Shown: one piece after another, positions 1 through 64,000 of the stretch | Layout of the letters: every line of letters begins with the position of its first letter | How positions within the stretch are numbered: the first letter of the stretch is position 1 | From: Trypanosoma brucei | Taxonomy: Eukaryota | Direction: 5' to 3' | DNA length: 64,000 nt | Assembly: GCA_000002445.1 (NCBI GenBank) | Contig: CH464491.1 | Span: forward strand, 3,104,001 to 3,168,000 | Notes under the pieces: model-generated | The model's input: the letters and a program-made list of their open reading frames with translations, nothing else | Told to the model about the DNA's origin: nothing | Database searches by the model: none | Program-made: the position numbers and the translations under genes

Positions 1-576
1 GAAGAAAGCATTGCGTTAGAATGTGTTTATGCCCTCGCTGAGCTTCTGCGAATGAGTTGTGGCGACCCAGACAAGGTTGATGTTTCACGGGGCGAGGAGG
101 CGCTTGCCTGTTGCCTGACCTACGAGCCTAGCGAGACGTTTGACGTGTTCAAAACCCTGATAGAGGCAACGGATTTGCCATGTTCGATTCTGAAGGCCCT
201 CTTCTTCTCACTTTGTGCTTTTGGTGGCCACCATGGTGAATTGTACACATCACAAACGTCCGTTCAACATCCCTCTGCTGCATTCCGTTCTGCGGCAGTG
301 TTTGGGCTACGAGCCTGCGGCGGGAGAGCTGTCCGGTCTATTGCTCTCGCGCTCAACGATGACTGCGCAGCTGTGCGACTGGAGGCATTTGAGACAGTGG
401 ACGCCGTTGGTGTCACTGAATTCATGTCTGTTTTGCGATTGCGGCCGCAAAGCCATACGCGCCAGGTTGCTGCTGCTCTAAGGGACTCCCTGCTCCGAGA
501 TGTTAGTCGCGGTGCGGAGAGGAAGACGGCACATGAACTCTACGTGGCTCTCACGAGTGGATGCGCCACGTCTTAA
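1..576 (+). CDS. C-terminal fragment of a hypothetical protein (HEAT/ARM-like helical repeats); frame is open from window position 1 so the gene begins upstream of the window
   Basis: Frame 1 has no stop from nt 1 to the TAA at 574-576. The listed ORF 52..576 is its in-window Met-initiated part. Translation is Leu/Ala-rich helical with no named domain recognised. Confidence 0.45.
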   Translation, partial: EESIALECVYALAELLRMSCGDPDKVDVSRGEEALACCLTYEPSETFDVFKTLIEATDLPCSILKALFFSLCAFGGHHGELYTSQTSVQHPSAAFRSAAVFGLRACGGRAVRSIALALNDDCAAVRLEAFETVDAVGVTEFMSVLRLRPQSHTRQVAAALRDSLLRDVSRGAERKTAHELYVALTSGCATS

Positions 577-999
577 GTGAGCAAAAGATGGGGAGGGGGG
601 GCGTGCTCTTGTGTGTACGCTGTTTCTGCCAACATCACCTGTAGCTGCCTCTTTTCCATATTCCTTAAGTCATAACTCCGTGGGTTGGCGTTAGTGCTCA
701 ACTACACGAAATGAAATGAACTCTGATATTTCACACAATGGCACGGAAGCATCTGAATCTTTTAGTTGATTTCTTTGCTGTCGTCCATCCCCGCTGTAGT
801 GAGGAATGGCTGATCACTGGTCTCGCCCGCGCCTAAACGACGTTAATGCCCATTCCGAATTACTTTAAACGTGGTGGGCTTTCACACGGTTGGATTGTGT
901 TTCCATCCGTTAAACTGGCGGGCTCCGAAGTACTTCACGCCAAAGAGCAAAAAACGTTGCTAATCAAGGCAGCTATGCTGCGTTTGGTAATGTGTACCT

Positions 1000-1075
1000 C
1001 TCGCTCATTTTTTTTTTACCTTACTCTCCTAAATTTTTACTTGTTTTCATTTGGTTCGTCTGTTGTTCCACTTCT
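1000..1075 (+). promoter_or_regulatory. Polypyrimidine tract / putative trans-splice acceptor region upstream of RPS17 copy 1
   Basis: ctcgctcattttttttttaccttactctcctaaatttttacttgttttcatttggttcgtctgttgttcc, ~60 nt before the ATG. Confidence 0.5.
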
Positions 1076-1134
1076 GAACGTTAGAACTTCACGTATCTTT
1101 AAAAAGAAAGGGAAGGCACTGTTTCTTAGGAACT

Positions 1135-1563
1135 ATGGGCAAGATCCGCACGAAGACCGTGAAGCGCGCGTCCAAGCAGATCGTGGAGAAGTACTTCTCC
1201 AAACTGAACAAGGACTTCTACCAAAACAAGCGCATTGTTATGGATGTCACTATTGCCCGCTCCAAGAAGCTGAAGAATAAGATTGCCGGTTACGCCACAC
1301 ACATTATGAAGCGTCTCGCCCGCGGCCCTGTCCGTGGTATCTCGCTGAAACTGCAAGAAGAGGAGCGTGAGCGCCGCATGGACTACGTGCCGGAGGTTTC
1401 TCATGTTGACCAGGCTATCCAGGACGGCATCCGTGTCGACAAGCAGACACTTGCCATGCTGAAGCGTATGGAGACTGGCGTTCCGCGTCACGTCCTGCCT
1501 AATGTTGTGGCGGCACCGAACGTCTCGAAGGGCGCTCGCCGCGGTGGTCCAGCGCGCAAGTAA
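1135..1563 (+). CDS. RPS17: 40S ribosomal protein S17 (eS17), copy 1 of a tandem pair
   Basis: 142-aa translation [35 protein letters not shown]... is the conserved eS17 N-terminus. A pyrimidine tract lies upstream at ~1000-1075. Confidence 0.93.
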
Positions 1564-1704
1564 AGCACTAGTGAATAGCCACTAGCTCAACCCGTGGGTT
1601 GCTCATTTTGACTTTTCCATTTCAAAAAAGATATCATTTGTGAGGTTCTGTGTTTTCGTTTCCTTTCACAACAGTGCTCGGTGGTTTAGCATGCCCTGTA
1701 TTGC

Positions 1705-1860
1705 TGATGTTCCTTTGCGTTTTTTTTCTCTAAGTGGGGGTTCTGCTTTCTCATCTGGTACGGAATCTTTATGTCGTGCACGTACTTGTACTGCTCTTTT
1801 TTTTCTCTTTTCTCCTTTACGCTTTGTTTTCACTTGATTTCGGTCATTACCGCTCCCTCT
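1705..1860 (+). promoter_or_regulatory. Polypyrimidine-rich intergenic region (putative polyadenylation/trans-splice signals) between the two RPS17 copies
   Basis: ttcctttgcgttttttttctct...ctgctcttttttttctcttttctcctttacgctttgttttcacttgatttcgg. Confidence 0.5.
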
Positions 1861-1891
1861 GCACTAACGGAAGTGAGATCGAACAGCGACT

Positions 1892-2320
1892 ATGGGTAAG
1901 ATCCGCACGAAGACCGTGAAGCGCGCGTCCAAGCAGATCGTGGAGAAGTACTTCTCCAAACTGAACAAGGACTTCTACCAAAACAAGCGCATTGTTATGG
2001 ATGTCACTATTGCCCGCTCCAAGAAGCTGAAGAATAAGATTGCCGGTTACGCCACACACATTATGAAGCGTCTCGCCCGCGGCCCTGTCCGTGGTATCTC
2101 GCTGAAACTGCAAGAAGAGGAGCGTGAGCGCCGCATGGACTACGTGCCGGAGGTTTCTCATGTTGACCAGGCTATCCAGGACGGCATCCGTGTCGACAAG
2201 CAGACACTTGCCATGCTGAAGCGTATGGAGACTGGCGTTCCGCGTCACGTCCTGCCTAATGTTGTGGCGGCACCGAACGTCTCGAAGGGCGCTCGCCGCG
2301 GTGGTCCAGCGCGCAAGTAA
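1892..2320 (+). CDS. RPS17: 40S ribosomal protein S17 (eS17), copy 2 of a tandem pair (protein identical to copy 1)
   Basis: Protein identical to 1135..1563; a synonymous ggc/ggt difference at codon 2 was seen (the rest of the CDS was not compared base by base). About 60-70 nt of 3' flank is also shared (agcactagtgaatagccactagctcaaccc...). Confidence 0.93.
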
Positions 2321-2655
2321 AGCACTAGTGAATAGCCACTAGCTCAACCCGCGGGTTGCTCATTTTGATCTCTACTAGTTGACTTTGTTTTATGTTTTTC
2401 CTTAAACTCTCATAACAGCAAGGGCACAAATACGGTTCCCTATTGCACGTACCTTTTGGTGTGCTCGCTGCCCCTTATTTTAGGCTTCCTCCCACCACGA
2501 TGCGGGGGAAGAACTGAAGTGGGGGGTCGACTGTAGTTTGCCTCTGACGCTGATAACAGCGTTTGCTGCACACGCCCTTTGCTCACGTTTACGTTTTCTC
2601 CCTTGTTTTCTGCAGGTTTTGCCAGTTGAGTATAGGTGTATTGAAGGGCAAAGTG

Positions 2656-3024
2656 ATGAACGAGCCTGATGCCATGAAACTGTGTAACCTGTCAAAGGTC
2701 CTTCCTAACATTCCATATGCTAGACATTCTGCTGGGTTTGGGGTGAGCAGGAGCGCATCATCCTCAGCCCCGTTTACTTCACGGAGTCAAACCAATATAA
2801 AGGTGGTGGGCCTTTATTGTAGTCGTGCACCTACAGAAGAAAAGGTTGTGGCCCAGGTGAAAGAGGAGGATGGAAGAGGGACAGGATCTTCTAGTAGGCG
2901 AAACATTTACGTTCGTGTACAGATTGACAAAATGACCATCGAAATGCTTCCACTCGACGTTATGCGAAGGAAGTATCCACAGGTGCTCATTGACTATTTG
3001 CTAGCAACAGCTGCATGGGTGTGA
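2656..3024 (+). CDS. Small hypothetical protein (~122 aa from the internal Met; the ORF is open from 2563)
   Basis: ORF 2563..3024. A pyrimidine tract with ctgcag at 2571-2625 lies immediately upstream of the Met at 2656. Translation is not low-complexity (..NIYVRVQIDKMTIEMLPLDVMRRKYPQVLIDYL) but no family is recognised. Confidence 0.3.
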   Translation: MNEPDAMKLCNLSKVLPNIPYARHSAGFGVSRSASSSAPFTSRSQTNIKVVGLYCSRAPTEEKVVAQVKEEDGRGTGSSSRRNIYVRVQIDKMTIEMLPLDVMRRKYPQVLIDYLLATAAWV

Positions 3025-3808
3025 CGGTAGCGTCTTTACTGCCATTGGTCGGATGCAGTTTCATGATGGGGTTATCATGGTTTTCTTTTCGGGCGATATT
3101 TAGCTTGATCGCATTTGACTCTTCCAGTTTAGCGCTTGGGCTGTTGGCTTACATTTTATCTTCATATGAGAAGGAGAAAAGGGGGCACAGTGCATCTGAT
3201 TGCATATGACTTAATTGGTAAAATATGGGTTGGTCGCAAAGGAGTGGAGACAGTGGTGGGGCGCCCACGTGTATGCGACGGGATATACTACCGGAGGGGA
3301 AGAGTCAAACGTTGTCTTGTCGAAAGGTTATACTCCTTTTGGTGTCCGCTAAAGGGGTGTATTCATTGAGGATGATGATACCTCATTGCCAAACGGCAGC
3401 AGGGGAGAACACTTACACGTGCATGTAGTAATTCTCAAAACTTTACCACATTAGCTTACAGAAGAGCTGTTTGTCCGTGTGTCCTTAGGCTTTTCTGTGG
3501 GGCCCTTTGATTCCTGCTGGAGGACGGCCGCTTTCCGTTCTTCGATGTCATAGTGGGTTTTGTTTAGATCTCTGTGACATGATTTTATTTTATTTTCTTT
3601 ACTGCACTCTTCTCCGTCTGGCATTTGTCTTGCCTTTTGACCAACCGCCACTCAGTAGTGCGCACGCGTAGGTGCACCAACGAAGACAAGGGAAGTAGCA
3701 ACAGTGACAAGGGGAAGCACTGAGGAATACTGTGTGGGACCCCAAGGTGTACGGAGTTAAAGGGGTGGAGATAGTGATAGGTATAAAAGGAACTTATACA
3801 CTAGGGAG

Positions 3809-6800
3809 TTGGGAGAGGGTGGAGCCATGGCCGATGAAGACGGTTCTGTTGAACCGACGTTAAAAGCGCATCGCTGGGAGATGTCCTCCTCCGCATCTGC
3901 AGCTCCCACAACATCGCGGTGGGGCGCGGGGACGCCACGGCAGCGTGGTGGCGACACCCCAAAAGTGGTCGTCAACACGGAGTTGTCGGCGTGGCGTGGG
4001 CATGCAACACCAACACCGAGTGCGTACGCGATGGATCCTGCGAAGACCCCAACCATGCGTGCCACTGGTGGTGCGACACCGGTGCAAGGAGGTCAAACTC
4101 CGATGTTTGGTGGGCAGACACCGGTATTTGGAGGTCAGACACCGGCATTCGGTAGTGGAACACCCATGTTCACGGGGGCAACACCCGCCGCTGGCATGGC
4201 CTTTGGTGCAACTCCGAATTACCAGTTTGAAGGGACAACGCCTGTGCAGTCCCACTTTGCGGGGGGTGAGTCACAATCAGCTGTTACGGCTAACATCGGA
4301 GCCCAGGCAAGGAAATTGGAAATGCAGTGGCGCGTTAAGAATAAGCGTCTTACAGAGGAGTATCTCGACTCGATCCTTCCACCGGAATTTAAGCTTGTGG
4401 AACCACCAGCCGATTACAACCCACCGCCCACGGAAGAGCCTAACTTCTACGAGCTTGCCAGTAAGTCGTTGGATGTCTTTGTTGTGAACCAAAACAGCGA
4501 TGCGGCAGCTTCTATGACTTATGATATACCAGAAAGTCTGGGAGACGGTATGCCACAAATGCAAACTCAAGATGCGCCTGTTTTCGAGGTTCTGCTCAAG
4601 TACCATAACGTGAACCCGATACCTGACGAGGTGCTTCCCTCCTACATGCTGATGAAGAACCTCTTCAAGATCAAGAATGGCGATACCAACCAACGGCGGA
4701 TCGCCATGCGGTACTTGCTAGACAAGGCACGTATTTTTGGGAGTGGACCTCTTTTCCAGTTTACATTTCACGTTTGGCGTTCGGGAATCCTCGACGTGAT
4801 TGAGCAACATTACTATGTGGACCTTGTGAAAGGTGCGATTTCCAGGTTACAGAAAGACGTCCGTGGCTCGAGCAAGGAGATCGTTCACATGATGGAAGTC
4901 TTGCTCTCCGCCCAGGAGCGGGTGCTACGAGATGATGGCAAGGAGGTTCTCATTTTGCTCACGCGTGTGGTAGGCTATGAAGCAGTTTTTGAGGCAATTA
5001 AGGAGGACTTTGCCCACGCGGAAAGCGGTGTGCGTCGTCACACCGCTAAAGTTGTTGCAATAATAGCGTTTGCTGTGGGGCCAGAAATAGCGATAAAGAT
5101 AATTCATGGTATGTCACTGTCTCCGGTTGCCCTCGCTCGTCAGACGTCTGCGCGGGCCATAACTGAAATGGCAACCATCCTCATGCACGCCATCACTGGA
5201 GAATTAGTGGAGCTTGTACCTATTTTTGAAAAACTTCTGCGGGATGAACCGCGGGTGAAACGGGAGGCCGCAAGCGCGCTTGCTCACGTGGCGGAGGCAA
5301 CCTACCCTTATGGAATTGAGGAGTTGGATTCCCTCGTTTATATTGTGCGAGAGGAATGTAAGCGCGGCATCGGTACCACCACGGGGTTGTTCGTCCGCGC
5401 GTTCGGTGCGCTCATTCCGCTAATGGCCCCATATGATGCTCAAAAATACACATCAGATATGCTTCCAACGCTTGTAAATCAGTTTAACACGCCAGACGAT
5501 GAGCATCGCCGCGTTTTGCTTCAAGTGGTGCGACAATGCGTCTCGGCTGATGGAGTGACTGTGGATTTCATTCGTAACGTCATCTTGAGGCCGTTTTTTG
5601 AAGGATTTTGGACCATCCGTCGCGTAGCTGCTGATAGGAAAACAGCCGGTATCCTTATTGATACGACGGTGGGAATTGCACGGCGTATTGGCAGCACGGA
5701 GATTCTTCAATACCTCGTTCAAGACATGAAAGACGAGAATGAGCATTTCCAACGTATGGTTGTTGAGACGGTAAGACGTGTTATTGCAAACGTGGGTGCA
5801 GTTGGTGTTCCCGACACTCTTGTTGCGCTGTTGATGGACGGTGCGATCGCGGCCGTAAAACAGGACGAGACTGGCTTGAACCGTGTGGTGATGGAAGGCC
5901 TGGCGACCATCTGTAATGCCCTCGGTACTCGCCTGAAGCGGCACTTACGGCAGATATTTGATCTCATAAAAAGCCGTCGCGACATGCCTGGGATGATCCG
6001 GATGCAGGCAGCCGAGCTGGCGGCTCGCATTGCCACAACCGTGAAGGATGCAGGAGGAGCGTTGTTCCTGCAGGATCTGGGGCGAAGCCTCTTTGACCGC
6101 CTAGAAGACGACGAGGCCGCCGTGATGAGTGCCAACCTCAAGGCAACACGTGTCATCTTGGTGGAGCTTGGTGCTGCGAGGTACCAACCGCCAGTGCGAG
6201 AGCTCTTAAAGAAGTTGATGTACATAATTCCGAATCGCAATAGCAATGTGCAGCTGAACACCATTTTACTTGTGGAGGAGATCGCAACTAATTGTGACGA
6301 GGACGTCGAGGCCATTCACTTACAAGAGTTGGCGACGAAAGGGTTGTTTGAGCTCCTTGATGCCCACCGTCGTGAAACACGGCGGGCATGCACACGCACA
6401 TTTGGTGTTATTGCGCGGAAGATTCGACCATTTGCCATAATCCTGGAGCTCGTCGATAACTTTAAGCAGGATAAACGTAAGATTCGTATTTGCACAGCGG
6501 TGGCCCTAGGGGCGATAGCCCGCGAATGCGGTGCCTTTACTGTTATTCCTTACCTCCTGAACGAAAGCAAAATATGTGAGGGGGAGCAGGTGGCCACGAT
6601 TGTGCAGCACTCCATTCTTAAGGCCGTTCGATACATCTTCGAAGCTATTGGTGCAGCCGGAAAGGACTTTGTGTATCCTCTCGTACCGCTGTTAGTGCGA
6701 GCACTGACGGAAATGGAGATCCAGCACCGGCGTATGGCGGTTGAGGCATGTCGGTCAATTGTGCTGGCGGTCGCCGGCAACGACGGATTCGAGGATCTGG

Positions 6801-7126
6801 TGATCCACTTCCTCAACTTTATCCACCCCAACATTGTGGAACTTCTTTCGCGGAACGAGACGAAAATAAGTGAGGAGAGGCTTAAGATGGTCACGGCGGT
6901 TGTTGGTTATTACGAGGCAGCGCGCCTGGTAATTGGTTCGGGGAAGTTGTTTCAGTATTTGCTTCAGGGGTTATTCCACCCAGCAAAGAAAGTACGTGAC
7001 ATTTACCGTAGGACATATAACATGGTATATATGGCAAGCCCAGAGGCCCTTGTGCCATATTACCCGCGACTGGGGGATGACAATGAGCATACATATGTAC
7101 GGCACGAGTTGGAGGTGCTACTGTAA
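3809..7126 (+). CDS. SF3B1: Splicing factor 3B subunit 1 (SF3b1/SAP155)
   Basis: 1105 aa. The N-terminal region has repeated TP dipeptides ([26 protein letters not shown]) as in SF3B1 ULM/TP repeats. The rest is HEAT-repeat rich. The C-terminus ...[50 protein letters not shown] closely parallels the conserved SF3B1 C-terminus (..[36 protein letters not shown]). Confidence 0.9.
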   Translation: [1105 protein letters not shown]

Positions 7127-7664
7127 GAGCATGGATAAAGACGCACCGGGTCTGTTGCTTGGTGGTGATGGTGGGTGCATGCTTGTTGCTGACGTAAAGA
7201 GGTCGCAACGGAAAAGAAAAAAAAAGATGAATGAATGAGGATTCCCGTACATGGCGAACGAATGGGAAGGCACTGCAGACAGAGAAGATTAAGGGAGGAA
7301 GAGGAGGTAACACCAGTGGTAGCTATTTGGTATCTCGATTGAGTTACTGACAAATCCGAATGATATCGACTCTTGCCTCGCTCTTTTGCACGAGCCCCCG
7401 TCTCTTTCCACGTGACGGATTCCGTTTATCCGGTGGTGGTGGTGGTGGTGATAGCTTCTGTAAGGTGATCAGACTTCCGTGTATTCAATGTGGAAGCTTG
7501 TCGATCGCCGGCAGTAGGGCGGCTGGTTGATGGCACCCGTTTGACCTCTTTCGAGAAAGTACCGTGGTTGGAGCCATCTCCTTCCTCCGCTTGATTATGC
7601 TAGCGAAAGTAATGTTGTAAATAAACAATTTAAAACACGCATACTGCCACTGTGCACGCGCATT

Positions 7665-7745
7665 ACTTTATTTGTTATCATGCTGTACCTGTTTACTTGA
7701 TGTTTATTTCCTTCTACTACTTCAAAAGGGTCTTCCTCGTTTGCC
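7665..7745 (+). promoter_or_regulatory. Polypyrimidine tract upstream of the LRR/IQ gene start (Met 7754)
   Basis: ctttatttgttatcatgctgtacctgtttacttgatgtttatttccttctactacttc...cttcctcgtttgccag. Confidence 0.45.
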
Positions 7746-7753
7746 AGGTAAAA

Positions 7754-9847
7754 ATGAGAGAAAAGGAAGCACATAAGGGTAGGAATGGTGTGCTAAATGT
7801 TTCAAATCTTCCTGGTGAACATACATCTCTGGACAGCATAGGACAGCTGCACGACGCTCTTACCGGTGGCAATTGCAAGAGATATGTGTCCATTACCGCG
7901 CAGCACGACAGTCTTCTGTCTCTCACCCTCTCCCCTTCCCTTGCGAGTGCTGTTCAGCACATTACATCTCTCACTGCATCGCACAACCGGTTGAGCACAC
8001 TTCAGGGTATTGAGGCGTTTGTGTGCCTTGAGTTTCTTGACCTGAGCCACAACGCACTACGCATCTTAGACGCGCACTCAACAACGCTGCTGCGGAAACT
8101 TCGGTGCCTCAAGCGATGCAATTTTTCATATAATGAGATATGTATGGCTGACTTCGACACGACATTCCGCTGTGGTATTTCACATAATGAGTCAGGCGCA
8201 AATAAGGAAGGTGGTATTGCCTCAGCAGCAACACCGATGGCATCAGCCGGATCGGTGGGACCCGCAGTTCCCGGATTTTTAGAAGAACTCACCCACCTCG
8301 ATTTGTCTCACAATCAGCTCATTGAGGTGCCGGATCTTCGTTGTATACCAGTATTAGAGGAACTGAATCTTAGCTACAATCGCATCGATCTCATTGCAGA
8401 TCTTGATAACCGTTTGCCACTTCTGCGGCTCTGCTCGTTCTCCATCAGCCACAACTCACTTGCCGTTCTGCCGTCATTACTTCCCCTCACCGTGTTGGCA
8501 GGGACACTTTGCGTTCTGAATGTCGCGGGGAACCCCTGCGTACAGGACTTTGAATCAACTGATCCCGCGATGGGGGGTATTCGCGCTTGGTTGTTGTGGC
8601 TTCTGCCTTACCTCGAGTTGTTAGACGAGGTGCCCCTCACCACAGAGGAACGCCAGATAGCCTGCAAGCTTTTCCGTAGGAACAATAAACTTAGTTATGA
8701 GCTTATGGATGTGATGAATACCAATAATGGTACCCAGCTGGTTTCGTACTTGCGAAAGTTCACTCAGAGGACCACTTCAAGGTCACTTGTTGGCGCGAGA
8801 GAGTCGGTAAGAGAGAAGTCTCCACCTTCGCCCAACCCGGCCGTCGGTGCTGTAAACGGAGGCGTCATCAACAATGTTGGTGGAATCCGCTTTGCCACCG
8901 GTGCCGTGTTCCCCTCCGCCTCGCCCTCGCCGGCGGCGGATGGCACCGTGCGGAGAACGAGCTCGAAGCCACAGCCCATTGAGCTTGTTGTGCAGATGCT
9001 CCAGTGGAAGGTAAGGCAACTGTCAAACGTCATGGAGGTTCTTTGGCAAGAGAGTATGGCAAGACGCGTATTTGCCGTAAGGGTGCTACAGAGGCACGTT
9101 CGGGGGTTCTTGGCCCGGCGACAACTTCCAGAAGTCGTCCACAGAACCTGTACGCGCATAAGGACCAACATGTTAGCCAGTGGGCAACGACCTTATTTCC
9201 CTGACCAACGGAGGTCAGCGAAAGCCGATACCACCTTGAGTGTTGTGCGTTCGTTGGGCTGCGAAAGTATCAGTACCGCTGAAAGCGAACACAGTGTTCA
9301 CACCGAAATTATGCAGCGCATCGACAACTTCGACCATTTGTTCCGGCAAATGGAGGAGGAGTTGCACAAATTTAGGATATTCTGGGCCCGTACCAGAGAA
9401 AAGTCTGTCGTCGTGGTTCAGAAGTACTACCGCGGCTACCTTGACCGCAAACGGTGGCGAAACCTCAAGGAGAGCTATGATGTCTTCATCGACTCGCTGC
9501 GACCGTACGTTGTTGAATTGCAACGGGTATCCCGTGGTTATGTATCGCGAGCTCGGCTGGCGAAAGATTCCCGGCAGTTAAGGGAGATGAGCCGGCTTCG
9601 AGGAGAGGTGGCGGGGCTGCGTGCTGCCGTGGATGAAATGAGGGCCATACTGCAGCAGTATGCGCAAAAGCAACGACGTGGGGATCCGGAAAGCCCAGTG
9701 GTAGAGTCGCCCACAAAGCGTGCAGTTGCGCATAGCATCCCCCTCGCCAAAAACAGCGCAGCCAACACGGGCACCACACTTACCGCTGCCGCTACTGCAG
9801 CCGCCGCGCAGGCATCCGCTGTGGCTCGTATCAGCCCGGAACTTTGA
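7754..9847 (+). CDS. Leucine-rich-repeat protein with C-terminal IQ calmodulin-binding motifs
   Basis: ORF 7652..9847; the Met at 7754 follows a pyrimidine tract at 7665-7745. There are LRR segments (LDLSHNALRIL, LDLSHNQLIEVPDL, LNLSYNRIDLIADL) and several IQ-like motifs (VLQRHVRGFLARRQ, VVQKYYRGYLDRKRWRNL, ELQRVSRGYVSRARLAK). Confidence 0.75.
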   Translation: MREKEAHKGRNGVLNVSNLPGEHTSLDSIGQLHDALTGGNCKRYVSITAQHDSLLSLTLSPSLASAVQHITSLTASHNRLSTLQGIEAFVCLEFLDLSHNALRILDAHSTTLLRKLRCLKRCNFSYNEICMADFDTTFRCGISHNESGANKEGGIASAATPMASAGSVGPAVPGFLEELTHLDLSHNQLIEVPDLRCIPVLEELNLSYNRIDLIADLDNRLPLLRLCSFSISHNSLAVLPSLLPLTVLAGTLCVLNVAGNPCVQDFESTDPAMGGIRAWLLWLLPYLELLDEVPLTTEERQIACKLFRRNNKLSYELMDVMNTNNGTQLVSYLRKFTQRTTSRSLVGARESVREKSPPSPNPAVGAVNGGVINNVGGIRFATGAVFPSASPSPAADGTVRRTSSKPQPIELVVQMLQWKVRQLSNVMEVLWQESMARRVFAVRVLQRHVRGFLARRQLPEVVHRTCTRIRTNMLASGQRPYFPDQRRSAKADTTLSVVRSLGCESISTAESEHSVHTEIMQRIDNFDHLFRQMEEELHKFRIFWARTREKSVVVVQKYYRGYLDRKRWRNLKESYDVFIDSLRPYVVELQRVSRGYVSRARLAKDSRQLREMSRLRGEVAGLRAAVDEMRAILQQYAQKQRRGDPESPVVESPTKRAVAHSIPLAKNSAANTGTTLTAAATAAAAQASAVARISPEL

Positions 9848-10019
9848 CGGGGGAGCGTAGGGTTAAGTGCCTCATTGTTTTAACCGTTTCTGTAATTGTT
9901 CCATCTACGTAATTTGTATGAGGTGCTATCTCTACAGCCACGGCACCAATGTGAGTTTTCGCGAGAATGCACTGTCCGTATGAGAGGGGGCTGTGTATAT
10001 ATAAGCATGCGTATTTCAA

Positions 10020-10150
10020 CACACATGCACGCACACACGCGTGCACACGTATACATATGTATCTATATATATATATATAGATATATAGATATATATGTGT
10101 GTACATATGCGTATGAGTGTTCGTCTGTGTCTCTGTGTGTGTGTGTCCCA
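10020..10150. repeat. Compound microsatellite (AC/GT)n-(TA)n-(TG)n in the 3' intergenic region of the LRR/IQ gene
   Basis: ..cacacacgcgtgcacacgtatacatatgtatctatatatatatatatagatatatagatatatatgtgtgtacatatgcgt..gtctctgtgtgtgtgtgtccc. Confidence 0.9.
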
Positions 10151-10463
10151 TTGCCATAATGTTTCGTTGAATTTCGTGAATGTTTATCAAACTGCTTCTC
10201 ACGTTAATACTACCCTTGTTTCTTTTTCTTTTCCATCCCTCTTTATGGCTTCGCACCCTCTACTTCCTGCACACCGGTACACTACATGATTCACATGTTT
10301 AGGGGGGGCCTCTGCCCGTTACTGCCAAATTATTCTCGTGTTTAACACTCGGTGTATGCGTTCTTGCTTCTTCCCCGTCTTCCCTTGAAATTGATGCACA
10401 CTTCAATTCTCCAGGGCGGAGTAAAGTAAGCGTGCCGGTAAAGGATATATAGCGCATCAGTAA

Positions 10464-11513
10464 ATGGTAGCGAAGCTGCAGCACAATCCAGCTCCCACGA
10501 CACTTAACTTCTATGAGAAAAGCTTCCAACAGCTTAGTGACGTCCAACAGCGGCAAACCGGCCTTCTCATTGGAGCCGCCGTGGGAGATGCGGCGGCACG
10601 CGCCCTCGATGGCTACACGGCCGAGGAGGTTGCCGCCGTCGCAGCTGAGAGTGGGTCATTGCAGGATGAGGACGAAGATCCCGTAGTATTCGCTTCTGTT
10701 ACCCCACGTGAGCATAAGTCTGGTTTGCTTCGTCACCACTCTTACACGTTTTACCTCTTTTCACAGCTACTGCGGGTCATGGCTACTTCCCGTGGTGACT
10801 TCCCCGTACAATACGTGAAAAACGAATGGGTGGCCACCGCCAGGGCTCATCCTGATTGCTTTGTCCGCGAGCACGCTTCACTGCTGCATGTTTTGTGCAT
10901 CACCATGCAACTACCGGTCATTTACCCATGGGCTGACGACAGCACGTTGCGTGAATACGCGAGTGACTTTTTGGAGTTCCTCACGGAAACGCCGGCGGAA
11001 CGGGCAGTCGCCTCACGCGAAGACGTGTATGCCTACACTAATAGTGTCTTGGGCGTTGCTCTTCGCTGTCTGCAAAGTAATCCTGATCCGTATCGGAATG
11101 CCGCATTTATGGCCGCTCCCGGGACCGCTCATGTCTTTCCCGACGACCTGGCATTGTATTGCCCACCGGCTCTGGTGGGATCTTCACACTCTCGTACCGA
11201 AGAATTAAGTGAAGCAGACAGCAAAACAGTTCCCTTGTTTCCTGCGCGGCTCCTCGAGAGCGATGTACGCGTCGTGCGTGAATGTTTAGTTGTGGCGCGA
11301 GGGGCAGCATCGTTCGCCGAGGGCATTAAAGCAGCCATTCACCTCGGTGGACCCGTCTGTCAACGTAGCCTTATTGTAGGTGCACTACTTGGAGCACGAA
11401 TGGGAGTCCGCCGCATTCCCATAAGCTGGTTAAGTGCGACCTACGACCATGTCCCCCTCGTCACACTTGCGTTGCAGGTTGCACAGTGGAGTTGGAATCC
11501 ACCGCACCACTGA
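10464..11513 (+). CDS. ADP-ribosylglycohydrolase (ARH)-family-like protein, probably non-catalytic
   Basis: The N-terminal LLIGAAVGDAAARALDG matches the ARH family GxAxGDALG motif. The C-terminal IHLGGPVCQRSLIVGALLGARMGVRRIPISWL parallels the ARH GGDTDT..AG..G..IP..W region, but the metal-binding DTD is replaced by PVC. Confidence 0.55.
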   Translation: MVAKLQHNPAPTTLNFYEKSFQQLSDVQQRQTGLLIGAAVGDAAARALDGYTAEEVAAVAAESGSLQDEDEDPVVFASVTPREHKSGLLRHHSYTFYLFSQLLRVMATSRGDFPVQYVKNEWVATARAHPDCFVREHASLLHVLCITMQLPVIYPWADDSTLREYASDFLEFLTETPAERAVASREDVYAYTNSVLGVALRCLQSNPDPYRNAAFMAAPGTAHVFPDDLALYCPPALVGSSHSRTEELSEADSKTVPLFPARLLESDVRVVRECLVVARGAASFAEGIKAAIHLGGPVCQRSLIVGALLGARMGVRRIPISWLSATYDHVPLVTLALQVAQWSWNPPHH

Positions 11514-11969
11514 AAGGGTGGGATGGGACACCGCGTCTCGAGGGTTAGGGAAAGGGGGGAAATGGAAATAAGAGGAACTGACCTTGACCTTCTCCCTTGT
11601 CCGTTACGGCTCTGCTTGCCATTGGGCTGCATTGTCTACTCAAAATGTGAGTATGAGCAGTACAGGTTAATTATTTATGCTTTAGGTAAGTTATTTTCGT
11701 GTGGGGGTGGATGCACTCCTTTTTTTTCTTTTGTCTTTTTATAATTCTTATAGTAAACTCGTGTCGTGGACACTCGGGTGCTCCTCTTCCTGATTGTAGT
11801 AGAGGGAAGAAGTCCGCAGAAACTCAAAGTAGGACTCGGGGCCCTGACCACCGCATTGGTGTAGCTCCTCAGGAGTGCAATTAGGGGATTATAGAGTAAG
11901 GGAAGGGTCCATCAGACAGAAGAGCAACTGCTGTGAATTAAAGGAAAAGAAGGGTCTAGTTGCACAACA

Positions 11970-13439
11970 ATGGGCACCGTGTCTCCGGCACGGCGTGTTG
12001 CGTCACCAGGCAAGGGAAAGCGGTCACCTTCGCGGGGGGAAACTCCAAGTGAAGGCAGAACACGACGTGCGGGGTCAAGTCCTTCCTCACGGCCGGGAAT
12101 GCAAACGGCATCGCAGCGTGCGGCAAGGAAAAAGGAGGTCCGGCGACTCCGTGATGCAGAGCTTCTTCTTGATGAAGCGCCGCTGAGCATGGTGGGAGAA
12201 CGCGCACAGGATGCACTTGAGGCAATGCTACGTGCTTTGGACATACGCCGCAACGCGTCGGCAACGCCCAAGAAAATGCAGCCGGTATGGCATCACGTAA
12301 AAGCGCTTGTTGTCACTGCTAATCGAGAGGGCCTTCGCCGCGCCTATGCCGCATTTCCGGCAGAGGAAGGTCACTACTTTTTCGGGAAGGCTCTGTCCAC
12401 ACTTGAGTATTCTGCAAGCACCGTCAACACAGCAGCGGACGGTGGTGAGTTTGCGGAGTGTCCGCTGCTTCTCAGTCACCTAATGGAGGCGACGCTCAAC
12501 AACATTGCTTTTCAACAATATATCGCGCATGAGCCTCCGGAGGCCATTTTGAAAACCCTCCAGCGGGCACTGAAGGTGCAGCACCATCAAGCGTTTAGAA
12601 CCTTGACATTGTATAACATGGCTGTTGCTTTTCTAGCCGCGCGACGGTATGAAGATGCTACAGAATTTGTTGCACGTTGCAGTCAAGTGGCCGAAGTGTG
12701 CTTGGAACTTGAAGTTTCGCTGACACGGGAGATATCATCACTCTACAAGGAATATCACACAATGGTCGCTACCCACGCCATTATGTGTCATCATTTACTT
12801 GCAGGGCTAGCAGCGTGGAGTGGAGAAAGTGACATGGAGGTGTACCACGCTCAGCTTGCTCTGTGCTGCGCAACGAAGTTCCTTGCAGAGGGTAGCGCGC
12901 TCGTCTCGCGCTGTCAGCAACGACTTACTGCCGCCAAAAGCGGAAACTCGGCAGCTGTGATTGCACAGAGTGACGAACCGCCACGTATGCAAATGATGAC
13001 CGATGACCTCGAGATTCTTGCAAGTCCACTTTTTTTACAGTTTTTACTGGAGACGCAGCGGATGCAGCGAATTGTTTTCCCACCGCTGAAGGGGTTACAA
13101 AGGCGTAAAACGGTAGTGAAACGTGGACAGAGATTAGGATCCGGTAAGTCATCGCCCGAAGTCGAGGCCGAGGACACCGGCCTCACCGGCAGCGCCCCGC
13201 ATCAACCAGCGGTCGACGGTAACGGAGAAGAAGAAAAAGCGGGTACCCACGCTTCCATCAGTTATTCAAGATCTCCGTCGCAGGGGGTCGGTGCAACCAC
13301 CGACGTACGGATTGTATGCTCCCCCGTCGCATGTATTGCCACTGGTTGTGACATGCGTACCGGAGACGGCGTACGAGTGTTACAAAGGTCTTCGCAAGGA
13401 CGTAAGGGGGCTGATGTGCTCTTTGGGTCGACTGCATGA
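11970..13439 (+). CDS. Hypothetical protein (489 aa) with Arg/Ser/Pro-rich N-terminus; its 3' end overlaps the next ORF in another frame
   Basis: Long ORF in the + polycistron; no recognised domain. The final ~100 aa are low-complexity. It overlaps 13291..16086 (see findings). Confidence 0.5.
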   Translation: MGTVSPARRVASPGKGKRSPSRGETPSEGRTRRAGSSPSSRPGMQTASQRAARKKEVRRLRDAELLLDEAPLSMVGERAQDALEAMLRALDIRRNASATPKKMQPVWHHVKALVVTANREGLRRAYAAFPAEEGHYFFGKALSTLEYSASTVNTAADGGEFAECPLLLSHLMEATLNNIAFQQYIAHEPPEAILKTLQRALKVQHHQAFRTLTLYNMAVAFLAARRYEDATEFVARCSQVAEVCLELEVSLTREISSLYKEYHTMVATHAIMCHHLLAGLAAWSGESDMEVYHAQLALCCATKFLAEGSALVSRCQQRLTAAKSGNSAAVIAQSDEPPRMQMMTDDLEILASPLFLQFLLETQRMQRIVFPPLKGLQRRKTVVKRGQRLGSGKSSPEVEAEDTGLTGSAPHQPAVDGNGEEEKAGTHASISYSRSPSQGVGATTDVRIVCSPVACIATGCDMRTGDGVRVLQRSSQGRKGADVLFGSTA

Positions 13440-13458
13440 ACTGAATGCTGCAGATGAA

Positions 13459-16086
13459 ATGATTGAACCGGGAACGTTGGAATCGGGATGTGGACGATCG
13501 CTCTGGAAGCTGAACGACAATACCGCGGAGAGTGCGCCGCCGCCGGGAAGGTACCTCCGAATAACTGATAGGAGACTACGCATGTTGTCCGCCCTTGTGC
13601 GCGACCTTCGCTTCGAAAAACTTCTTGAGGCCGCAATTCTGGCACAAAGCTACTGGCGGGGAATCTTGTCACGCCGGGAGAATAAACACAGGCTGCCGAT
13701 GCTACAGGAACGAATGCGGCAGAGGGAAGCCGTAGAGCTTATACAACATGCGTACCGTAATCATCTTGCCACTCGCGGACCCATCAAAGAGAAGCACGAG
13801 CTTCGGGCTCACCGTCTCTTGGTACAGCGTCTAGTGGTAATTCAACGGCACCTTCGCGGTAGGCAGAGTGTAGTGGAGGAGCGAAACCGTGGCCTAGGTG
13901 TAATTGTGCAATTAAATGAAGCCATTTTAGAGGCCCGACGCCGGGTTGCGGCATCCATTGTCATACAATCTTCCTGGCGCATGTGTGCTGTCCGCATCCG
14001 CATCCTGAGGCTGCTCGCCGCCACAATTCGGGTTCAGTCCGTGTGGCGAGGTCACGTGGGTCGGGTGGAAGCACGTGAGAGGCGGGTCCGTGAGCGGCTG
14101 CGAAAGCAGGACCGATTGGCGGTGCTCCTCCGTCATGTTTATCCGGTCCAAAAGCGGTGGAGAGGTGTGCTGGCGATACGAAAGGCGAAAGAATACGTGG
14201 AAGGTTTGAAGAAAAATGTCGTGGCGTATTTAGAAGAACAAGAGAGGATAGTAGATGCCATGTGGGGTAGATTCAAGTGCGTGGCAAATGTAGAGTTGTC
14301 CGTGTTGAAGATATTGGATGTGCTGCGTGCTTACCGTTCGCGAGAGGAATGTGCTAAAATGTATCCTTCGATGCTCACGCGACGTCGCTTTTTGTTACGC
14401 ATAGTATGGAAGAAACGCGCAACTCATATTGCTGGGATCATGCGTGAGCAGCAACTAACGAAATGGATGTTGCAGCGGCGCCGCGAGGAGGTGGCGGACG
14501 CTGTTCTGCTCCTTCAGTGCGCCGTGCGCCGATGGTTTGCCCAAAGGAAAAGTATGGCCCTGCGCCGGGCGTTAGACTGGACGCATGTATGTGCCCGCAA
14601 GATACAATCCATGTACAAACGTCAAATGGGCCGCCGTATGTTCTTAGAAGCCAAGATGGCTACCAAACTGAGGGAGGAGCAACGTATGATCTCTCAACTG
14701 AGGCACTACTGCGCCTCCAAGATACAGGCAACATGGCGTATGTTCACCGTGTGGCATGAGAATAAGGACTACCTTCATTTCTTGCACCATGGTCGTCATA
14801 AATATGCAACAACTATCAGGAATGCTTGGATCACCTACAGAGAGCGGCAACAGAAGAAAGTAATCATCGGGATGCGTCTTATGGAGCACCAGCAAAAACA
14901 GAGCGCTCAAGAGCAGCTTTTGTCAGTTTTGCGTATCCAAGCCATGGTCCGCATGTTCCTCGTTCGATCCCGAATGCTGCGAGATGGTGTGCAACTGCGA
15001 CCGACGCTGGCCAAGCTGCATCGCTCCGCGAGAAGTATTCAGATGTCCTGGCGTCGACACGCTGCCTATGAGTACGTTTCGCAACTCCGCTTTTCGCGTG
15101 CGTACTACGACCAACACAAGGTGAACATGGAGTCCCTGCACACGTACGCAACCATGATCCAATCTCTGGTGCGGGCAAAGGTCATCAACCCGTGGCTGGT
15201 AGCGGTACGGGAGCTGGAGCTCGAGCAAGCTAGCACAGAAGAGAAAGAAAGAAGACGGGAGAAAATGTTAAAAACATATGCTCTATTTACAAAAGAAAAT
15301 ATGTTCCCCGGCGCAGGTAACAGACTTTCCGCATGCGGCCCCGAAGCCCTTGTGGCGGGAGGAAGAACGTCACTCGATACCGGCTCTTTTGTGACTCCCC
15401 TCCGGAACACAGGTACGAGTTATATCTCTGAGGGTCCATGTTCATTCAGTGTGAAGCTATGTGAAACGTGCGTATTGCCAACTCGGTCAGTGAGTCGCTC
15501 TTGTCTGTCGGGCACGTCGCAATCCGCAGATATTTGCGCGCAGAAGGGTGACGAGCACCAATCGTTGGACACTACTAGCTTACACCAAGTCGATGGCCAG
15601 AGATCACCCTCCTCGGACCAATTAGACGTAGTCAAGTCTTGCACCGCAAACGCTGTTCACCCGCCTTTGCGCAACATGGACACGAGGTCAACTACTATTC
15701 TCGGTTCCTTGTCAGCTATCTTTTCAGGACGCCCTGATCTGGAGGGTTCTGCCGATGGACGCAGAACCTCTGCAGGGTTGAGGGGGAGGGAAACTTCGCA
15801 TTCTTCGTGTCCAGCAGGGTCTGAGTTTGCAAGCGTCACAACATCTGAATATTCTTCCTCTCTATGCTATGATCCAGTTGTTCTTGCCGCGGTGGTTGCA
15901 TTAATTCAGCGCTGCGGTCGTGGATTTCTTTCGCGGGCTTCCACACGACGGAGCCTTCAGAAAAGTGATCGGTGGCTGGCCGCCGTTGATATACAGCGGA
16001 TGTGGCGTGGGTTCTGCGCTCGGCAGCTGGTTGAGGTTTACTACGAGTTCTACACGGAAGAGGTGGAGGTAGCCGCAGCCGAGTAA
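13459..16086 (+). CDS. IQ-motif-rich protein (10 or more IQ-type calmodulin-binding repeats; ASPM/abnormal-spindle-like architecture). Start is uncertain: the frame is open from 13291
   Basis: Repeated IQxxxRG motifs (ILAQSYWRGILSRR, LIQHAYRNHLATRG, VIQRHLRGRQS, VIQSSWRMCAVRIR, RVQSVWRGHVGRVE, PVQKRWRGVLAIRK, LLQCAVRRWFAQRK, KIQSMYKRQMGRRM, KIQATWRMF, RIQAMVRMFLVRSR, SIQMSWRRHAAY, DIQRMWRGFCARQ). Met 13459 is the first ATG downstream of the upstream ORF's stop; Met 13414 and Met 13291 are alternatives. Confidence 0.7.
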   Translation: MIEPGTLESGCGRSLWKLNDNTAESAPPPGRYLRITDRRLRMLSALVRDLRFEKLLEAAILAQSYWRGILSRRENKHRLPMLQERMRQREAVELIQHAYRNHLATRGPIKEKHELRAHRLLVQRLVVIQRHLRGRQSVVEERNRGLGVIVQLNEAILEARRRVAASIVIQSSWRMCAVRIRILRLLAATIRVQSVWRGHVGRVEARERRVRERLRKQDRLAVLLRHVYPVQKRWRGVLAIRKAKEYVEGLKKNVVAYLEEQERIVDAMWGRFKCVANVELSVLKILDVLRAYRSREECAKMYPSMLTRRRFLLRIVWKKRATHIAGIMREQQLTKWMLQRRREEVADAVLLLQCAVRRWFAQRKSMALRRALDWTHVCARKIQSMYKRQMGRRMFLEAKMATKLREEQRMISQLRHYCASKIQATWRMFTVWHENKDYLHFLHHGRHKYATTIRNAWITYRERQQKKVIIGMRLMEHQQKQSAQEQLLSVLRIQAMVRMFLVRSRMLRDGVQLRPTLAKLHRSARSIQMSWRRHAAYEYVSQLRFSRAYYDQHKVNMESLHTYATMIQSLVRAKVINPWLVAVRELELEQASTEEKERRREKMLKTYALFTKENMFPGAGNRLSACGPEALVAGGRTSLDTGSFVTPLRNTGTSYISEGPCSFSVKLCETCVLPTRSVSRSCLSGTSQSADICAQKGDEHQSLDTTSLHQVDGQRSPSSDQLDVVKSCTANAVHPPLRNMDTRSTTILGSLSAIFSGRPDLEGSADGRRTSAGLRGRETSHSSCPAGSEFASVTTSEYSSSLCYDPVVLAAVVALIQRCGRGFLSRASTRRSLQKSDRWLAAVDIQRMWRGFCARQLVEVYYEFYTEEVEVAAAE

Positions 16087-16727
16087 GCTTCATGAGGTCA
16101 TCACGGAAGAATAGCAGCTGCCGACGTACATAGGAAACACACCTTTCCCACCCGCTCATTCACATGCGCTGGTCACGCGTGGACTTTTGTTTAAACTTGT
16201 CTTTCTGCTGCTGGAAAGAGTGAGATGTACCCAATAAAGATGAAATGCCGTCATGGTTATCACCGCTACGGCAAGGACCGGGCGTGTAGATATATTGTAC
16301 ATGTTTCTATTAGTTACTTTTCATGTTCTACTCCTCAATCGTCCCAACATACACCCCTCTTTTTCTACTTTAAATTCCCTCCCCTGGGGGTGTGCACACA
16401 GGGCCACAACAACGCTGTATTTCCGATCTCCTTCTTACCTTCTTCATTCATTCCCTTTACTGCTACCTCCTTCTAACACCGTGGCCAGCATATCCCGAGG
16501 CTTTATATATAGGTATATACGCCGGCGTCCGGGAAGATAAGTGATTTTTTTTAAAAAAAGGAAAAAAGAAGGGGTTTCTGCTGGAGCGGTAGCAGGGACA
16601 ATCGTGAAGATAAAAGAGAAAACAGAACTTAATTGGGAAGTCGCTCTTGTGGGGAACGAAAGAGAGGAGAAAAGAGGGAAGGCGCCCGAGGGGAAAGAGC
16701 CAGAAAACTATTGGAGAGGAAGGCATC

Positions 16728-19364
16728 ATGCAACACGACCGTGACCGGTACGACAGCGAGGAAGATGATGAGGAATCTCTCCCTTTCGATGGTATTGAGA
16801 AGGCTTCTGTGCTTCAGCAGTGCCGCGTGTTCAACGACGTGCAGCTCGATATCTCAGCCTGCCTGCGCTGTTTGACGGAGTGCTTATACCTCATTTATAC
16901 GGGAACTACATTTACAGAAGCAGAAGCCACGGAACTTTTCTTTATGTCAACAAAGCTGCTTCAGTCAAATAGATCAAGGTTGCGACGGTTGCACTACGTG
17001 CTGATGAAGGAGCTCAGCCCATTTGTCGAGCAGAGCTTTATTGCATCCAACTCACTTATGGGTGACACCAAAAGCAACAATGAGTCTAATAAGCGAAATG
17101 GTATGCGTACCCTCTGCAAGGTAATGAATCCTTCACTTTACCCTTTGTTGGACCGTACCATCGTGGAGTCCCTCACGTCGCGGAGCGAGAAGGTCCTATT
17201 AGCCTCTCTCATTACAGGCTTCCACGTGGCATTGAGCCACCCCGATTTAGCGCGCAAGTGGAGTACGCAGCTGAACGAAGCCATTCGAGTGCTGGGAAAC
17301 ACGCAATACCTGACTGTCGCGATCATGCATATTATCCGCAAGAGCGACCGCGTTACTGTTAAGCGGTTCATTGAGCAGGTAAGAAATGGGGTGGTTCGGT
17401 CTCCCCTTGCTCTCTCTTTCCTCGTGAAGTTGACAACCGACGTTCTGCAGGAGGGGTTCGAGGAAGATCCCGAGGTCAAAAAATACATTGCCACTATGAG
17501 GCATAGCAGCAGTGAAATTGTGGTGTTTGACACGCTGAGGTGTATGTGTGTGGCCGGCAACGCGTCGCCGCAGCAATTTGCGTTAGTTGCCTCGGTCGCG
17601 CAGATATATTTGAACGCGAAAACCAGTGTATCGCGTTTCTGCGCCATTCGCGTTCTGCACGATCTCGCCGCAATATACCCTGACGCGGTAACACCCATCA
17701 GTTCCGATATTGAGCAGCTCATAATGGATCAAAACCGCTTCACCGCCTCTTTTGCAATGCTAACATTATTGAAAACTGGCACGGAAGCATCTGTTGAGCG
17801 GCTTATCGGTGCGCTTGGTAGTGTGGGACAACTGCGAGAATTACCCGATGAATTCAAGGTGGCTATTACACTCGAACTGCGGAGCGTGAGTGCGAGATTT
17901 CCACAAAGGTATAACTTGTTCCTCGGCTTCCTTGTCAAGCTGCTAAGTGATGATGGCAGCAGCACCTTTAAGGAAAGCATCGTTGAGGTGATTACGAGCG
18001 TAGCAAAAGCGAATGATGGCGCAAGGGAGGCCGCGCTCAAACACCTTGTCGATTATGTCGAAGACTGCGCCCACGTTAGCATTCTTCACCGAGTGCATAT
18101 GTACCTGGGCGATGAAGTTCCACGGTCCGAAAACCCAGCCCTTTTCATCCGCTATATTAACAACCATGCTGCTCTGGAGTTCCCGGAGGTGCGGGCCGCC
18201 GCCGTCAGCACATTCGCGAGAATCGCTGCCCGCGTTCCATCGCTGCGCCGATCTATTCTCCCGTTGTTGAAGCACAAATGTAGCGACGAGGATGACGAGG
18301 TGCGAGACCGCGCCATTATGTACACAAAAGTGTTCTTGCTGGGCGACGAAGACGTGATTCATTCAATGGTGACGGAGGTTTCCAATACCGTGGCCGCGAG
18401 GCGAAAGTTGATAACCCCCATGACCCCCACGCCACTTCTGGAGCCAGTCAAGCGAAGGATGTGCCAAGCGGACCACTCGACGGTGGCGGTTGAAACAGGA
18501 ATTGGTAAAGAAGCGGCTCACAGTAGCAGTGGAGGCGGTTCAGTTCCGGGCAACCAGTACTCCTCGGCAATATCGGAGGGACGTGCAAAACTACTGAAAA
18601 TCAAGCAGTTGCAGGAGCTGGGTGAACCTCGTGCGTCAAGTGAGCCGGTGCCCCTATCAGATCCCGACAGCGAGTACTTTGTAACACTCATTAAGCACGT
18701 ATATGTCGCCCATGTGGTGTTGCAATTTAGGGTCAAAAACACCATGGATAGTGTGGTCTTCCGTCGCGTTACGGTGGAGATGGACACGGAAGAGTTGGAT
18801 GCAGAGCCGCTCTATGCAATACCCATCAGCGCCATCGAGCCTGGAGCTACAGAGTATGCTTATGCGGTTCTACAATACAGCGAAGGGAGGTACCCAAGTG
18901 GGACGCTGGGCTGCCGTATCAAGTTCGCTTTACAGGAGCGTGATGGCAGTAGTGTCGCTGGTGAAGGTGAAGAAGAGTACCCACTTGAGGATTTCGAAGT
19001 CAACGTGAGTGACTTCATTACGCCAATCGATCTTGGTGAATGTTTTCAACAGAAGTGGGAGGAACTTCGGCAAGAGGAAACATGTGGGACGTATGCCTTG
19101 AGCTCCATGCGCAACCTCACTGCTGCCGCGCACGAGCTGGTAGAATTCTTCGGCATGCATGTAGTTGGGGGGAAAGTGGATAAAATTACAGCGGCATCCC
19201 ATACACTTCTTATGTCGGGAAGTATGGTAGATGGCGCAAGTTCGCTCGTGATGATTAACGCTCGTCTGTTCATTGCCACAGACAACACTGTGGCCCTGCA
19301 ACTAACTTTGAGGGGTGGTAGTTCCGAATTGCGTGAATATCTCTCTGGTGCGCTGCTGTCGTAG
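16728..19364 (+). CDS. COPG: Coatomer subunit gamma (COPI gamma)
   Basis: ORF 16647..19364; the internal Met at 16728 gives MQHDRDRYDSEEDDEE..FDGIEKASVLQQCRVFND...RCLTECLYLIYTGTTFTEAEATELFFMSTKLLQSNRSRLRRLHYVLMKELSP, which is colinear with the conserved gamma-COP N-terminus (..[58 protein letters not shown]). The 879-aa length suits gamma-COP with trunk and appendage domains. Confidence 0.85.
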   Translation: MQHDRDRYDSEEDDEESLPFDGIEKASVLQQCRVFNDVQLDISACLRCLTECLYLIYTGTTFTEAEATELFFMSTKLLQSNRSRLRRLHYVLMKELSPFVEQSFIASNSLMGDTKSNNESNKRNGMRTLCKVMNPSLYPLLDRTIVESLTSRSEKVLLASLITGFHVALSHPDLARKWSTQLNEAIRVLGNTQYLTVAIMHIIRKSDRVTVKRFIEQVRNGVVRSPLALSFLVKLTTDVLQEGFEEDPEVKKYIATMRHSSSEIVVFDTLRCMCVAGNASPQQFALVASVAQIYLNAKTSVSRFCAIRVLHDLAAIYPDAVTPISSDIEQLIMDQNRFTASFAMLTLLKTGTEASVERLIGALGSVGQLRELPDEFKVAITLELRSVSARFPQRYNLFLGFLVKLLSDDGSSTFKESIVEVITSVAKANDGAREAALKHLVDYVEDCAHVSILHRVHMYLGDEVPRSENPALFIRYINNHAALEFPEVRAAAVSTFARIAARVPSLRRSILPLLKHKCSDEDDEVRDRAIMYTKVFLLGDEDVIHSMVTEVSNTVAARRKLITPMTPTPLLEPVKRRMCQADHSTVAVETGIGKEAAHSSSGGGSVPGNQYSSAISEGRAKLLKIKQLQELGEPRASSEPVPLSDPDSEYFVTLIKHVYVAHVVLQFRVKNTMDSVVFRRVTVEMDTEELDAEPLYAIPISAIEPGATEYAYAVLQYSEGRYPSGTLGCRIKFALQERDGSSVAGEGEEEYPLEDFEVNVSDFITPIDLGECFQQKWEELRQEETCGTYALSSMRNLTAAAHELVEFFGMHVVGGKVDKITAASHTLLMSGSMVDGASSLVMINARLFIATDNTVALQLTLRGGSSELREYLSGALLS

Positions 19365-20547
19365 GCGTGTTTTCGCAATCGACGACTAACTGTGCTTAAT
19401 TGTGCCGCAGTTTTCAGCGAACAGAACACTACCTTCGTTTTACGTGTTTGCATACACACAAGCCGCGTAGGCACACACCGACGCCAAGCCTTCGTTTTCG
19501 TGTAGGCATGTATTTTTGGAGGTTTGTCTTTCGACACTCTTTGCATTCCATCTGTGATTGTGGAGAGATGAGATAGTGCATGAGGAACCGTCAAGAAGAG
19601 AGGATAAATTGGGGATGGTGTGTGACGGATTGTCATTTGCATTGAGGCACGAAAACTGGGGAGGGAAACATGCCAGGGATGCGAGAAAGTCACCAGGTGG
19701 CGCGGTTCTCCCAGTGTTTCTTCTTTCCCTCCGTGCTCTTTTTCTGTGTGCATTTCCAAACGTGCAGACCATTCCCTTCTACCTCGTTACTTCCTTCATT
19801 GCATTTGGTATGGTGTTGTTGCCGTGCCGGTGCGCGGGGCTTCGTGTCTTTTGTATTCCTTACTCTATATTGCTGTGCCGGTCGGTCGCCAGTAACCTAG
19901 GATGTTGCTGGCACTTTTTCGCTTGCTTGTGGCACAGTGGCCTGTGGGAGAGGGCGAGCTATTTAAACTCGTCCATAAGAAGAGGGAGAAAAAAATAACA
20001 GAAAGGAAAGAAAATAAAAAGGGTCCGCTGAGGAATTGAAAAGAGGTGACTGAACATACGAAATTACGCGACACAAGGAGAGGAAAGGGGTAATACGAAG
20101 AAAAACGAAACGAGATGCAAAAGAAATATATATATACTTATTTTAGAGGAGGTCTTAGTGCTTTTAATACCTCTGCTGTTAATGGAAGGATGGCGGAGGC
20201 AACCAAACAGGCAGCAGGATTATGATGTGCGGCAGTTTGGTGTGTGTGCTAAGAATTTGTCAGAATCGTCCTGCATCATCCGTTTGTGAGTGTGTTTGTG
20301 CGTACGCATTCGTGCTCGAAGGACGTATGGGGTAATTCCCTTGTTTCTTTCTACCATTGTGCCAATAAAAATATATCTCGCCTCCTCAAATTTTCCTCGT
20401 CTTCCCTCCACATGTGCGTTTCCCCCCAGTACTCACTGGAGCGCACTCAATCATCGTGATAAACATACGTGGACATACACGTCAGGCGCTGCACTGAGGG
20501 TATTTCGCATAACGTAGAATTAGAGTGGCCAACTTCAGAAGCTGTCG

Positions 20548-21093
20548 ATGGATAGTGGGACCAAAAGGGAATTCGGTCGCAACGTGACGAATGTGGACGA
20601 CTTTAAGGGTGCCAAGTTAACGCCTTCAAAGATCCACCACCAGAAGTTTGAGGGCAGTGACAAACGCCATGGAGTCAGGTTGGCCGACGAAGGCAAGTGG
20701 TGTATTCACAAACGGAGCCGGGTGGAGCCTGTCGCCGCCGGGCCTTCACGTGAGAGGAGCGTGGAGGAGACAAAATCCACAACGACGTGCTGCTCCTTAC
20801 CTCTGCCAAGTCAGGAAACAAACCTCTGCAGCATTCGTGGCGACAGCAACACCTGCAGTAGCGATGACAGCAGCATTGAAAGGTACTTTGACGAAAGTTG
20901 CGAGGCTATCGAAGCTCCCACAGCTCCGGCGCCGCGACCTCCGTCACCGACATGGAATAATGCCTTGCGTACCGTATCGGGGACAGCTGCTGCCGTATTG
21001 CAGGACCTAAAAAATGCGGCATCCCTGCAAACTGACCAGAGCAGCAGTAGCGAGGTGCTGCCATCACCACCAGTAATTCCACTTATCTTGTAA
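20548..21093 (+). CDS. Hypothetical Ser-rich protein (181 aa)
   Basis: ORF preceded by a pyrimidine tract at ~20340-20440. Composition is partly low-complexity; no domain recognised. Confidence 0.3.
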   Translation: MDSGTKREFGRNVTNVDDFKGAKLTPSKIHHQKFEGSDKRHGVRLADEGKWCIHKRSRVEPVAAGPSRERSVEETKSTTTCCSLPLPSQETNLCSIRGDSNTCSSDDSSIERYFDESCEAIEAPTAPAPRPPSPTWNNALRTVSGTAAAVLQDLKNAASLQTDQSSSSEVLPSPPVIPLIL

Positions 21094-21672
21094 CAGGTTA
21101 TATCCCCTGACCTCTGATCCCGTGAGAGGTGAGCGTGCAAAGTACAAGGGGAATCTTCTGCAGCATGCATACAGGTGCTCGTTGAGTGTTGAGAATCTTT
21201 TCGAAAGCGCGGCACGAAGTGAAGGCTTCTGATCGGTTGTTGTTAACTTTCCTCACGCTTGTGAGTACAGACCCACACTTTCTCCTTAAGATCATTTTTG
21301 TACCCCCTTTTTATTCATTCACTGGTTGGGGAACTCTTCAGATAGATCCCGCTATCTTCAAAGCCTAAAGTTAAAGGGGCTTGATCATAGAGAGTGGGTA
21401 GCAGATCGTGAATGCAGGCTAGAAGAACGAGGAAGTTTCCCTCTTCTTCTGCATCGCAAGCGGATTGATTTGGTAGATAGCGGTTCATTGTTAAAGTTTC
21501 TAGCTTTGCCACTTTGTGGTCGAAGAAATTTTGAACATTTTGCTGTGTACTGCTCCCCCCGAAAATAAGTGTATATTTCCTTGTTGCCTTACGTCGGTGA
21601 CTGCTCGTACATTATTTTATTTTATTTTACTTGTCTATGGTTACTGTTTACGACACCACTGTCACCTAAAGT

Positions 21673-24129
21673 GTGAGACGGCGCAGCAGACCGCGGGCAC
21701 TGCACTTGTGGTCAGTATTGACTAATAAAGTAAATATCAGCCGAGCAAAAAGGCATCATACGGCAAGGGTAGGTCCAAACACATACACGCGTCTTCTGCA
21801 TATGTTGCGGCTCGTGCTGACGCTGCTAGCGAAGAAGAAGGTGCCACCTCCGCCAAAGCGGGGGCGACCCGCGACCCCCCAGCGAGGGAAGTCGAAGTTA
21901 GTTCCAAAGGGGCGCTCACCGTCGTTGACCCGAAAAGTGACACCGAAGGTCGTCAGCCGTCAGTCGCCTGCGAAAAAGAGCACGATCAAGGTATCCACTG
22001 CGAGGGTTAGCCGTAGGAGCGATAATAAAGGTAGGGGGAGCAAACTGATCGACGATGTGGACAGCTTTCCCGTGGCGGCTGCCGTGGAGCATGCGCCCGC
22101 CGTCGTCCCGTCAGTTGAGGTTGCAGCTACATCCACCGCGATGACGGTGACTAGAAAACCACACTACTCTCTCGCCACAGCTGTTTCAACTGTTATTGTC
22201 CCTCCCTGCGCGAACGCCGTGCTGGAGACGATGAAACAGACGCTCTCACCTTCCGTGAGATCTCCAAGTGAGGCTGGTGTCGACCTCTGCGGTGATGGGA
22301 GCGGTGTCGAGCAGGGCGGGGAGCCACCGTCACAAATGGAAGAATTTTACACGCCAAAGAAAGGACCTCTCTTTGCCACCGCTGTCATTGCCGGCACTAA
22401 TGCGGTTAAACAAACCAGTCAATTGATCCCCTTCTGCCACCCAGCGCGCATACACAAGTGCTCCTTTACCTTTAGGCGGCGCGTGCTTGGCGGCCTTACA
22501 CGCATTTCCTCCCTTCCTCATCGTGTTGTTTTGAGGAAAAGAGCAACACCTTCCCCTCATTCGAGCCGCAACCGTCCTGAGTGCAGCGTTATTTACTGCT
22601 TTTGTACGGTGGCAACAGATGATGAGACACGTTCCGGGGTAGAAATGGAGGCACTAGCTGGAGCAACGATGGCAGCACTCACAATGTACGACATGCTGCG
22701 CGCCCTTCCGTCTGCGCAGGAAGATGGAATCAGCGTTGGCGAAGCCTTTGTGCTGGCAAAGAGAGGTTCCCGTGGGGACTTTACGAAGCTCCTCGTATCT
22801 GAGCTTCCAGCGGAGGACTCGGCTGGTGCCATGGGCGAGGTAAGAAGAGCGGCATTAACCACAGGACGGGAGGATAACGCAAGTGAGGACAATTTCACAT
22901 ACGCTGATGACTATGAAAATCTAAGTGGTGGGGAAGGGCTGGAAACTGGAGTGGAGGAACACAGGAAAGTTGGAACTCTACAAACCTCCGGGTCGCGATG
23001 CGGAGGGTTAGACGATGGAGAGCACCAGTCAGAAGAATTCCACGGCGCTGCAGATGCCATTGATGGTGATGCTGCGAGGCGGGAGCGTCAGCGTGAGCGT
23101 GATGCAATTCTTGGTGAGGCAGAGGAAATGGAGGCGGAAGGGAGTGTTACCAACCCGGAAGAAGAGGAAAGGGCAATGCCGGAAGAGGCTGCCACTCTGA
23201 TAGATCGGAGCGCTTGGTGGAGGTCCACCGCACGGGATCGGAGACTGCAACATTTGCAGCAAAATATGAGACATGAAGGGAACTCAAATCGGTCGGCACC
23301 TCAGGCTCCGGCACACAAGTCACCGGAGGTGAGGCCACCGATGCAGAAGGATGCGATGAAGAAGTTAGGTGTGAAAAACAAACCTCAGGAGTTGCCGTTT
23401 CAAAGGCCAAAGATTATACCGGTGAGTAAAAAATCTGTGAAGCTTGTGGATAAGAATGGTGGTATCGCTGTTCCGAAGGGGCAGCGCGTAGTTGTGGTGG
23501 AGGACGAGTATTATGAGGAGAATGGGGATGAAGCACACGCCGACGATGAGATTTACGGTGGTGATGATAGTGAATATGAGGAACTTTACAACGACGATGA
23601 TGCTTTGGGGGACGAAACTGCATTGGAGTCCGAGGCGCAGCATAAGAAGTTGCTGAGGTACAAAAGTGGTGAGTCTGTTAGAGCGCAGACCACATCCAGG
23701 GGTGCCGTCAGCGTCCACAAGAAAGGAAGGGACTACCGTGATAATGACAGCTACAACGACGAGAATGCCAGCGAGGACGGTTTGTTTGAAGAGGAGATGG
23801 AGATGGGTTCACGACAGAAGGTTAAAAAGGGTAAAATAGTTCAGTCATTGCTTTCCCGAAGGGGAAATGCCAGGGCGACCGACGATAGCTACGATCACGA
23901 CAACCAGTCTGTGACATCTCCCAAACACGAATCGTGGGATGCCGAGGAAGCAAAGGAATGGGAAAGCGAAGAGGATGATTGGAGTAATATAAATATGCAC
24001 AATGAAACCGAGAGTGTAGCGAAGGGGCATCTGCACGCCAAAAGGCGTAATCCCCTCCCACTACCGAAGAAAAAGGAGATGAAATTCAAGAAGACTATCA
24101 AACAGAAACAACGCCCTGAGAAACGGTAG
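21673..24129 (+). CDS. Long protein (818 aa) containing a MoaC (cyclic pyranopterin monophosphate synthase accessory protein) domain, between a basic AT-hook-like N-terminal region and a long acidic C-terminal tail
   Basis: Residues ~225-375 align colinearly with bacterial MoaC: [28 protein letters not shown] ~ [52 protein letters not shown] ~ [36 protein letters not shown] ~ VRLLAKSGGKSGDF. The N-terminus has [15 protein letters not shown] (AT-hook-like RGRP). The C-terminal ~430 aa are D/E-rich and low-complexity. Confidence 0.7.
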   Translation: [818 protein letters not shown]

Positions 24130-24589
24130 CGTTCGTGTTTAGATTTACAACGGCAGTTGTGCGCAAGGTCATCTTGCAGTATCGCCAAGGTCACACTGTG
24201 AGCCTCCCGAGAAACTCAGTGGGGCTGCTGCAGTTGTGAAGCAGCAAAATAGAGTAACTCGCAGGTTAGAAGCACAGTGACCACATAGAGTTTCAAACAA
24301 TCATATACTTTTCCCTTCTGCGTCACAGATAGAGGCATGTCGCACAAAGCAGCTACGGAAGTATTTAGTGACGGCGTTGGCACCTGTGTTTGTTCGTGAC
24401 TTTCTGTATCTCCATTGTAAGCATGCTCAGCGCGTTCCTTAGCGATTTTGCAGCATGTCCATACATTGGTGCATATGATGGGGGAAGGGGATGTTTCCCC
24501 ACGTACTACCATTAGACCAAAAAGAGCACATATTTATATCCCGTAATTTGTACGTTAGTAATACATTGAACTTTCGGCCGCTTTGTTGT

Positions 24590-24670
24590 GTGCCTCCCAC
24601 AGCTTCTGTTTTTTTTTCTTTTTTACCCTTCCTCATCAACTGCTTTTTTTTTTTTGGTGCCCTTTCTTTC
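24590..24670 (+). promoter_or_regulatory. Polypyrimidine tract in the intergenic region upstream of msrB
   Basis: cttctgtttttttttcttttttacccttcctcatcaactgcttttttttttttggtgccctttctttcgctc. Confidence 0.4.
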
Positions 24671-24916
24671 GCTCAACTGGGAGACTGATATGTGTGGATT
24701 TTCGCGAAAAAAAAAATCCGGTGGTGTAAAGTGGTGTGGAACTGAGGAGAGAGGGCTTAAGTAAAACCATACCATTAAAAGTTGCACATGCGCAGCAGGA
24801 ACCTGTCCCCGTTTTCTACCTCCACATCGTGGCGGCGAGCACTTTGTATCAGTACAGCGGCTGAAACGCCCTCTTATTTTTCCTGCCTTCTCTTCTATAC
24901 TGTACGGCAGTCATCA

Positions 24917-25339
24917 ATGACACACTGCGCAAGTAAGAAGCAGGCAGATGGATCAAAAGATATTGGAGATGCCGCATGGAGGGAGAAGTTAACCACACAA
25001 GAGTACCGCGTGCTCCGTCAGAAGGCCACGGATCCGCCATTCGGGGCTTACAATACCCATTTTGAAACTGGGACATATCACTGCGCCGGCTGCGGAACAC
25101 TGCTTTATAAATCATCCATGAAGTTTCCCTGTGAGTGCGGCTGGCCAGCGTTCTTTGACTGCGTGCCGTTGGCTGTCCGTGAGGAGCCCGACAGTGATGG
25201 GGTCCGAACGGAAATTTTATGCAATGCGTGTGGAGGGCACTTGGGCCACGTGTTTCGTGGAGAGGGCTTCAATAATCCACCACCTAACGAACGACATTGT
25301 GTGAATGGAACAGCTATTCGTTTTCAATCCGAGAAGTAA
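24917..25339 (+). CDS. msrB: Peptide methionine sulfoxide reductase B (MsrB/SelR)
   Basis: ORF 24782..25339. From Met 24917 there are the two CxxC zinc motifs (YHCAGCGTLLYKSSMKF..CGWPAF and LCNACGGHLGHVFRGEG), the catalytic RHCVNGTAIRF (RYCINS-type) and conserved spacing. A 45-aa N-terminal extension is possible from the upstream ATG. Confidence 0.85.
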   Translation: MTHCASKKQADGSKDIGDAAWREKLTTQEYRVLRQKATDPPFGAYNTHFETGTYHCAGCGTLLYKSSMKFPCECGWPAFFDCVPLAVREEPDSDGVRTEILCNACGGHLGHVFRGEGFNNPPPNERHCVNGTAIRFQSEK

Positions 25340-26071
25340 TATGTGTTTTAGAACCCCATACCACCTGACGTACGTGCAAAAAAAAAAAAGAAAAAGAAAA
25401 GTAATATCGCAACATGTTGTTCCTCTTATTGTTATTATTTCTTTTTGCACTAAACCCTCTTCACTACATGCTTTGGTTGCGTCTGCTTTGACTGACTCTT
25501 TTTTTTTCCCCCCTTTGTCCACTATTTTTCGACGCCTTATTGCCGGTTAGGGTCACACTGGCGGTTAAGGGAAGTGGTGGAAATGGAACGGGAGGGAGTT
25601 CCCGAAAGGAACGTAGAGATAAATAAAGGTGGGATGGGGAATTAGTATTAGTCGATGATTTGTCACAAACTAAGCCGGCGTACATTTCCTCATGTGGTTC
25701 AACTGTTCAACGCGCTACTCGATAATTTTTCAAAGCGTTAGTGTAACCCGCTCTCTAAAACTGCCACTTCTCTTTTTCTTCGGTATTTTCGCACTCCCAC
25801 TCTCAGCTTCACACACTAACCCCCAGCGCTTGTGGAGTTGCTCACCCAGGACCTGAAGGAGGGGGCAAAGGAGCAAAGGTAAAAGATAGACAAGGGTTAT
25901 TTTAAACAACCTCATAAACAAACTTGTTTTTTTTTTAAGAAAAAAAAAGTGTCACTATCCCGCACTTTCTTACCTTATCCGTTTCGTCGCCCGCGCGGGG
26001 GTGGTGTGCACTTGCTTAACTTTCTTTTCCTTTAAGAGGGGAGCGGTTTAAAGTGGTCACGCGACCAACAG

Positions 26072-26992
26072 ATGAGCGACTTAAACGCCATGATAGAAAC
26101 TTTGTATGCCGGCCGCCTAATTACAGAGAGGCAGGTGGTGCAATTGTGTGACTGGTGCAAAGACATCTTCCTGGAGGAAGGTAATGTTGACGTGGTGTTT
26201 GCACCGGTTACCCTTTGCGGGGACATTCACGGTCAGTTCTTTGATTTGTTGGAATTATTTCGTCACGGCGGGCGTGTGCCGGACACAAGTTATGTCTTCA
26301 TGGGCGACTACGTGGACCGCGGTTACCATAGTGTTGAGACGCTTATATTGCTTCTTCTCTTGAAGGTCAGATATCCTGACCGCATCACACTCTTACGTGG
26401 AAATCACGAGTCTCGGCAGATCACGCAGGTGTACGGATTCTACGATGAATGTTATCGCAAGTTTGGTAGTGCGACTGTTTGGCGCCTGTGCACGGACCTG
26501 TTTGACTACATGCCACTTTCGGCGGTTGTGGAGGGCAGTGTTTTTTGTGTGCATGGCGGTCTCAGCCCACATATCGCCACATTAGACGAAATACGGGCAC
26601 TAGACCGCAAGCAGGAAGTGCCACATGACGGTCCAATGAGTGACCTCCTTTGGTCTGACCCAGACGAGATGGAGGGTTGGGGTGTTAGTCCACGCGGCGC
26701 TGGTTTCATCTTTGGTGGTGATGTGGCTAAAACATTCAATCACAAGAACGGCCTGAGCCTTATAGCTCGTGCACATCAACTCGTTTTTGAGGGATACAAA
26801 TCGATGTTCGACGATAACTGCTGCACTGTGTGGTCAGCACCCAACTACTGCTACCGTTGTGGCAACGTCGGATCCATCATGCGCATAGGTGAGCAGTCAC
26901 TGACGGACCGAAGCTTCATCACATTTGGCGCTGCTTCCGCTGAAACCCGTGGCCACCTGACGAAACAAACGCCACCGGAGTATTTCCTATAA
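26072..26992 (+). CDS. PP2AC: Serine/threonine protein phosphatase 2A catalytic subunit (PPP family)
   Basis: 306 aa with the full PPP signature: [51 protein letters not shown], and a C-terminus ...TPPEYFL matching the PP2Ac TPDYFL tail. Near-colinear with human PP2Ac. Confidence 0.9.
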
Positions 26993-27531
26993 GCAATGGT
27001 TTCTTTTTTTTTTCTTTTAGGAGTTTTTACGGCAGTGGGCAGAGGTGCTCCGGCAGTGGTGGGCGCTGGGGAGGGAAGGAGTGCGAGGTTTGGGGAGTTT
27101 CAGTGGTGCAAAGGGCGTTTGCCGTCTGCCTTTTTTTTTGTTGGTTATTTCATTCCGCGGCTCGAGTACGGAGGGAGTTGGGCTAGGAACCGGAGAGTAA
27201 AGAAACGCTAAAATGGGTGAGTGACACGTTATTGTGTGTGCGTGAGTGCGCTCTTTTTTATTTTTGCTCGCGCTCTTCAGGGCTCCGTGAAACAACCACA
27301 CTCCGTGCATTCAGCGGGGTACTTTCCCCTTTGTTAATAAAGCAATGTCATACACTACAGTGCGATGTGTCTGAGGGTCTTAACTGCTGATGTTTTCACA
27401 TTGCTCTTACTTAGGCACCGACCGACTGGTTGAGGAATTGCAGAGCAAAAAAAAAAACAAAGCTAAGAAAACTCAGTTACTACTTCTGTCGAAGGGTTGG
27501 GGCGAGTGACTGTGATCACAGATCGATTTCA

Positions 27532-28713
27532 ATGATTCGCCTTCGTTATCGTGCGCGGGAAGTGGCATTCGGGTGGTCGAGGGGACCGGCGCTGTGGTCT
27601 ACGCGGCGGTTGGAATCGATGGGATCCACCTCGTGGCGCGTTCCGTCAACAAACAAAGCTGTGGCGCAGTGGTTGTACGGCTCAGCTGCGGTGGTGGGAT
27701 GCGTTGTTGTAGTTGGTGGTGTCACACGACTCACTGAGAGTGGTCTGAGCATAGTCGACTGGAAGCCGGTGACTGGCGTAAGGCCACCCACCACACAAGA
27801 TGAATGGGAGGAAGAGTTCGCGAAATACCAGAACTTCCCTGAGTTCAAACAAAGAAACACCATGACGCTTGAGGAGTTTAAGTTCATATTCTTTTGGGAG
27901 TGGGCCCACCGGGTGTTAGCGCGCAGCGTGGGAATTGTCTATGGTGTGCCCCTCTTGTACTTTGTTTGCAGGGGCAGATTCAGAGCGCAGCCTGCGCTTT
28001 TGGCCACGCTGAGTGGTATACTTGCACTTGGAGGGGCGCAGGGAGCTATGGGATGGTACATGGTGCGAAGTGGCCTCGACCCTCAGTTACTTGATGAGAG
28101 GCGGAAAGCTAGAGTTTCCACCTACCGACTAGCCGCCCACTTAGTATTGGCCTTCACCATTTACGCCTCTTTGATGCGTGTTGGGTTTGGGCTAAAAATG
28201 CCGCGGATGGCACACTTTCCCGGAAGGACGCGCATTCAGGCTTGCGCTCGCTGTTGCTTTGCGGCGGTGCTTTGCACAGTAATTTCAGGGGCTTTTGTGG
28301 CAGGCCTCGGCGGGGGTCTCATGTACAACGATGAGCTCCCGTGGATGGGTGGCGGCTTCATTCCACCGCGGGACCACCTTATGGTTGTGGAGCCGTGGTG
28401 GCGTAACGCACTGGAGAACCCCGCGGCGGCGCAGACGTGGCACCGTTTGATGGCGGCTGTCAGCACCACCGCCATCATGGCGATGAATGCCACATGTTTT
28501 CGCTACCGTGTTGCCATTCCGCTCAGCGTCTGGAAGAGTGTGGCAGCCGTTAATGCCATGCTAATCGCGCAGGTGTCACTGGGGGTTTGGACTATTGCTT
28601 CTTATGTGGATCTCCCCGTAGCGGTAAGTCACCAACTGGGGTCGCTGCTGCTTCTTACAACAACAATCCGAGTGTGTGCCGTTCTCGGATCTCGAGGGTT
28701 GGTACTTGTGTAA
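27532..28713 (+). CDS. COX15: Heme A synthase COX15 (cytochrome c oxidase assembly)
   Basis: ORF 27430..28713. GGVTRLTESGLSIVDWKPVTGVRPPTTQDEWEEEFAKYQNFPEFKQRNTMTLEEFKFIFFWEWAHRV matches the conserved COX15/CtaA N-terminal block (GGLTRLTESGLSMVDW...PP.S.EEWE.EF..YQQ.PEF...N..MTL.EFK.I...E..HR). There are multiple TM helices with His residues. Start assigned to the Met at 27532. Confidence 0.85.
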   Translation: MIRLRYRAREVAFGWSRGPALWSTRRLESMGSTSWRVPSTNKAVAQWLYGSAAVVGCVVVVGGVTRLTESGLSIVDWKPVTGVRPPTTQDEWEEEFAKYQNFPEFKQRNTMTLEEFKFIFFWEWAHRVLARSVGIVYGVPLLYFVCRGRFRAQPALLATLSGILALGGAQGAMGWYMVRSGLDPQLLDERRKARVSTYRLAAHLVLAFTIYASLMRVGFGLKMPRMAHFPGRTRIQACARCCFAAVLCTVISGAFVAGLGGGLMYNDELPWMGGGFIPPRDHLMVVEPWWRNALENPAAAQTWHRLMAAVSTTAIMAMNATCFRYRVAIPLSVWKSVAAVNAMLIAQVSLGVWTIASYVDLPVAVSHQLGSLLLLTTTIRVCAVLGSRGLVLV

Positions 28714-29369
28714 GGTGACATGCCTCATCTCACATCCACCGAAACATTTATGCGTCAGGCGGCGTCTGCGATGGATTTGAATGTAACCCCCGTTGGTGAT
28801 AATGGGGATTTCTCCATTATTGTTCTCAAAGTTGGAACCAAGGGGAACACCTTCGAAAAGAGGGAAGAAAGTGAAGTAAAAGTATGGCGGGTTAGCTTCA
28901 TCATTTCGTTCCCCTTGCCCCCGTCCTCCGAACCCTCAGCGTAGGGGAAATGGGAGGATGGGGAGATATAACAGTTAAACGCATTTAACTTACATCGGTG
29001 CACTGCGAGAATCATGTACGTGAACCGTGTTATTATTATTTTTTTTTTCTGGTAACGTAGTTGATTTTATTTCCCTTAGCCTTTTCACCGCCACCGCCAC
29101 CGCGCACACACATATGACGTATCGGGTGACGAGGTGCACAAATTCATGAAAGAACACTCATGTGGCATTATCGCATAACAGGTAACCAGGGATCCCTTGT
29201 CCTGAAGTTTCGGCATGGAATGGCCGCGTTTTCTCTGTAACCACCCAACCTGGTGATTCTGATTCCTTCGTCCGTTTGTCACACACCTACCAATAAAACC
29301 AGACTGCATCCTCAGTTGAACCCTTGTGTGGTTTCTATTTAAAAAAAAATAAATAGTAGAAGGTCTGAG

Positions 29370-30335
29370 ATGATGATATGGCTGCAACGCAAAGTGTTCC
29401 TATTAGGGCTCTTTTGTGTCTTGGTGGGTATGATTGCGTGTGTGAATGGCCACGCAAATGCAAGCTGTCCGGAGAGTTGCGATACCGCGGGTCGCTGGTG
29501 CGAAATCCGTTTTAACCGCGGCGGCAGGGTCAGTGTTGGTGAATGTAACGCTTCATCGTTCACATGCGTTTGCAATGATGCCGTGGACATTACCGTAACA
29601 AGAAATGAAGAGTCCTGCTGGTGGAGTGGCTCCTTCGATATGACGAATAATGTGAGTGAAGAAAGCCTGTGTTCAGCAGACACTGCGCAGTGTCCCCAGA
29701 CCTGCCAACAGGCGGGCGAACAGATTACCCGATGCGCGGGGAGTGTATTATGCACCGAGGATGGGGACGGATACATTTTTACCTGCGCCATCTCGGAAGG
29801 GACGATACTCCATATCAATAAAAGTGTATATGGCTGTTTGACAACAATTGTAGAGCCGGAACTCCACTGCAATCCAAAAGTGACTTGTAGTGGTCACGGG
29901 TACTGTGTGAACCCTCACACGCTATCGAACAGTTGCGTTTGCTTCTCAGACCCTATCAACGGCTATTGGGTTGGAGCGAATTGCTCGGAATGCCATGCAG
30001 ACTACGGCCCTGGTGGGGGTAACTGTACCCAACGGACATCAACAATACGGATTATTCTTTCATCGATTGGGAGCACGTGGGCCATGGTGTTGCCCAACAT
30101 GGTGGTGCTCTTTCTATTTGTGGTGCTTGGCCTGATGCGCAGAGAATCGGAATCTGATAGGAGCTTTCAGTCGACCGTGTTGCGTAAAACGGGATTATCA
30201 GCTGTACAGGTGGCGCGGCGCAATCGGTGCGGCCTTTTCAACCCAAAGCTCATCCCCCCACGACCACCACAAAGCCGATGCTTCCTGAACGAAGGGGAAG
30301 GACGAGCGAAGAGGCGGGGCCCCCCCGCTTATTAA
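29370..30335 (+). CDS. Cysteine-rich type-I membrane protein (signal peptide, EGF/laminin-like Cys-rich ectodomain, one TM helix, short cytoplasmic tail)
   Basis: N-terminal hydrophobic MMIWLQRKVFLLGLFCVLVGMIACVNG; many regularly spaced Cys (CSGHGYCVNPHTLSNSCVCFSDPINGYWVGANCSECHADYGPGGGNC); TM segment WAMVLPNMVVLFLFVVLGL followed by a basic tail. Confidence 0.65.
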   Translation: MMIWLQRKVFLLGLFCVLVGMIACVNGHANASCPESCDTAGRWCEIRFNRGGRVSVGECNASSFTCVCNDAVDITVTRNEESCWWSGSFDMTNNVSEESLCSADTAQCPQTCQQAGEQITRCAGSVLCTEDGDGYIFTCAISEGTILHINKSVYGCLTTIVEPELHCNPKVTCSGHGYCVNPHTLSNSCVCFSDPINGYWVGANCSECHADYGPGGGNCTQRTSTIRIILSSIGSTWAMVLPNMVVLFLFVVLGLMRRESESDRSFQSTVLRKTGLSAVQVARRNRCGLFNPKLIPPRPPQSRCFLNEGEGRAKRRGPPAY

Positions 30336-33012
30336 TTGGCGAAGCGCTTGTAAGCACTGCTCAAAAGCATTTCCACACACACACACACACCTTCACGTTG
30401 TCGCGGAAACGGGGGAGGGGGGAAGGAAGGGGTGCATTTCCCTGTCGGAAAGTTTGCAATAAGTGGAAAGAGCTCGGGCATGCATAACCAAACGAAGCCG
30501 CTGTGTGCTTCTGTTTGTATTCTGCATAAAGTGCAAATATGAGTGGAACTGAAGGTGACTAGTCGTTTCTGACCCTTATCGTAGCGCACTCGTCCCGTCT
30601 CTGTAATTGCGCTGCCGCCGCATATAACCAACTTTGCAGGACCCACCCCTGCGCTGCGTTGCGCAGCGGCAAGAGTGAGGGCAAGGACGCAGTATTGCAC
30701 CCTTCCTTGCCCTATTATCGAAATCCTTTTGTGCGTACGCTTTGATTTGTGTGAATCCCTTTCTGCATTGGAAAATTGAAAACAAAAAAATACTTACACG
30801 TACCCGAAGAAGAGGCAAAAAAAGCCTTTTGATTTTGAATAACATACGTGGGCGCGTTGTTACTTGAATCGTGTTGATGCGGCGCCCATGGTGAAAAGCG
30901 TTGCAAAGGCGTTGTATCTCTATGGGGGTGCATCTCCTGCGTTCGACCTCCTCCCCACTTGATGAATTTGACAAGACACGATAGCGGCCAAATGAAGCAA
31001 GGGTAATTGAGTTTCTTGCGACGCCGGGAGGGCACGCATTCGGAGGGGAAGTTCCAAATTAGTTCAATAGCACAGGAGAGAATGGAAAGGAAGTAAACCG
31101 CGTGAATGTGATTCCTCCCACGGACCCGCCCCCCCCCCAGGATGTGAAAAAGGGCCAATGTTCCATGCCGGCGCTAAATTTCTCAGAGGGAAGGTCAGCA
31201 GCCTGCGGGAGCGGCGGGGTTGCGAGACACAAGTCAAAGCCAACGCACCGCGACTCGGAAAAGGTAGCGAAGGGCGAGGTTCATGAGGTGCTGCGCTTAG
31301 CAAAACCCCACAAACTCCGTTCCGCACTCCACACACCCACATGCCTCGCGCAAAACAAAAAACTGAGCACCCCGGAGCCTGTTTATTGGTACTCGTTTCA
31401 CCCCATCCGGGTGAACATTCACGATGTCGCCAACCCAAGCTGCCAGGTCCACAACCGGTAACAGCTTTGACAAAATGGCAAGCGGCTTTGCAGTGCTGAT
31501 CGATGCCCCGTTTGCCTTGCGACTCACGGCACTCCTCATCTGTGGAACATACGTTGAACCCCTAGAACATGCCAGCCGTAGACGAGTGCCACCGTCGACC
31601 ACGGGCCCTCACACCGGTTACCGCAGGTCACTCGGAAAGGAAGGGGGAGGCGGTCACGGGATGGCGAAGTCGGAGCGCAGGTCAGCGTGACAGAAAAGGA
31701 TAGCCGCATATCATCCGCATGAGCAATGTGGAAAACAACTGGGCGATTGGTTGAATGCAAGTGGGCACTGAAGAATCATGGGGCGTTTCCCCGCACCATC
31801 TCAAACCCCTGGAGGGTATCGTTACACGTGGAGATGCCGAATTTAGGCACCACCAATACAGCCGCACATACTTGCGTGACAGCCAAGTTCACTAGCCACA
31901 ACACGAAGAAGGCAGAATAGGTTAGATAAACCCAGAAGACTGGAAGAAGGATATTGGAAAACAGGAACGGTGCTGAACGGAAGGCCACCGGTGGTGTCTT
32001 CCTCGGATGAAGGCGGCGATGCCTGTTGGGAATTGTCCACCCGCCTCGGAGATTGCGGAAACAAGTGCGCTCAAACCTGCGGATGGCAGGCGCAAATAAA
32101 GGACATGCGGTGGGGAGCGGGAGGGGGGTACGACGAGAGGGCACTCAACGGGTTAAGGGATATACCGCCGAAAGAAAAAAAAGTGGATCAACGCACCCTC
32201 TCCTCTCCGCCGCAACCATTCCCAAAACCCTCCTTCTCACCTCTGTTGCCGTTCCCGGCCCGAGTGATGCGCACCGGTGTGAAGCCGAAGCCCTACTGCC
32301 CTGTGAAGTGCTTTTGAAAGATAACAGGATACGCCCAGTTACGAGGAAGCGAAAGTTTAGGTTGCAACGCCGCATGTGCGACCTTCGACGATTCCCTCCT
32401 GCTCTCAGTCGGTTGCGGGCACCTTCCTTCACATAGCCACGTGGCTTTCTCAGTCGTCTTTTTAGCTCAATCAGTCTTCCACATGTATTACCGCAGTGCG
32501 GAAGTCAGCGGGTTTCTGCTTACGTTTCCTTCTGCGACCTTCAAGCGCCTCCCCGCACCATGCGGTGGTCTCTAAACTGCATCTTTAATGTGATTTTGGG
32601 TGCGTGTCTGGCTCCTCCGAGCCTTCCACATTCCATGTTGGGCTACGGCTTCCCCTTGGTTCTTTCATCTTCGCTAACAACCGCGATCGCCCCATCCACT
32701 TTCCGTTCCGTTGCGCAGCATTCGGTAGACAAGCCGTTCCCCATTACCACCGGGAGCCATCTTAGTAACCCCATGAGGTCTCTTAGAAGTGCCTGCAGGC
32801 GCCCCGCACCAACACCTAACTCGTTATTCGCTCCGCTTCAAGGTTCCCAAGAGCCGCTCGCATTCCCCGATGCGTTGGGTTTCGGGAGCCACTTAATAGA
32901 ACAAAACTGAAGGTGTGCAACCTTCACTGCTACCCTCAGGCAGCCTATCTCAGAACGGCGATACACTATACCGAGGCGAAATTATTCCAGGCTTCTGCTG
33001 CCTAAAATTTAA

Positions 33013-35900
33013 AAACCCTAACCCAAGGAGCACACACACACATACAGACACATTGCATCAGTCAATAACGTCATTTAAGCATCGTCCGCACCACACTTAA
33101 AATACTGCTTTCAGCACTCAAACATTACTCAAACCACTCCTAACGCAGTTGAAGTGCTAATCTCAGAGTTACCTGGAGTACTCATAAATGGCTTTTCAAA
33201 TCAAATGGAGATCACCACACTAGTAAGGCATACAGGACTCGTTACAGCTCAGTATCTCAACACACAAAGAAGGAGGCAGCACAAAGCCCACCCCAAAACA
33301 GCACACATCACTATCCACAATTGTTCGTGGAGCATTCATTTGTGTTAGCGAGACGAGCACAAGAGGAGCAGTTGGTTTCAATCCTTAGTTTGCCGTTTGC
33401 ATAATACATGGTCGAAAACCAATGCCAATATGATTCCTCCTGTGATCTGTAAAATTAACGACCCAACAAAAATTACTAATGTAGGAGTGGGAGGTTCGGC
33501 AGGGTCACGCAGGAAAACGATCGGTGCCATTAAAGGATGCTACTACCATCCAACTCGGAAGCAAATACACGGCGGCATGCATGTGATCGATAAGGAATCA
33601 AATCAAATACAATAGTGAACCCTAGCGGCATCCAAACTGTTAAGAAGATTGACGCTCCGAAGGTGGGTGAGCCAGGATAAAAACAACCAAACAATTCAGT
33701 GGGACGAGTAAGTGACACAGAGGAACCCAATATGGCCAAGTCACAGAAACTATCAGTGGGTACCACAACAAATCTGCAGAAAAAATTAATGGCGTACACT
33801 TCGCAAAACAACGCTCATCCACCATATCAACTCTCCGGTGACACAGCAGCACCAAACAGGCGCCGAGTCACCTTCCAACCCAGGAGTTACTCAGTGTGAC
33901 ACACGTATATGTTGACTTTCATGCCACCACCAGTAGTACACTCACGCTGCTTCAAACCGTGTACCAGCTAACGGCAGGTATATTCATCCAGCACTATAAA
34001 GGAATTAAGCATCTAAGGATACGCAGGCCCTGCTGATTCTGAAACAGTCCCTAATACAATATTATCCTTACCACTAGAAGTAACTAAATTCATTAACAAT
34101 CATGAGGGATATAAAGATAGCAATCGGTTTCTGGAAAAGCACCGAACCAACAGTAAAGAGAAAGTCAACAACGCAGCCACAAGCGTCGAGTTACCAAGGA
34201 GGGGGGCGGTGGTTGGAAGTATTAACGACACATAACGCGCACAACAACTGCCCAATTAAGACGCTTTGCACCCTAAGATCCCCATCAATTCATTTAACAA
34301 ACAAAGAAAGGGATGAGAGGCGGGACTATCATACAGCCACGCTGCTAAGCCTTCCTACGTTAATGCAGAGTGCGGCGGATGTGACAGCAACCCCCCAAAC
34401 CAACAGAAAAAACTCAAGGAAATTATTCTTTACTTTGTATGTGCGTTCTTCTTTCATACATCATTCGGTAGCACTGCTATAGTCAGGAGAACAGAAGCGG
34501 CTTTATTAAAGAGCAATTGCCATTCCCTTAACAACACATCATCTCCTTTAACCAAACCCCATATCTCCTTCTTTCCGATTCTTGTTCCACTCAACTTTAC
34601 ATATCCACAGATGGCTCCTTAGAGGGTTTCTTCCCCCTCGCAGTTAACGAGCCGCTCGGCCTTTGCCTCCGAATGCCGTCCATCTTCTCTTTCATTTCAG
34701 CCATCTGTTCCGCAAGCTTGGTGCGTGCGGCACTCAGCTTCGACAGTTTATCCTTAACTTCATCCTCGGCTTTAATTATATCGGCCTTCTGCTTCTCCAG
34801 GCCCTTCAATCTGAACTGCAGGTCCTTCATATTCTTATCGAACAGATTGTCCTGACTCCTCATGTCACCCATCAGCTCGGTCATTAAGTCCATGTTTTGC
34901 TTCCGGAACTCCGCTTCGCGCCGCGTAATGACGGCTTGCATTTCGATGAGTCTCCGGTCCATGGTTTATTGGGATTCCTTACCGAAGTATCACTTTAAGA
35001 ATATCAGACTGCAGTAGAGGTCTTCACTGCAGTACGTAATAGCTATTCTGAATATATACACAGAACGCTATATTACGTTGTCCAAAAATATTTATATTCT
35101 CCCCGCTGTTTTACCTTTCGTTGTTCTTTCAATACGAGCCTCAGCAAAAAGAAAAAAAATGATTTACAAAAATAGCCTAATACAGGATGCTTTGTCTAGG
35201 TATCGCAAACACTTGAAAAATCTGCAACTAGTAAGGAGGAAGAAGGCACAAATTGGGAGATGGCTGTGACAGTTGTAGTGTCCATAAAATAATTAGCATA
35301 TTACTAGACACGGGAATATGGAGAGAGTACACTTAGCCACACACCAGTAGCGCTACCGGATCTCTGATACACATTTTCACAACCGCAACAGCATCTTATC
35401 TTGTTCCTTGTAGAAGATCCCATTGTTCACACTCATTAAGGAAGCATTAAATCGTCTCATACATAATAGAAAGGTGCTGTGGTAAAGAGAGTGGAAATCC
35501 GCCTTATGGAAGTTAAAGAGGGAATCCATAACCCAACCGGTGCACTTCACGGAATAAATTAAAGCGCACGTATCCACGTATGCACATATTGGTAAAGTTA
35601 GCAAATGCAACACAGATGACAGAGGTACCGAACACCAAACAAATATATTATCAAAGTCTTCAATAATCACATGGTGTGGCAAAATCATGAAAGATACACC
35701 GAACAAAGCGGCACGTGTCACGACTAGAGGTGTGAATGGCAAACGGCGAACAAAACACAGTCAATCAGACACCAAGCCATACGAGCATCAGGTAACTCCT
35801 AAGCGAGCCCTTCAACAGGAAAGAAGCAAAGTAACATTTTTCATCACTTGAAGGACTCCCTTCCAGTTATTGCAAGGTTAGTAAGCAGATGTCGGTTCCC
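33013..35900 (+). repeat. Repeat unit copy A1 (full-length, direct orientation) of a ~2.9 kb element present three times
   Basis: Near-identical to 38988-41105 (offset 5202 nt; only one difference found in the stretches compared) and to the reverse complement of 43860-46905. Identical ORF translations recur at 33154/46572, 33699/46021, 34102/39304, 34597/39799/44808 and 35377/40579/44028. The first ~1.6 kb is strongly A/C-rich on the + strand. Confidence 0.9.
34597..34962 (-). CDS. 121-aa coiled-coil ORF carried by the repeat unit (copy in A1)
   Basis: MDRRLIEMQAVITRREAEFRKQNMDLMTELMGDMRSQDNLFDKNMKDLQFRLKGLEKQKADIIKAEDEVKDKLSKLSAARTKLAEQMAEMKEKMDGIRRQRPSGSLTARGKKPSKEPSVDM has heptad-like, charged, non-random composition and is identical in all three copies. 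No family recognised. Confidence 0.3.
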   Translation of the reverse strand: MDRRLIEMQAVITRREAEFRKQNMDLMTELMGDMRSQDNLFDKNMKDLQFRLKGLEKQKADIIKAEDEVKDKLSKLSAARTKLAEQMAEMKEKMDGIRRQRPSGSLTARGKKPSKEPSVDM

Positions 35901-38199
35901 TGGCTTGAATGCAAACGATGATGGTGTTGTTTGGAAATAAGCAGTGCCTATCCTTGGATGTTTTACGTTTTTTTCAGCAATTTTTCTGCGATAATGAAAA
36001 ATACCGTTCCCTCGGCTGCTTTGCGCTCCACTCCGCAGGTGACGAATATAGTTTACTAACCATATCCTGATCATCCTCACTTGATATCTTCCATAGCACG
36101 GAAGCTGTCCCGTTCATCTCGTCGGGCGGGGATCTACTTTGTAGTGATTTAATGCCACAACGGTGCACATATGATTCACGGAGCCGAATGTTCTTGTATA
36201 AACCATACGGTTCCCACCACCGTCTTTCTTTCTTTTCTTCGCCCCAGCTTAGTGGCCTAAGCAGCTTTGCCGCAACGCCTACCGTCGATCTCTTGGGTTA
36301 GGGCCCTGATTGTTGCGGCTGAGGTAAATGGTTCGGGTAATCTTTCAACCTGAGAGCAATATTCCATCCCATTAGTTTGCGGGCGGTGCTCTCAAGGGTT
36401 GCTAGCCGGAGCAATATCACATCTGCTGCGGATTTGCTTGCATTCGGGAAGTGGTATTATAATGCCCTTCCCTCCGCTTCTTCGGTGCTACACTGTGTTC
36501 CACACAGTGGCTATACAGTTTCGGTAGGTTTTTTTGTCCCCGCCGAGCTTCTATAATCCCACGCACGCATTTTCCCTGTGGACACCGTTCTCACGGATAA
36601 TCCACTTAACACTAACTTTAATTCCTCCATGGCAAGCAAGATGTGCATATAATTCCCTACCCCAGGCAGCGCCGTCTCCGGAGTCCCTAGAACCTTTGCG
36701 AATTCCCTCCTGCTAATCCCTGCAGTTGCCTTTTCTTTGCTGCTTTTGCACCCGGTGGTACCTGCCATGTACCACCACTGGGGTGCTCCGCAGCGTTGGT
36801 GCATATGCCGCATTTACTAAGCTCTGGGTTCATGACTCAGTGAGATTGTGTACACACCCACTGCTACCGCGCGTTCCCTCCAGTGCAGCATACATGGTGA
36901 CAGTGTCATGGCTGTCACGGGTTATGCCAAATATGTTCACACAAGCGTGTATTTATGGGCACTTTTCTGGTGTTAGTCTAACCGACGCTCTTCTAAACTC
37001 TCCCGTTTGTCCTGGCCAATGCACCACATACGTACAGCCCTCTATCGCCACTGACACCCTTAACTCCTTAAGGTGCCATGCTATTCGAGTGTTCCGGAAA
37101 ACCAGGTATCACTTTGCCTTCTACTCGTTCACCGCCCAGACACAACCCCCGCGTAATGCGAAGTCCACCTTAGTCTTCGTGAATGTACTTTGCCAACGCA
37201 AGTCTTTTCAGCTGGGGGAGGACTAAAGTATTCTACCGCGATCCACGTGAAATAGGATCTGTGGTGTTTTTTTTTCCGATATTACCACGCACGGTATCAG
37301 TGGTAGCAAAGCACATATAATCAAAAAAGCGTGCTTTCACGCCCAGTAGATAATAAAGATATCCCTCGCCACCACCGGAGGGGTTACGGCGTTGCTGTAT
37401 GCCCCCACCGTAGTGAACAATGGCAGTTCGGCGGCGTCAATATCCAAAGACTGAGTGATGCAGAAACTTGGTTTGTCCTACAAGGGTATCCGCACAAGAT
37501 GCATGTGCGACACCCCTACTTGCATGCAGAACAGGTGCCTGTTGTGCAACTTCGAAAGCAAATTAGGTCGTTTCTCCGTAACGCATTAAGCTGGGTGAGG
37601 ACAATCATTTAACATCAGAGGACACTGTAAAGGTGTAAGAAGTCTTAGCGGTCGCGCACAGTCAATGCGACAAACACATTCATGTTGTCCTGTGTTTAGT
37701 GCCACAGCCAGAATAAAGGAGCCTGCAGTAGAAAGTAATAAGCTCCTTTCCGCCCCCACCCCGTTCAGGTAGCAGTTCCGTGTTCCCCCATGGTGGGGTT
37801 CCTGTGGAGGCCAATCAACACTGAAAAATATTGGCAACAAAACGAGACTCAGCGAAGAGTAGGCAAACAAAATAAAAAAAAAGTGCAATTGCTCTGCCTA
37901 ACACACTGTTGTTATAGTATCCCTGAGTCCGGAAGGCGGCGCCCCATGCATCGCGCAACGTCACAAAGTCAACCAAACACAGAGAGCATGCAGATTGATA
38001 TCACACGGAAATGATGAACATTCGTCCGTCAGAGGAGGGGAAATAGCGACGGCACGCGCCACTTATCTCGAGAACACGGTAACAAGCACGGCAGCAAACG
38101 ATACGACCCGCACTTAAATATTTCTTTACTTTTCATTGTCTACATACCAGAAACGCAACACCGCCATATCTCTTAAAATCTGCACACCCTTTCATTTCT

Positions 38200-38987
38200 G
38201 CGCACTAGTTTATGAAAAAAAAACAAAGAGTCCCCAAGACAAGCTTGATGCCCAGAAACCACAGTTACTAAACGGTACATCACATTCTTCAGTGCTTCCC
38301 CCTACACCAAAAAGTTGGAAAAACAAACAAACATATGCTACATCAACATTACGACACTGCAGAGCTCCAGAGACATGATTCACACATGCAGAAACAATTA
38401 AAGACAAAACAACTAAAGGACAGAGATGACATATTTTTGTAATAACAATATGGGCACCAACATTTTTCGGAAGATCAGCTAAGGGTAAAAAAAACATATA
38501 TACACATCAGATCCAACCTACAAAATTCAACAAAAAGGAAAGCACAGCAAAAGATCTAGCAAATATATGTAGTAAAACAGAAACGAAGACACAGCAATTA
38601 TTTATATTATTAAAATTACAAATTCTAAACACATTTTAATAAATCAACAAAGCTCCAAGAATGTCAAAAAAAAAAACACGTAACCCACAACAATAAACAA
38701 AACAGGAAACCGCCACCCACAAAAACTGCAACAGCCAACAAAATAGGATTAAACAAAAAAATGAAAAACCCCTCCGTCACCATAAAAACAAATTAATAAT
38801 ATACTAAGAAGAAAAAGCAACCATCCACCACCGAACACAAAAAAATAAGAATATAATATATAAAAAATAAAAAAATTCTAACAAATTATACGGAAGTGGA
38901 ATCTAAATGTAAATATATACAACACCGACTAAAAATCATAAAAAAACAAGAGCAAAAAATACATGAGCATAATTGACAACAAAAAAA
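38200..38987 (+). repeat. ~800 bp A/C-rich low-complexity tract (poly-A runs, acaaaa-like motifs) immediately 5' of repeat copy A2
   Basis: Direct reading: extreme A richness with almost no G/T on the + strand (..caaaaaaaaaaacacgtaacccacaacaataaacaaaacaggaaacc..). Confidence 0.85.
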
Positions 38988-41668
38988 TTAATGGCGTACA
39001 CTTCGCAAAACAACGCTCATCCACCATATCAACTCTCCGGTGACACAGCAGCACCAAACAGGCGCCGAGTCACCTTCCAACCCAGGAGTTACTCAGTGTG
39101 ACACACGTATATGTTGACTTTCATGCCACCACCAGTAGTACACTCACGCTGCTTCAAACCGTGTACCAGCTAACGGCAGGTATATTCATCCAGCACTATA
39201 AAGGAATTAAGCATCTAAGGATACGCAGGCCCTGCTGATTCTGAAACAGTCCCTAATACAATATTATCCTTACCACTAGAAGTAACTAAATTCATTAACA
39301 ATCATGAGGGATATAAAGATAGCAATCGGTTTCTGGAAAAGCACCGAACCAACAGTAAAGAGAAAGTCAACAACGCAGCCACAAGCGTCGAGTTACCAAG
39401 GAGGGGGGCGGTGGTTGGAAGTATTAACGACACATAACGCGCACAACAACTGCCCAATTAAGACGCTTTGCACCCTAAGATCCCCATCAATTCATTTAAC
39501 AAACAAAGAAAGGGATGAGAGGCGGGACTATCATACAGCCACGCTGCTAAGCCTTCCTACGTTAATGCAGAGTGCGGCGGATGTGACAGCAACCCCCCAA
39601 ACCAACAGAAAAAACTCAAGGAAATTATTCTTTACTTTGTATGTGCGTTCTTCTTTCATACATCATTCGGTAGCACTGCTATAGTCAGGAGAACAGAAGC
39701 GGCTTTATTAAAGAGCAATTGCCATTCCCTTAACAACACATCATCTCCTTTAACCAAACCCCATATCTCCTTCTTTCCGATTCTTGTTCCACTCAACTTT
39801 ACATATCCACAGATGGCTCCTTAGAGGGTTTCTTCCCCCTCGCAGTTAACGAGCCGCTCGGCCTTTGCCTCCGAATGCCGTCCATCTTCTCTTTCATTTC
39901 AGCCATCTGTTCCGCAAGCTTGGTGCGTGCGGCACTCAGCTTCGACAGTTTATCCTTAACTTCATCCTCGGCTTTAATTATATCGGCCTTCTGCTTCTCC
40001 AGGCCCTTCAATCTGAACTGCAGGTCCTTCATATTCTTATCGAACAGATTGTCCTGACTCCTCATGTCACCCATCAGCTCGGTCATTAAGTCCATGTTTT
40101 GCTTCCGGAACTCCGCTTCGCGCCGCGTAATGACGGCTTGCATTTCGATGAGTCTCCGGTCCATGGTTTATTGGGATTCCTTACCGAAGTATCACTTTAA
40201 GAATATCAGACTGCAGTAGAGGTCTTCACTGCAGTACGTAATAGCTATTCTGAATATATACACAGAACGCTATATTACGTTGTCCAAAAATATTTATATT
40301 CTCCCCACTGTTTTACCTTTCGTTGTTCTTTCAATACGAGCCTCAGCAAAAAGAAAAAAAATGATTTACAAAAATAGCCTAATACAGGATGCTTTGTCTA
40401 GGTATCGCAAACACTTGAAAAATCTGCAACTAGTAAGGAGGAAGAAGGCACAAATTGGGAGATGGCTGTGACAGTTGTAGTGTCCATAAAATAATTAGCA
40501 TATTACTAGACACGGGAATATGGAGAGAGTACACTTAGCCACACACCAGTAGCGCTACCGGATCTCTGATACACATTTTCACAACCGCAACAGCATCTTA
40601 TCTTGTTCCTTGTAGAAGATCCCATTGTTCACACTCATTAAGGAAGCATTAAATCGTCTCATACATAATAGAAAGGTGCTGTGGTAAAGAGAGTGGAAAT
40701 CCGCCTTATGGAAGTTAAAGAGGGAATCCATAACCCAACCGGTGCACTTCACGGAATAAATTAAAGCGCACGTATCCACGTATGCACATATTGGTAAAGT
40801 TAGCAAATGCAACACAGATGACAGAGGTACCGAACACCAAACAAATATATTATCAAAGTCTTCAATAATCACATGGTGTGGCAAAATCATGAAAGATACA
40901 CCGAACAAAGCGGCACGTGTCACGACTAGAGGTGTGAATGGCAAACGGCGAACAAAACACAGTCAATCAGACACCAAGCCATACGAGCATCAGGTAACTC
41001 CTAAGCGAGCCCTTCAACAGGAAAGAAGCAAAGTAACATTTTTCATCACTTGAAGGACTCCCTTCCAGTTATTGCAAGGTTAGTAAGCAGGTGTCGGTTC
41101 CTTGGCCCAATAGATAATCTTCCTTATTGATGCTCACATTCAATACGCCGAAAGAAATGGTACGGTGCGATTACCACCTCGGAAAAAAGCTCCACCCATG
41201 TAATGGATCCCCAATATAAGGGGCGTGCAACCTGGAAAGAAGGGCAAAAATAAAAAAGAGCCATCGCGGTTACACCTCGCCTTTACGCACTGTATGTGAT
41301 GTTCATGCCAAGCACACCCGTACTCCGCTACGTCCTCGCTGGCTCTGGAATCCCGCTGCCATGGAGGGGTGCCCACTCATGGTGGGGATGAAGACGCGTG
41401 GCGCCTGCCGCGCTGGGCAGGGGGGCGGGGGAAAGCGGAGGGAGGCCAGGCGACGTTTTTAACCGCCTGTGCGTCTCAGATTATCACCCCATATAGCACT
41501 GACCTACCCAGATTGGGAATTGCGAGCTCATTACCACTTCGTAAAAGATGGAACGACCAACACACGGCAACCAGCACATCGGCCCACGCACCCCTCCCTT
41601 CTCCACCAGGGGAGAAGCAAGAGTAGTGAATGCGACACCGCCTTGGGCATCTCACTGCGTTACCGCGG
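38988..41668 (+). repeat. Repeat unit copy A2 (direct orientation; 5'-truncated relative to A1; carries a 560 bp extension shared only with the inverted copy). Left arm of the long palindrome
   Basis: 38988-41105 matches A1 33782-35900. 41105-41668 is matched only by the reverse complement of 43296-43860. The arm ends at ...gcatctcactgcgttaccgcggcc. Confidence 0.9.
39799..40164 (-). CDS. 121-aa coiled-coil ORF (copy in A2)
   Basis: Identical translation to 34597..34962. Confidence 0.3.
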   Translation of the reverse strand: MDRRLIEMQAVITRREAEFRKQNMDLMTELMGDMRSQDNLFDKNMKDLQFRLKGLEKQKADIIKAEDEVKDKLSKLSAARTKLAEQMAEMKEKMDGIRRQRPSGSLTARGKKPSKEPSVDM

Positions 41669-43295
41669 CCCTACATCAACCGGATGCCCGAGTGAAATAG
41701 GATGGCCGCACTAAATAATATACTAGCAACCGCGGACCTGGCTTCTGGTAGACCCGTTGTTTTTATTGGCGATATAATTTTTTTTGTTTAAGCTTGTTAC
41801 ACCACTTTTTGTAGTTTGCTGAATAGGTATCTCCTTATATCTCTTGTCATCGGTATTAGATAACGGTAAAGGTGCTGAGCTGAATGTGGAGGTTTTACCT
41901 TTTTTCATTGGAAGCTGACCTATTATGTGCGTTAGGGTCTTAAGGCATTAAATGTTGCTATGAGCAGAGGGGTATATTGCCTTCAGCGCGTGTGTGTCTT
42001 CTCTGGGTGTGCGGTGCTTCCTTCCCAGAGAGGCACACCGTTCGCGACCAAAGGTCTGTTTAAAACCGTTGCTTCAGGTGTGCCGGCGGCCCTTCAACAT
42101 GATTGTTCTCGAACACTGTTTTGTTTAGCTGACTATGTGGACTTAAGGTAGGGAAAATACACTACCTTATTTAAACATTTTAGCACAAAAAATAAATCAG
42201 CAATTGCGGGGGATTTTACAAGTAACCTTTTGTTTCAACTGAAATCAGGAATACAAGGGTCGAATCTTCAGCGGAAATGGTGGCCTACCAAGTTAAGGAT
42301 ACAAAACTGACGGAGCACAAAACCACATCTGGACTCATGCGTAGACCGCGCCACTGTAGTGCCGAGTCATGTGTCAGAGTGAGAGGCGCCTTTGACAACA
42401 CGACTGGACAACTACTCGATTTCCCGTTTCAATATGCGCCACTCCGCCTAAGCATATTCTGCGCTCACTTTCAGGTGAAACGACCTCCAGAAGAGGAAAA
42501 GGTAAAATTAAAGCAGCAGAGCAACAACATGAGCAACCGTGAAAACAATAGATGCAAGTAACAGCATTCTGTAACAGAGGGCGCGTGTTCTGCGCGAAGT
42601 GCGTGTTAAGGGCTGGTGAAAGCCGCCGCCACTCAAAGAAAATTGGTTACTTAGCCCCGCCAAATCCCTGTATTTTAGTTTGGCCGCGCCCTTGTTGCTC
42701 CAGCCGCACGGCGTACACGCGTATTAGCATAGAATTCTCAACCATTCTTCCCGTATAATCTTAAACCTCTTCGGGGGAGCGTAATTGACTAACGCCACGC
42801 CTGAACGTATCTAAGGGCCTTCTGGAAATAATTTTTGCCTTGCAACGGATCTAGTGCGCTCCCCACTATGAGTTGATACCGTTGCCTTTCCGCCCCACTT
42901 TAATCCTCGTAGAATAAGATGAAGCCGCTCGGCTTTCGCTATCCGAGTAGGGTGCCGGAGCCTGGTAGCACGTTTGGGTGGCCCGCATCGCCAGGAGAAA
43001 CGAAATTATATCATTTCCCGCGATACACACCAAAACTTAACAAATACACCAGAGGCTAACTATTTCTTTACATTAGGCACTTCCTGCCAAAACAGCTGAT
43101 CGACACCGTCTCAACAAATGTAAGGCGTGGCTGTGAGCCTTCCTGGGGTCAGGAGGCGGCGGCGATGCAAGTGCCGGTTGGCGCCGGGGTGCCTGAATCG
43201 TTTGGGACTGTGGCCAGCACCCTTCGTATAAAACGCTTGCGAGTCGCCGGCCCCTCACGATTTGAGCATTACGTGCTTGTTGGCATTGAGGTTAC
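41669..43295. other. Unique ~1.6 kb central spacer of the palindrome (no repeat partner, no ORF over 100 aa)
   Basis: Flanked by exact inverted copies: 41369..41626(+)/43346..43603(-) and 41469..41714(+)/43255..43503(-) give identical translations on opposite strands. The sequence between the points where the arms diverge is single-copy in this window. Confidence 0.8.
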
Positions 43296-44807
43296 AGTGC
43301 TGGCCGCGGTAACGCAGTGAGATGCCCAAGGCGGTGTCGCATTCACTACTCTTGCTTCTCCCCTGGTGGAGAAGGGAGGGGTGCGTGGGCCGATGTGCTG
43401 GTTGCCGTGTGTTGGTCGTTCCATCTTTTACGAAGTGGTAATGAGCTCGCAATTCCCAATCTGGGTAGGTCAGTGCTATATGGGGTGATAATCTGAGACG
43501 CACAGGCGGTTAAAAACGTCGCCTGGCCTCCCTCCGCTTTCCCCCGCCCCCCTGCCCAGCGCGGCAGGCGCCACGCGTCTTCATCCCCACCATGAGTGGG
43601 CACCCCTCCATGGCAGCGGGATTCCAGAGCCAGCGAGGACGTAGCGGAGTACGGGTGTGCTTGGCATGAACATCACATACAGTGCGTAAAGGCGAGGTGT
43701 AACCGCGATGGCTCTTTTTTATTTTTGCCCTTCTTTCCAGGTTGCACGCCCCTTATATTGGGGATCCATTACATGGGTGGAGCTTTTTTCCGAGGTGGTA
43801 ATCGCACCGTACCATTTCTTTCGGCGTATTGAATGTGAGCATCAATAAGGAAGATTATCTATTGGGCCAAGGAACCGACATCTGCTTACTAACCTTGCAA
43901 TAACTGGAAGGGAGTCCTTCAAGTGATGAAAAATGTTACTTTGCTTCTTTCCTGTTGAAGGGCTCGCTTAGGAGTTACCTGATGCTCGTATGGCTTGGTG
44001 TCTGATTGACTGTGTTTTGTTCGCCGTTTGCCATTCACACCTCTAGTCGTGACACGTGCCGCTTTGTTCGGTGTATCTTTCATGATTTTGCCACACCATG
44101 TGATTATTGAAGACTTTGATAATATATTTGTTTGGTGTTCGGTACCTCTGTCATCTGTGTTGCATTTGCTAACTTTACCAATATGTGCATACGTGGATAC
44201 GTGCGCTTTAATTTATTCCGTGAAGTGCACCGGTTGGGTTATGGATTCCCTCTTTAACTTCCATAAGGCGGATTTCCACTCTCTTTACCACAGCACCTTT
44301 CTATTATGTATGAGACGATTTAATGCTTCCTTAATGAGTGTGAACAATGGGATCTTCTACAAGGAACAAGATAAGATGCTGTTGCGGTTGTGAAAATGTG
44401 TATCAGAGATCCGGTAGCGCTACTGGTGTGTGGCTAAGTGTACTCTCTCCATATTCCCGTGTCCAGTAATATGCTAATTATTTTATGGACACTACAACTG
44501 TCACAGCCATCTCCCAATTTGTGCCTTCTTCCTCCTTACTAGTTGCAGATTTTTCAAGTGTTTGCGATACCTAGACAAAGCATCCTGTATTAGGCTATTT
44601 TTGTAAATCATTTTTTTTCTTTTTGCTGAGGCTCGTATTGAAAGAACAACGAAAGGTAAAACAGAGGGGAGAATATAAATATTTTTGGACAACGTAATAT
44701 AGCGTTCTGTGTATATATTCAGAATAGCTATTACGTACTGCAGTGAAGACCTCTACTGCAGTCTGATATTCTTAAAGTGATACTTCGGTAAGGAATCCCA
44801 ATAAACC

Positions 44808-45173
44808 ATGGACCGGAGACTCATCGAAATGCAAGCCGTCATTACGCGGCGCGAAGCGGAGTTCCGGAAGCAAAACATGGACTTAATGACCGAGCTGATG
44901 GGTGACATGAGGAGTCAGGACAATCTGTTCGATAAGAATATGAAGGACCTGCAGTTCAGATTGAAGGGCCTGGAGAAGCAGAAGGCCGATATAATTAAAG
45001 CCGAGGATGAAGTTAAGGATAAACTGTCGAAGCTGAGTGCCGCACGCACCAAGCTTGCGGAACAGATGGCTGAAATGAAAGAGAAGATGGACGGCATTCG
45101 GAGGCAAAGGCCGAGCGGCTCGTTAACTGCGAGGGGGAAGAAACCCTCTAAGGAGCCATCTGTGGATATGTAA
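44808..45173 (+). CDS. 121-aa coiled-coil ORF (copy in A3, here on the + strand)
   Basis: Identical translation to 34597..34962 and 39799..40164. Confidence 0.3.
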   Translation: MDRRLIEMQAVITRREAEFRKQNMDLMTELMGDMRSQDNLFDKNMKDLQFRLKGLEKQKADIIKAEDEVKDKLSKLSAARTKLAEQMAEMKEKMDGIRRQRPSGSLTARGKKPSKEPSVDM

Positions 45174-45244
45174 AGTTGAGTGGAACAAGAATCGGAAAGA
45201 AGGAGATATGGGGTTTGGTAAAGGAGATGATGGTGTAAGGAATG

Positions 45245-45344
45245 NNNNNNNNNNNNNNNNNNNNNNNNNNNNNNNNNNNNNNNNNNNNNNNNNNNNNNNN
45301 NNNNNNNNNNNNNNNNNNNNNNNNNNNNNNNNNNNNNNNNNNNN
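45245..45344. other. Assembly gap (exactly 100 N) inside repeat copy A3
   Basis: Run of n characters. The sequence on both sides repeats ggggtttggt(t)aaaggagatgatg, so the gap sits in a locally duplicated or collapsed motif. Confidence 0.95.
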
Positions 45345-46905
45345 GGAAGAAGAGATTGGGGTTTGGTTAAAGGAGATGATGTGTTGTTAAGGGAATGGCA
45401 ATTGCTCTTTAATAAAGCCGCTTCTGTTCTCCTGACTATAGCAGTGCTACCGAATGATGTATGAAAGAAGAACGCACATACAAAGTAAAGAATAATTTCC
45501 TTGAGTTTTTTCTGTTGGTTTGGGGGGTTGCTGTCACATCCGCCGCACTCTGCATTAACGTAGGAAGGCTTAGCAGCGTGGCTGTATGATAGTCCCGCCT
45601 CTCATCCCTTTCTTTGTTTGTTAAATGANATTGATGGGGATCTTAGGGTGCAAAGCGTCTTAATTGGGCAGTTGTTGTGCGCGTTATGTGTCGTTAATAC
45701 TTCCAACCACCGCCCCCCTCCTTGGTAACTCGACGCTTGTGGCTGCGTTGTTGACTTTCTCTTTACTGTTGGTTCGGTGCTTTTCCAGAAACCGATTGCT
45801 ATCTTTATATCCCTCATGATTGTTAATGAATTTAGTTACTTCTAGTGGTAAGGATAATATTGTATTAGGGACTGTTTCAGAATCAGCAGGGCCTGCGTAT
45901 CCTTAGATGCTTAATTCCTTTATAGTGCTGGATGAAATATACCTGCCGTTAGCTGGTACACGGTTTGAAGCAGCGTGAGTGTACTACTGGTGGTGGCATG
46001 AAAGTCAACATATACGTGTGTCACACTGAGTAACTCCTGGGTTGGAAGGTGACTCGGCGCCTGTTTGGTGCTGCTGTGTCACCGGAGAGTTGATATGGTG
46101 GATGAGCGTTGTTTTGCGAAGTGTACGCCATTAATTTTTTCTGCAGATTTGTTGTGGTACCCACTGATAGTTTCTGTGACTTGGCCATATTGGGTTCCTC
46201 TGTGTCACTTACTCGTCCCACTGAATTGTTTGGTTGTTTTTATCCTGGCTCACCCACCTTCGGAGCGTCAATCTTCTTAACAGTTTGGATGCCGCTAGGG
46301 TTCACTATTGTATTTGATTTGATTCCTTATCGATCACATGCATGCCGCCGTGTATTTGCTTCCGAGTTGGATGGTAGTAGCATCCTTTAATGGCACCGAT
46401 CGTTTTCCTGCGTGACCCTGCCGAACCTCCCACTCCTACATTAGTAATTTTTGTTGGGTCGTTAATTTTACAGATCACAGGAGGAATCATATTGGCATTG
46501 GTTTTCGACCATGTATTATGCAAACGGCAAACTAAGGATTGAAACCAACTGCTCCTCTTGTGCTCGTCTCGCTAACACAAATGAATGCTCCACGAACAAT
46601 TGTGGATAGTGATGTGTGCTGTTTTGGGGTGGGCTTTGTGCTGCCTCCTTCTTTGTGTGTTGAGATACTGAGCTGTAACGAGTCCTGTATGCCTTACTAG
46701 TGTGGTGATCTCCATTTGATTTGAAAAGCCATTTATGAGTACTCCAGGTAACTCTGAGATTAGCACTTCAACTGCGTTAGGAGTGGTTTGAGTAATGTTT
46801 GAGTGCTGAAAGCAGTATTTTAAGTGTGGTGCGGACGATGCTTAAATGACGTTATTGACTGATGCAATGTGTCTGTATGTGTGTGTGTGCTCCTTGGGTT
46901 AGGGG

Positions 46906-47800
46906 TTTTAAAGTTAATCTTAGCTTTTTTTGTTCTTCCAGTTGAATGTTGTTGTTTATGTTTTTCGTGGATATAGTGTTGTTTTAAAGCGTAAGGAATT
47001 TTTTGACGATATATTTCTATTTATTATTTTAAATCTGTTGTTGGTGAATGTAGATTTTGTTTTGTTGACTTAATTTGTCTTCTTTTTTGTTTCTTTGTTC
47101 TTTTTTTTTTTTTGTGTGGTGCCTTGTAATTCTTCTTTTTTTATCTTGGTGATTTTGCATGATAATGCTTTGTGTGTGAATATTTGTTTACCGATTAGCT
47201 CATTAATGGTCATATGTGACTTATAAGTTCGTTTATTTGTGGCAGATTGTGTTATTTTTATATGGCTTTAGTTCATCTTGCTGCAGCGGTTTTTATTAGA
47301 TTAATTTTTCGATACCTGTTTGTTGACGTTAAAGTGTGTTGGTGAGTGATGGCCTCTTATCTTGGCGTGTTGCGACGCATAGTTCCATTATTACTTAGTT
47401 GTGTATAAGTGACTGCTCATCTTTTGCTAGTGGTTAATCATTGCGGATGGGGTTAAGCGAATCACGTATAATTAAAATTGAAAAATTGGTGGGAGCAGTT
47501 ACTGCACGGTGTTGCATCGTTGTTTGGTGTGTGTGTGTGGTGTTGCTGCCGTAACATGCAGCAAAAATCTCGGTACTGAATGCCTTTGTTTTGCATGCTA
47601 CAGTGCTTTGGCAACGAAATTCACCGCCTCCGTAACTTCGATGTACGGGGTGCTTGTGATTTGTTGCTAGTGCCTGTGTTTGAAGAGTGAAAGATATTTT
47701 CTATACCTAAAAGAAGTTGACATGAAAGGGTCTTGGCAAATGAATGGTGGCTCAATGAAACATAAAAAAGAGAGGGGTCTTTAAAAAAAAAAAAAAAGAA
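46906..47800 (+). repeat. ~0.9 kb G/T-rich low-complexity tract flanking the inverted copy (compositional mirror of the 38200-38987 A/C-rich tract)
   Basis: Direct reading: T/G-rich with poly-T runs (..ttgttcttttttttttttttgtgtggtgcc..). Not an exact reverse complement of the left tract but the same motif flavour, consistent with diverged outer palindrome arms. Confidence 0.7.
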
Positions 47801-49690
47801 CGCGCCTCTACGGTTCGCCAATATTAGTAAATGCCTTTAACTCTTCGCGTTGTATTCAGCTCGTGTTGGAGGCGTGCAAGCGTATCCTTGGTGTTGTTTA
47901 ATTCATATGTGCTCTGTGGAAGTGATGGCCTCCTAAATGTGGTACCAGAGACGGCAGTACTGCTCACATGGAGAACTGTGTTGTGTTTTGGTTGAGGTAT
48001 GTGGTGCAGCACAAGGATGAGTCGCTCTGTGCCGAGGCGCCGCTTTTCTACCTTGTCGGTGCGTGGCCGCGTGCAAATGGGCTGTCAGCACTATCCCTCC
48101 CAATGAAATTGTTATCGGTGCGAGATGGGATGTCCCTGGAGCCATGTGATGGATCCTTGAAAGCAGTCTGTAGAGCTGATTAGTTGGAAACCAAGTAGAT
48201 GAAGTCAAGTGTTTGGCGCATTCATCTTCGGTTAGCGGTATGCATCGAAACAACTTTTTTTCGTGAAGCGGAGGTCGTGGGGCTAAAGGGTAGCCAACCT
48301 CCACATCCCTGTTCATGTTGCTTTGTATGGCGCGTCCACCGAAAAGGCAAATGGCTGAAGGTAATCATATACGGAAATAGAGCAACACACTCTTTGACAG
48401 AAGGTGTTCGGCACTACTCTCCGAGCAGCAGGGGCACATGGTTCGTACAGGTTCGGGTGACGCAACTGACGGCTGAAAGTATAGCGACAGGCACTACATT
48501 CTGTTCTCCACCTGAACACTTTGGGCGAGCAGATGTTTCCCCGGACATTTTCACTTCTTGTGGCAGAGAGGTTGAATCGTTTGCATACCGTCTGCAAAAT
48601 GACATCTACCCCGGCATTGGCGTTTGTTTTGCAACCCACGGTGGGACATGCATGGCATGTCACCAACTTCTGAGAACGAGGCTCCTGATCATTCAGAATA
48701 CCTTCTGGGAATGAGAATGCACGACATATTATCCAGGAGGAAATCAAGAGCGGGTATCTTCGTGTTGTCCAAGCGGTCGGATCAAGGGTTGGCATGCTAT
48801 TTCGCCGCGATGCCACGCACACTGAATGCGAACAGGGCTTGTGACCTTGTTGTCTGTAATCTGATCACCTTTCCGTCATCGAGACTGCCTTGTCACCGGG
48901 CCTGCAAGGTTACTGAAGGGAGGAGGGTTTGGATTCTCAACGAGGCATGAGCAGGCTTTTCCTGATTGAAAATAGCCAGCGGCGATGATAAATTCTGATT
49001 TCCTAGGCATCCACCCTTTGATCCATCACGTTCCGGAGCGTCTGGTCCGGATGAAGGTTTGACCATTCAATTTCTTCCGTTATTCTTGTTTTGCTCATGG
49101 CAGAAGTTTTGCCGCGCGGTGTTTCCATTTTTTTTTTTCTTTTGCATTCCAGCTCCCGTCAAGTCAGTTTTACCTGACTCCAGTTTCCACCAACCCTCGC
49201 ACTACCTTTCGGCGGAGTAACCCTATGATCGGTGTTGTGCGCGTGCCCATAGCAGGGCGATGCAATGAGCGCCTCCTCGCTCGGCCATCGAAGGAGGTCC
49301 CTAAAAGTTATCAAGAAGAAAAGAAAGCACCGAATGGTAGCGTTTTGCTGTACCACGTTTTTAAGATGACATAGTTCGGTAGCAAAATTTGTGACGAAAA
49401 TGAACACACACACACACACGTATATATATATATACTCTCAAGCTAAGGTAGTTTGAGACTTGCTTTGGTTAGGCCGTTTTTTGTGCTGTCGGGAGACTTT
49501 TCCCCCCTGGAAACCTTTCCCTGTTAAGCGCCGGTGAGGGTGGTTACAGCCACAGCGCCGCGTGTGACAAGCATGATGATTAAGCACCCCTCGGAAGAAA
49601 CCCTTTATCCCTTGATGTAGGAAAATCCACTCGGCACGTGTTCGCCTTCGAGTTTTTGCCAGCTTAGACCATTCTAAGGTTTGGCTTTCT

Positions 49691-50680
49691 TCATCTGCGT
49701 GGGCCAGTTTTGAGACACCGCTGATTCCATTCCAAGAAGCGCCGTTCGCACCGCGTTGTGCAAATGGTTACTTTTTTGCTGGCGGTAAGTGGCACCTCGG
49801 GGAGAAACTGCCGGTATAAAGAAAGGCTTAGGTTGGCCAGCGTAAGTGAGCCTAGTTCCACGCTAGCTTCCATCAGTAGTTCAGCAGCTACAGACCCGCG
49901 TTTTTCGTAGCTTCCGGGTAGAGACAGTCCGCAGTCTGCTCCGCCTCCTGTGATGCAGTCTTCCATAACAAAAGTTGCTTGTGAAGAAGCTATATCTCCC
50001 ATAGCCAAACAAAGCCCCAAACCGCGCAGGAAAGGCACCCAGTTCTCGTTGCTCACCCCCTTCGCACGGCATTTCTGCACGACGGAACGGTCATCCCCGT
50101 CGTACTCGCCAAGAAGGTCCACAAGCAGCCTTAGCAGAACGTCCGACCGCTCCTCTCCAAAAAACAACTTGAACTTTTCCGGATGTCGCATGACACTTAT
50201 GGGATGAACGAAAAATTGTGATGGTTTGACGTTTGGGGCGATGGCACCGTGCAACACCGCTCTTTCAAAGATTAAGCGACTCTCAAACAGGCAGTAGGCG
50301 TAAACGTGGGGGTGATACGGCAGTGAAATCAGCCTTACTGCTTCGGTTGTGGAGTAACCACAGGGCGGTGCTGTGTCAGAAGAAAATGGCAGGTGCATAG
50401 ACAAGAGGTCATTATCCTCAGAAGCACTCGATGCCTTTTTCCGTTCGGCACCGAATGTCCTTTCAACCCATGACCCTCGGTTGCACTTCTGTGTGAACTG
50501 ACAAAGCGGGCGACAAACTTTCATTAAATACTTTACCTTACTTTGTTGTAAAAGCAGCTGGGGGTGGGTGGTTGAGGTGCTCGACATGTGGTATTTGAAG
50601 GAAGGGGAAACATGGGTAGGGTTGAGAGTGCTCCCAACAGTGGCTGCGCCGGCTTTGAGACTAATCGGTGACAGTGGCAA
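49691..50680 (-). CDS. Hypothetical protein (329 aa) on the minus strand; the only candidate minus-strand gene in the window
   Basis: Long ORF with non-repetitive, protein-like composition (..CRPLCQFTQKCNRGSWVERTFGAERKK..HPHVYAYCLFESRLIFERAVLHGAIAPNVKP..). The only long opposite-strand ORF is 85 aa. No family recognised. Confidence 0.4.
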   Translation of the reverse strand: MPLSPISLKAGAATVGSTLNPTHVSPSFKYHMSSTSTTHPQLLLQQSKVKYLMKVCRPLCQFTQKCNRGSWVERTFGAERKKASSASEDNDLLSMHLPFSSDTAPPCGYSTTEAVRLISLPYHPHVYAYCLFESRLIFERAVLHGAIAPNVKPSQFFVHPISVMRHPEKFKLFFGEERSDVLLRLLVDLLGEYDGDDRSVVQKCRAKGVSNENWVPFLRGLGLCLAMGDIASSQATFVMEDCITGGGADCGLSLPGSYEKRGSVAAELLMEASVELGSLTLANLSLSLYRQFLPEVPLTASKKVTICTTRCERRFLEWNQRCLKTGPRR

Positions 50681-51686
50681 CTAAAAGCGTTCTGAGTGAA
50701 CAGAGCTGTGACCGGCTTCCACGAGGTTGTCCCTTTAGATCTCAAGGTGGGCTGCGCGGCCGCCCCCGTGGCGGGTTTCTGCTTCTTTTTTTTTTCCGCG
50801 GCCCCCCGGCATCAAAAAGAAATAGAAAAACAAAGCAGAAACGGGGGAAAATGACGAGACCCGGGTGCTTTAATTCCCTTTTCGCTTTGTTGTGCTTTGC
50901 TGCGAACCGCTTGCACTGAGGAATGGGCCCCTGGTGGCACGTCAACACTTGACCTTTCGGGCTGAATTTGTTGAAACCGTAGAAGGTTGCGGTTTGCTGC
51001 ATTTTCAGCACGTTTTCTGTCCTGCGGTAGCACCTCCCGCGTCGGGTGTTGCGGCTTCGCCCCGAACAGCTTGTGTGGTGGTCGGTTGGCCACATCCTGT
51101 GGGATACCACCGATTGGGGCCGTTGTTCCTTCGTCTGGTTTGCAGCACCAGCGTCGTCGGTGAAGGGTGGTGGCGTTACTCGTTCTAATCGGCTTCTCTG
51201 GATTTCTGAAGTTCTGTCGCTCCATGCCTTTGAGAGCATAATATGGTGTCAGGCGGGGGGGGGGGGCTCCCAGTTTGAGTGAAGCTGGTCCTGCTCCCCT
51301 CCCCTGGAGGTTGCTTCCCCTTCCGCCGATATTGAGCAGGGATCTGCGTGAAAAATCCTACCCATGATTGTGGGTGTGGGACTGACTGCTTGGTCAAGCG
51401 TCTTTTTCTTTCGTATAGATTTGAAAAAAAATGTTGTTGGCGTCCTGGGTGTGGTCGTGGTTCAGTAACCATTTTCTTTTCTTTTTCTTGCGCTCGAGCA
51501 AACACAAATATTATCGACGCCGACTGCCTAACTAGGTTAGTCGTGAGCCATTGTTGAAATTTATACCGTTAAATCCGGGCGGAATAGACGGTAAAGGGTG
51601 ACGAAAAAAGGGGGAAAAAGAGCATCTCAAGTTATATGACATTAGCTACTCAGCTATTAGTACTTGGAGTCATCGACTAGGGTGAA
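50681..51686. promoter_or_regulatory. Putative divergent strand-switch region (possible Pol II transcription start zone) between the minus-strand ORF and the downstream + gene block; contains a G12 run at 51255-51266
   Basis: Gene polarity flips here if 49691..50680(-) is genuine. There are G-rich and C-rich homopolymer tracts (ccgcccccgtggcggg at ~50760; aggcgggggggggggggctcc at 51251). Kinetoplastid divergent SSRs are known transcription start regions. Confidence 0.3.
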
Positions 51687-52370
51687 ATGGTGGACGAGCT
51701 TCCACCAGTACTGTCTGGAGTTGGCACAACGGACTCGGTACCGCGTGTAAACGAGCACGAGCCTACAAGTCCTTCTGTGGATTTTGAAGGGCAAGAGATG
51801 CTACTGGAGCCGGGAACCTCCACGATCAACGATGAAAGTAATTCAGCTCTGTTCTGTGGTGCGGGCGACCCTAAAGAATTACAAGCCGAGCCGAGGGATT
51901 CTAGGGACAGGACGGGAATAGTATCGAGACAACTTATCACTCCGCAACAACAACAACAACTGGGAATATCTACCTGCAGTAGAAAGAGTTTGGAGCAAAA
52001 GATAAGTATTCTAGAGGCAACCATAGCTACTCAGAAGAAGGAAATCATTCTACTACAAAGGCAGCTTCAGTCTAGGTCGACGGGGGCGACTGACCATCGT
52101 CTTGCAAATGCTCTAAAAGAGATTGCTGCCCTGAAGGAGGCATTAAATCATGCAAATGGGAAAGCTGAAAGTGAGCGCGAACCTGCAGCTTTGCAGATGC
52201 AGGCTACGATTGAGAGGCTCTCCACCGAAAGAAATGAGTTGATGAACTGCTTGCGGAAGCAAAACAAACTAATAGAGGCGTTAAAACGGCAAAAAGTACA
52301 CCTGGAATCGGCTACACTCCTCAATATAATGGAAAAAGAGATTGAAAAATACTTTGAATTAGCTCGATGA
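51687..52370 (+). CDS. Hypothetical coiled-coil protein (227 aa)
   Basis: C-terminal half is heptad/charged-rich (KISILEATIATQKKEIILLQRQLQ...ALKEIAALKEALNHANGKAESERE..). First + strand ORF after the putative switch. Confidence 0.45.
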   Translation: MVDELPPVLSGVGTTDSVPRVNEHEPTSPSVDFEGQEMLLEPGTSTINDESNSALFCGAGDPKELQAEPRDSRDRTGIVSRQLITPQQQQQLGISTCSRKSLEQKISILEATIATQKKEIILLQRQLQSRSTGATDHRLANALKEIAALKEALNHANGKAESEREPAALQMQATIERLSTERNELMNCLRKQNKLIEALKRQKVHLESATLLNIMEKEIEKYFELAR

Positions 52371-52532
52371 ATTACTCTGTAAATCTCTTTTTTTTTTTGT
52401 AGTTGTGACACTGCCCACAGACTTCCCGCCTTTATGTGTCTTGTCAAACGTGGGTTACCACAAAATGGTGGCGGTGGCGGCGAATTCGTTCTTTGTTGTT
52501 CTACTTTTTTCAAAAGAAAGTGTTGCGTAAGT

Positions 52533-53603
52533 ATGGCTTGTGTAACCGGTGACGACACTGGATTGGTAAAAGTTTGGAACATCTCGAAGAGTACTGGGGC
52601 CACGTTGTCTTTTTCATATGGTGAACAAAGCAGAAAAAGAGGTATTGCCGGTATGTGTTGGGTGGACAGCTCGACAACAAGGGTTGCCTTTTCTATGAAT
52701 GATGGAGTTCTTTCAATATTGGATCTGAGCGAACGCGCTGTTACTTTATCGAAGAAAGTCGGTGTATTTTCCGCTTTGTCGAACAGTTTGTGTTCGTACA
52801 AAGGGAAAATTCTCGTCGCGTCTGGTAGTGGAAAAGTTTTATTAACAACTCCGGTTCTAGAGGCAGCAGACACTATCGAATGCGGTGGTCCCGTTGAGGC
52901 ATTTCACTTCCACCGCAGGTATGGTATGTGGTCCATGGGAGGGAAGGGGAACGACATGTGCGTTTACGACCTTAATTCGCAGGATGTTGGGACGCCTGTG
53001 TTTCGTGCGCAGAATGTGAGGGATCATGTTTTAGATGTACCGTATCCTGTATATGTAACAGGGACGTGTGTAATTAACCCATTCGTATTTTGCACAACCA
53101 CTGCATATCACCAGGTGCGTTTTTACGACCGTCGAAGTAGCGAGAGACCGATACAAGAGTTTGAAATTAGTCGAGAGATCGAGCGAAGGCCAACAACTCT
53201 TTTACAGTGGAACTGCAACAAATTTCTTATTGGTGAAGCGAGTGGTGATGTTCATTTGTATGATACCAGACGGGGGTTCGCATCGAGAGCCAAGTTGCGT
53301 GGAGGCGTTGGGAGCGTTCGGAGCATGGCCAAGCACCCATCTGGACACCAGATTCTTGCCGTTGCTGGTTTGGACAGAAAGGCGCGGTTATACCACGTTC
53401 CGACAGGGAAGCTTCTTATGACAATGTACACGAAGCAAAGGACTACGAGTGTTCTCCTTGACAAGGGAATACCACTCAAAGATAATACAGCAGTGTACAG
53501 TAACGTGGCAAATTCTAAACAGCCCAGTAAGTTGAACGGCATCGGCGACGAGGTTTGGGACAACATGGATCCTGTTGTCGATGATATCAACTGGCAGCAG
53601 TAA
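52533..53603 (+). CDS. WD40-repeat protein
   Basis: ORF 52434..53603; from Met 52533 (MACVTGDDTGLVKVWN..) there are repeated WD-like blades (..SILDLSE.., ..HLYDTRRG.., ..LAVAGLDRKARLYHV..). Confidence 0.7.
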   Translation: MACVTGDDTGLVKVWNISKSTGATLSFSYGEQSRKRGIAGMCWVDSSTTRVAFSMNDGVLSILDLSERAVTLSKKVGVFSALSNSLCSYKGKILVASGSGKVLLTTPVLEAADTIECGGPVEAFHFHRRYGMWSMGGKGNDMCVYDLNSQDVGTPVFRAQNVRDHVLDVPYPVYVTGTCVINPFVFCTTTAYHQVRFYDRRSSERPIQEFEISREIERRPTTLLQWNCNKFLIGEASGDVHLYDTRRGFASRAKLRGGVGSVRSMAKHPSGHQILAVAGLDRKARLYHVPTGKLLMTMYTKQRTTSVLLDKGIPLKDNTAVYSNVANSKQPSKLNGIGDEVWDNMDPVVDDINWQQ

Positions 53604-53933
53604 CCCGTAAAACCCAGGAAAATGTTTGGGAATATGTATCTGTTTCTCTGATCGGGAAGGCAGGTAATATGATACTGTACCAAGCGGAGGTAAGTTAAAC
53701 ATCGTTTAAACGTTTTTTTTTGTATTTGGGTCGTTGCATCGTAAAGAGAATTTATTCCCTGCCGAGGGAAGTGGTAAATGGTGCAGTTCACAGTTCTGTA
53801 TACAATGCTTATGTGCCTTTTAAAACGTTGTGTACAAGTGTATGTAATGTCTTTGTTATCTTGCCGTATCAAATTTCTGCCTATTTATTTATTTTGTCCC
53901 CTTTCCAACTCAGAAGGTATTAAACAAGCAAAA

Positions 53934-54257
53934 ATGGCTTCTTGCAGAACTGGGCGGTTACCGATGCCTGACGACCCACTTTTTAATCCTATTCATATGG
54001 CCAACTTCCGTTCGACGGCGCGCATTGCCGGTGTGGGACTTCTGGGCGTCATTTGGATAATGTACCAAAAACTTCACCATTCGCATCATTATATTACCTA
54101 CAAGGGGCCGGAAAACCCTTTCGCTCGCATTCGTCACCGTAGGTTTCCTGGTGGTACTTTCGCCTTCGGGTGGGGTAATAATGGATTGAACCGCGACTGC
54201 GGCCTAAAGGAATGGGAGTGCTGGGCTGGGTACACTGGTAAAGAGTACACTTATTAG
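53934..54257 (+). CDS. Small hypothetical membrane protein (~107 aa, one predicted TM helix)
   Basis: From the internal Met of ORF 53778..54257: MASCRTGRLPMPDDPLFNPIHMANFRSTARIAGVGLLGVIWIMYQKL.. has a hydrophobic helix. No family recognised. Confidence 0.3.
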   Translation: MASCRTGRLPMPDDPLFNPIHMANFRSTARIAGVGLLGVIWIMYQKLHHSHHYITYKGPENPFARIRHRRFPGGTFAFGWGNNGLNRDCGLKEWECWAGYTGKEYTY

Positions 54258-55035
54258 GCATTTTTAGCGAATACATGGAAATTTTTTGTCTTCAAAAGTT
54301 TTTTTGTTTTGTTTTTTGTTTTCTTTGTCTTTTGTTGTTAGGGCGTACCGGCAATACGGTAGGGGGAATTAGTATTTATGTGTAGACTGCTCGTTATCTG
54401 ATTTAGGGATTTTTGTAAAACCAATAAAGTACCATATAAGTACTGAAAAAAATTTGCATGCTCTATTTTTCCCGTTGGTGTACCTGGTACGTTGTTGCCT
54501 TGGCACGTTCATGTCGTCCATCTTTGCATCTTCATCAATCTTCTTTGTTAGTTATTATAGTTGTTCTATTTGCTTGTGTGCAACAACTTTTGTTGTTTTA
54601 GATCATCGCCATGGATCCTCGACGAGGGGGGACGCGTAGCAACGTGGGAGCGTCTTCTGCATGCGATAAGGATTTCCTTCAGACAATTCGGAATTATTCC
54701 ATGCGTGTCCAACAGGAGGAATGGATGTATAGTGGACCGTCGGCATACTTTTCTCTTCCGAAGAATTCAGCGCCTTCAGGAACAAAGTAAGCGCTCAGTC
54801 TGGCGCTCTCAGTGTTCCTCCTGAGTTATTCTGAGGAAAAGGCATGGTAGCTGCCACCAGGTGCGACCAAATATGTGCCTTCACGTTCCCCCTTGTTATG
54901 CACGTTTTCCCTCTTTCCCTTTTCCTTCCAAGAATGAATAAATTCTGTCTGTGTATGCATCATTAACTGTCTTCATAGAGTGGCTGCTGCAGCCCTTCAT
55001 GCCGCTTATTTCCCTTCTTTTTTCCTTTTTTTTTT

Positions 55036-56913
55036 TTGAGAGCAATAATGGATATAGGCAACTTTGACTCACGTCCCGCGTCTATTCTGGAATACATCAA
55101 ACGGAATCCCTCCTCCGCACTTAGCACCCGGTGGGTTTTCGACCTTCCAGAGGCTGAACAAGAGGAATGTCTGGTAAAGATGATTGAGAATGCCGCCTTT
55201 CCTGAAACATGGATGGTATATTTTGATTATGCTGAGCGTAATAGAATAACCGTTACCGATGACATTGCATTGGAAGCTATTCATAGTGTCGGACTTGACC
55301 CCCACAGCGCCCCTTTGTGGTTAAAGGTTATCGATATTTGCTGCGGGGAGGGGAAGAAAAGGGAGTTGTTTCATATGGCTTTGCAAGTCCCTTTATATCA
55401 GCAAAACATGGTCTACAAAGTGTACAGAACATTTGAGAGCGATGCTGCGAAGCGGAGTGGGGAAAAGGTCGGTAACCATCTTGCTCTTTCGGACATCAAT
55501 CACTTTTCGGAGATGCTGAAAACGGAGCCCCGCTGGCCCGATCGATTTGTCGATTCCTCCGCATGCAGCAGCTACCAAAGAAATGTTCTATGTTCACAGT
55601 GGAACATCCTGCTTCAAACTCTTTTAGGTAGGTGTGATCAGGATTCTATGCGGGAGCTTCACTTAAGGAGGGCAGAACTTGCATTTCGCCAAATGTGCAG
55701 TCAGTTTCCCAATGAAGACGTATGTTGGTACACATACGCATGCTTCATGGCTGTAAAGATGAACGACCATGTCCAAGCTATGGAGATACTGAAGAGAGGG
55801 CGAGCGTCTAGCAGTGAAGTCTCGGTTGCACTCTGGTTGGCGGAACCGTTACTGAACAGGGATTTTCAGTTGGAGCAACCGTTGACAAAGGACAAGGTAA
55901 ACGCGCAACTTTTTATTCAGCGGCTCTATGCTAACACCGCTAGAAATTTCTTGCAAAACAAGAAATGTCTTCGGGATATTGGAAAGAGGGCTGTCGCTGA
56001 AAATGTTAGTGATTGGAAACTTTATCACCAGTGGGCCTCCGCGGAGCGCTCCGTTCTACGGGATCAGTCAATGACGTCCAAAATATACGAAAGGGGTATT
56101 TCTTGCGTCTCGAAGTCCCCAAAAGATGCTATACTGTTTTCCAATGAGGCCATGAAGTACCACCTTTGGCGGCAGGACGAACGTCAGGTTGTTGGTTACT
56201 CCGAGTTGCAAATTGAATTACTGTCCACTTCGCAGCACGATGGATGGGTAAGGGCAGGTTGGAACTATCTTGTTAATGCGGAGTCCATGATCGGTTTGCC
56301 TTCGCTACCGAAAACTCTGAATAGGCGAGCTGAGCGGAATAACGATTTACCTTATAAATCAATTATCGAGCGGTACCGTGTGGGAAGTTACATTCCATGT
56401 GCGGACCGGGATCTTGATTGGATTGAATTTGTCAATGACATCACTCGTATTCGAAGGGAGGAACAGGAGCATATCTTCCAGGCAGTGACACCTATAAAAA
56501 ACTCGTCTATTTCGGTTCCCGCTCCTCGCAAGTTTGTGGGAGCGTCACCAGACACATCTCTGTGGTGCCCAATTGAGATGGCCCCCAGACATGAAGGAGT
56601 TTCTATAAAAGACCCAGATGAAATAGTCGGACCACGATACCTCCGCGGGAGGCTTGTGTATAAGCTGACGCTTGACGACAAGACTGCAGCGAGGCTTCGA
56701 AGGGAAGAGTATATGCGAGGGAAGAGGGAGGGTATGGACGAAAAACACACCCCAGCGGGCGCCGCCCAAAGCGCTCTCCAGTTGTTGGTGGAAAGGCTGG
56801 GTGCAAAGAGGTGGAACGAAACTCAACTTCGGTTGTGCAGACTCGTTAGCGCAGAGTGGCTTATGAACACCCTTGCAATGGGTGATTTGGACCTCGCGAA
56901 GAAAAAAGCGTAG
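55036..56913 (+). CDS. HAT/TPR-like helical-repeat protein (625 aa), possibly an RNA-processing factor
   Basis: Recurrent W/Y-spaced helical repeats (..APLWLKVIDICCGE.., ..VCWYTYACFMAVKMNDHVQAMEILKRG.., ..DWKLYHQWASAERS.., ..AMKYHLWRQDER..) of the kind found in HAT-repeat proteins (CstF77/Rna14, Crn). The assignment is tentative. Confidence 0.6.
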   Translation: MRAIMDIGNFDSRPASILEYIKRNPSSALSTRWVFDLPEAEQEECLVKMIENAAFPETWMVYFDYAERNRITVTDDIALEAIHSVGLDPHSAPLWLKVIDICCGEGKKRELFHMALQVPLYQQNMVYKVYRTFESDAAKRSGEKVGNHLALSDINHFSEMLKTEPRWPDRFVDSSACSSYQRNVLCSQWNILLQTLLGRCDQDSMRELHLRRAELAFRQMCSQFPNEDVCWYTYACFMAVKMNDHVQAMEILKRGRASSSEVSVALWLAEPLLNRDFQLEQPLTKDKVNAQLFIQRLYANTARNFLQNKKCLRDIGKRAVAENVSDWKLYHQWASAERSVLRDQSMTSKIYERGISCVSKSPKDAILFSNEAMKYHLWRQDERQVVGYSELQIELLSTSQHDGWVRAGWNYLVNAESMIGLPSLPKTLNRRAERNNDLPYKSIIERYRVGSYIPCADRDLDWIEFVNDITRIRREEQEHIFQAVTPIKNSSISVPAPRKFVGASPDTSLWCPIEMAPRHEGVSIKDPDEIVGPRYLRGRLVYKLTLDDKTAARLRREEYMRGKREGMDEKHTPAGAAQSALQLLVERLGAKRWNETQLRLCRLVSAEWLMNTLAMGDLDLAKKKA

Positions 56914-57137
56914 TGTTGATTTTATGCAGGTGTTTGGAGCTTTGTTAGTTTTCTTTTGTTACCTCGGATACCCGCTTTATTTTTTCCTTTTTTTTTGCTT
57001 CAGCAAAGGAAGAACTGGTGGGATTCGGTTTCATATTTTCTTTAAATGTGTTCCTAGCCAAGCCATTATCTTGTACACATCATTTATTTTGCTTGTTTTA
57101 CCTCTTAGGTGCATTTGAGAAGTTAGATAGAGAGAAC

Positions 57138-58088
57138 ATGAAGAACACTAATAACCTCCGCGTTCTAGGAAGCGATCCGTTTAAGGATATTACAGCGAAA
57201 GCACGGGTGAGGCAGCTGCTGCAGACGCACCAAGGTAGAGACAAACTCTTTAAGGTCGTTCAATACTTTCTCCGAATCAAGCTTTGGAGGGACTCAGTGG
57301 CTTACAGCACAAGCTATCTGCCCGGGGGACACTACACTGCAGTTGAGCGGAATTTGATGACGATTATGAACACTCGCAGACTTTTCCGAGTAGGGCGCTT
57401 TGTCGGAGAACTTGTGAGGATGAGGGTGACGTTGATCAAGTGCTCGGAGCTCGTGTATATACCTGCTCGTGGGGGGCAATGGGTTGGTTTTTTTATTCAG
57501 TGTCAAATGATCTGTGACTTGATTGCTCGGCTTCTGATGTGTGTGAAGTCATTGTGCGAGGATGTTGCTTTTCTTGCGCAGAAAGGGTTCTTGCACAGTA
57601 ACGTAGCTGAGCAGCTTTTCAACATTGCTTTCCGCTGTTCGCATCCTGTTTTGTTAGTTGATCTTTTTCTCAATACACTCCGGTTGCTACAAGGAGTAAT
57701 TGACGCCTCACATCAACCGGATGAAAAGGAAGTGATATCGGCGACATACTCGTTTTCTCTCCTCTCCAGGTATGATCGTGTCGACAAACTGCGCCGAGGA
57801 ATGTGCGAATCGAAGGGCGACGGAAAATCAAAAGACGATCGACAAAACTCGAAGATTGTAAAGGCTCGCATGGAGAATAACGTGGTTTTAGTAGATTCTT
57901 ACGCGAAGCTACTTTGGAAGGATTTCGAATTGCACTGGATTTTCGTCACTGAGCTCAAACTACTACTCGATATTTTCGTTGCTTTTGCGAGTATGAAGCG
58001 CTACGAAGCGGCGCGCGGCGTCGCCAGTGTTGCTGGTCTCTTTTCTGGTATTCTTTCTGTCTATCGTGTTTGGACGTATGGCCGCTAA
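57138..58088 (+). CDS. Pex11-family-like peroxisomal/glycosomal membrane protein (tentative)
   Basis: ORF 57018..58088. From Met 57138 the N-terminus LRVLGSDPFKDITAKARVRQLLQTHQGRDKLFKVVQYFLRIKLW resembles the Pex11 N-terminal amphipathic signature (..TDGRDK..R..QY..R..W). It is hydrophobic near the C-terminus but longer (316 aa) than canonical Pex11. Confidence 0.45.
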   Translation: MKNTNNLRVLGSDPFKDITAKARVRQLLQTHQGRDKLFKVVQYFLRIKLWRDSVAYSTSYLPGGHYTAVERNLMTIMNTRRLFRVGRFVGELVRMRVTLIKCSELVYIPARGGQWVGFFIQCQMICDLIARLLMCVKSLCEDVAFLAQKGFLHSNVAEQLFNIAFRCSHPVLLVDLFLNTLRLLQGVIDASHQPDEKEVISATYSFSLLSRYDRVDKLRRGMCESKGDGKSKDDRQNSKIVKARMENNVVLVDSYAKLLWKDFELHWIFVTELKLLLDIFVAFASMKRYEAARGVASVAGLFSGILSVYRVWTYGR

Positions 58089-58416
58089 CGGGTCTAAGGA
58101 GGAGTTGAAGCTGGGTGAGGGAGTCAGCCGCGAAAAGAAGATTTCAACATACGCATTTATCCGCCTTTATGATATTGCTAATCCATTGTATAATGTTCCC
58201 TTTCCTGGGGCAAAGGCATTTGCTCCCCGTTTGCGCCCCTATATACAAGCGCACGTATATGCATATGTACGATGCTATTTGCCTTCTGAGGCGGCTCTGT
58301 TCTCCCTTCCCCCTTAGCGCGGTTCAAACGCCCCCTCGTTCGTTGCTCTTTCTTTTATGTTTTGTAACTTGAATGTCTGTCTTGCCTTTCTCTCTAGCCA
58401 GTACGGGAAAGAGAAC

Positions 58417-59292
58417 ATGAACGCTAGGAAGCCACTCGCAGTCTCGGCGGGGACGAACTCTCGCAGTGGAGAGGGCGATTGGAAGAGCACCATGCGTAGC
58501 TTCAGGGAGGGTGTCCGATGTCTTGGTGAGGAAAATGAAGCTCTAAGAACCGTCAGAAGTGACTTGGACGCCATTTCACGGAAGCTCACTGAAAAAATGA
58601 ACTCTTTGGTTGAAGAGAATGGGTCATTTCACAAATCCATGTCTACTTTATTGGATGATGAGCGGCGTAAGGTTTCTATCATCACAGATCAAAACGAAAA
58701 CCTACTTCACAAACTAGAGGAACTCAGGAAGGAATATGATGATGCGAACAAGGAAATATCTCGACTTACCGATTTAGTGCATACCGAGAAGAGCAGGAAT
58801 AATAGTGTTGTGGGGTTGTTTGAAAAGAAGCTAGCAGAGAAGGAGGATGAATACCAGACGGAACTCCGCCTTCGAGAACAGTCGCTGGAAAAGCTAAAAA
58901 CGCAACTAGAAGAAAAGTGCTCAGCCTATGAAGCACAACTGACTGATAGGGATAACCTGTTACAGACAGAAAGGTGCCAGTGGAAGTTACAGAAGGAGGT
59001 GTATGAGAAGGAGATTGAGAGGCTTCTTTCTCAAGTGGGAAAGTTTGCCATCACCCAACGATCGTCTTCACAGCAGTCTACATTGGGTGTGGATGTCGCA
59101 CACGCAAAGCCCCCTCTAGCCCCCGTCCCTCCCCCCGCGCCTACGGATGAGGAAGGCGACCGTGCCGTCGTTAAAAAGAGACGCTTGGAAGCTGTTCGCC
59201 AGCAGCGGCGGCTAAAGGAGAATGACAAAAATGATACCACCTTGGCGTCCATTGGTAAACTGAAAGACCTTAAAGAAAGTCTTCAGTTGTAG
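58417..59292 (+). CDS. Hypothetical coiled-coil protein (~291 aa)
   Basis: ORF 58357..59292. Extended heptad-rich region (..LLHKLEELRKEYDDANKEISRLTDLVHTEKSR..LEKLKTQLEEKCSAYEAQLTDRDNLLQTERCQWKLQKEVYEKEIERLLSQV..) and a Pro-rich tail. Confidence 0.55.
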   Translation: MNARKPLAVSAGTNSRSGEGDWKSTMRSFREGVRCLGEENEALRTVRSDLDAISRKLTEKMNSLVEENGSFHKSMSTLLDDERRKVSIITDQNENLLHKLEELRKEYDDANKEISRLTDLVHTEKSRNNSVVGLFEKKLAEKEDEYQTELRLREQSLEKLKTQLEEKCSAYEAQLTDRDNLLQTERCQWKLQKEVYEKEIERLLSQVGKFAITQRSSSQQSTLGVDVAHAKPPLAPVPPPAPTDEEGDRAVVKKRRLEAVRQQRRLKENDKNDTTLASIGKLKDLKESLQL

Positions 59293-59550
59293 ATTGAATT
59301 TTGTTTTGTTCCCATGAGTAGATGCTAGATTTTAAAAATTATATTCAAACCCAGTTTGACTTAGTAGTCTTAACCAAATCGTGCTATTAAAGGAAATACA
59401 CCCGCTGCGTATGTCTATACGTGAGAAGACGCGCCGCTACCTAAGGCGGCGGAGTGTGGATTTTTATCTTCTATCTTATTTATGTGCCCTATCAATGCGT
59501 CATTCTATATTCTGATTGTTGTTAAGTTGTTGAGGGAGTCGCTCATACAC

Positions 59551-60309
59551 ATGCATGGTGCTTTGGTGTTTGGGTTCGTCGTCGTTTTTTTATCATTTCT
59601 AGTCTTATGGCAACGTGCATCTTGCGTAAGTAAGATACACCTACTTGGGGACGTTCTTTTTGTGTTCGCACACCCGGACGATGAAGCGATGTTCTTCTCG
59701 CCGCTGTTGGATTATGTCAGGCGCCATGGCCTGAATGCCCACTTTCTCTGCTTGTCCAATGGAAACTACAGTGGCTTGGGCACAGTCAGGGAGAAAGAGT
59801 TAGTTGCCAGTGCGGAGTACTTTGGAGTTAACAGGCGTAGCGTCCGCGTGGTAGACCACCCGGACCTACAGGATGGTCCAGACAACTTATGGAATACCGA
59901 AATAGTCCAACGAGAGGTTCTTTCGTACCTGCACAGCGTCAAGGACATCCGCACTGTTATCACGTTTGATCATAGGGGAGTCTCTTCTCATGCGAATCAC
60001 GTAGCGGTGTATGAGGGAGTTCTCTTGGCGAAAAAGAATCTTCCTCCCGGGATACTATTTTTGAGTCTGCACACGAGGGACTTATTGGAAAAGTACGTGG
60101 GTATACTTTCCACAGTAGGCTATACGGTAGGAATACATCGTTGCGGCGGACGCCGAAACCACGTAATCCTCATTCCGCCGACCTCATTGTTCACAAGCTT
60201 TTCCGCCATGAGGAAACACAAAACCCAACTTGTGTGGTTCCGCTATTTGTTTGTTTGGTTTTCTTCCTACTCTTACGTTAATGAAGTGAAGGAATTGGGG
60301 GTCGCATGA
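59551..60309 (+). CDS. GPI12: N-acetylglucosaminyl-phosphatidylinositol de-N-acetylase (PIG-L/GPI12 family)
   Basis: ORF 59482..60309. N-terminal TM anchor, then VLFVFAHPDDEAMFFSP (the PIG-L HPDDE motif) and ..HANHVAVY (conserved His motif). Confidence 0.8.
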   Translation: MHGALVFGFVVVFLSFLVLWQRASCVSKIHLLGDVLFVFAHPDDEAMFFSPLLDYVRRHGLNAHFLCLSNGNYSGLGTVREKELVASAEYFGVNRRSVRVVDHPDLQDGPDNLWNTEIVQREVLSYLHSVKDIRTVITFDHRGVSSHANHVAVYEGVLLAKKNLPPGILFLSLHTRDLLEKYVGILSTVGYTVGIHRCGGRRNHVILIPPTSLFTSFSAMRKHKTQLVWFRYLFVWFSSYSYVNEVKELGVA

Positions 60310-60519
60310 ATCGAGGAAATTTAGCCCCCGCGCACTTTTTCTACTGCTTACTGGTGTACATTAAGATGATGAATGATCAACGCTGTCCTCTATAACCGTT
60401 AGTGGGCAGCTACTAAAGTTGAATGACGTGTTTCACAGATTGGCGTTGCCTCCCTTTGTTGACGTGCATATTTATATGTTTCCTTTCTCTTATCCGTTTA
60501 CTTTAGCTGGGCAGCGGCG

Positions 60520-61299
60520 ATGGGCAAGCTATTTAAACCACCATCCAACTGGAGCAAATTGTACGCTAAAGTGAAGGAAATTCGAGAAGAAGTCCAGGCA
60601 CCAGTGGACACCGTAGGGTGCTCAAAGTTGTTTGACCCATCGGCGTCAGATGAGGTCAGGCGGTACCATATATTACTGGCACTCATGCTCAGTGCCCAAA
60701 CCAAAGATCACGTGACTGCAGCGGCGATGCACTCCCTTATTGATCACGGTTGTACACCGGAGACAATTTACAAGATGCCGGAGTCGAAGCTTAACGAGTT
60801 CATATCTAAGGTTGGTTTCCACAACACAAAGGCGAGGAATATAAAAGCAGCTACTGAGTCTATACTGCAGCTACACAAAGGAACAGTGCCGCGGTCTTAT
60901 GAGGGATTGGTTTCCCTTCCAGGTGTTGGGCCCAAGATGGCCCATCTTTTTCTACAGGAAGCAGACAGTGTGGTAATCGGAATTGGAGTTGATACACACG
61001 TCCATCGAATCGCCCAGCGGTTCCACTGGGTTCCCTCAACGGTAAAGAGTCCAGAGGATACGAGGAAGGCTCTCGAAGCTTGGCTTCCCGCCAAGTATTG
61101 GGGTGAGATCAATGGAATGTTGGTGGGATTGGGCCAAACAATATGTACTCCCCGGATCCCGCGATGTTCAGAGTGCCCAGCGAGTGGGCTGTGTCCCAGC
61201 GCCTTCCGCGAGGCAAAGGGCGGCGTGAAGCGTCAGAGGTTGCCCGAAATTGAGGACGTTGGTGCTGTGGTTCCAGCCCCAAAACGGAAGCGTATATAG
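60520..61299 (+). CDS. NTH1: Endonuclease III homologue (NTH1; HhH-GPD DNA glycosylase with [4Fe-4S] cluster)
   Basis: ..LLALMLSAQTKD.. (Nth family), helix-hairpin-helix LPGVGPKMAHLFL, catalytic region GVDTHVHRI, and the C-terminal Cys cluster CTPRIPRCSECPASGLC (Cx6Cx2Cx5C). Confidence 0.85.
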   Translation: MGKLFKPPSNWSKLYAKVKEIREEVQAPVDTVGCSKLFDPSASDEVRRYHILLALMLSAQTKDHVTAAAMHSLIDHGCTPETIYKMPESKLNEFISKVGFHNTKARNIKAATESILQLHKGTVPRSYEGLVSLPGVGPKMAHLFLQEADSVVIGIGVDTHVHRIAQRFHWVPSTVKSPEDTRKALEAWLPAKYWGEINGMLVGLGQTICTPRIPRCSECPASGLCPSAFREAKGGVKRQRLPEIEDVGAVVPAPKRKRI

Positions 61300-61537
61300 T
61301 AATATACATGCATATTTCCCCTCTGTATCTCTTTACCACTTGTACTATTATGTCATTTTCTTTGTTGTTGCCGCCTTTCTTTGGGGGGGGGGGGTAACCT
61401 TTTCATCCCATGTGGAGGAGGGCATGTGTAGAAAGAATAGTTGTTTCTGCTGTAATATTGATGTTTGTGGCATCGATGTTTGCTTATAGGCGCTCCTTGT
61501 TTCCTTTTTCTTTTGATAGGAAGTTGCACTAAACAGC

Positions 61538-61930
61538 ATGTTCAACCAGTTTTCGAAGATGCCCTTGGAGCCTCCATACATTCGCAACGTATACATCGCG
61601 AGCCTTCCGCCCAACTACACCGAAGAAGAGCTCCGAGCGTTGTTTGCGCCGTTTGGTAAGATCGTCTCAACAGCGCTTGTACGGGATAAGGAGACAAAAC
61701 GCTGCAAGGGGTATGGGTTTGTGCTGATGGAGAGATACCAGGACGCATACAATGCTGTCATGGCTCTTCAGGGTCACACCGTTCAACACGCCCGTGTGCA
61801 AGTGCGATTGGCGCGCCCCGAAGCATCTGTGAAGAAGGCCGATCCGCTCTTGTACACTCAAGCGATGATGTGCGAGGTTGTGCAACCTGCGGTGTATGTT
61901 CTGTACCCACCGACGTGTATTACTGCTTAA
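61538..61930 (+). CDS. RRM-domain RNA-binding protein (130 aa)
   Basis: RNP2-like NVYIASLP and RNP1-like KGYGFVLM with standard spacing (..EELRALFAPFGKIVSTALVRDKETKRCKGYGFVLMERYQDAYNAVMAL..). Confidence 0.7.
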   Translation: MFNQFSKMPLEPPYIRNVYIASLPPNYTEEELRALFAPFGKIVSTALVRDKETKRCKGYGFVLMERYQDAYNAVMALQGHTVQHARVQVRLARPEASVKKADPLLYTQAMMCEVVQPAVYVLYPPTCITA

Positions 61931-63377
61931 GCAGAGGGTGCGGAAAGTGGTTCCAGACGCCACAAATAAATAAGTATATTTAAATGTTAGTATATTGCAT
62001 TTTTTTTTTTACTTTCTGTTTTTTTTTTTCGTATGCTCTTGTGGGTGGCTCAGCATGTGTATGAAGTTCCGTCGTGCGCTAACATTGATTGGCTACCCAC
62101 CTCTATGCTTAAAGGACAACAATTAACCAAACGTTACAAGCAACTTTTTTTTTTATTATTATTATTTTAAATAACTTATATGAAACAACTTTTTTTAAAA
62201 AATGAGCTTATTCATCATTTGAGGTCACCCTCTTTCAACTCCTTAAAAAAAAAGATTATGAACCGCTGGGTTGTGCGGGGTGAAAAATAAACGACACCAT
62301 GAGCTGCAGAAGTACTAAGAAGAAAAGACACTAAGAGGTGTCAAGGTGGTGCACCGGTCACGAACTCGAATGAGGGCGAAGGTTGCACTCCAACATACTC
62401 TTGCACGCTACTGCTACGTTGGTGGTGCGGTTCTAATCTTCCAGAAAGATTACATCTTGTATATATATATATATATATATATTACTATTGTTGTTTCAAA
62501 CTGATGCAATCGTTACTTCTACTATCTTAATGCTTCCCTCTGAAGTGATCGGGAAGACCACGTGTACTCTGTTACCTTGAAGGTAGACCGGAAAGAAAAA
62601 GAAATTCAAAAAACAAATATGAAACGGATGGAGTATGGATGAGAGATAAAATCTGGGGAAAATGAAAAAAAAACACATAAAAAACCAGCGGAAGGGAATG
62701 GGAAGTGGGAAAAGTTATTATGGTAAGGAGTGAAATAGATTAAAGGGGGGGAAATAAATGAGTAACTGACCGTGGTAGGGGAGAAGGGTCGAAATGTGTT
62801 CGCATGTGAAAAAAGGGCATGTCAATGTCTTTTGGCATTCCCTTCCATTGTTATAAAAGAAATCGAGGGGGGGAAGGGGTTAAAAGGGGGGAGAAATTCA
62901 ACTGAAAAAAGAAATAATGATAGGTAAGTGTAAGCATTTAACAAGTACCATGGCATCAACCACTTTACTAGAGGAGAGCCTTCGTGGGTTTGTCGAACCA
63001 ATGAAAGTTGTAGTATGTGGGACCAAACAAGAGTAGAGGAAAGGGGGGGGGATGAAGAATGGTACACATAACTAGGAGGCTTTACGTACACATAAACCAA
63101 CAGTGAGTGAGTGCTTTTTATGTTACTACTTATCACTTTAGGAGGGAAATATTTTTCAAAGAGGAAAAGTTTCCAAGGGGTGGTGCGCTCCACGTACAAC
63201 CCCACAGTTTACTTGCTCCATAACTGCTTGCGGTTCCACTGCTTCGTGTGACCACTATTTTCATCTCTCGTACTTTTCTCTCTTGATGTTTACTCGCATA
63301 TCCATCTTTACCATTGGTGTGCTTGTTTGCGGGTGAGTGTGTGCTGAAAGGGAGGTGTCCAGCAACCATATAGGAAG

Positions 63378-64000
63378 ATGGGCCCCAACAGACAAAGGAA
63401 ACCAAGAGAACTGGCGCGTGGTAGAGGTCGTGGTGGTAGATGCGGCCGTGGGCGGGCTGCTGCACCGGCACCTACAGCACCGTCATCTATCCTCTCGCGT
63501 GCCGAGAAGGACATGGTAATTGACGTTCTCCACCACGCTGCCAGCGGAGGGGCAGTTCCGGTATCTGAGGAACACTTTAATCCGAACTCAGGCTCACGCA
63601 TCAAGTTTCAGCGCAATAGTCCGTTAACACCTTCGGAGATCCTTCAGCGATTATATGAAGGCCTTGGTTTCCCACCCGATCTGGTCACACAATATGTGAG
63701 AGATCTAGCGGACGAATCAAAATTACCGGTCTTTAACTCCATCGGAGAACTCCTCGCAGAGGGCGGACCTTTCCAATCATTTTTGGTTGATAGTTGCTTC
63801 GAACTGTTTTCCTACATGCTGTGGTATTCACGTGAGGAAGAGGGCACGAGCTTAACCCCTGAGGAGGGAGACTCCATACTTCAGGAGGAGTTGGAAGCAG
63901 TGCGAGCCCTCTTTGATGATAGTTTCATCGGTTTGAAGAACTTTGGCGATGACGATACGGACGACAGGGAACTCCAGTTCTCCTTCTTCACACAAGACGA
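63378..64000 (+). CDS. 5' part of a protein with a UBA-like segment followed by an RWD-like domain; the ORF runs off the 3' edge of the window (not in the supplied ORF track because there is no in-window stop)
   Basis: Own translation from ATG 63378: MGPNRQRKPRELARGRGRGG..SPLTPSEILQRLYEGLGFPPDLVTQYVRDL.. (UBA-like) ..LQEELEAVRALFDDSFIGLKNFGDDDTDDRELQFSFFTQD.. (RWD-like). No stop through nt 64000. A pyrimidine tract lies at 63240-63335. Confidence 0.5.
   Translation, partial: MGPNRQRKPRELARGRGRGGRCGRGRAAAPAPTAPSSILSRAEKDMVIDVLHHAASGGAVPVSEEHFNPNSGSRIKFQRNSPLTPSEILQRLYEGLGFPPDLVTQYVRDLADESKLPVFNSIGELLAEGGPFQSFLVDSCFELFSYMLWYSREEEGTSLTPEEGDSILQEELEAVRALFDDSFIGLKNFGDDDTDDRELQFSFFTQD

What the first reader, a model, noticed from the sequence alone, without database searches (positions are those of the whole stretch)
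21673..24129. MoaC (molybdenum cofactor biosynthesis) domain embedded in an 818-aa protein with an AT-hook-like basic N-terminus and a ~430-aa acidic tail
MoaC is normally a ~160-aa stand-alone hexameric enzyme, or the C-terminal product of MOCS1. Here a clearly recognisable MoaC core (LIPFCHP...[24 protein letters not shown]...[11 protein letters not shown]) carries a 35-residue insertion between the CHP loop and the GVEMEAL helix. It is preceded by ~220 residues including [13 protein letters not shown] and followed by a very long D/E-rich low-complexity region. Either the real gene is much shorter and the ORF is fortuitously open, or this is an unusual MoaC fusion/extension. It would be worth checking whether the organism retains the rest of the Moco pathway (MoaA/MOCS1A, MOCS2, gephyrin-like).
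Basis: partly seen in the sequence, partly recalled or inferred. Interest (0 to 1): 0.55.

Follow-up and report, generated by a model that had tools for sequence, protein, structure and literature searches.

The report
Orphan MoaC-fold protein of trypanosome mitochondria
This is a real 775-residue Trypanosoma brucei gene (Tb927.11.11920) in which a degenerate copy of the molybdenum-cofactor enzyme MoaC sits between long disordered basic and acidic tails; it is conserved in kinetoplastids, which are reported not to use molybdenum, and it co-fractionates with mitochondrial-DNA (kinetoplast) proteins, so it has probably been put to a new use.

Summary
ORF 21673-24129 (+) holds a MoaC domain (Pfam PF01967, E 3e-21), and the predicted fold matches only solved MoaC structures. 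The window is T. brucei chromosome 11. The gene is Tb927.11.11920, annotated "molybdenum cofactor biosynthesis protein, putative", and translation starts at ATG 21802 (775 aa).

The long ORF is not open by chance. All sampled kinetoplastid orthologues (400-1160 aa) share these features:
- the N-terminal M[LF]R..LAKKK motif
- a basic N-terminal region and two insertions in the MoaC fold (one holds the invariant [10 protein letters not shown])
- an AWW..RLQ helix, a HxSWD motif and a basic C-terminus

AlphaFold folds only the MoaC core; about 75% of the protein is predicted disordered.

It is probably not a Moco enzyme. Kinetoplastida are reported to lack Mo utilisation. The long forms have also lost several canonical invariants (MVDV, T24, R26, R68, T69, T109, R143; H77 varies), while keeping K51, K67, E112, E114, D128 and K147.

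Published proteomics place it in the mitochondrion. ATOM40 knockdown halves it, and hyperLOPIT puts it beside the kDNA primase PRI2 and the kinetoplast protein KP86 in both life stages, away from general matrix proteins.

Best reading: a MoaC-derived, presumably oligomeric, core with charged tails that acts at the kinetoplast. The function is inferred, not shown. The AT-hook is specific to T. brucei.

The parts
21802..24129 (+). Coding sequence of Tb927.11.11920 (775 aa plus stop). This is the real gene inside the 818-codon ORF 21673-24129.
   Evidence: It uses the first ATG of the ORF. It is identical to TREU927 XP_829254.1. The N-terminal motif is conserved in orthologues. The gene ID and the 85.4 kDa size come.
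21612..21671 (+). Polypyrimidine tract (about 21612-21636) followed by the first AG (21670-21671). This is a candidate spliced-leader acceptor, about 130 nt upstream of the ATG.
   Evidence: Read directly from the sequence. No ATG lies between this AG and 21802. Inference only; it was not mapped with RNA data.
21802..21840 (+). [13 protein letters not shown]: a conserved amphipathic N-terminal helix that looks like a mitochondrial presequence.
   Evidence: Orthologues have M[LF][RH]..…LAKKK. AlphaFold predicts a helix at aa 2-10 with pLDDT about 70. ATOM40 knockdown lowers the protein.
21841..22152 (+). Disordered, strongly basic region rich in K, R, S, P and A (histone-H1-like in composition). 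It includes the T. brucei-specific RGRP 'AT-hook' at 21853-21891.
   Evidence: There is no acidic residue before aa 74, and the N-terminal region has net charge about +19 to +21. pLDDT is below 50. Orthologues carry net charge +11 to +55 here.
22153..22803 (+). MoaC-like core, aa 118-334 (beta1 [36 protein letters not shown]..DF).
   Evidence: Pfam E 3.1e-21. The AlphaFold core model has pTM 0.63, and its top 28 Foldseek PDB hits are all MoaC, TM 0.60-0.75 normalised to the target.
22240..22347 (+). Insertion 1, about 36 aa, between helix alpha1 and the K51-equivalent lysine. Its sequence is variable and it is predicted disordered.
22483..22581 (+). Insertion 2, 33 aa, in the beta2-beta3 hairpin. 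It contains the invariant [10 protein letters not shown] at 22513-22542.
   Evidence: P239, H240, V242, V243, L244, R245 and R247 are invariant in 17 sequences. pLDDT is below 50.
22804..24039 (+). Long disordered, mixed-charge and net acidic C-terminal region.
   Evidence: Net charge is -26 and D+E make up 22%. pLDDT is below 50 except for one helix. Orthologue tails of 290-620 aa are net acidic in nearly all cases.
23212..23280 (+). Conserved AWWRS…RLQ helix motif (the two W residues are invariant).
   Evidence: W472 and W473 are invariant. The motif is found in all 20 orthologues scanned. AlphaFold predicts a helix at aa 477-489 with pLDDT about 67.
23920..23940 (+). PKHESWD: the conserved 'V.H.SWD' short motif.
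24040..24126 (+). Basic C-terminal end ([12 protein letters not shown]…RPEKR). Its equivalent in orthologues is PPP.KKKLKK..KRR.

Best explanation
Tb927.11.11920 is a kinetoplastid-specific mitochondrial protein built around a degenerate MoaC fold. It most likely no longer makes cyclic pyranopterin monophosphate. My proposal has four steps. First, the conserved N-terminal presequence imports the protein through ATOM40. Second, the MoaC-derived core provides a compact module that is presumably oligomeric, as MoaC is (a hexamer), and that keeps much of the old phosphate- and nucleotide-binding pocket. Third, the core gains a conserved basic surface (FRRR plus [10 protein letters not shown]). Fourth, the basic N-terminal and acidic C-terminal disordered tails make the particle multivalent, so it can bind kDNA and/or the basic kDNA-packaging or replication proteins at the kinetoplast. 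Shown here or in published data: the domain and its fold, conservation of the whole architecture, loss of several canonical MoaC invariants, ATOM40-dependent abundance, and co-fractionation with known kinetoplast proteins in two life stages. Inferred: oligomerisation, DNA or protein binding, loss of cPMP synthase activity, and the actual role at the kinetoplast.
For: Domain and fold. Whole-length conservation in Trypanosoma, Leishmania, Leptomonas, Phytomonas, Angomonas and deep-branching relatives that appear bodonid-like. Only the core, an N-terminal helix and one C-terminal helix are predicted to fold. Kinetoplastida are listed as having lost Mo utilisation: Peng et al. 2018, PMC6147048. 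In the held parts of the T. brucei proteome tables, this is the only protein with a 'molybd*' annotation. Compared with 91 canonical MoaCs and E. coli, the long forms lack H6, MVDV, T24, R26, R68, T69, T109 and R143, and H77 is H, Y, Q or N. The scores also fall below the NCBIfam equivalog cut-offs (72 against 141.5; 78 against 162). ImportOmics gives an ATOM40-RNAi/control ratio of 0.49 (p 0.012) in the organelle fraction and 0.74 in whole cells: Peikert 2017. hyperLOPIT (Moloney 2023) assigns 'microtubule structures 1' in bloodstream forms (BSF; p 1) and 'mitochondrion - matrix 2' in procyclic forms (PCF; p 0.999999), identical to the kDNA primase PRI2 and the kinetoplast protein KP86. The t-SNE positions are within about 7 units of those two in both stages. 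The matrix proteins RGG2, MRP1 and HslV are 'matrix 2' in both stages and lie 15-50 units away. The paper itself notes the same BSF/PCF split for TAC proteins.
Against: No microscopy was available to me: the TrypTag supplement held here does not list the gene, and the MitoTag paper is not held. The protein is absent from the 331 'new mitochondrial candidates' defined from gradient-purified mitochondria (file 7), and its ImportOmics value rests on only 2 peptides. It was not in the TAC-discovery supplements, nor named in the main text of the kinetoplast-protein preprint. My co-fractionation controls are few (2 positive, 3 negative). Seven pocket residues (K51, K67, E112, E114, D128, K147, K/R131) remain invariant, which could mean that some catalysis is retained. 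The absence of MoaA and the later Moco steps was taken from the literature and not re-tested.
Confidence: 0.5

Rival explanations
1. Neofunctionalised enzyme: the MoaC-like core is still catalytic, but on a different, probably GTP-derived or phosphorylated, substrate in the mitochondrion. The tails only target or regulate it.
For: K51, G52, K67, E112, E114, D128, K147 and GG149-150 are invariant, and position 131 is K or R, across all long forms. Such tight conservation of pocket residues in a lineage without Moco suggests that ligand binding is under selection. Mutant and ligand structures of MoaC centre on K51 and D128 (PDB 4PYA, 1EKS).
Against: Several other canonical invariants are lost (MVDV, T24, R26, R68, T69, T109, R143), and H77 is replaced by Y, Q or N in some lineages. 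The same conserved residues also lie in the structural core and subunit interface of MoaC, so they may be kept for folding alone. No candidate substrate is known.
Confidence: 0.22
2. Bona fide cPMP synthase (MoaC) in a residual molybdenum-cofactor pathway, as the database name says.
For: The Pfam MoaC hit is above the gathering score, and the main catalytic residues K51 and D128 are present. Angomonas deanei and the short-form relatives keep the full N-terminal MVDV..K..T.R motif.
Against: Kinetoplastida are reported to lack Mo utilisation. The scores are far below the NCBIfam equivalog cut-offs. The N-terminal strand motif and several other invariants are lost in Trypanosoma and Leishmania. 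No other 'molybd*' protein appears in the held T. brucei proteome tables.
Confidence: 0.05
3. Nuclear or nucleolar chromatin protein (AT-hook, acidic tail and a C-terminal NLS-like basic end).
For: The RGRP motif at aa 20-23, the acidic tracts and the basic C-terminus resemble nucleolar or HMG-type proteins.
Against: RGRP is not conserved outside T. brucei. hyperLOPIT never assigns the protein to the nucleus, and in PCF it is 'mitochondrion - matrix 2' at p 0.999999. It falls on ATOM40 knockdown.
Confidence: 0.05
4. Annotation artefact: the real gene is a short MoaC, and the flanking ORF is open by chance.
For: Low-complexity tails evolve fast and are hard to align. Some database models (L. 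major, L. braziliensis, Phytomonas) start at an internal Met.
Against: The start motif, the AWW helix, HxSWD and the basic C-terminus are conserved at matching positions across 20 orthologues. An 818-codon open frame at 50% GC is not expected by chance. The internal-Met models would cut into the MoaC fold itself.
Confidence: 0.02

Closest known systems
MoaC / cyclic pyranopterin monophosphate synthase (Pfam PF01967; E. coli MoaC, T. thermophilus TTHA1789, human MOCS1B, plant CNX3)
   Same: It has the same ferredoxin-like fold (Foldseek E 1e-9, TM 0.60-0.75 normalised to the target). It keeps KG(51-52), K67, IP.[11 protein letters not shown] and K147-GG. Mitochondrial targeting is also known for eukaryotic MoaC (from my own knowledge of plant CNX3, not tested here).
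   Different: It is five times longer, and about 75% is predicted disordered. It has two insertions, one with an invariant basic motif. It has lost the MVDV..K..T.R N-terminal motif, R68, T69, T109 and R143, and H77 is variable. It scores below the equivalog cut-offs. Its host lineage is reported to have no Moco pathway.
Known MoaC fusions (MoaC/MoaB PRK03604, MoaC/MobA PRK14500, MoaC/MOSC PRK14499, MOCS1A-B)
   Same: A MoaC domain sits inside a larger polypeptide. Weak partial hits to these models arise through the MoaC part only.
   Different: The partners in those fusions are other folded Moco enzymes. Here the extensions are disordered charged regions with short conserved motifs and no second Pfam domain.
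Short (about 210-300 aa) MoaC with a presequence from uncultured kinetoplastid-like eukaryotes (P0033-P0046; contig L003)
   Same: These are the nearest relatives by profile score (104-152 bits, overlapping the highest-scoring ordinary MoaC hits at up to about 110 bits). They share the VPP motif, AGTNAVK, YDMLKG.PGAQ, basic insertions at the same two sites, and Ser/acidic C-tails with a basic end. L003 has one-strand, intronless gene order, and its MPP-alpha-like neighbour has only trypanosomatid named relatives.
   Different: They keep every canonical invariant checked (H6, MVDV, K21, T24, R26, T69, H77, T109, K131). They lack the [13 protein letters not shown] and HxSWD motifs and the 400-600-aa tail. 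They may be working MoaC enzymes.
Kinetoplast-associated proteins (H1-like KAPs; PRI2; KP86 = Tb927.10.15660)
   Same: Its hyperLOPIT assignment is identical to that of PRI2 and KP86 in both life stages, and its map position is adjacent to theirs. It has an MLR-type presequence followed by a Lys/Ala/Ser/Pro-rich basic region, as in KAPs (the KAP composition is from my own knowledge).
   Different: There is no sequence homology to them. No imaging or kDNA phenotype was available for this gene. It was not named among the kinetoplast proteins of the 2024 preprint.

Membership tests
MoaC family (Pfam PF01967) | Profile HMM score above the gathering threshold | tested here: met
   76.3 bits against 27, E 3.1e-21, but only profile positions 35-135 of 136 are matched.
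MoaC family (Pfam PF01967) | MoaC three-dimensional fold | tested here: met
   AlphaFold core model with pTM 0.63. Its top 28 PDB hits are all MoaC, with probability 1.0 and target-normalised TM 0.60-0.75.
cPMP synthase MoaC (functional equivalog, TIGR00581 / NF006870) | Score above the NCBIfam curated cut-off | tested here: not met
   72.1 against 141.5 (TIGR00581) and 77.9 against 162 (NF006870).
cPMP synthase MoaC (functional equivalog, TIGR00581 / NF006870) | Catalytic and pocket residues K51, H77, E112, E114, D128, K131 (E. coli numbering; roles from PDB entry titles 4PYA and 1EKS and from my memory of Hover et al. 2015) | tested here: inconclusive
   K51, E112, E114 and D128 are invariant. 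K131 is R in Trypanosoma and K in Leishmania. H77 is H in T. brucei but Y, Q or N in other orthologues.
cPMP synthase MoaC (functional equivalog, TIGR00581 / NF006870) | Conserved N-terminal segment H6 … MVDV..K21..T24.R26 | tested here: not met
   T. brucei has the degenerate [11 protein letters not shown]. Among the long forms only Angomonas keeps the motif, while all short-form relatives keep it.
cPMP synthase MoaC (functional equivalog, TIGR00581 / NF006870) | Pathway context: MoaA/MOCS1A upstream, MPT synthase, a Mo insertase and at least one molybdoenzyme in the same genome | not testable with these tools
   No trypanosomatid genome could be searched here. The literature lists Kinetoplastida as having lost Mo utilisation. 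No other 'molybd*' annotation appears in the held T. brucei tables.
cPMP synthase MoaC (functional equivalog, TIGR00581 / NF006870) | Hexamer (trimer of dimers) with the active site at the dimer interface | not tested
   Only monomer prediction was available.
Kinetoplast (kDNA)-associated proteins | Mitochondrial import | tested here: inconclusive
   A presequence-like conserved N-terminus. ATOM40-RNAi ratio 0.49, p 0.012, from 2 peptides, and the protein is not in the final importome candidate list. PCF hyperLOPIT assigns 'matrix 2' at p 0.999999.
Kinetoplast (kDNA)-associated proteins | Physical association with the kinetoplast/TAC | tested here: inconclusive
   It co-fractionates with PRI2 and KP86 and separates from RGG2, MRP1 and HslV in both stages. 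No imaging data were reachable.
Kinetoplast (kDNA)-associated proteins | kDNA loss, shrinkage or missegregation on depletion; DNA binding | not testable with these tools
   This needs RNAi or knockout work and EMSA or ChIP.
AT-hook proteins | Conserved R-G-R-P core | tested here: not met
   RGRP occurs only in T. brucei and is absent from T. vivax, T. cruzi, T. rangeli and Leishmania. No AT_hook Pfam hit at E <= 1.

The most novel reading that the evidence does not exclude
The only remnant of the molybdenum-cofactor pathway in kinetoplastids has been turned into a structural protein of the kinetoplast. In this reading, a MoaC-derived oligomeric core with a new basic surface, DNA-binding basic tails and chaperone-like acidic tails organises or helps replicate the catenated mitochondrial DNA network. 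This would be the first non-Moco role described for the MoaC fold, to my knowledge.
Probability: 0.35. Interest if true: 0.75.

Novelty: new variant of a known kind. Interest (0 to 1): 0.55.

Why it matters
MoaC is regarded as a single-purpose enzyme, and I found no paper naming this gene in 7.7 million full texts. If correct, this is a clear case of an enzyme fold kept for hundreds of millions of years after its pathway was lost and rebuilt into a parasite-specific mitochondrial protein. That would matter in three ways. It would correct a misleading annotation that has spread through all TriTryp genomes. It would add a candidate to the still incomplete parts list of the kinetoplast, a drug-target structure. 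And it would give Moco biochemists a natural experiment on which MoaC residues are needed for the fold and which for chemistry: short forms that appear canonical, the intermediate Angomonas form and degenerate long forms are all available.

Tried and rejected
- Literature searches for the gene under MoaC, 'molybdenum cofactor', Tb927.11.11920, Tb11.01.3750 and Q382Y9 found no paper that discusses it.
- The TrypTag supplements held here do not list the gene. The MitoTag paper (Pyrih 2023) and Hover et al. 2015 are not held. The TAC-discovery supplements have no hit, and the kinetoplast-protein preprint has no supplements held.
- Foldseek against afdb50 was unavailable, so I could not name the taxa of the short-form relatives that way. 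Cluster look-ups gave no organism names for them either.
- There is no second Pfam or NCBIfam domain in the tails, and no tRNA or Rfam RNA in the window.
- I rejected the short-gene reading, the nuclear AT-hook reading and the bona fide MoaC reading, for the reasons given under rival explanations.
- I could not test directly for the presence or absence of MoaA, MoaD/E or MoeA in trypanosomatid genomes, because none of the searchable collections holds eukaryotic genomes.
Full report
**What is there**

The window is Trypanosoma brucei chromosome 11. SF3B1 (Tb927.11.11850) lies at 3809-7126. The finding's ORF is Tb927.11.11920 (old name Tb11.01.3750, UniProt Q382Y9, 85.4 kDa), annotated 'molybdenum cofactor biosynthesis protein, putative'. 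The 818-codon frame listed by the bacterial-code ORF finder starts at a GTG. The first ATG is at 21802 and gives 775 aa, identical to TREU927 XP_829254.1. A polypyrimidine tract at 21612-21636 is followed by the first AG at 21670-21671, a plausible spliced-leader acceptor. No ATG lies between that AG and 21802. This is read from the sequence and was not mapped with RNA data.

**The domain call is correct**

- Pfam MoaC scores E 3.1e-21.
- PDB MoaC sequences align in two blocks separated by the insertion.
- An AlphaFold model of aa 114-339 has pTM 0.63. Its strands and helices follow the MoaC order, and its first 28 Foldseek hits in the PDB are all MoaC.
- A second insertion of about 36 residues lies before the K51-equivalent lysine. 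Both insertions are predicted disordered.

**The long ORF is real**

The first database search returned 28 proteins, all from kinetoplastids and 570-1160 aa long. An exhaustive profile search of 1.84 billion representatives found 14 such representatives at 339-404 bits, including Angomonas at 403 aa, followed by a clear gap. Aligned, they share the following:

- the start motif M[LF][RH]..…LAKKK
- a basic N-terminal region with net charge +11 to +55
- the MoaC core, with 70-odd invariant residues
- the invariant [10 protein letters not shown] inside insertion 2
- an AWW..[ED][RK][RK].Q helix
- a V.H.SWD motif
- a net-acidic tail and a basic C-terminal end

Full-length AlphaFold folds only the core, an N-terminal helix (aa 2-10) and the AWW helix. 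In that model 580 of 775 residues have pLDDT below 50. The RGRP 'AT-hook' is specific to T. brucei.

**Is it a MoaC enzyme?**

Peng et al. 2018 list Kinetoplastida among lineages that have lost molybdenum utilisation. In the held T. brucei proteome tables no other protein carries a 'molybd*' name. The scores are about half the NCBIfam equivalog cut-offs.

- Kept in the long forms: K51, G52, T57, A58, G62, K67, P74, C76, G110-L116 (GVEMEAL), Y127-D128-M129, K147 and GG149-150. Position 131 is K or R.
- Lost in the long forms: H6, M15-V18 (MVDV), T24, R26, R68, T69, T109 and R143. H77 is H, Y, Q or N.
- Among the long forms, Angomonas alone keeps THVD…MVDISNKRPSYR.

The nearest relatives outside this group are proteins of about 210-300 aa from metagenomes. 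They keep all those invariants. They already have MLRR-type presequences, basic insertions at the same two sites and Ser/acidic tails with basic ends. One sits on a 14.5-kb contig whose genes are intronless and all on one strand. Its MPP-alpha-like neighbour has only trypanosomatid named relatives, so the contig most likely comes from an uncultured kinetoplastid.

My reading is that an ancestral mitochondrial MoaC acquired insertions and tails. In the lineage leading to trypanosomatids it then lost part of its catalytic signature while gaining new conserved motifs. Retained catalysis on another substrate cannot be excluded.

**Where it acts (published high-throughput data)**

*ImportOmics (Peikert 2017).* Knockdown of the mitochondrial import pore ATOM40 lowers the protein to 0.49 (p 0.012; 2 peptides, quantified in 2 of 3 replicates) in organelle-enriched fractions, and to 0.74 (p 0.10) in whole cells. 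The protein is not in the final list of new candidates, which was drawn from gradient-purified mitochondria.

*hyperLOPIT (Moloney 2023).* The TAGM-MAP classification puts the protein in 'microtubule structures 1' in bloodstream forms (BSF) and in 'mitochondrion - matrix 2' in procyclic forms (PCF). The authors note this same split for TAC proteins. I compared it with two kinetoplast proteins and three general matrix proteins:

| Protein | BSF class | PCF class | BSF t-SNE | PCF t-SNE |
|---|---|---|---|---|
| Tb927.11.11920 | microtubule structures 1 (p 1) | matrix 2 (p 0.999999) | -87, -25 | -56, -28 |
| PRI2 (kDNA primase, Tb927.1.4010) | microtubule structures 1 | matrix 2 | -84, -26 | -50, -33 |
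| KP86 (validated kinetoplast protein, Tb927.10.15660) | microtubule structures 1 | matrix 2 | -81, -25 | -53, -29 |
| RGG2 (general matrix) | matrix 2 | matrix 2 | -44, -53 | -71, -52 |
| MRP1 (general matrix) | matrix 2 | matrix 2 | -43, -46 | -71, -43 |
| HslV (general matrix) | matrix 2 | matrix 2 | -39, -23 | -77, -50 |

The raw BSF fraction profile also peaks in the same fraction as PRI2, KP86 and the TAC protein p197. This is co-fractionation with a handful of controls. It is not imaging.

**Mechanism proposed**

- The protein is imported through its presequence.
- The MoaC-derived core acts as a compact module, presumably hexameric as MoaC is. It carries extra invariant arginines and lysines (FRRR, [8 protein letters not shown]).
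- The H1-like basic N-terminal tails and long acidic C-terminal tails give multivalent binding to kDNA and/or to basic kDNA-packaging proteins.
- The AWW helix and HxSWD are likely partner-binding motifs.

Every step after import and co-fractionation is inference. The rivals are an enzyme with a new substrate (0.22), a true MoaC (0.05), a nuclear protein (0.05) and an annotation artefact (0.02).

**Novelty**

The gene and its name are in the databases, and it appears in proteomic tables. No paper in the searchable library names it, and MoaC has no known role outside Moco synthesis as far as I know. I rate it a new variant of a known kind, with moderate to good interest. It becomes more interesting if kinetoplast localisation and a kDNA phenotype are confirmed.

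Noticed in passing
window 33005-46915: There are large, 100%-identical inverted repeats: 39750-41670 against 43302-45222, 34548-35904 against 43866-45222, and 33005-33984 against 45936-46915. There is also a 5202-bp direct duplication (33780 and 38982). The region is where GC skew changes sign, GC falls to about 0.40 and no ORF of 250 aa or more exists. It looks like a strand-switch region carrying a palindromic duplication. The small ORFs inside have no Pfam hit.
   Followed up: partly
P0021 (L. major), P0026 (L. braziliensis), P0017 (Phytomonas) compared with window 21802-22240: These public gene models start at an internal Met (MKH/QxLTPA) inside the MoaC fold. They omit strand beta1, helix alpha1 and the conserved N-terminus that other Leishmania models include. 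The starts are probably mis-annotated.
   Followed up: partly
window 24782-25339 (+) and EukProt model P0027: The downstream gene is a methionine sulfoxide reductase B (SelR, E 7e-37). A EukProt gene model from a distant kinetoplastid-like organism fuses the MoaC-like protein to a SelR domain. This indicates conserved gene order that a gene caller merged, not a real fusion.
   Followed up: partly
L003:2676-3551 and L003:3997-5475 (ENA metagenome contig, 14.5 kb): A short MoaC with canonical motifs sits next to an MPP-alpha-like M16 peptidase on a one-strand, intronless gene array. A second short-form cluster (P0034) and an MPP-alpha relative (P0288) both list a longest contig of 5647 bp, which suggests the same adjacency. 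This appears to be an uncultured kinetoplastid lineage that may still make Moco.
   Followed up: partly
P0031 (Angomonas deanei, 403 aa): This endosymbiont-bearing trypanosomatid has a much shorter orthologue. It keeps the full canonical N-terminal MoaC motif (THVD..MVDISNKRPSYR) and the AWW motif, but lacks most of the acidic tail. It is a natural intermediate and worth testing for enzyme activity.
   Followed up: no
window 20548-21093 (+): A 181-aa ATG ORF lies between gamma-COP and the MoaC-like gene. It has no Pfam hit and may be the skipped locus number Tb927.11.11910. Whether it is coding was not assessed.
   Followed up: no

Follow-up and report, generated by a model that had tools for sequence, protein, structure and literature searches.

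CAP15 on chromosome 11 of Trypanosoma brucei: a cluster of three near-identical copies arranged around a divergent Pol II start region

The original account of CAP15 (corset-associated protein 15) is that of Vedrenne et al. (2002, Mol Biol Cell 13:1058). Papers that cite this work present CAP15 as a protein of the subpellicular corset found mainly in bloodstream forms, and they credit it with direct microtubule binding and stabilisation and with a location in the anterior corset (PMC4152294, PMC3826061, PMC3280300, PMC8625193). Its microarray signal is 4.3- to 4.8-fold higher in bloodstream forms (PMC2443814). The literature portrays its procyclic-enriched paralogue, CAP17 (Tb11.01.7880), as a small relative that associates with the corset and stabilises microtubules. 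CAP17 is encoded ~1.08 Mb away on this chromosome, and its stage regulation is opposite to that of CAP15 (PMC2443814). The CAP17 sequence has diverged too far for phmmer to pick it up at E ≤ 1e-3.

The window analysed here is a 64-kb stretch of T. brucei TREU927 chromosome 11 (Tb927_11_01_v4:3104001-3168000), and an offset of 3,104,000 was used to place published features on it. With this offset, the annotated positions of Tb11.01.3790 and Tb11.01.3800 nearby coincide with window ORFs, and seven of the eight published spliced-leader (SL) 5′ ends directly follow an AG. Separately, the neighbouring hypothetical gene models Tb11.01.3800, Tb11.01.3810, and Tb11.01.3830 are without expression support. 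We are almost certain that the locus described here is the CAP15 gene cluster, with three gene copies, a divergent Pol II start, and a hydrophobic ORF that arose by chance (Table 1).

Table 1. Features of the CAP15 locus in window coordinates
Feature	Position	Strand	Remarks
Repeat copy A1	33005-35904	-	Carries CAP15 copy 1
CAP15 CDS copy 1	34597-34962	-	121 aa; unannotated in v4
CAP15 copy 1 putative 5′UTR	34963-35227	-	From identity with mapped sites of copies 2 and 3
Hydrophobic ORF copy 1	35377-35742	-	TTG start; 3′ end of Tb11.NT.140
Tb11.NT.140, 2923-nt processed transcript	35378-38301	-	Kolev 2010
Unique A1-A2 spacer	35905-38981		3.08 kb
Tb11.NT.141, low-abundance processed transcript	38400-39290	-	Downstream of CAP15-2 mRNA
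Repeat copy A2	38982-41670	-	Left arm of inverted repeat; CAP15 copy 2
CAP15 copy 2 mRNA, Tb11.NT.142	39400-40429	-	1029 nt; SL 40429, poly(A) 39400
CAP15 CDS copy 2	39799-40164	-	Unannotated in v4
Hydrophobic ORF copy 2	40579-40944	-	
Unique palindrome centre, divergent strand-switch/Pol II start region	41671-43301		First plus-strand SL 42913
Tb11.NT.143, low-abundance processed transcript	42913-44435	+	Starts in centre; contains hydrophobic ORF copy 3
Repeat copy A3	43302-46915	+	Longest copy; right arm of inverted repeat; CAP15 copy 3
Hydrophobic ORF copy 3	44028-44393	+	Within Tb11.NT.143
CAP15 copy 3 mRNA, Tb11.01.3805	44543-45704	+	SL 44543, major poly(A) 45704
CAP15 CDS copy 3	44808-45173	+	Tb11.01.3805, EAN80148.1, Q382Y3
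100-N assembly gap in A3	45245-45344		
Tb11.NT.144, low-abundance processed transcript	45836-47550	+	Downstream of CAP15-3; mirror of NT.141

The 121-aa coiled-coil ORF of the repeat unit is 100% identical to CAP15. An exact-sequence look-up returned EAN80148.1/Q382Y3 under the name “microtubule-associated protein” and a T. equiperdum entry named “corset-associated protein 15”. The annotated gene, Tb11.01.3805 at Tb927_11_01_v4:3148543-3149173 (+), occupies window positions 44543-45173 and is copy 3, which matches the CAP15 of Vedrenne 2002 in sequence, locus, size, and stage bias without any difference. Copies 1 and 2 are absent from the annotation of genome v4. A preliminary description of this DNA had judged the ORF protein-like and of no recognised family, and had proposed a protein search. 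The first judgement is borne out, and the search found the exact match to CAP15; the second was wrong, as this protein was characterised in 2002 and is annotated. The repeat unit carries known CAP15, so there is nothing unusual about the coiled-coil ORF, a gene that is already well documented.

The calculated mass (14.09 kDa) fits a ~15-kDa polypeptide, and the calculated pI is 9.65. AlphaFold2 predicts one helix over residues 3-99 (pLDDT >90) followed by a disordered basic tail, a predicted architecture that is compatible with microtubule binding and non-diagnostic of it. The codon-usage log-likelihood ratio is 0.37 per codon versus 0.16 ± 0.08 for window genes, with a GC3 of 0.68. The orthologue in T. 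congolense shares 66% identity, and its substitutions are conservative (E = 2.5e−36); its database entry is mislabelled “hypothetical protein, unlikely”.

The unit is present in three copies in the order direct, direct, inverted, as previously described, and the copies are >99.4% identical (99.9% once the gap artefact discussed below is left out). The preliminary description had given a unit length of ~2.9 kb; lengths range from 2.1 to 3.5 kb, and A1 and A2 are truncated. On either side of the unique 1631-nt centre, A2 and A3 make up an inverted repeat of 2689 nt. A1 and A3 have 2900 nt in common and A1 and A2 have 2125 nt, with A2, truncated at its outer end, aligning with A1 only from A1 position 33780 on (offset 5202) and A1 lacking at its inner end the inner 564 nt common to A2 and A3. 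Only three positions (35105, 35889, and 35900) mismatch between A1 and A2. The interval between these two copies is unique sequence with an A/C-rich tract, as had been reported, but the size differs from the earlier figure: 3.08 kb including the tract, which occupies its right ~1 kb (38000-38981) and is U/G-rich on the transcribed minus strand. The coiled-coil and hydrophobic ORFs lie on the same strand in each unit. This strand is T/G-rich (T 0.32, G 0.25, A 0.24, C 0.19), so the ORFs are opposite the A/C-rich strand, and base composition thus agrees with the preliminary description on this point. The strand bias noted there stems from the flanking U/G-rich intergenic sequence.

Misassembled repeats typically show near-100% identity from copy to copy, which raises the question of whether the inverted third copy, or the triplication as a whole, is a collapsed or misjoined repeat in the TREU927 assembly. 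A3 contains the 100-N gap, with low-quality, overlapping flanks, as well as a single N at 45629. The gap flanks are ~50-nt overlapping duplicates, which identifies the gap as an artefactual unclosed join; it lengthens the apparent 3′UTR of copy 3 by ~153 nt. Short-read assemblies stop or collapse at the repeat, as in the contig ends of T. equiperdum OVI (L004, L009) and the ~1-kb Logan contigs. However, the independent T. b. equiperdum IVM-t1 assembly (GCA_003543875.1) contains three copies in the same orientation, spaced 5.2 and 5.0 kb apart and with no N, and is collinear over 37.6 kb at 99.4-99.6%. Copy-specific differences also exist, some of them common to both strains (e.g., C/T/T at 35900), and published transcripts link unique sequence to the repeat in the orientations expected, with NT.143 starting in the centre and reaching into A3 and NT.140 crossing from the spacer to A1. 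An assembly artefact is therefore extremely unlikely. In T. b. equiperdum each of the three copies has its own annotation (RHW67659.1, RHW68110.1, and RHW68194.1).

The comparison of the two strains also bears on how the copies are maintained. Substitutions at 34219 and 34705 are fixed across all three copies within each strain and differ between the strains; the change at 34705 is synonymous (CAP15 codon 86). These two sites in two strains are signs of concerted evolution among the CAP15 copies, as judged from sequence comparison. Gene conversion presumably keeps the copies alike, and the extra copies probably raise dosage.

Expression of the coiled-coil ORF, which the preliminary description had treated as an “if”, is documented by published data. 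SL and poly(A) sites have been mapped for copies 2 and 3 (Kolev 2010, PMC2936537), and Tb11.NT.142 is the copy-2 mRNA (PMC2936537 Table S7; PMC3973304 Table S6). The 5′UTR of copy 3 is 265 nt, and the putative splice acceptor of copy 1, ccttcttcctccttactAG, ends at 35228. Vasquez 2014 (PMC3973304) reported both minus-strand copies as unannotated CDSs identical to the annotated one: copy 1 (getorf_Tb927_11_01_v4_-_63225) with 113 footprint reads/nt and copy 2 (getorf_Tb927_11_01_v4_-_63156) with 115.6, each 100% covered and matched by 16 peptides (Table S5). In bloodstream (BF) and procyclic (PF) forms, Tb11.NT.142 had RNA levels of 150 and 28.6 RPKM and footprints of 176 and 20.7 RPKM (PMC3973304 Table S6), while Tb11.01.3805 had 437 (RNA) and 1148 (footprints) RPKM in BF and 50 and 175 in PF (Tables S1/S2); because short reads map equally to identical copies, these figures are not copy-resolved and would accommodate a silent copy. 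The mRNA of the coiled-coil ORF is trans-spliced and polyadenylated, and its protein is made and seen by mass spectrometry, so the “if expressed” branch holds. The two checks that had been suggested for it, SL/poly(A) mapping and ribosome profiling, are likewise answered in the literature, the latter with heavy footprints (~115 reads/nt over 100% of the ORF) and the 16 peptides. Each unit consists of a CAP15 CDS with its own processing signals, namely, a polypyrimidine tract and AG acceptor 265 nt 5′ of the ATG, a ~400-nt 3′UTR, and U/G-rich intergenic flanks.

The other branch takes the unit for a novel non-autonomous repeat or for a locus of non-coding RNA, with ORFs that are there by chance. 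Like a mobile-element reading, it could draw on the strand-biased composition and on the flanking transcripts NT.140, NT.141, NT.143, and NT.144, which are rarely translated. Against it, the coiled-coil ORF is translated, peptide supported, and 66% identical in T. congolense, and all three copies of the unit are at one locus, with no further copy in the 64-kb window. There were no Rfam or tRNA matches, and no Pfam transposase or reverse-transcriptase domain was found. Each pairing of copies has repeat boundaries of its own (33005 versus 33780; 35904 versus 41670), as expected of segmental duplication and not of transposition. We consider this branch, which the preliminary description had offered, and the mobile-element reading unsupported and exceedingly improbable.

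The hydrophobic ORF is a different matter. It is present in all three units, as first described, but reaches 121 aa only from a TTG and has 103 aa from its first ATG (35688 in copy 1). It sits upstream of the CAP15 splice acceptor. One might take it for a genuine second gene encoding a small membrane protein (GRAVY +0.52) co-amplified with CAP15, as it is intact in all three copies, on the transcribed strand, and inside the processed, polyadenylated transcripts Tb11.NT.140 and Tb11.NT.143. Intactness carries no weight, since the copies are ~99.9% identical throughout, and the hydrophobicity is accounted for by the T-richness of the strand, which puts T at 43% of second codon positions. The 103-aa ATG version lies at the extreme 3′ end of 1.5- to 2.9-kb transcripts with many upstream ATGs before it. 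These host transcripts have footprints of 0.4-1.0 RPKM versus RNA levels of 7.6-17 RPKM, a footprint/RNA ratio of 0.03-0.08 compared to 2.6-3.5 for CAP15.

The sequence of the hydrophobic ORF is not in a collection of 15 billion proteins and has never been called as a gene, no homologue was found at E ≤ 0.1 among 5.8 billion clusters, and the ORF is missing from the candidate CDSs of Vasquez 2014 Table S5, which required 70% or more of an ORF to have at least twofold footprint coverage. Scored by codon log-likelihood ratio, the hydrophobic ORF reaches 0.06-0.08, and no frame stands out from the others. Of the dinucleotide shuffles of the same strand, 9.5% contained 121 or more consecutive codons free of stops (29% counting both strands), so an ORF of this length is expected in ~10% of shuffles. 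A second gene is thus very improbable; the best reading of the hydrophobic ORF is that stops happen to be missing over a run of A-poor, T-rich intergenic sequence. It does lie in real but rare processed transcripts, and it may conceivably be translated at a very low level.

The centre of the palindrome is a divergent Pol II start region. Copy 2 and its transcript NT.142 run on the minus strand and NT.143 and copy 3 on the plus strand, away from a gene-free centre, and the sign of the GC skew flips at 41-43 kb. Kolev 2010 (PMC2936537, Table S14) lists Tb11.01.3805-Tb11.01.3805 (+) as a one-ORF Pol II unit of type “Divergent” and reports in the main text enrichment of 5′-triphosphate RNA at every divergent unit. 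The palindromic layout is explained by this start region, which had already been mapped at its centre, and the placement of the locus in a kinetoplastid chromosome core is upheld. Transcription would start bidirectionally in the 1.6-kb centre, leftward through copies 2 and 1 and rightward through copy 3, with the exact initiation position within the centre being presumptive.

NT.140, NT.141, NT.143, and NT.144 have all been published as transcripts (PMC2936537 Table S7; PMC3973304 Table S6). For Tb11.NT.140, RNA levels were 12.5 and 7.6 RPKM and footprints 1.0 and 0.54 RPKM in BF and PF, respectively, which indicates that it is essentially untranslated; the corresponding values for Tb11.NT.143 were 17.4 and 15.2 RPKM and 0.5 and 0.37 RPKM (PMC3973304 Table S6). 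The intergenic sequence gives rise to low-abundance, essentially untranslated by-product transcripts. A more elaborate proposal is that the mirror layout is itself functional, forming a dedicated, very short bidirectional Pol II unit with CAP15 as the first mRNA in either direction, in which CAP15 dosage is boosted, conversion across the start region keeps the copies alike, and NT.140, NT.141, NT.143, and NT.144 act as regulatory RNAs. What is observed is the layout, the divergent unit, and hints of homogenisation. We regard the combination as improbable; if it were true, CAP15 expression would be promoter proximal on both sides and possibly stage tuned.

The coiled-coil ORF was already known: it is a cytoskeletal gene that has been characterised and for which splice-site and poly(A) maps, ribosome profiles, and proteomic data are in print. 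The significance of the present result beyond housekeeping is small. The present analysis adds the evidence for concerted evolution among the copies and the artefactual 100-N gap. Because two of the three CAP15 copies are absent from the v4 annotation, copy number matters for the design of knock-out, RNAi, and tagging experiments. The locus also offers a compact case of inverted duplication across a Pol II start region, and its copies show signs of concerted evolution.

In its organisation the CAP15 locus resembles the divergent strand-switch regions of trypanosomatids (Siegel 2009; Kolev 2010), in which genes diverge from a gene-free centre, and its first SL sites likewise lie within ~1.2 kb of the centre. 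Unlike the usual regions of this kind, the units are very short, the right-hand one holding a single annotated ORF and the left-hand one two CAP15 copies and non-coding transcripts, and they mirror each other because a copy of the same duplicated gene comes first in both. The near-identity of the copies, including UTRs and intergenic sequence, is shared with multicopy arrays of T. brucei such as those of tubulin, histone, HSP70, and PGK genes, and substitutions that are strain specific and common to all copies are what is seen in T. brucei arrays homogenised by gene conversion. In contrast to head-to-tail arrays within one polycistron, CAP15 has only three copies, one of them inverted across the transcription start region.

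The preliminary description took the 121-amino-acid coiled-coil open reading frame (ORF) carried by the three repeat copies to belong to no recognized family. This was wrong: exact-sequence look-up identified it as EAN80148.1 (UniProt Q382Y3), labeled "microtubule-associated protein" in strain TREU927 and "corset-associated protein 15" (CAP15) in T. equiperdum. According to later papers that cite Vedrenne et al. 2002 (PMC4152294, PMC3826061, PMC3280300, and PMC8625193), CAP15 (Tb11.01.3805) and its relative CAP17, first described in that study, are microtubule-stabilizing proteins of the subpellicular corset that bind mammalian microtubules directly, are enriched in the anterior corset, and are present at stage-regulated levels. 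CAP15::HA has served as a cytoskeletal control protein in bloodstream forms. CAP15 has a calculated mass of 14.1 kDa and a pI of 9.65, and its AlphaFold2 model consists of one helix (residues 3 to 99, pLDDT of >90) followed by a disordered basic tail. Pfam returned only a subthreshold coiled-coil match, OVT1 (18 bits versus a cutoff of 30.9). Codon usage is strongly gene-like, with a log-likelihood ratio of 0.37 per codon, compared to 0.16 ± 0.08 for the genes of the window, and a GC3 of 0.68.

The homology search proposed for the coiled-coil ORF recovered CAP15 itself and a protein of T. congolense IL3000 (CCC96102.1); across 5.8 billion clusters and 1.84 billion representatives, no other homologue came from beyond Trypanozoon. 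This protein is 66% identical to CAP15 with conservative substitutions and extends to 148 amino acids with a longer Pro/Glu/Ala-rich tail. Annotated as "hypothetical protein, unlikely," it appears to be a real CAP15 orthologue that has been mislabeled. With CAP15 as the query, phmmer found neither CAP17 (Tb11.01.7880) nor other kinetoplastid homologues among the 1.84 billion representatives; at an E value of ≤1e−3, CAP17 was missed by phmmer and by a word-index search alike. The similarity between CAP15 and CAP17 must therefore be weak or local.

Repeat finding and self-BLAST bore out the proposed arrangement of two direct copies (A1 and A2) and one inverted copy (A3), each holding both ORFs on the same strand. 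That strand is T/G-rich and thus, as first described, opposite the A/C-rich strand. A2 and A3 are the arms of a 2689-nt inverted repeat that encloses a unique 1631-nt centre, and A1 repeats A2 in direct orientation 5202 nt leftward, across a unique 3.08-kb spacer. An inner 564 nt is common to A2 and A3 and missing in A1, and an outer 775 nt is common to A1 and A3 and missing in A2. Identity among the copies is ~99.9%, with A1 and A2 differing at three positions only.

Exact look-up of flanking proteins identified chromosome 11 of T. brucei brucei TREU927 as the source of the window. An assembly artefact was considered as the origin of the three copies and was dropped, since the T. b. equiperdum IVM-t1 assembly (GCA_003543875.1) contains three CAP15 genes with the spacing and orientation found here. 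Assembled into a 37.6-kb composite, that region runs collinear with the window at 99.4 to 99.6% identity and contains no N. Agreement between the two assemblies shows the triplication, with its one inverted copy, to be genuine. The TREU927 sequence has a 100-N gap within A3 whose flanks are an ~50-nt, 87%-identical duplicate, at a position that the T. b. equiperdum assembly crosses without a break. The 100 N thus mark two overlapping contigs whose join was left unclosed, with no sequence missing, an artefact that lengthens the apparent 3′ untranslated region (UTR) of CAP15 copy 3 by ~153 nt.

Features of the CAP15 locus in window coordinates (repeat copies from repeat finding and self-BLAST; NT transcripts from Kolev et al. 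2010, PMC2936537)
Feature	Position	Strand or orientation	Remark
Repeat copy A1	33005-35904	direct	carries CAP15 copy 1
Repeat copy A2	38982-41670	direct	carries CAP15 copy 2
Centre	41671-43301		unique
Repeat copy A3	43302-46915	inverted	carries CAP15 copy 3; longest of three
CAP15 CDS, copy 1	34597-34962	-	
CAP15 CDS, copy 2	39799-40164	-	
CAP15 CDS, copy 3	44808-45173	+	Tb11.01.3805
Hydrophobic ORF, A1	35377-35742	-	
Hydrophobic ORF, A2	40579-40944	-	
Hydrophobic ORF, A3	44028-44393	+	
CAP15 copy 3 mRNA 5′ end	44543	+	after ccttcttcctccttactAG; 265 nt upstream of ATG
CAP15 copy 3 major poly(A) site	45704	+	
Tb11.NT.140	38301→35378	-	flanking, low abundance
Tb11.NT.141	39290→38400	-	flanking, low abundance
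Tb11.NT.142	40429→39400	-	copy 2 CAP15 mRNA, 1029 nt
Tb11.NT.143	42913→44435	+	flanking, low abundance
Tb11.NT.144	45836→47550	+	flanking, low abundance
Assembly gap	45245-45344		100 N; inside A3 (CAP15 copy 3)
Gap flanks	45197-45244 and 45347-45397		
Single N	45629		inside A3
Tb11.01.3800, 3810, 3830, 3820 (coordinates given jointly)	36894-37226, 48313-48795, 50742-51239, 49691-50587	+, -, -, -	
Tb11.01.3840 mRNA 5′ end	~51499	+	
G-rich tract GGGCAGGGGGGCGGGGGAAAGCGGAGGGAGG	41416-41446	+	mirrored at 43527-43557
Strain-specific substitution	34219 and equivalents in A2, A3		3′ UTR
Strain-specific substitution	34705 and equivalents in A2, A3		synonymous CAG/CAA, codon 86
Three-state site	35105		G/A/T across TREU927 copies

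Published transcript data were placed on the window through the supplementary tables of Vasquez et al. 2014 (PMC3973304), which use Tb927_11_01_v4 coordinates; neighbouring genes set the window at 3104001-3168000. With this offset, 7/8 tested published 5′ ends fall directly after an AG with a preceding polypyrimidine tract, and the remaining end has its nearest AG 5 nt downstream. In bloodstream forms, CAP15 copy 3 has 437 RPKM of RNA and 1148 RPKM of footprints (translational efficiency of 2.6), versus 50 and 175 RPKM, respectively, in procyclic forms (translational efficiency of 3.5; PMC3973304). A microarray study found CAP15 4.3- to 4.8-fold up in bloodstream forms (PMC2443814). Both minus-strand copies are among the "previously unannotated CDSs" of Vasquez et al. 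2014 (Table S5, PMC3973304), each with 113 to 116 footprint reads/nt, 100% coverage, and 16 peptides, which match an annotated CDS too.

The preliminary description had left expression conditional and suggested spliced-leader and poly(A) mapping. Such sites are published for CAP15 (Kolev et al. 2010; Vasquez et al. 2014), and the gene is trans-spliced, polyadenylated at a mapped site, and translated. The supplements of the spliced-leader-trapping paper hold no entry under the CAP15-locus gene IDs. Since the ORF is translated CAP15, the alternative of a novel nonautonomous repeat or noncoding RNA locus is unsupported. A mobile-element reading of the unit was rejected, as within the 64-kb window all copies occupy a single locus and the repeat end points vary from pair to pair. 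Scanning the entire window for tRNAs and Rfam families gave no matches. Around the CAP15 mRNAs, Tb11.NT.140, 141, 143, and 144 are spliced and polyadenylated but rare, with near-zero ribosomes, and probably arise as by-products when intergenic RNA is processed.

Rightward-oriented genes extend to 30335 and resume at about 51.5 kb; CAP15 copies 1 and 2 point leftward and copy 3 rightward, and the sign of the GC skew switches at 32 kb and then at 41-43 kb. Kolev et al. (Table S14, PMC2936537) give Tb11.01.3805 its own Pol II unit, type "Divergent," in which it is the only annotated ORF, between a unit ending with Tb11.01.3790 and an "Internal" unit starting with Tb11.01.3840, and their main text reports 5′-triphosphate RNA enrichment at every divergent unit. 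This makes the centre of the palindrome a bidirectional transcription start region that has been mapped; it contains the first plus-strand splice site (42913). What appears as an A/C-rich tract is U/G-rich intergenic or 3′ sequence when read on the transcribed minus strand. A G-rich tract is found in both inner arms, adjoining the start region, and on both sides its strand is antisense to CAP15 transcription; it could form a G-quadruplex.

The Tb11.01.3840 mRNA begins where Kolev et al. 2010 class a unit as an "Internal" Pol II start, which implies that transcription ends past CAP15 copy 3 and NT.144, somewhere from about 47.5 kb to 51.5 kb. The minus-strand ORFs annotated at 48-51 kb might be read as a short transcription unit converging on CAP15 copy 3. 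This was rejected as unlikely, given 0 to 27 reads, noncoding codon scores, a "conserved" ORF without homologues, and no such unit in Kolev et al. Tb11.01.3800, Tb11.01.3810, and Tb11.01.3830 have 0 or 1 RNA or footprint reads and noncoding codon scores; Tb11.01.3820, labeled "conserved," has ≤27 reads, and no homologue was found beyond T. brucei. All four are probably spurious gene models.

The second, hydrophobic ORF is present in every copy as described, but its length of 121 amino acids requires a TTG start; the first ATG gives 103. It lies 150 to 515 nt upstream of the CAP15 splice acceptor and is therefore not part of the CAP15 mRNA. It lies at the extreme 3′ end of the rare NT.140 and NT.143, which have footprints of 0.4 to 1.0 RPKM versus 7.6 to 17 RPKM of RNA. 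Ribosome profiling, also suggested earlier, shows heavy footprints on CAP15, while the hydrophobic ORF is absent from the footprint-supported ORFs of Vasquez et al. 2014 (Table S5, PMC3973304). It has no gene call in a 15-billion-protein collection, no homologue in 5.8 billion clusters, no Pfam match, and no frame-specific codon usage signal. Its stop-free length is matched in 9.5% of dinucleotide shuffles on the same strand and in 29% with both strands counted, and a T content of 43% at second codon positions accounts for its hydrophobicity. Its intactness in all copies is uninformative because the whole unit is ~99.9% identical. The hydrophobic ORF is best read as a chance ORF and not a gene.

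Alignment of a 2.1-kb core from the six copies of two strains (TREU927 and T. b. equiperdum) revealed two substitutions carried by every copy of one strain and by none of the other's. One TREU927 position has three states among its copies. The pattern at these two sites in two strains suggests that the CAP15 copies, the inverted one included, may be evolving in concert by gene conversion, and it is what is new at this locus. The mirror-image, promoter-proximal layout could conceivably be functional. The locus is otherwise known biology, and its splice sites, footprints, and peptides are already in print: three copies of the CAP15 gene placed around a divergent Pol II start region fully account for the sequence.

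Follow-up and report, generated by a model that had tools for sequence, protein, structure and literature searches.

Long inverted repeats with near-identical arms have already been catalogued in Trypanosoma brucei. In strain TREU927 Tschudi et al. (2012, PMC3447711) list seven of them, IR1-IR7, which have arms of 0.4-10 kb with 99-100% identity (0-14 mismatches) and spacers of a few kb; they were defined functionally by siRNA production, PCR has verified two or more of them, and the authors called them a curiosity as such repeats are usually destabilising. The locus described here, known from sequence alone, is an ordinary member of this class, found in the same organism and built in the same way from near-identical inverted arms and a spacer, although it was not identifiable in the table of that paper, where the sole chromosome 11 entry, IR7 (4.219-4.231 Mb), lies approximately 1 Mb to the right of its expected position. 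The passages of the paper that deal with these repeats report no gene content, concerted evolution or spacer inversion (PMC3447711). Our analysis covered a window of 64,000 nucleotides, which most likely represents TREU927 chromosome 11 around Tb927.11.11960-12100; the PP4c protein of the window is identical only to EAN80144.1 (TREU927), and its PIG-L gene (59482-60309) is the counterpart of GPI12, Tb927.11.12080.

Other described systems are comparable in part. The ampliconic palindromes of primate sex chromosomes have gene-bearing inverted arms in which Rozen et al., in 2003, reportedly found arm-to-arm gene conversion. In the flip-flop inversion of plastid genomes, the yeast 2-micron plasmid and herpesvirus segments, a unique segment between identical inverted repeats occurs in both orientations. 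Trypanosomatid dosage arrays (tubulin, histones, PGK) hold near-identical copies of a highly expressed structural gene which are kept homogeneous by recombination and in which copy number is the expression lever under polycistronic transcription.

A preliminary description of this DNA had presented a near-perfect palindrome with two inverted arms around a unique centre of about 1.6 kb. This was confirmed: the arms were found within about 10 bp of where it had placed them, and the centre (Y) was unique, measured 1631 bp and was not itself palindromic, with no Pfam domains and no tRNA or Rfam matches. The near-100% arm identity also held when the arms were compared base by base, as copy B (2689 bp) and its partner in copy C differed by 3 substitutions and no indels over approximately 2.7 kb (N gap and redundant edges masked). 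The arm identity of 99.5-99.6% returned by BLAST is too low because the sequence is poor at the edges of the N gap, and chance cannot produce 2.7 kb at >99.8% identity. The extent claimed for the arms was correct for the inner right arm, while the last 775 bp of copy C (46141-46915) had no partner in copy B and paired instead with 33005-33779, part of a third copy (copy A) which the two-copy reading had overlooked.

The three copies represent one unit of approximately 3.46 kb, in which a 366-bp coding sequence has about 1.5 kb upstream of it and about 1.6 kb downstream (Table 1). Copies A and B are in direct orientation on the minus strand at an offset of 5202 bp, with 3.1 kb of unrelated DNA (segment X) between them, while copy C is on the plus strand, inverted relative to A and head to head with B around Y. 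Copy A matched copy C at 33008-34573 (46912-45347) and 34521-35904 (45244-43866), and 33780-35904 was 99.86% identical to 38982-41106 of copy B. Segment X showed no similarity to the unit, Y or the flanks and, when translated in six frames, no Pfam domain; the 1 kb nearest to B is rich in A on the plus strand (38-39 kb, GC 34%, AT skew +0.41). Two or more segmental duplications produced the copies, and their breakpoints, which are sharp and non-homologous, are older than the split between T. b. brucei, T. equiperdum and T. b. gambiense.

Table 1. Coordinates of the features of the CAP15 locus within the window.
Feature	Position	Strand	Description
Left flank	30336..33004		Unique non-coding DNA between the last plus-strand gene and the 3' end of copy A
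Copy A	33005..35904	-	3' end complete; 5' end truncated at unit position ~565
CAP15 coding sequence, copy A	34597..34962	-	121 aa; identical to B and C copies
Segment X	35905..38981		Unique DNA between A and B; sharp non-homologous junctions on both sides
Copy B, left arm	38982..41670	-	5' end complete; 3' end truncated 817 bp past the stop codon
CAP15 coding sequence, copy B	39799..40164	-	Identical to A and C copies
Centre Y	41671..43301		Unique 1631-bp spacer between divergent B and C; inverted in DAL972
Copy C, right arm	43302..46915	+	Sole full-length unit; 43302-46140 pairs with B, 43866-46915 with A
CAP15 coding sequence, copy C	44808..45173	+	Identical to A and B copies
False assembly gap, 100 N	45245..45344		Two contig ends overlapping by ~50 bp

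Each of the three copies carries an intact ORF, 100% identical between them, whose product is an exact match in NCBI and UniProt to EAN80148.1 / Q382Y3, annotated as corset-associated protein 15 / microtubule-associated protein. The exact protein match was found in T. brucei TREU927 and T. equiperdum, and a homologue with 66% identity is present in T. congolense. CAP15 is a characterised microtubule-stabilising protein which is upregulated in bloodstream forms (PMC2443814; PMC4152294). Since every copy contains an intact CAP15 gene, the interval is not gene-free as had been thought. No DAL972-specific substitutions were found in the CAP15 coding sequence, with the remainder of the unit approximately 1.5% diverged. 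Overall, the palindrome is probably best explained as a three-copy CAP15 gene locus, subject to gene conversion and straddling a strand switch. If the 3.5-kb unit were instead a retroposon or a decayed ingi/DIRE-type element inserted three times, this would suit the presence of three near-identical copies where conserved genes are scarce, the GC content of the unit, which is below that of the flanks, and the A-B spacing of 5.2 kb, which resembles the length of ingi. We give this next to no credence, as a search of the unit, X and Y in every frame gave no Pfam domain, whether reverse transcriptase, endonuclease or other, the sole conserved ORF is a host cytoskeletal gene, the junction sequences show that the ends differ among the three copies, and all three exact CAP15 copies of T. 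equiperdum IVM-t1 are located at this locus.

The same A-X-B-Y-C order was present, without a gap, in T. equiperdum IVM-t1 chromosome CM010682.1, and in T. b. gambiense DAL972 chromosome FN554974.1, where B-Y-C lies within one contig. The preliminary description had raised an assembly artefact as an alternative because of the N gap in the right arm, and the joining of contigs across this gap could have duplicated a single CAP15 unit by mistake or turned it the wrong way. The gap does exist but is spurious and hides nothing: the same ~50 bp stands in low-quality form at each of its edges, and copies A and B and IVM-t1 have this stretch uninterrupted; the IVM-t1 sequence is unbroken across the position, with two alignments that overlap by 53 bp. 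Contigs from OVI short reads end within the repeat, 31 and 35 bp from its edges, and IVM-t1 had only ~7,500 PacBio reads, both of which would suit an artefact; since TREU927 served as the reference for ordering the chromosomes of IVM-t1 and DAL972, their independence holds for contigs and not for scaffolds. However, the sequence runs unbroken through the junctions of Y with B and with C, be it in the window, IVM-t1 or DAL972, the copies contain private variants, and both outer flanks adjoin the 3' end of an outward-facing unit, which requires at least one inversion point between them. Among the T. brucei inverted repeats already described, some that resemble this one have also been confirmed by PCR (PMC3447711). 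With the architecture common to the gapless IVM-t1 and to DAL972, an artefact is very improbable and we consider it largely excluded.

Within each genome the arms differed by 3 substitutions in 927, 6 in DAL972 and 0 in IVM-t1, the last value being suspect as this assembly was Pilon-polished, while the arms of the 927/IVM group differed from those of DAL972 by 38-42 substitutions. The latter divergence is the neutral non-coding rate; between 927 and DAL972, single-copy non-coding flanks differ by 1.6-3.3% and coding genes by 0.3-0.7%. Among the 46 variable sites in the three genomes, 34 distinguished DAL972 from the rest with the change in both arms and 3 were IVM-specific in both arms (37/46 lineage-specific in total), and at no site did B copies, or C copies, of different genomes group together. 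Because lineage-specific changes are common to both arms and the breakpoints are conserved in all three genomes, the homogenisation proposed earlier is upheld as an ongoing process; judged from these sites, the arms undergo concerted evolution by recurrent intrachromosomal gene conversion, although their identity may be inflated where a repeat exceeds the read length and assemblers or polishers combine the reads of its copies. As in the primate palindromes, gene-bearing arms flank a unique spacer, boundaries are common to the lineages and arm identity is far above that of orthologous arms between lineages; the primate palindromes also have known inversions of the spacer. The arms are 2.7 kb here as opposed to 9 kb to 1.45 Mb there, a third, direct copy joins the homogenisation, and since this chromosome is diploid and recombining there is no argument for conversion as a substitute for meiotic recombination.

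Positions 19320-20798 of the DAL972 sequence correspond to 43148-41671 of the window, reversed. Opposite orientation of Y is the expected product of reciprocal exchange (crossing-over) between inverted arms but could be an assembly orientation ambiguity, as orienting Y takes a read at least as long as an arm and an inversion is otherwise indistinguishable from an arbitrary assembly choice. The contrast between 927/IVM-t1 and DAL972 resembles flip-flop inversion with this same reservation, yet here the orientations occur in assemblies of different subspecies rather than as isomers of one population, and no site-specific recombinase is implied.

Transcription polarity, including the predicted expression of the minus-strand copies, was read from CDS orientation and GC skew alone. 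Cumulative GC skew reached a maximum at 31-32 kb and a minimum at 42-43 kb, within Y, which suggests a convergent strand switch and termination region in the left flank, with the switch near 31-32 kb, and a divergent strand switch in Y, where transcription probably starts in both directions. As inverted copies of C, A and B owe part of their skew to this origin; skew is negative in the unrelated segment X too. The last plus-strand gene before the left flank encodes a 321-aa EGF-like protein, and synteny with T. vivax and T. theileri stops at 30335. A convergent stop has been recorded beside Tb927.11.11990 (PMC3332058). RNA polymerase II starting in Y would transcribe B and A leftward and C and the downstream genes rightward, and near 31-32 kb the leftward mini-unit would meet the plus-strand cluster that lies upstream.

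The earlier placement at a transcription-unit boundary is thereby retained in spirit, as a putative convergent and divergent switch, but its centromere-associated or repeat-rich part is not. In T. brucei, centromeres and replication origins are found at such boundaries, and the position of the locus at one, and at a trypanosome synteny breakpoint, would suit selection for a cis-acting DNA structure in its own right, be it a repeat associated with centromeres, a terminator that forms a cruciform or a replication element. Cruciform extrusion is made less likely by a spacer of 1.6 kb, however, and for a spacer of this size the argument that the repeat should be unstable is weak on general grounds of inverted-repeat biology. 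Tschudi et al. did speculate on selection for hairpin formation in repeats of this kind (PMC3447711). We consider selection of the structure very improbable: AT-rich tandem arrays of any period were absent from 30-50 kb, as were rRNA, tRNA or Rfam matches and retroelement domains or remnants, the arms are complete gene units of which the CAP15 coding sequence alone is conserved between subspecies, and a flipped centre is tolerated in DAL972. The palindromic shape would rather follow incidentally from the site at which the inverted copy came to lie.

The inverted copies could also form an siRNA locus, in which plus-strand read-through from the upstream cluster (antisense-B, Y and sense-C) would give a 2.7-kb double-stranded RNA, a hairpin diced by DCL2 to dampen CAP15, for example in procyclic forms, which have low CAP15 mRNA. 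CAP15 is developmentally regulated, in keeping with this, but stage regulation in trypanosomes is normally 3'UTR-driven. All seven catalogued TREU927 repeats, and all convergent units, are described as yielding AGO1-bound siRNAs in procyclic cells, mostly DCL2-dependent (PMC3447711). A chromosome 11 interval (3133413-3152201, 18.8 kb), tied to the window by matching size and expected position only, has a small-RNA signal of 15.7 RPM, up to 33 in the H3.V knockout (PMC4721609 S2 Table). Against this, the locus is absent from the seven inverted repeats and convergent units listed by Tschudi et al., with IR7 at 4.22 Mb and this locus expected near 3.1-3.3 Mb, and loss of DCL2 was without effect on mRNA levels for the two convergent units tested (PMC3447711). 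A role of this kind is unlikely.

For the three-copy CAP15 locus, a Y region without a start site would leave A and B antisense inside one long plus-strand unit. The locus has a likeness to the dosage arrays outlined above, although those are head-to-tail within one transcription unit and here, with one copy inverted, the family straddles a strand switch. Trypanosomes are without gene-specific transcriptional control, so the payoff would be gene dosage, three CAP15 copies increasing production of a cytoskeletal protein which is abundant and shows enrichment in the bloodstream form.

A repeat search and self-BLAST of the window confirmed the long inverted repeat which the preliminary description had placed in this interval, and the two inverted arms are indeed present, but that description had seen only part of a structure which consists of three copies (A, B and C) of one unit of ~3.46 kb. 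Copies B and C form the arms around a centre, Y, and a further segment, X, lies between A and B; the positions of these and of the neighbouring genes are collected in the table below. Only the inner part of C (43302-46140) pairs with B, the remaining 775 bp on its outside match the outer end of A (33005-33779), and the part common to A and B amounts to 2125 bp in direct orientation at an offset of 5202 bp. The arms at 38982-41670 and 43302-46140, with their 1631-bp spacer, have the arm length, orientation and spacer of the long inverted repeats of T. brucei as well as the 99%–100% arm identity of that class. An arm identity well under ~99% would have spoken against a near-perfect palindrome; between B and C there were 3 substitutions and not one indel in ~2690 aligned bases (N gap masked).

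Features of the CAP15 locus and its neighbourhood, in window positions
Feature	Position	Strand	Description
PP4c	26072-26992		protein identical only to TREU927 EAN80144.1
EGF-like gene	ends 30335	+	321 aa; last plus-strand gene before the locus
Copy A	33005-35904		direct to B, inverted relative to C (repeat search, self-BLAST)
CAP15 CDS, copy A	34597-34962	-	121-aa ORF
Segment X	35905-38981		unique, between A and B
Copy B (left arm)	38982-41670		direct to A (repeat search, self-BLAST)
CAP15 CDS, copy B	39799-40164	-	121-aa ORF, start codon 40164
Centre Y	41671-43301		1631 bp, unique
Copy C (right-hand copy)	43302-46915		reverse orientation to A and B (repeat search, self-BLAST)
CAP15 CDS, copy C	44808-45173	+	121-aa ORF, start codon 44808
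Minus-strand ORF	49691-50680	-	329 aa
Minus-strand ORF	50742-51239	-	165 aa
ORF adjoining the locus	51687-52370	+	227 aa
PIG-L gene	59482-60309		GPI12, Tb927.11.12080

The repeat junctions were abrupt, Y was without self-similarity, and sensitive BLAST revealed no mutual similarity among X, Y, both outer flanks and the unit. If the copies were old paralogues in which conversion reached only part of the sequence, residual homology should persist past the repeat edges, and the same sensitive BLAST found none; since no homology extends beyond them, the edges are true rearrangement breakpoints. Two low-complexity tracts were observed just outside the arms, at 38000-38981 beside B (GC 34%, AT skew +0.41) and at 46916-48000 beside C (GC 38%, AT skew -0.275), which are mirror images, both T-rich on the CAP15 coding strand, and which could not be aligned with each other. 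A separate direct repeat of 480 bp (1132-1611 and 1889-2368, 99.6% identity, offset 757 bp) was present close to the window's left end.

The interval had been described as gene-free, but each copy of the unit carries a 121-aa ORF which is identical in all three. By exact-sequence look-up this ORF is EAN80148.1 / Q382Y3_TRYB2, an entry which in T. brucei and T. equiperdum carries the name "corset-associated protein 15" or "microtubule-associated protein". The match identifies it as the gene for CAP15, a 15-kDa subpellicular microtubule-associated protein whose function we take from the literature: CAP15 (earlier identifier Tb11.01.3805; PMC2443814) has been characterised, stabilises subpellicular microtubules and is higher in bloodstream forms (PMC2443814; PMC4152294; PMC8625193). 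One more distant homologue was found, a T. congolense protein of 148 aa which is 66% identical, and both this homologue and the orthologue of a flanking gene are on record as proteins. The CAP15 CDS contained no changes specific to the T. b. gambiense genome (DAL972), and the remainder of the unit was ~1.5% diverged between the subspecies.

Pfam domains were found neither in six-frame translations of X and Y nor in the unit's open stretches of 50 aa or more, ARAGORN and Rfam gave no tRNA or Rfam match anywhere in the window, which speaks against such non-coding RNA genes at the boundary, and Tandem Repeats Finder detected no tandem arrays in 30-50 kb, only two short T-rich microrepeats. Since the CAP15 copies are present and arrays, non-coding RNAs and transposon domains are absent, the interval is a small gene family locus. 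The centromeric or structural role offered in the preliminary description found no support: T. brucei centromeres are marked by AT-rich tandem arrays (e.g. of the 147-bp CIR147 type) together with degenerate retroelements and/or rRNA genes, and 30-50 kb held microrepeats only, with no rRNA and no reverse-transcriptase or endonuclease domains. A non-LTR retroposon (ingi/RIME/DIRE/SLACS), which would be expected to show reverse-transcriptase/endonuclease remnants, common termini, a poly(A) tail and a target-site duplication, was likewise rejected on the Pfam result, on copy ends which are unlike and on junctions with no visible duplications.

We consider it very unlikely that the inverted repeat was created by assembly. 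This possibility had been raised because of the 100-N gap inside C (45245-45344), but the ~50 bp on either side of the gap are degraded versions of one stretch, which copies A and B and the T. equiperdum genome IVM-t1 contain without interruption, and low-quality contig ends flank the gap. The gap is false, its flanks overlapping by ~50 bp, and no sequence is missing. An isolated single N was also seen at 45629. Comparison with related trypanosome genomes, a check which the preliminary description had proposed, revealed the inverted architecture in both IVM-t1 (CM010682.1) and DAL972 (FN554974.1), although the chromosomes of both were ordered on TREU927 and IVM-t1 is a Pilon-polished assembly of very low PacBio coverage. 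IVM-t1 is 99.4%–99.6% identical to the window and keeps the order A-X-B-Y-C with no gap, and in DAL972, which is ~98% identical, the end of X, B, Y, C and the right flank lie within one uninterrupted contig. The contigs of T. equiperdum OVI end 31 bp into B and resume 35 bp inward from the outer edge of C, which is the behaviour expected of short-read assembly at a repeat. Both outer flanks adjoin the 3' end of a unit, so that an inversion point must exist between them.

Substitutions were counted across the B and C arms of the window (TREU927-type sequence, 927), IVM-t1 and DAL972. The two arms of one genome differed by 3 substitutions in 927, 0 in IVM-t1 and 6 in DAL972, compared with 4–5 between the arms of 927 and IVM-t1 and 38–42 between those of either genome and DAL972. 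At 34 of the 46 variable sites both DAL972 arms differed from all other arms and at 3 an IVM-specific base was present in both IVM arms, so that 37 of the 46 were lineage-specific in both arms; at none of the 46 did the B copies of the three genomes, or their C copies, group together. Copy A followed the same pattern. Between 927 and DAL972, single-copy non-coding DNA beside the repeat was 1.6%–3.3% different and coding genes were 0.3%–0.7% different; judged against the flanks, the arms thus evolve neutrally between lineages and are near-identical within each genome. The breakpoints are unchanged across 927, IVM-t1 and DAL972, which makes the duplications older than the lineage split, and with duplications this old the homogeneity within each genome has to stem from repeated gene conversion, the "ongoing homogenisation" suggested in the preliminary description.

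Arms which are closer within a genome than orthologous arms are between genomes, with conserved breakpoints and a unique spacer possibly found in either orientation, characterise gene-converting palindromes, and the arms and breakpoints of the CAP15 locus behave in this way. Pooling of reads by assemblers could inflate arm identity; it cannot explain why the full between-lineage divergence is carried by both arms. The history of the locus needs at least two duplications and the acquisition of X. The mechanism resembles that of the sex-chromosome palindromes of primates, which undergo gene conversion, and that of plastid flip-flop inverted repeats.

The centre Y is a unique, non-palindromic spacer which is oriented in IVM-t1 as in the window and inverted in DAL972, either by a real inversion or by a choice made in assembly. 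Positions 19320-20798 of the DAL972 stretch (L010) aligned in reverse with window 43148-41671, the whole centre there occupying 19220-20798 compared with 41671-43301 in the window. The 94 bp adjoining B in DAL972 are the 94 bp adjoining C in the window, and ~59 bp (window 43149-43207) were unaligned in this comparison. An inverted Y is exactly the product that a crossover between the inverted arms would give, but the DAL972 orientation may also reflect an arbitrary assembly choice, because reads shorter than an arm cannot orient Y.

The gene orientations suggest that strands switch divergently in Y, which CAP15 B leaves on the minus strand and CAP15 C on the plus, and convergently in the stretch from the last plus-strand gene, ending at 30335, to copy A with its 3' end. 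Transcription polarity was read from GC skew, polypyrimidine-tract strand bias being uninformative; cumulative GC skew had its maximum at 31-32 kb and its minimum at 42-43 kb, and X, although unrelated to the unit, also had negative GC skew. Judged by orientation and skew, the boundary position assigned to the interval in the preliminary description was partly right. Tb927.11.11990 has been listed as the last ORF of a unit at a convergent stop (Ouna et al., PMC3332058). Start regions of RNA polymerase II are marked by enrichment of H2A.Z/H2B.V, H4K10ac and BDF3 and by the mapped 5' ends of primary transcripts. In the arrangement suggested by orientation and skew, RNA polymerase II would start in both directions within Y, B and A would form a two-gene minus-strand unit, and C would head a plus-strand unit running through the 227-aa gene, NSA1 and beyond. 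The three CAP15 copies probably serve gene dosage, the protein being structural and abundant and the organism having no gene-specific promoters.

The flanking proteins are encoded by trypanosome housekeeping genes. The candidate minus-strand gene which had been taken to bound the interval, and at which some annotations also give the impression of a strand switch, is probably spurious: the ORFs of 329 and 165 aa at 49691-51239 were 2.0% and 3.2% diverged between 927 and DAL972, a non-coding rate, had no Pfam match, and are annotated elsewhere as 277 and 235, 160 and 165 or 372 and 95 aa, inconsistently between assemblies. The 227-aa ORF was 1.9% diverged from its DAL972 counterpart, which has 226 aa, and their alignment contained 3 indel columns; being far less conserved than its neighbours, it is of uncertain gene status. 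The NSA1/WD40 gene (52434-53603) has 389 aa in TREU927, OVI and DAL972 and 302 aa in IVM-t1 (17737-18645 of the stretch L001), which is probably an annotation or frameshift problem of the draft.

Synteny with T. vivax and T. theileri included PP4c, COX15 and the 321-aa EGF-like gene and ended exactly there (window 30335, compared with 14400-20900 of the T. vivax stretch L012 and 15450-20400 of the T. theileri stretch L014). Beyond this point T. vivax has CEP44 and then minus-strand genes, and T. theileri has two GP63 (Peptidase_M8) genes; the CAP15 locus therefore lies at a lineage-specific breakpoint as well as at a transcription-unit boundary. The identifiers of PP4c, GPI12 and CAP15 place the window most likely on TREU927 chromosome 11, around Tb927.11.11960-12100. 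In DAL972 the locus is found 3.18 Mb along a total of 4.53 Mb, and the core of TREU927 chromosome 11 ends at 4.48 Mb.

Tschudi et al. 2012 (PMC3447711) describe seven long inverted repeats of 422 bp-10 kb in TREU927, 99%–100% identical, all seven of which are siRNA sources and two of which were verified by PCR; the authors found the arm identity puzzling. Members of this class have inverted arms of at least ~400 bp on one chromosome with a spacer, 99%–100% identity and AGO1-bound, Dicer-dependent siRNAs of 22-25 nt. Their sole chromosome 11 entry, IR7, has repeats 1,814 bp long and is placed at 4,219,000-4,231,000 (PMC3447711), and at 4222111-4229999 by Reynolds et al. (PMC4721609 S2 Table). 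By position (~3.18 Mb in DAL972 against 4.219-4.231 Mb) the CAP15 locus is probably not IR7, the position relative to IR7 and CTU49 being judged from indirect estimates. Lying so far from IR7, the CAP15 locus is probably separate and absent from the table of Tschudi et al., and thus probably an uncatalogued long inverted repeat. The best candidate for the CAP15 interval, matched on size and position, is an 18.8-kb chromosome 11 "cSSR" at 3133413-3152201 in the S2 Table of Reynolds et al., where the small-RNA signal is 15.7 RPM in the wild type and 33 once H3.V is knocked out (PMC4721609).

The inverted CAP15 pair could also be read as a built-in, stage-dependent RNAi switch in which a read-through hairpin acts against CAP15, a reading which we regard as unlikely. 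Leaky termination at the upstream convergent boundary, for instance in procyclic forms or at low H3.V or base J, would allow plus-strand read-through to produce a putative antisense-B/sense-C hairpin, which DCL2 would dice into putative siRNAs silencing all three CAP15 copies. Gene conversion would then keep the arms perfectly complementary because hairpin and protein would both be under selection.

The CAP15 locus is no new kind of element. A ~19-kb "empty" strand-switch interval of the T. brucei reference in fact contains three copies of a cytoskeletal gene which has already been characterised, and a published convergent strand-switch table probably also treats it as empty. Because multi-mapping reads are often thrown away, the locus is likely to be under-reported in data on chromatin marks, small RNAs and the expression of CAP15. 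As a compact, datable trypanosome case in which the arms convert each other and the spacer may have inverted, the locus could be used to measure how often inverted repeats recombine in mitosis. It is also a natural test bed for whether read-through over inverted genes feeds the endogenous RNAi pathway.

Follow-up and report, generated by a model that had tools for sequence, protein, structure and literature searches.

The window, a 64-kb stretch of Trypanosoma brucei TREU927 chromosome 11 (Tb927_11_01_v4, 3,104,001-3,168,000), holds two plus-strand gene units and, between them, a gene-bearing inverted repeat and a minus-strand gene that faces the first gene of the downstream unit. The first-pass annotation had placed all flanking genes on the plus strand, and this polarity stands because every other minus-strand ORF of at least 150 aa outside 30-51 kb overlaps plus-strand genes and has a non-coding codon score. 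The locus as a whole is unremarkable and for the most part known, since an annotated, conserved gene faces the first gene of a cluster with a published start; the minus-strand gene, the plus-strand start region, and the CAP15 unit of the inverted repeat are already on record. The junction and its flanking genes comprise the following features, numbered from the first nucleotide of the window.

29370..30335, plus strand: Tb11.01.3790, 321 aa, which closes the upstream plus-strand unit in published unit lists
49691..50587, minus strand: Tb11.01.3820 CDS, 298 aa, conserved hypothetical protein; the open frame extends to 50680
50588..51686, no strand: intergenic gap of 1,099 bp from the minus-strand gene to the first gene of the plus-strand unit, holding the plus-strand start region
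50742..51239, minus strand: Tb11.01.3830, an annotated ORF of 165 aa with a codon score of -0.066
50814..50850, minus strand: polypyrimidine tract of a candidate trans-splice acceptor for Tb11.01.3820, with the first AG at 50786-50785, as read from the sequence
51255..51266, plus strand: G12 homopolymer, which is G15 in T. b. gambiense
51473..51498, plus strand: polypyrimidine tract of a candidate trans-splice acceptor for Tb11.01.3840, with its AG at 51497-51498, predicted in the same way
51687..52370, plus strand: Tb11.01.3840, 227 aa, which opens a plus-strand unit of ~181 kb ending with Tb11.01.4560

The stop-free minus-strand ORF at 49691..50680 spans 329 codons from a TTG, or 298 aa counted from its first ATG at 50587. 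Its 298-aa product is 100% identical over its full length to XP_829262.1 of T. brucei TREU927, and its coordinates (Tb927_11_01_v4 3154587..3153691) match those of Tb11.01.3820 in Table S2 of Kolev 2010 exactly. By ID arithmetic anchored on GPI12 (Tb927.11.12080) and Tb11.01.3810 (Tb927.11.11990), Tb11.01.3820 corresponds to Tb927.11.12000. A homology search, proposed for the 329-aa ORF when it was first flagged as a candidate gene, recovered homologues in T. b. gambiense (97% identity), T. congolense (47%), and T. cruzi (44%) with E values of 1e-68 to 1e-205, and a profile search with the product returned 55 cluster representatives; the homologues span Trypanosoma, Phytomonas, and beyond. The codon-usage score was +0.07 per codon, compared with -0.15 to -0.27 in the other five frames. 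The candidate is therefore borne out by its identity to XP_829262.1, its homologues, and its codon score. It could have been argued that the ORF arose by chance or through misannotation, with plus-strand transcription running straight through 30-52 kb, because two adjacent annotated minus-strand ORFs, Tb11.01.3810 and Tb11.01.3830, do seem spurious. This explanation is refuted by homology and also conflicts with the coding-like codon score, the stop of the upstream plus-strand unit at 30335, the separate start listed at 51.7 kb, and the minus-strand transcripts measured at 35.4-40.4 kb, leaving it a vanishingly small probability. Judged by these comparisons, Tb11.01.3820 is a real, conserved, and previously annotated T. 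brucei gene. Its product is a conserved all-alpha kinetoplastid protein of unassigned function; searches of Pfam and of solved structures with the 298-aa sequence yielded no significant match, and PDB sequence searches with five proteins of the window matched nothing. Tb11.01.3830 has no Pfam match and no detected transcript (Kolev 2010), and it is probably not a gene.

The genomic neighbourhood of the orthologues differs among species. In T. cruzi, T. rangeli, and T. theileri, a gene of ~560 aa, the Tb11.01.3820 orthologue, a gene of ~117 aa, and cathepsin B follow one another on a single strand, and Phytomonas retains the pair formed by the orthologue and a 108-aa homologue of the small gene. 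On chromosome 6 of T. b. gambiense, a 595-aa gene, a gap of 470 bp, a 121-aa gene, and cathepsin B stand in the same order, and no trace of the Tb11.01.3820 gene was seen when it was looked for in that cluster; on chromosome 11, the head-to-head layout is identical to that of the T. brucei window. Because the co-directional cluster of other trypanosomes exists on T. brucei chromosome 6 without Tb11.01.3820, the gene has been relocated, and we count its identity, conservation, and relocation as demonstrated, with the direction of the move based on five species loci, of which that of T. vivax is a short contig. The ancestral place of Tb11.01.3820 was inside the co-directional cluster, between the ~560-aa and ~117-aa genes, and on the line of descent to the African trypanosomes it moved singly and in reversed orientation to a position between two plus-strand units on chromosome 11. 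This single-gene reversed move accounts for the local polarity reversal. As a separate matter, we considered whether the 121-aa gene of the inverted repeat corresponds to the small cluster gene next to the orthologue in T. cruzi, T. rangeli, and Phytomonas, and rejected this on an alignment with 15-18% identity; the T. brucei homologue of that conserved small cluster gene lies on chromosome 6 and is not the 121-aa repeat gene.

The interval on the 3' side of the minus-strand gene is occupied by the inverted repeat and its transcription units.

33005..35904, minus strand: left arm, repeat copy 1, with CAP15 at 34597..34962
38982..41670, minus strand: left arm, repeat copy 2, with CAP15 at 39799..40164; transcribed as Tb11.NT.142
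41671..43301, no strand: unique central spacer of the repeat map, from which published transcripts diverge
43302..46915, plus strand: right arm, with CAP15 Tb11.01.3805 at 44808..45173 and a 100-N assembly gap at 45245-45344
47551..49690, no strand: tail-to-tail zone from the end of Tb11.NT.144 (plus strand) to the stop codon of the minus-strand gene
within 47551..49690, minus strand: Tb11.01.3810 (Tb927.11.11990), an unsupported ORF with negative codon scores

Around its 1.6-kb spacer, the arms of this repeat (33.0-46.9 kb) show 99.4-100% identity, and its gene-bearing units measure 2.7-3.6 kb. CAP15 is present in three identical 121-aa copies, two on the minus strand and one on the plus strand, with a codon score of +0.34 and a homologue in T. 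congolense at 66% identity. Tb11.01.3820 is thus not the only minus-strand gene of the window, as the first-pass annotation had it, since two CAP15 copies (34597..34962 and 39799..40164) share its strand. Two independent tables name Tb11.01.3805 as CAP15 (corset-associated, subpellicular microtubule protein 15); a text search of PMC9117871 for 'CAP15' matched CAP156 alone. Two of the three copies are unannotated in GeneDB v4, and repeat copy 2 (38982-41670) is on record only as the 'novel transcripts' Tb11.NT.141 and Tb11.NT.142. On the minus strand, Tb11.NT.142 starts at 40429 and the published transcripts reach 35378; on the plus strand, Tb11.NT.143 starts at 42913 and they reach 47550. CAP15 appears in the published lists as a single-gene 'Divergent' unit. 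These outward transcripts place a divergent start in the middle of the inverted repeat, with a transcript-poor, tail-to-tail zone on either side (30.3-35.4 kb and 47.55-49.69 kb). The 30.4-49.6 kb interval as a whole is therefore not the single convergent junction that had been proposed. In the second zone, Tb11.01.3810 is annotated as 'stop, -1, converge' with an rpkm of 1.3 in bloodstream forms, where the median is 30.6, and CTR9 RNAi raises its level about 10-11-fold. The tRNA genes and the centromere suggested for the interval found no counterpart in the sequence: ARAGORN predicted 0 tRNA genes in the whole window, an Rfam scan of the whole window gave 0 matches at gathering score, and Tandem Repeats Finder detected no AT-rich satellite array or other tandem satellite at 29.5-52 kb, just a 2-copy T-rich micro-repeat. 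The gene IDs of the locus have no entry in the supplements of Reynolds 2016, which we consulted on H3.V, H4.V, and base J. A match of the CAP15 repeat to IR7 or CTU49 (Tschudi 2012) was rejected by coordinates, the window lying at 3.104-3.168 Mb.

Since Tb11.01.3820 is a real gene, a geometric head-to-head junction exists at 50.6-51.7 kb, where its ATG at 50587 opposes the plus-strand ATG at 51687 of another conserved gene 1.1 kb away. The G12 run is located exactly where it had been reported, at 51255-51266. Runs of at least nine G yielded 11 overlapping matches in the window versus 0.35 expected, at four loci, two of which lie ~10 kb inside the plus-strand unit (G12 at 61383-61394 and G9 at 63043-63051), and comparable G/C runs occur within the co-directional clusters of T. 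cruzi and T. rangeli. Because long G runs also sit inside units and co-directional clusters, the G12 run is not diagnostic of a start site. Siegel 2009 reportedly comments on G runs at transcription starts. The C-rich run described near 50760 proved to be merely C5/C6 amid GC-rich sequence. The G+T fraction of the plus strand was 0.52-0.625 over 50.5-51.6 kb, and no 200-bp window favoured the minus strand, so that the gap is GT-rich only toward the plus-strand unit, and the minus-strand arm lacks a GT-rich sense strand.

Published transcription data classify the start in the same one-sided manner. Table S14 of Kolev 2010 lists the plus-strand unit Tb11.01.3840->Tb11.01.4560 (181 kb) with a start typed 'Internal', Table S5 of Maree 2017 likewise types it 'Internal' and not 'Divergent', and the start lists of both groups contain no minus-strand unit at Tb11.01.3820. 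The preceding plus-strand unit, Tb11.01.3260->3790, ends at 30335 and the next begins at 51687, as is expected of an internal start. According to the Kolev 2010 tables, productive transcription is documented in the plus direction only, the minus-strand data being from procyclic cells, in which Tb11.01.3820 ranks among the annotated ORFs without a detectable transcript by RNA-seq (Table S2). Of the divergent start that had been claimed for 50.7-51.7 kb, the head-to-head arrangement and the Pol II start of the plus-strand unit hold up, and the minus-strand unit is missing from the published lists.

A genuine divergent strand-switch region at 50.7-51.7 kb, with two productive arms, a single-gene minus-strand unit, and G12 and C-rich start elements, would suit the head-to-head genes, and single-gene 'Divergent' units do occur in published lists (e.g., Tb11.01.3240 and CAP15). 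Start regions are also intrinsically bidirectional; Kolev 2010 found 5'-triphosphate reads, sense and weaker antisense, at every Pol II start region, and this includes the internal class. Moreover, Ouna 2012 labels Tb11.01.3810, the next minus-strand ORF downstream, as the final ORF ahead of a convergent stop, and therefore treats 3830-3820-3810 as a minus-strand unit. Such a region is nevertheless hard to reconcile with the 'Internal' typing by two groups, the undetected minus-strand transcript in procyclic cells, the lack of a GT-rich element on the minus strand, and the occurrence of long G runs away from starts. Its spacing is likewise atypical, as the 18 'Divergent' pairs in Table S5 of Maree 2017 lie the usual several kilobases apart (4.2-12.7 kb) and the 1.1-kb gap is ~4-fold shorter than the shortest of them. 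We consider two productive arms rather unlikely.

We regard it as probable that Tb11.01.3820 is a relocated annotated gene transcribed weakly by the antisense arm of a one-sided 'internal' start region. Tb11.01.3820 would have no start region of its own and would be transcribed at a low level by the upstream-antisense arm of the intrinsically bidirectional Tb11.01.3840 start region. The one-sided GT-rich composition of the gap matches the direction-dependent, GT-rich promoter elements of Wedel 2017 and thus fits a weak minus-strand arm. The sense and antisense reads of Kolev 2010 and the minus-strand unit implied by Ouna 2012 count for this reading as well. The transcript may be trans-spliced near 50785, as a polypyrimidine tract and an AG are present upstream of the minus-strand ATG, and splicing at the candidate AG (50786-50785) would leave a 5' UTR of ~200 nt. 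Our search for an experimental splice site of Tb11.01.3820 found none, and the spliced leader sought in two Logan contigs bearing the gene was absent, these contigs being genomic. Minus-strand transcription would stop at 47.5-49.7 kb on meeting the plus-strand CAP15 unit. From these features we infer that the antisense arm expresses the gene, where its transcript is spliced, and where transcription ends; expression of the gene as such is assumed from its conservation. The undetected transcript in procyclic cells and the published start lists, which have no minus-strand unit at this site, count against the reading.

Comparison between subspecies bears on whether the gene is still in use. The start effectively being one-directional, the relocated gene could be silent in T. 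brucei, a relic that is still intact but drifting toward pseudogene status. This would agree with the undetected transcript in procyclic cells and with the low rpkm of the neighbouring minus-strand ORF in bloodstream forms (1.3 versus a median of 30.6). The start codon also varies between subspecies (372 aa versus 298 aa, an in-frame TAG occupying 50681-50683 of the TREU927 sequence), and all 8 amino-acid differences in the alignment with T. b. gambiense fall within the N-terminal 134 residues. However, the C-terminal 164 residues carry zero amino-acid changes between subspecies despite synonymous changes in the gene (dN/dS = 0.41, from only 14 substitutions), and an unbroken reading frame is kept in T. 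b. brucei, T. b. gambiense, T. b. equiperdum, T. congolense, and T. vivax. The 47% identity to a T. congolense orthologue named on the same chromosome points in the same direction, and the confident AlphaFold model (pLDDT above 94 over residues ~80-290) would be as expected for a maintained fold. A silent relic thus appears unlikely, and weak expression from the antisense arm remains the reading we prefer. In a bolder form, which we put forward only tentatively, the gene would be kept alive solely by the weak antisense arm, perhaps with expression confined to a life stage yet to be sampled; it would then be half of the tightest functional head-to-head pair in T. brucei (1.1 kb), form a one-gene unit, and define an uncharacterised all-alpha fold family reaching beyond kinetoplastids.

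The additions made here are small, consisting of the evidence for a single-gene relocation, the unusually short 1.1-kb head-to-head gap, and a protein that is conserved across trypanosomatids and matches no known domain or fold. Their relevance beyond annotation is also small, and the case illustrates that a 'polarity reversal' call in trypanosomes can be resolved from public data. If the antisense arm of an 'internal' start does express it, Tb11.01.3820 would be a handy natural reporter of dispersed-promoter directionality.

Three known systems invite comparison with the locus. The CAP15 repeat resembles the siRNA-yielding inverted repeats IR1-IR7 (Tschudi 2012) in having long, near-perfect arms around a 1.6-kb spacer. 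Unlike them, it bears an expressed gene in each arm, with transcription running outward from the centre, and at ~3.137-3.151 Mb it is not among the seven, IR7 lying at 4.219-4.231 Mb. With trypanosomatid divergent strand-switch regions, the junction shares first genes on opposite strands in head-to-head orientation and a G run in the gap; it differs from the 18 listed pairs in its far shorter gap, and in that the plus-strand arm alone is documented and the minus-strand arm would consist of one gene whose transcript was undetected in procyclic cells. The 'Internal' Pol II start regions (Siegel 2009; Kolev 2010; Wedel 2017) form exactly the class in which the site is listed, and it resembles them in its sense strand, which is GT-rich ahead of Tb11.01.3840, the first gene, and in its position between two plus-strand units after a transcript-poor gap. 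It departs from this class in the conserved protein-coding gene lying antisense just 1.1 kb upstream, so that antisense initiation here would enter a real gene rather than non-coding DNA.

Homology, codon usage and published annotation together indicate that the minus-strand reading frame, which the first-pass annotation had proposed as a 329-aa gene, is real and coding. Read from an ATG at 50587 to 49691, its 298 codons match XP_829262.1/EAN80150.1 of Trypanosoma brucei brucei TREU927, entered as 'hypothetical protein, conserved', with 100% identity, and relatives were found across trypanosomatids, with identities of 97% in T. b. gambiense, 47% in T. congolense and 44% in T. cruzi. When 1.8 billion representatives were searched with a profile, 55 proteins passed E <= 0.001, of which 35 passed E <= 1e-10; they take in T. 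rangeli, T. vivax and Phytomonas as well as longer unnamed environmental proteins. A codon-usage score with 15 confident window genes as its training set was +0.07 per codon for this frame, whereas the other frames scored -0.15 to -0.27. Comparison with T. b. gambiense revealed 6 synonymous and 8 non-synonymous changes (dN/dS 0.41), with all eight amino-acid differences in the alignment confined to the N-terminal 134 residues. The T. b. gambiense product is annotated as 372 aa, from an ATG corresponding to 50812(-); in TREU927 an in-frame TAG at 50683-50681 makes the product begin at 50587, and conservation in other species does not reach into the extension. The gene is Tb11.01.3820, at 3154587..3153691 on the minus strand of Tb927_11_01_v4 (Kolev et al. 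2010 Table S2, PMC2936537), which places the window at 3,104,001-3,168,000 of that version of chromosome 11. An identical offset holds for Tb11.01.3850, Tb11.01.3860, Tb11.01.3890 and the CAP15 poly(A) site, and Tb427 coordinates (Maree et al. 2017 Table S5) agree at a slightly different offset. Published ID pairs equate Tb11.01.3810 with Tb927.11.11990 and GPI12 with Tb927.11.12080; counting along the gene order would make GPI12 (the PIG-L gene, 59482..60309) Tb11.01.3900, and the regular ID step of 10 gives Tb927.11.12000 for the minus-strand gene, by arithmetic rather than look-up. AlphaFold2, given 39 homologues, produced an all-helical model that is confident over residues ~80-290 (pLDDT above 94), and R188, E244 and W287 were invariant across the alignment. 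Pfam gave no match for the product or for ten homologues, nor did a PDB sequence search or Foldseek against the PDB (best E-value 0.74) for the product itself.

The gene appears to have moved. The T. cruzi, T. rangeli and T. theileri orthologues each lie inside a single co-directional cluster (CFAP47-like, ..., CAF1, ..., a ~560-aa gene, the orthologue, a ~117-aa gene, cathepsin B), and in Phytomonas a homologue of the small gene directly follows the orthologue. T. b. gambiense keeps the cluster on chromosome 6 as a 595-aa gene, 470 bp, the small gene (72-76% identical to those of the other species) and cathepsin B, and tblastn found no trace of the minus-strand gene in this cluster. The 470-bp gap, at positions 11789-12258 of the locus, marks the ancestral site, flanked by the 595-aa gene on one side and by the ~117-aa gene with cathepsin B on the other. 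None of the T. cruzi neighbours was present in the window, and a T. vivax contig likewise carries the orthologue without the small gene downstream. The simplest reading of these gene orders is the relocation of a single gene, in the ancestor of African trypanosomes, into the gap between two units in reverse orientation. GPI12 has LmxM.09.0040 as its Leishmania orthologue, which suggests that the plus-strand unit from 51687 matches a Leishmania chromosome end; the junction may thus mark the edge between two synteny blocks.

The flanks of the window are plus-strand throughout, with Pfam-supported genes that include SF3B1, gamma-COP, COX15, PP1 and a WD40 protein; the PIG-L and PEX11-like genes were named via precomputed Pfam hits on T. 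b. gambiense orthologues. A 480-bp direct repeat (1132-1611 and 1889-2368, 99.6% identity) lies near the window start. The relocated gene had been taken for the only protein-like minus-strand frame, but CAP15 (corset-associated protein 15, 121 aa), whose codon score of +0.34 tops the window and which has a 66% identical homologue in T. congolense, also has two minus-strand copies among its three; the remaining minus-strand frames have codon scores typical of the shadow of plus-strand genes. Each CAP15 copy sits in a ~3.5-kb repeat unit present three times at 99.4-100% identity, a unique 1.6-kb spacer separating the left from the right arms. The following features, with transcripts from Kolev 2010 Table S7 and CAP15 copies from sequence and codon score, make up the interval:

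33005-35904, repeat copy, left, direct
34597..34962, minus strand, CAP15 copy
38301->35378, minus strand, transcript Tb11.NT.140
39290->38400, minus strand, transcript Tb11.NT.141
38982-41670, repeat copy, left, direct
39799..40164, minus strand, CAP15 copy
40429->39400, minus strand, transcript Tb11.NT.142, covering a CAP15 copy
42913->44435, plus strand, transcript Tb11.NT.143
43302-46915, repeat copy, right, inverted
44808..45173, plus strand, CAP15 copy Tb11.01.3805
45836->47550, plus strand, transcript Tb11.NT.144

Two independent tables name Tb11.01.3805 as CAP15, and it is listed as a one-gene 'Divergent' unit (Kolev 2010 Table S14, PMC2936537). Together with the transcripts, this listing points to a separate divergent start at the repeat centre. 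The 30.4-49.6 kb interval, previously read as one convergent junction, thus holds a divergent start flanked on each side by a tail-to-tail zone (30.3-35.4 kb and 47.55-49.69 kb). Searches of it for tRNA genes, Rfam families and a satellite array found none, contrary to the suggestion of tRNA genes or a centromere. The two minus-strand CAP15 copies (34597..34962 and 39799..40164) appear unannotated in GeneDB v4, the second being recorded solely within 'novel transcript' Tb11.NT.142, and the 121-aa sequence returned no NCBI-named T. brucei entry from the protein database. Between the left repeat copies, 38501-39000 (500 bp) is 55% A on the plus strand, inside the minus-strand transcript Tb11.NT.141; a C10 run at 31129-31138 (G10 on the minus strand) lies ~800 bp past the last upstream plus-strand gene, in a transcript-free zone. 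Tschudi 2012 lists seven long inverted repeats, and this one is not among them. The right arm contains a 100-N assembly gap (45245-45344) and a single N at 45629; because of the gap, copy number and exact structure may be assembly-dependent and need long-read confirmation. T. b. gambiense has the same arrangement at ~98% identity, perhaps not as independent evidence, since its assembly was built with TREU927 as reference.

The head-to-head geometry held up, and so did the start zone near 51 kb, where two published lists begin a Pol II unit: Tb11.01.3840 (51687) to Tb11.01.4560, ~181 kb (Kolev 2010 Table S14, PMC2936537; Maree 2017 Table S5). The gap had been put forward as divergent; however, both lists type this unit as 'Internal' and contain no minus-strand unit at 50.6-51.7 kb, and its ATG-to-ATG distance is 1.1 kb versus 4.2-12.7 kb between the first genes of 18 'Divergent' pairs (Maree 2017 table). 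The plus-strand G+T fraction is 0.52-0.625 over the whole gap, with no turn towards the minus strand, and reaches about the window's 95th percentile at 51.0-51.5 kb. GT-rich elements drive transcription direction-dependently (Wedel 2017), so this one-sided composition favours a start aimed at the plus-strand unit. The G12 run lies exactly at 51255-51266 as described, but as a marker of a start site it carries little weight: stretches of at least 9 G are over-represented across the whole window, two of their four loci sit ~10 kb inside the plus-strand unit, and G/C runs of 13-17 also turn up within co-directional T. cruzi and T. rangeli clusters. Splice-type signals precede both ATGs and confine initiation for either gene to roughly 50.85-51.47 kb:

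50850-50814, minus strand, polypyrimidine tract, then AG at 50786-50785, upstream of the minus-strand gene ATG
51473-51489, plus strand, polypyrimidine tract, then AG at 51497-51498, upstream of the Tb11.01.3840 ATG

A true two-armed divergent region, which the geometry would allow, is unlikely. Tb11.01.3820, Tb11.01.3810 and Tb11.01.3830 are among 805 annotated ORFs without their own detectable procyclic transcript (Kolev 2010 Table S2, PMC2936537), as would be expected if the relocated gene were a silent relic, a reading that we consider improbable. Sense and weaker antisense 5'-triphosphate reads come from every Pol II start region, the internal class among them (Kolev 2010, PMC2936537), and the relocated gene probably depends on the antisense arm of the plus-strand unit's start region. 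Such dependence would explain both survival under selection and the missing transcript in the 2010 procyclic data set. Tb11.01.3810, downstream on the minus strand, is annotated as the final ORF ahead of a convergent stop, has an rpkm of 1.3 versus a bloodstream-form median of 30.6, and rises about 10-11-fold upon CTR9 RNAi (Ouna 2012), a pattern that fits a weakly transcribed minus arm ending there. Overall, the gene, the geometry and the start zone of the first-pass annotation stand, while the sole minus-strand gene and the single convergent junction do not. The minus-strand gene, the plus-strand start region and the CAP15 unit were all previously on record, and the finding is already known.
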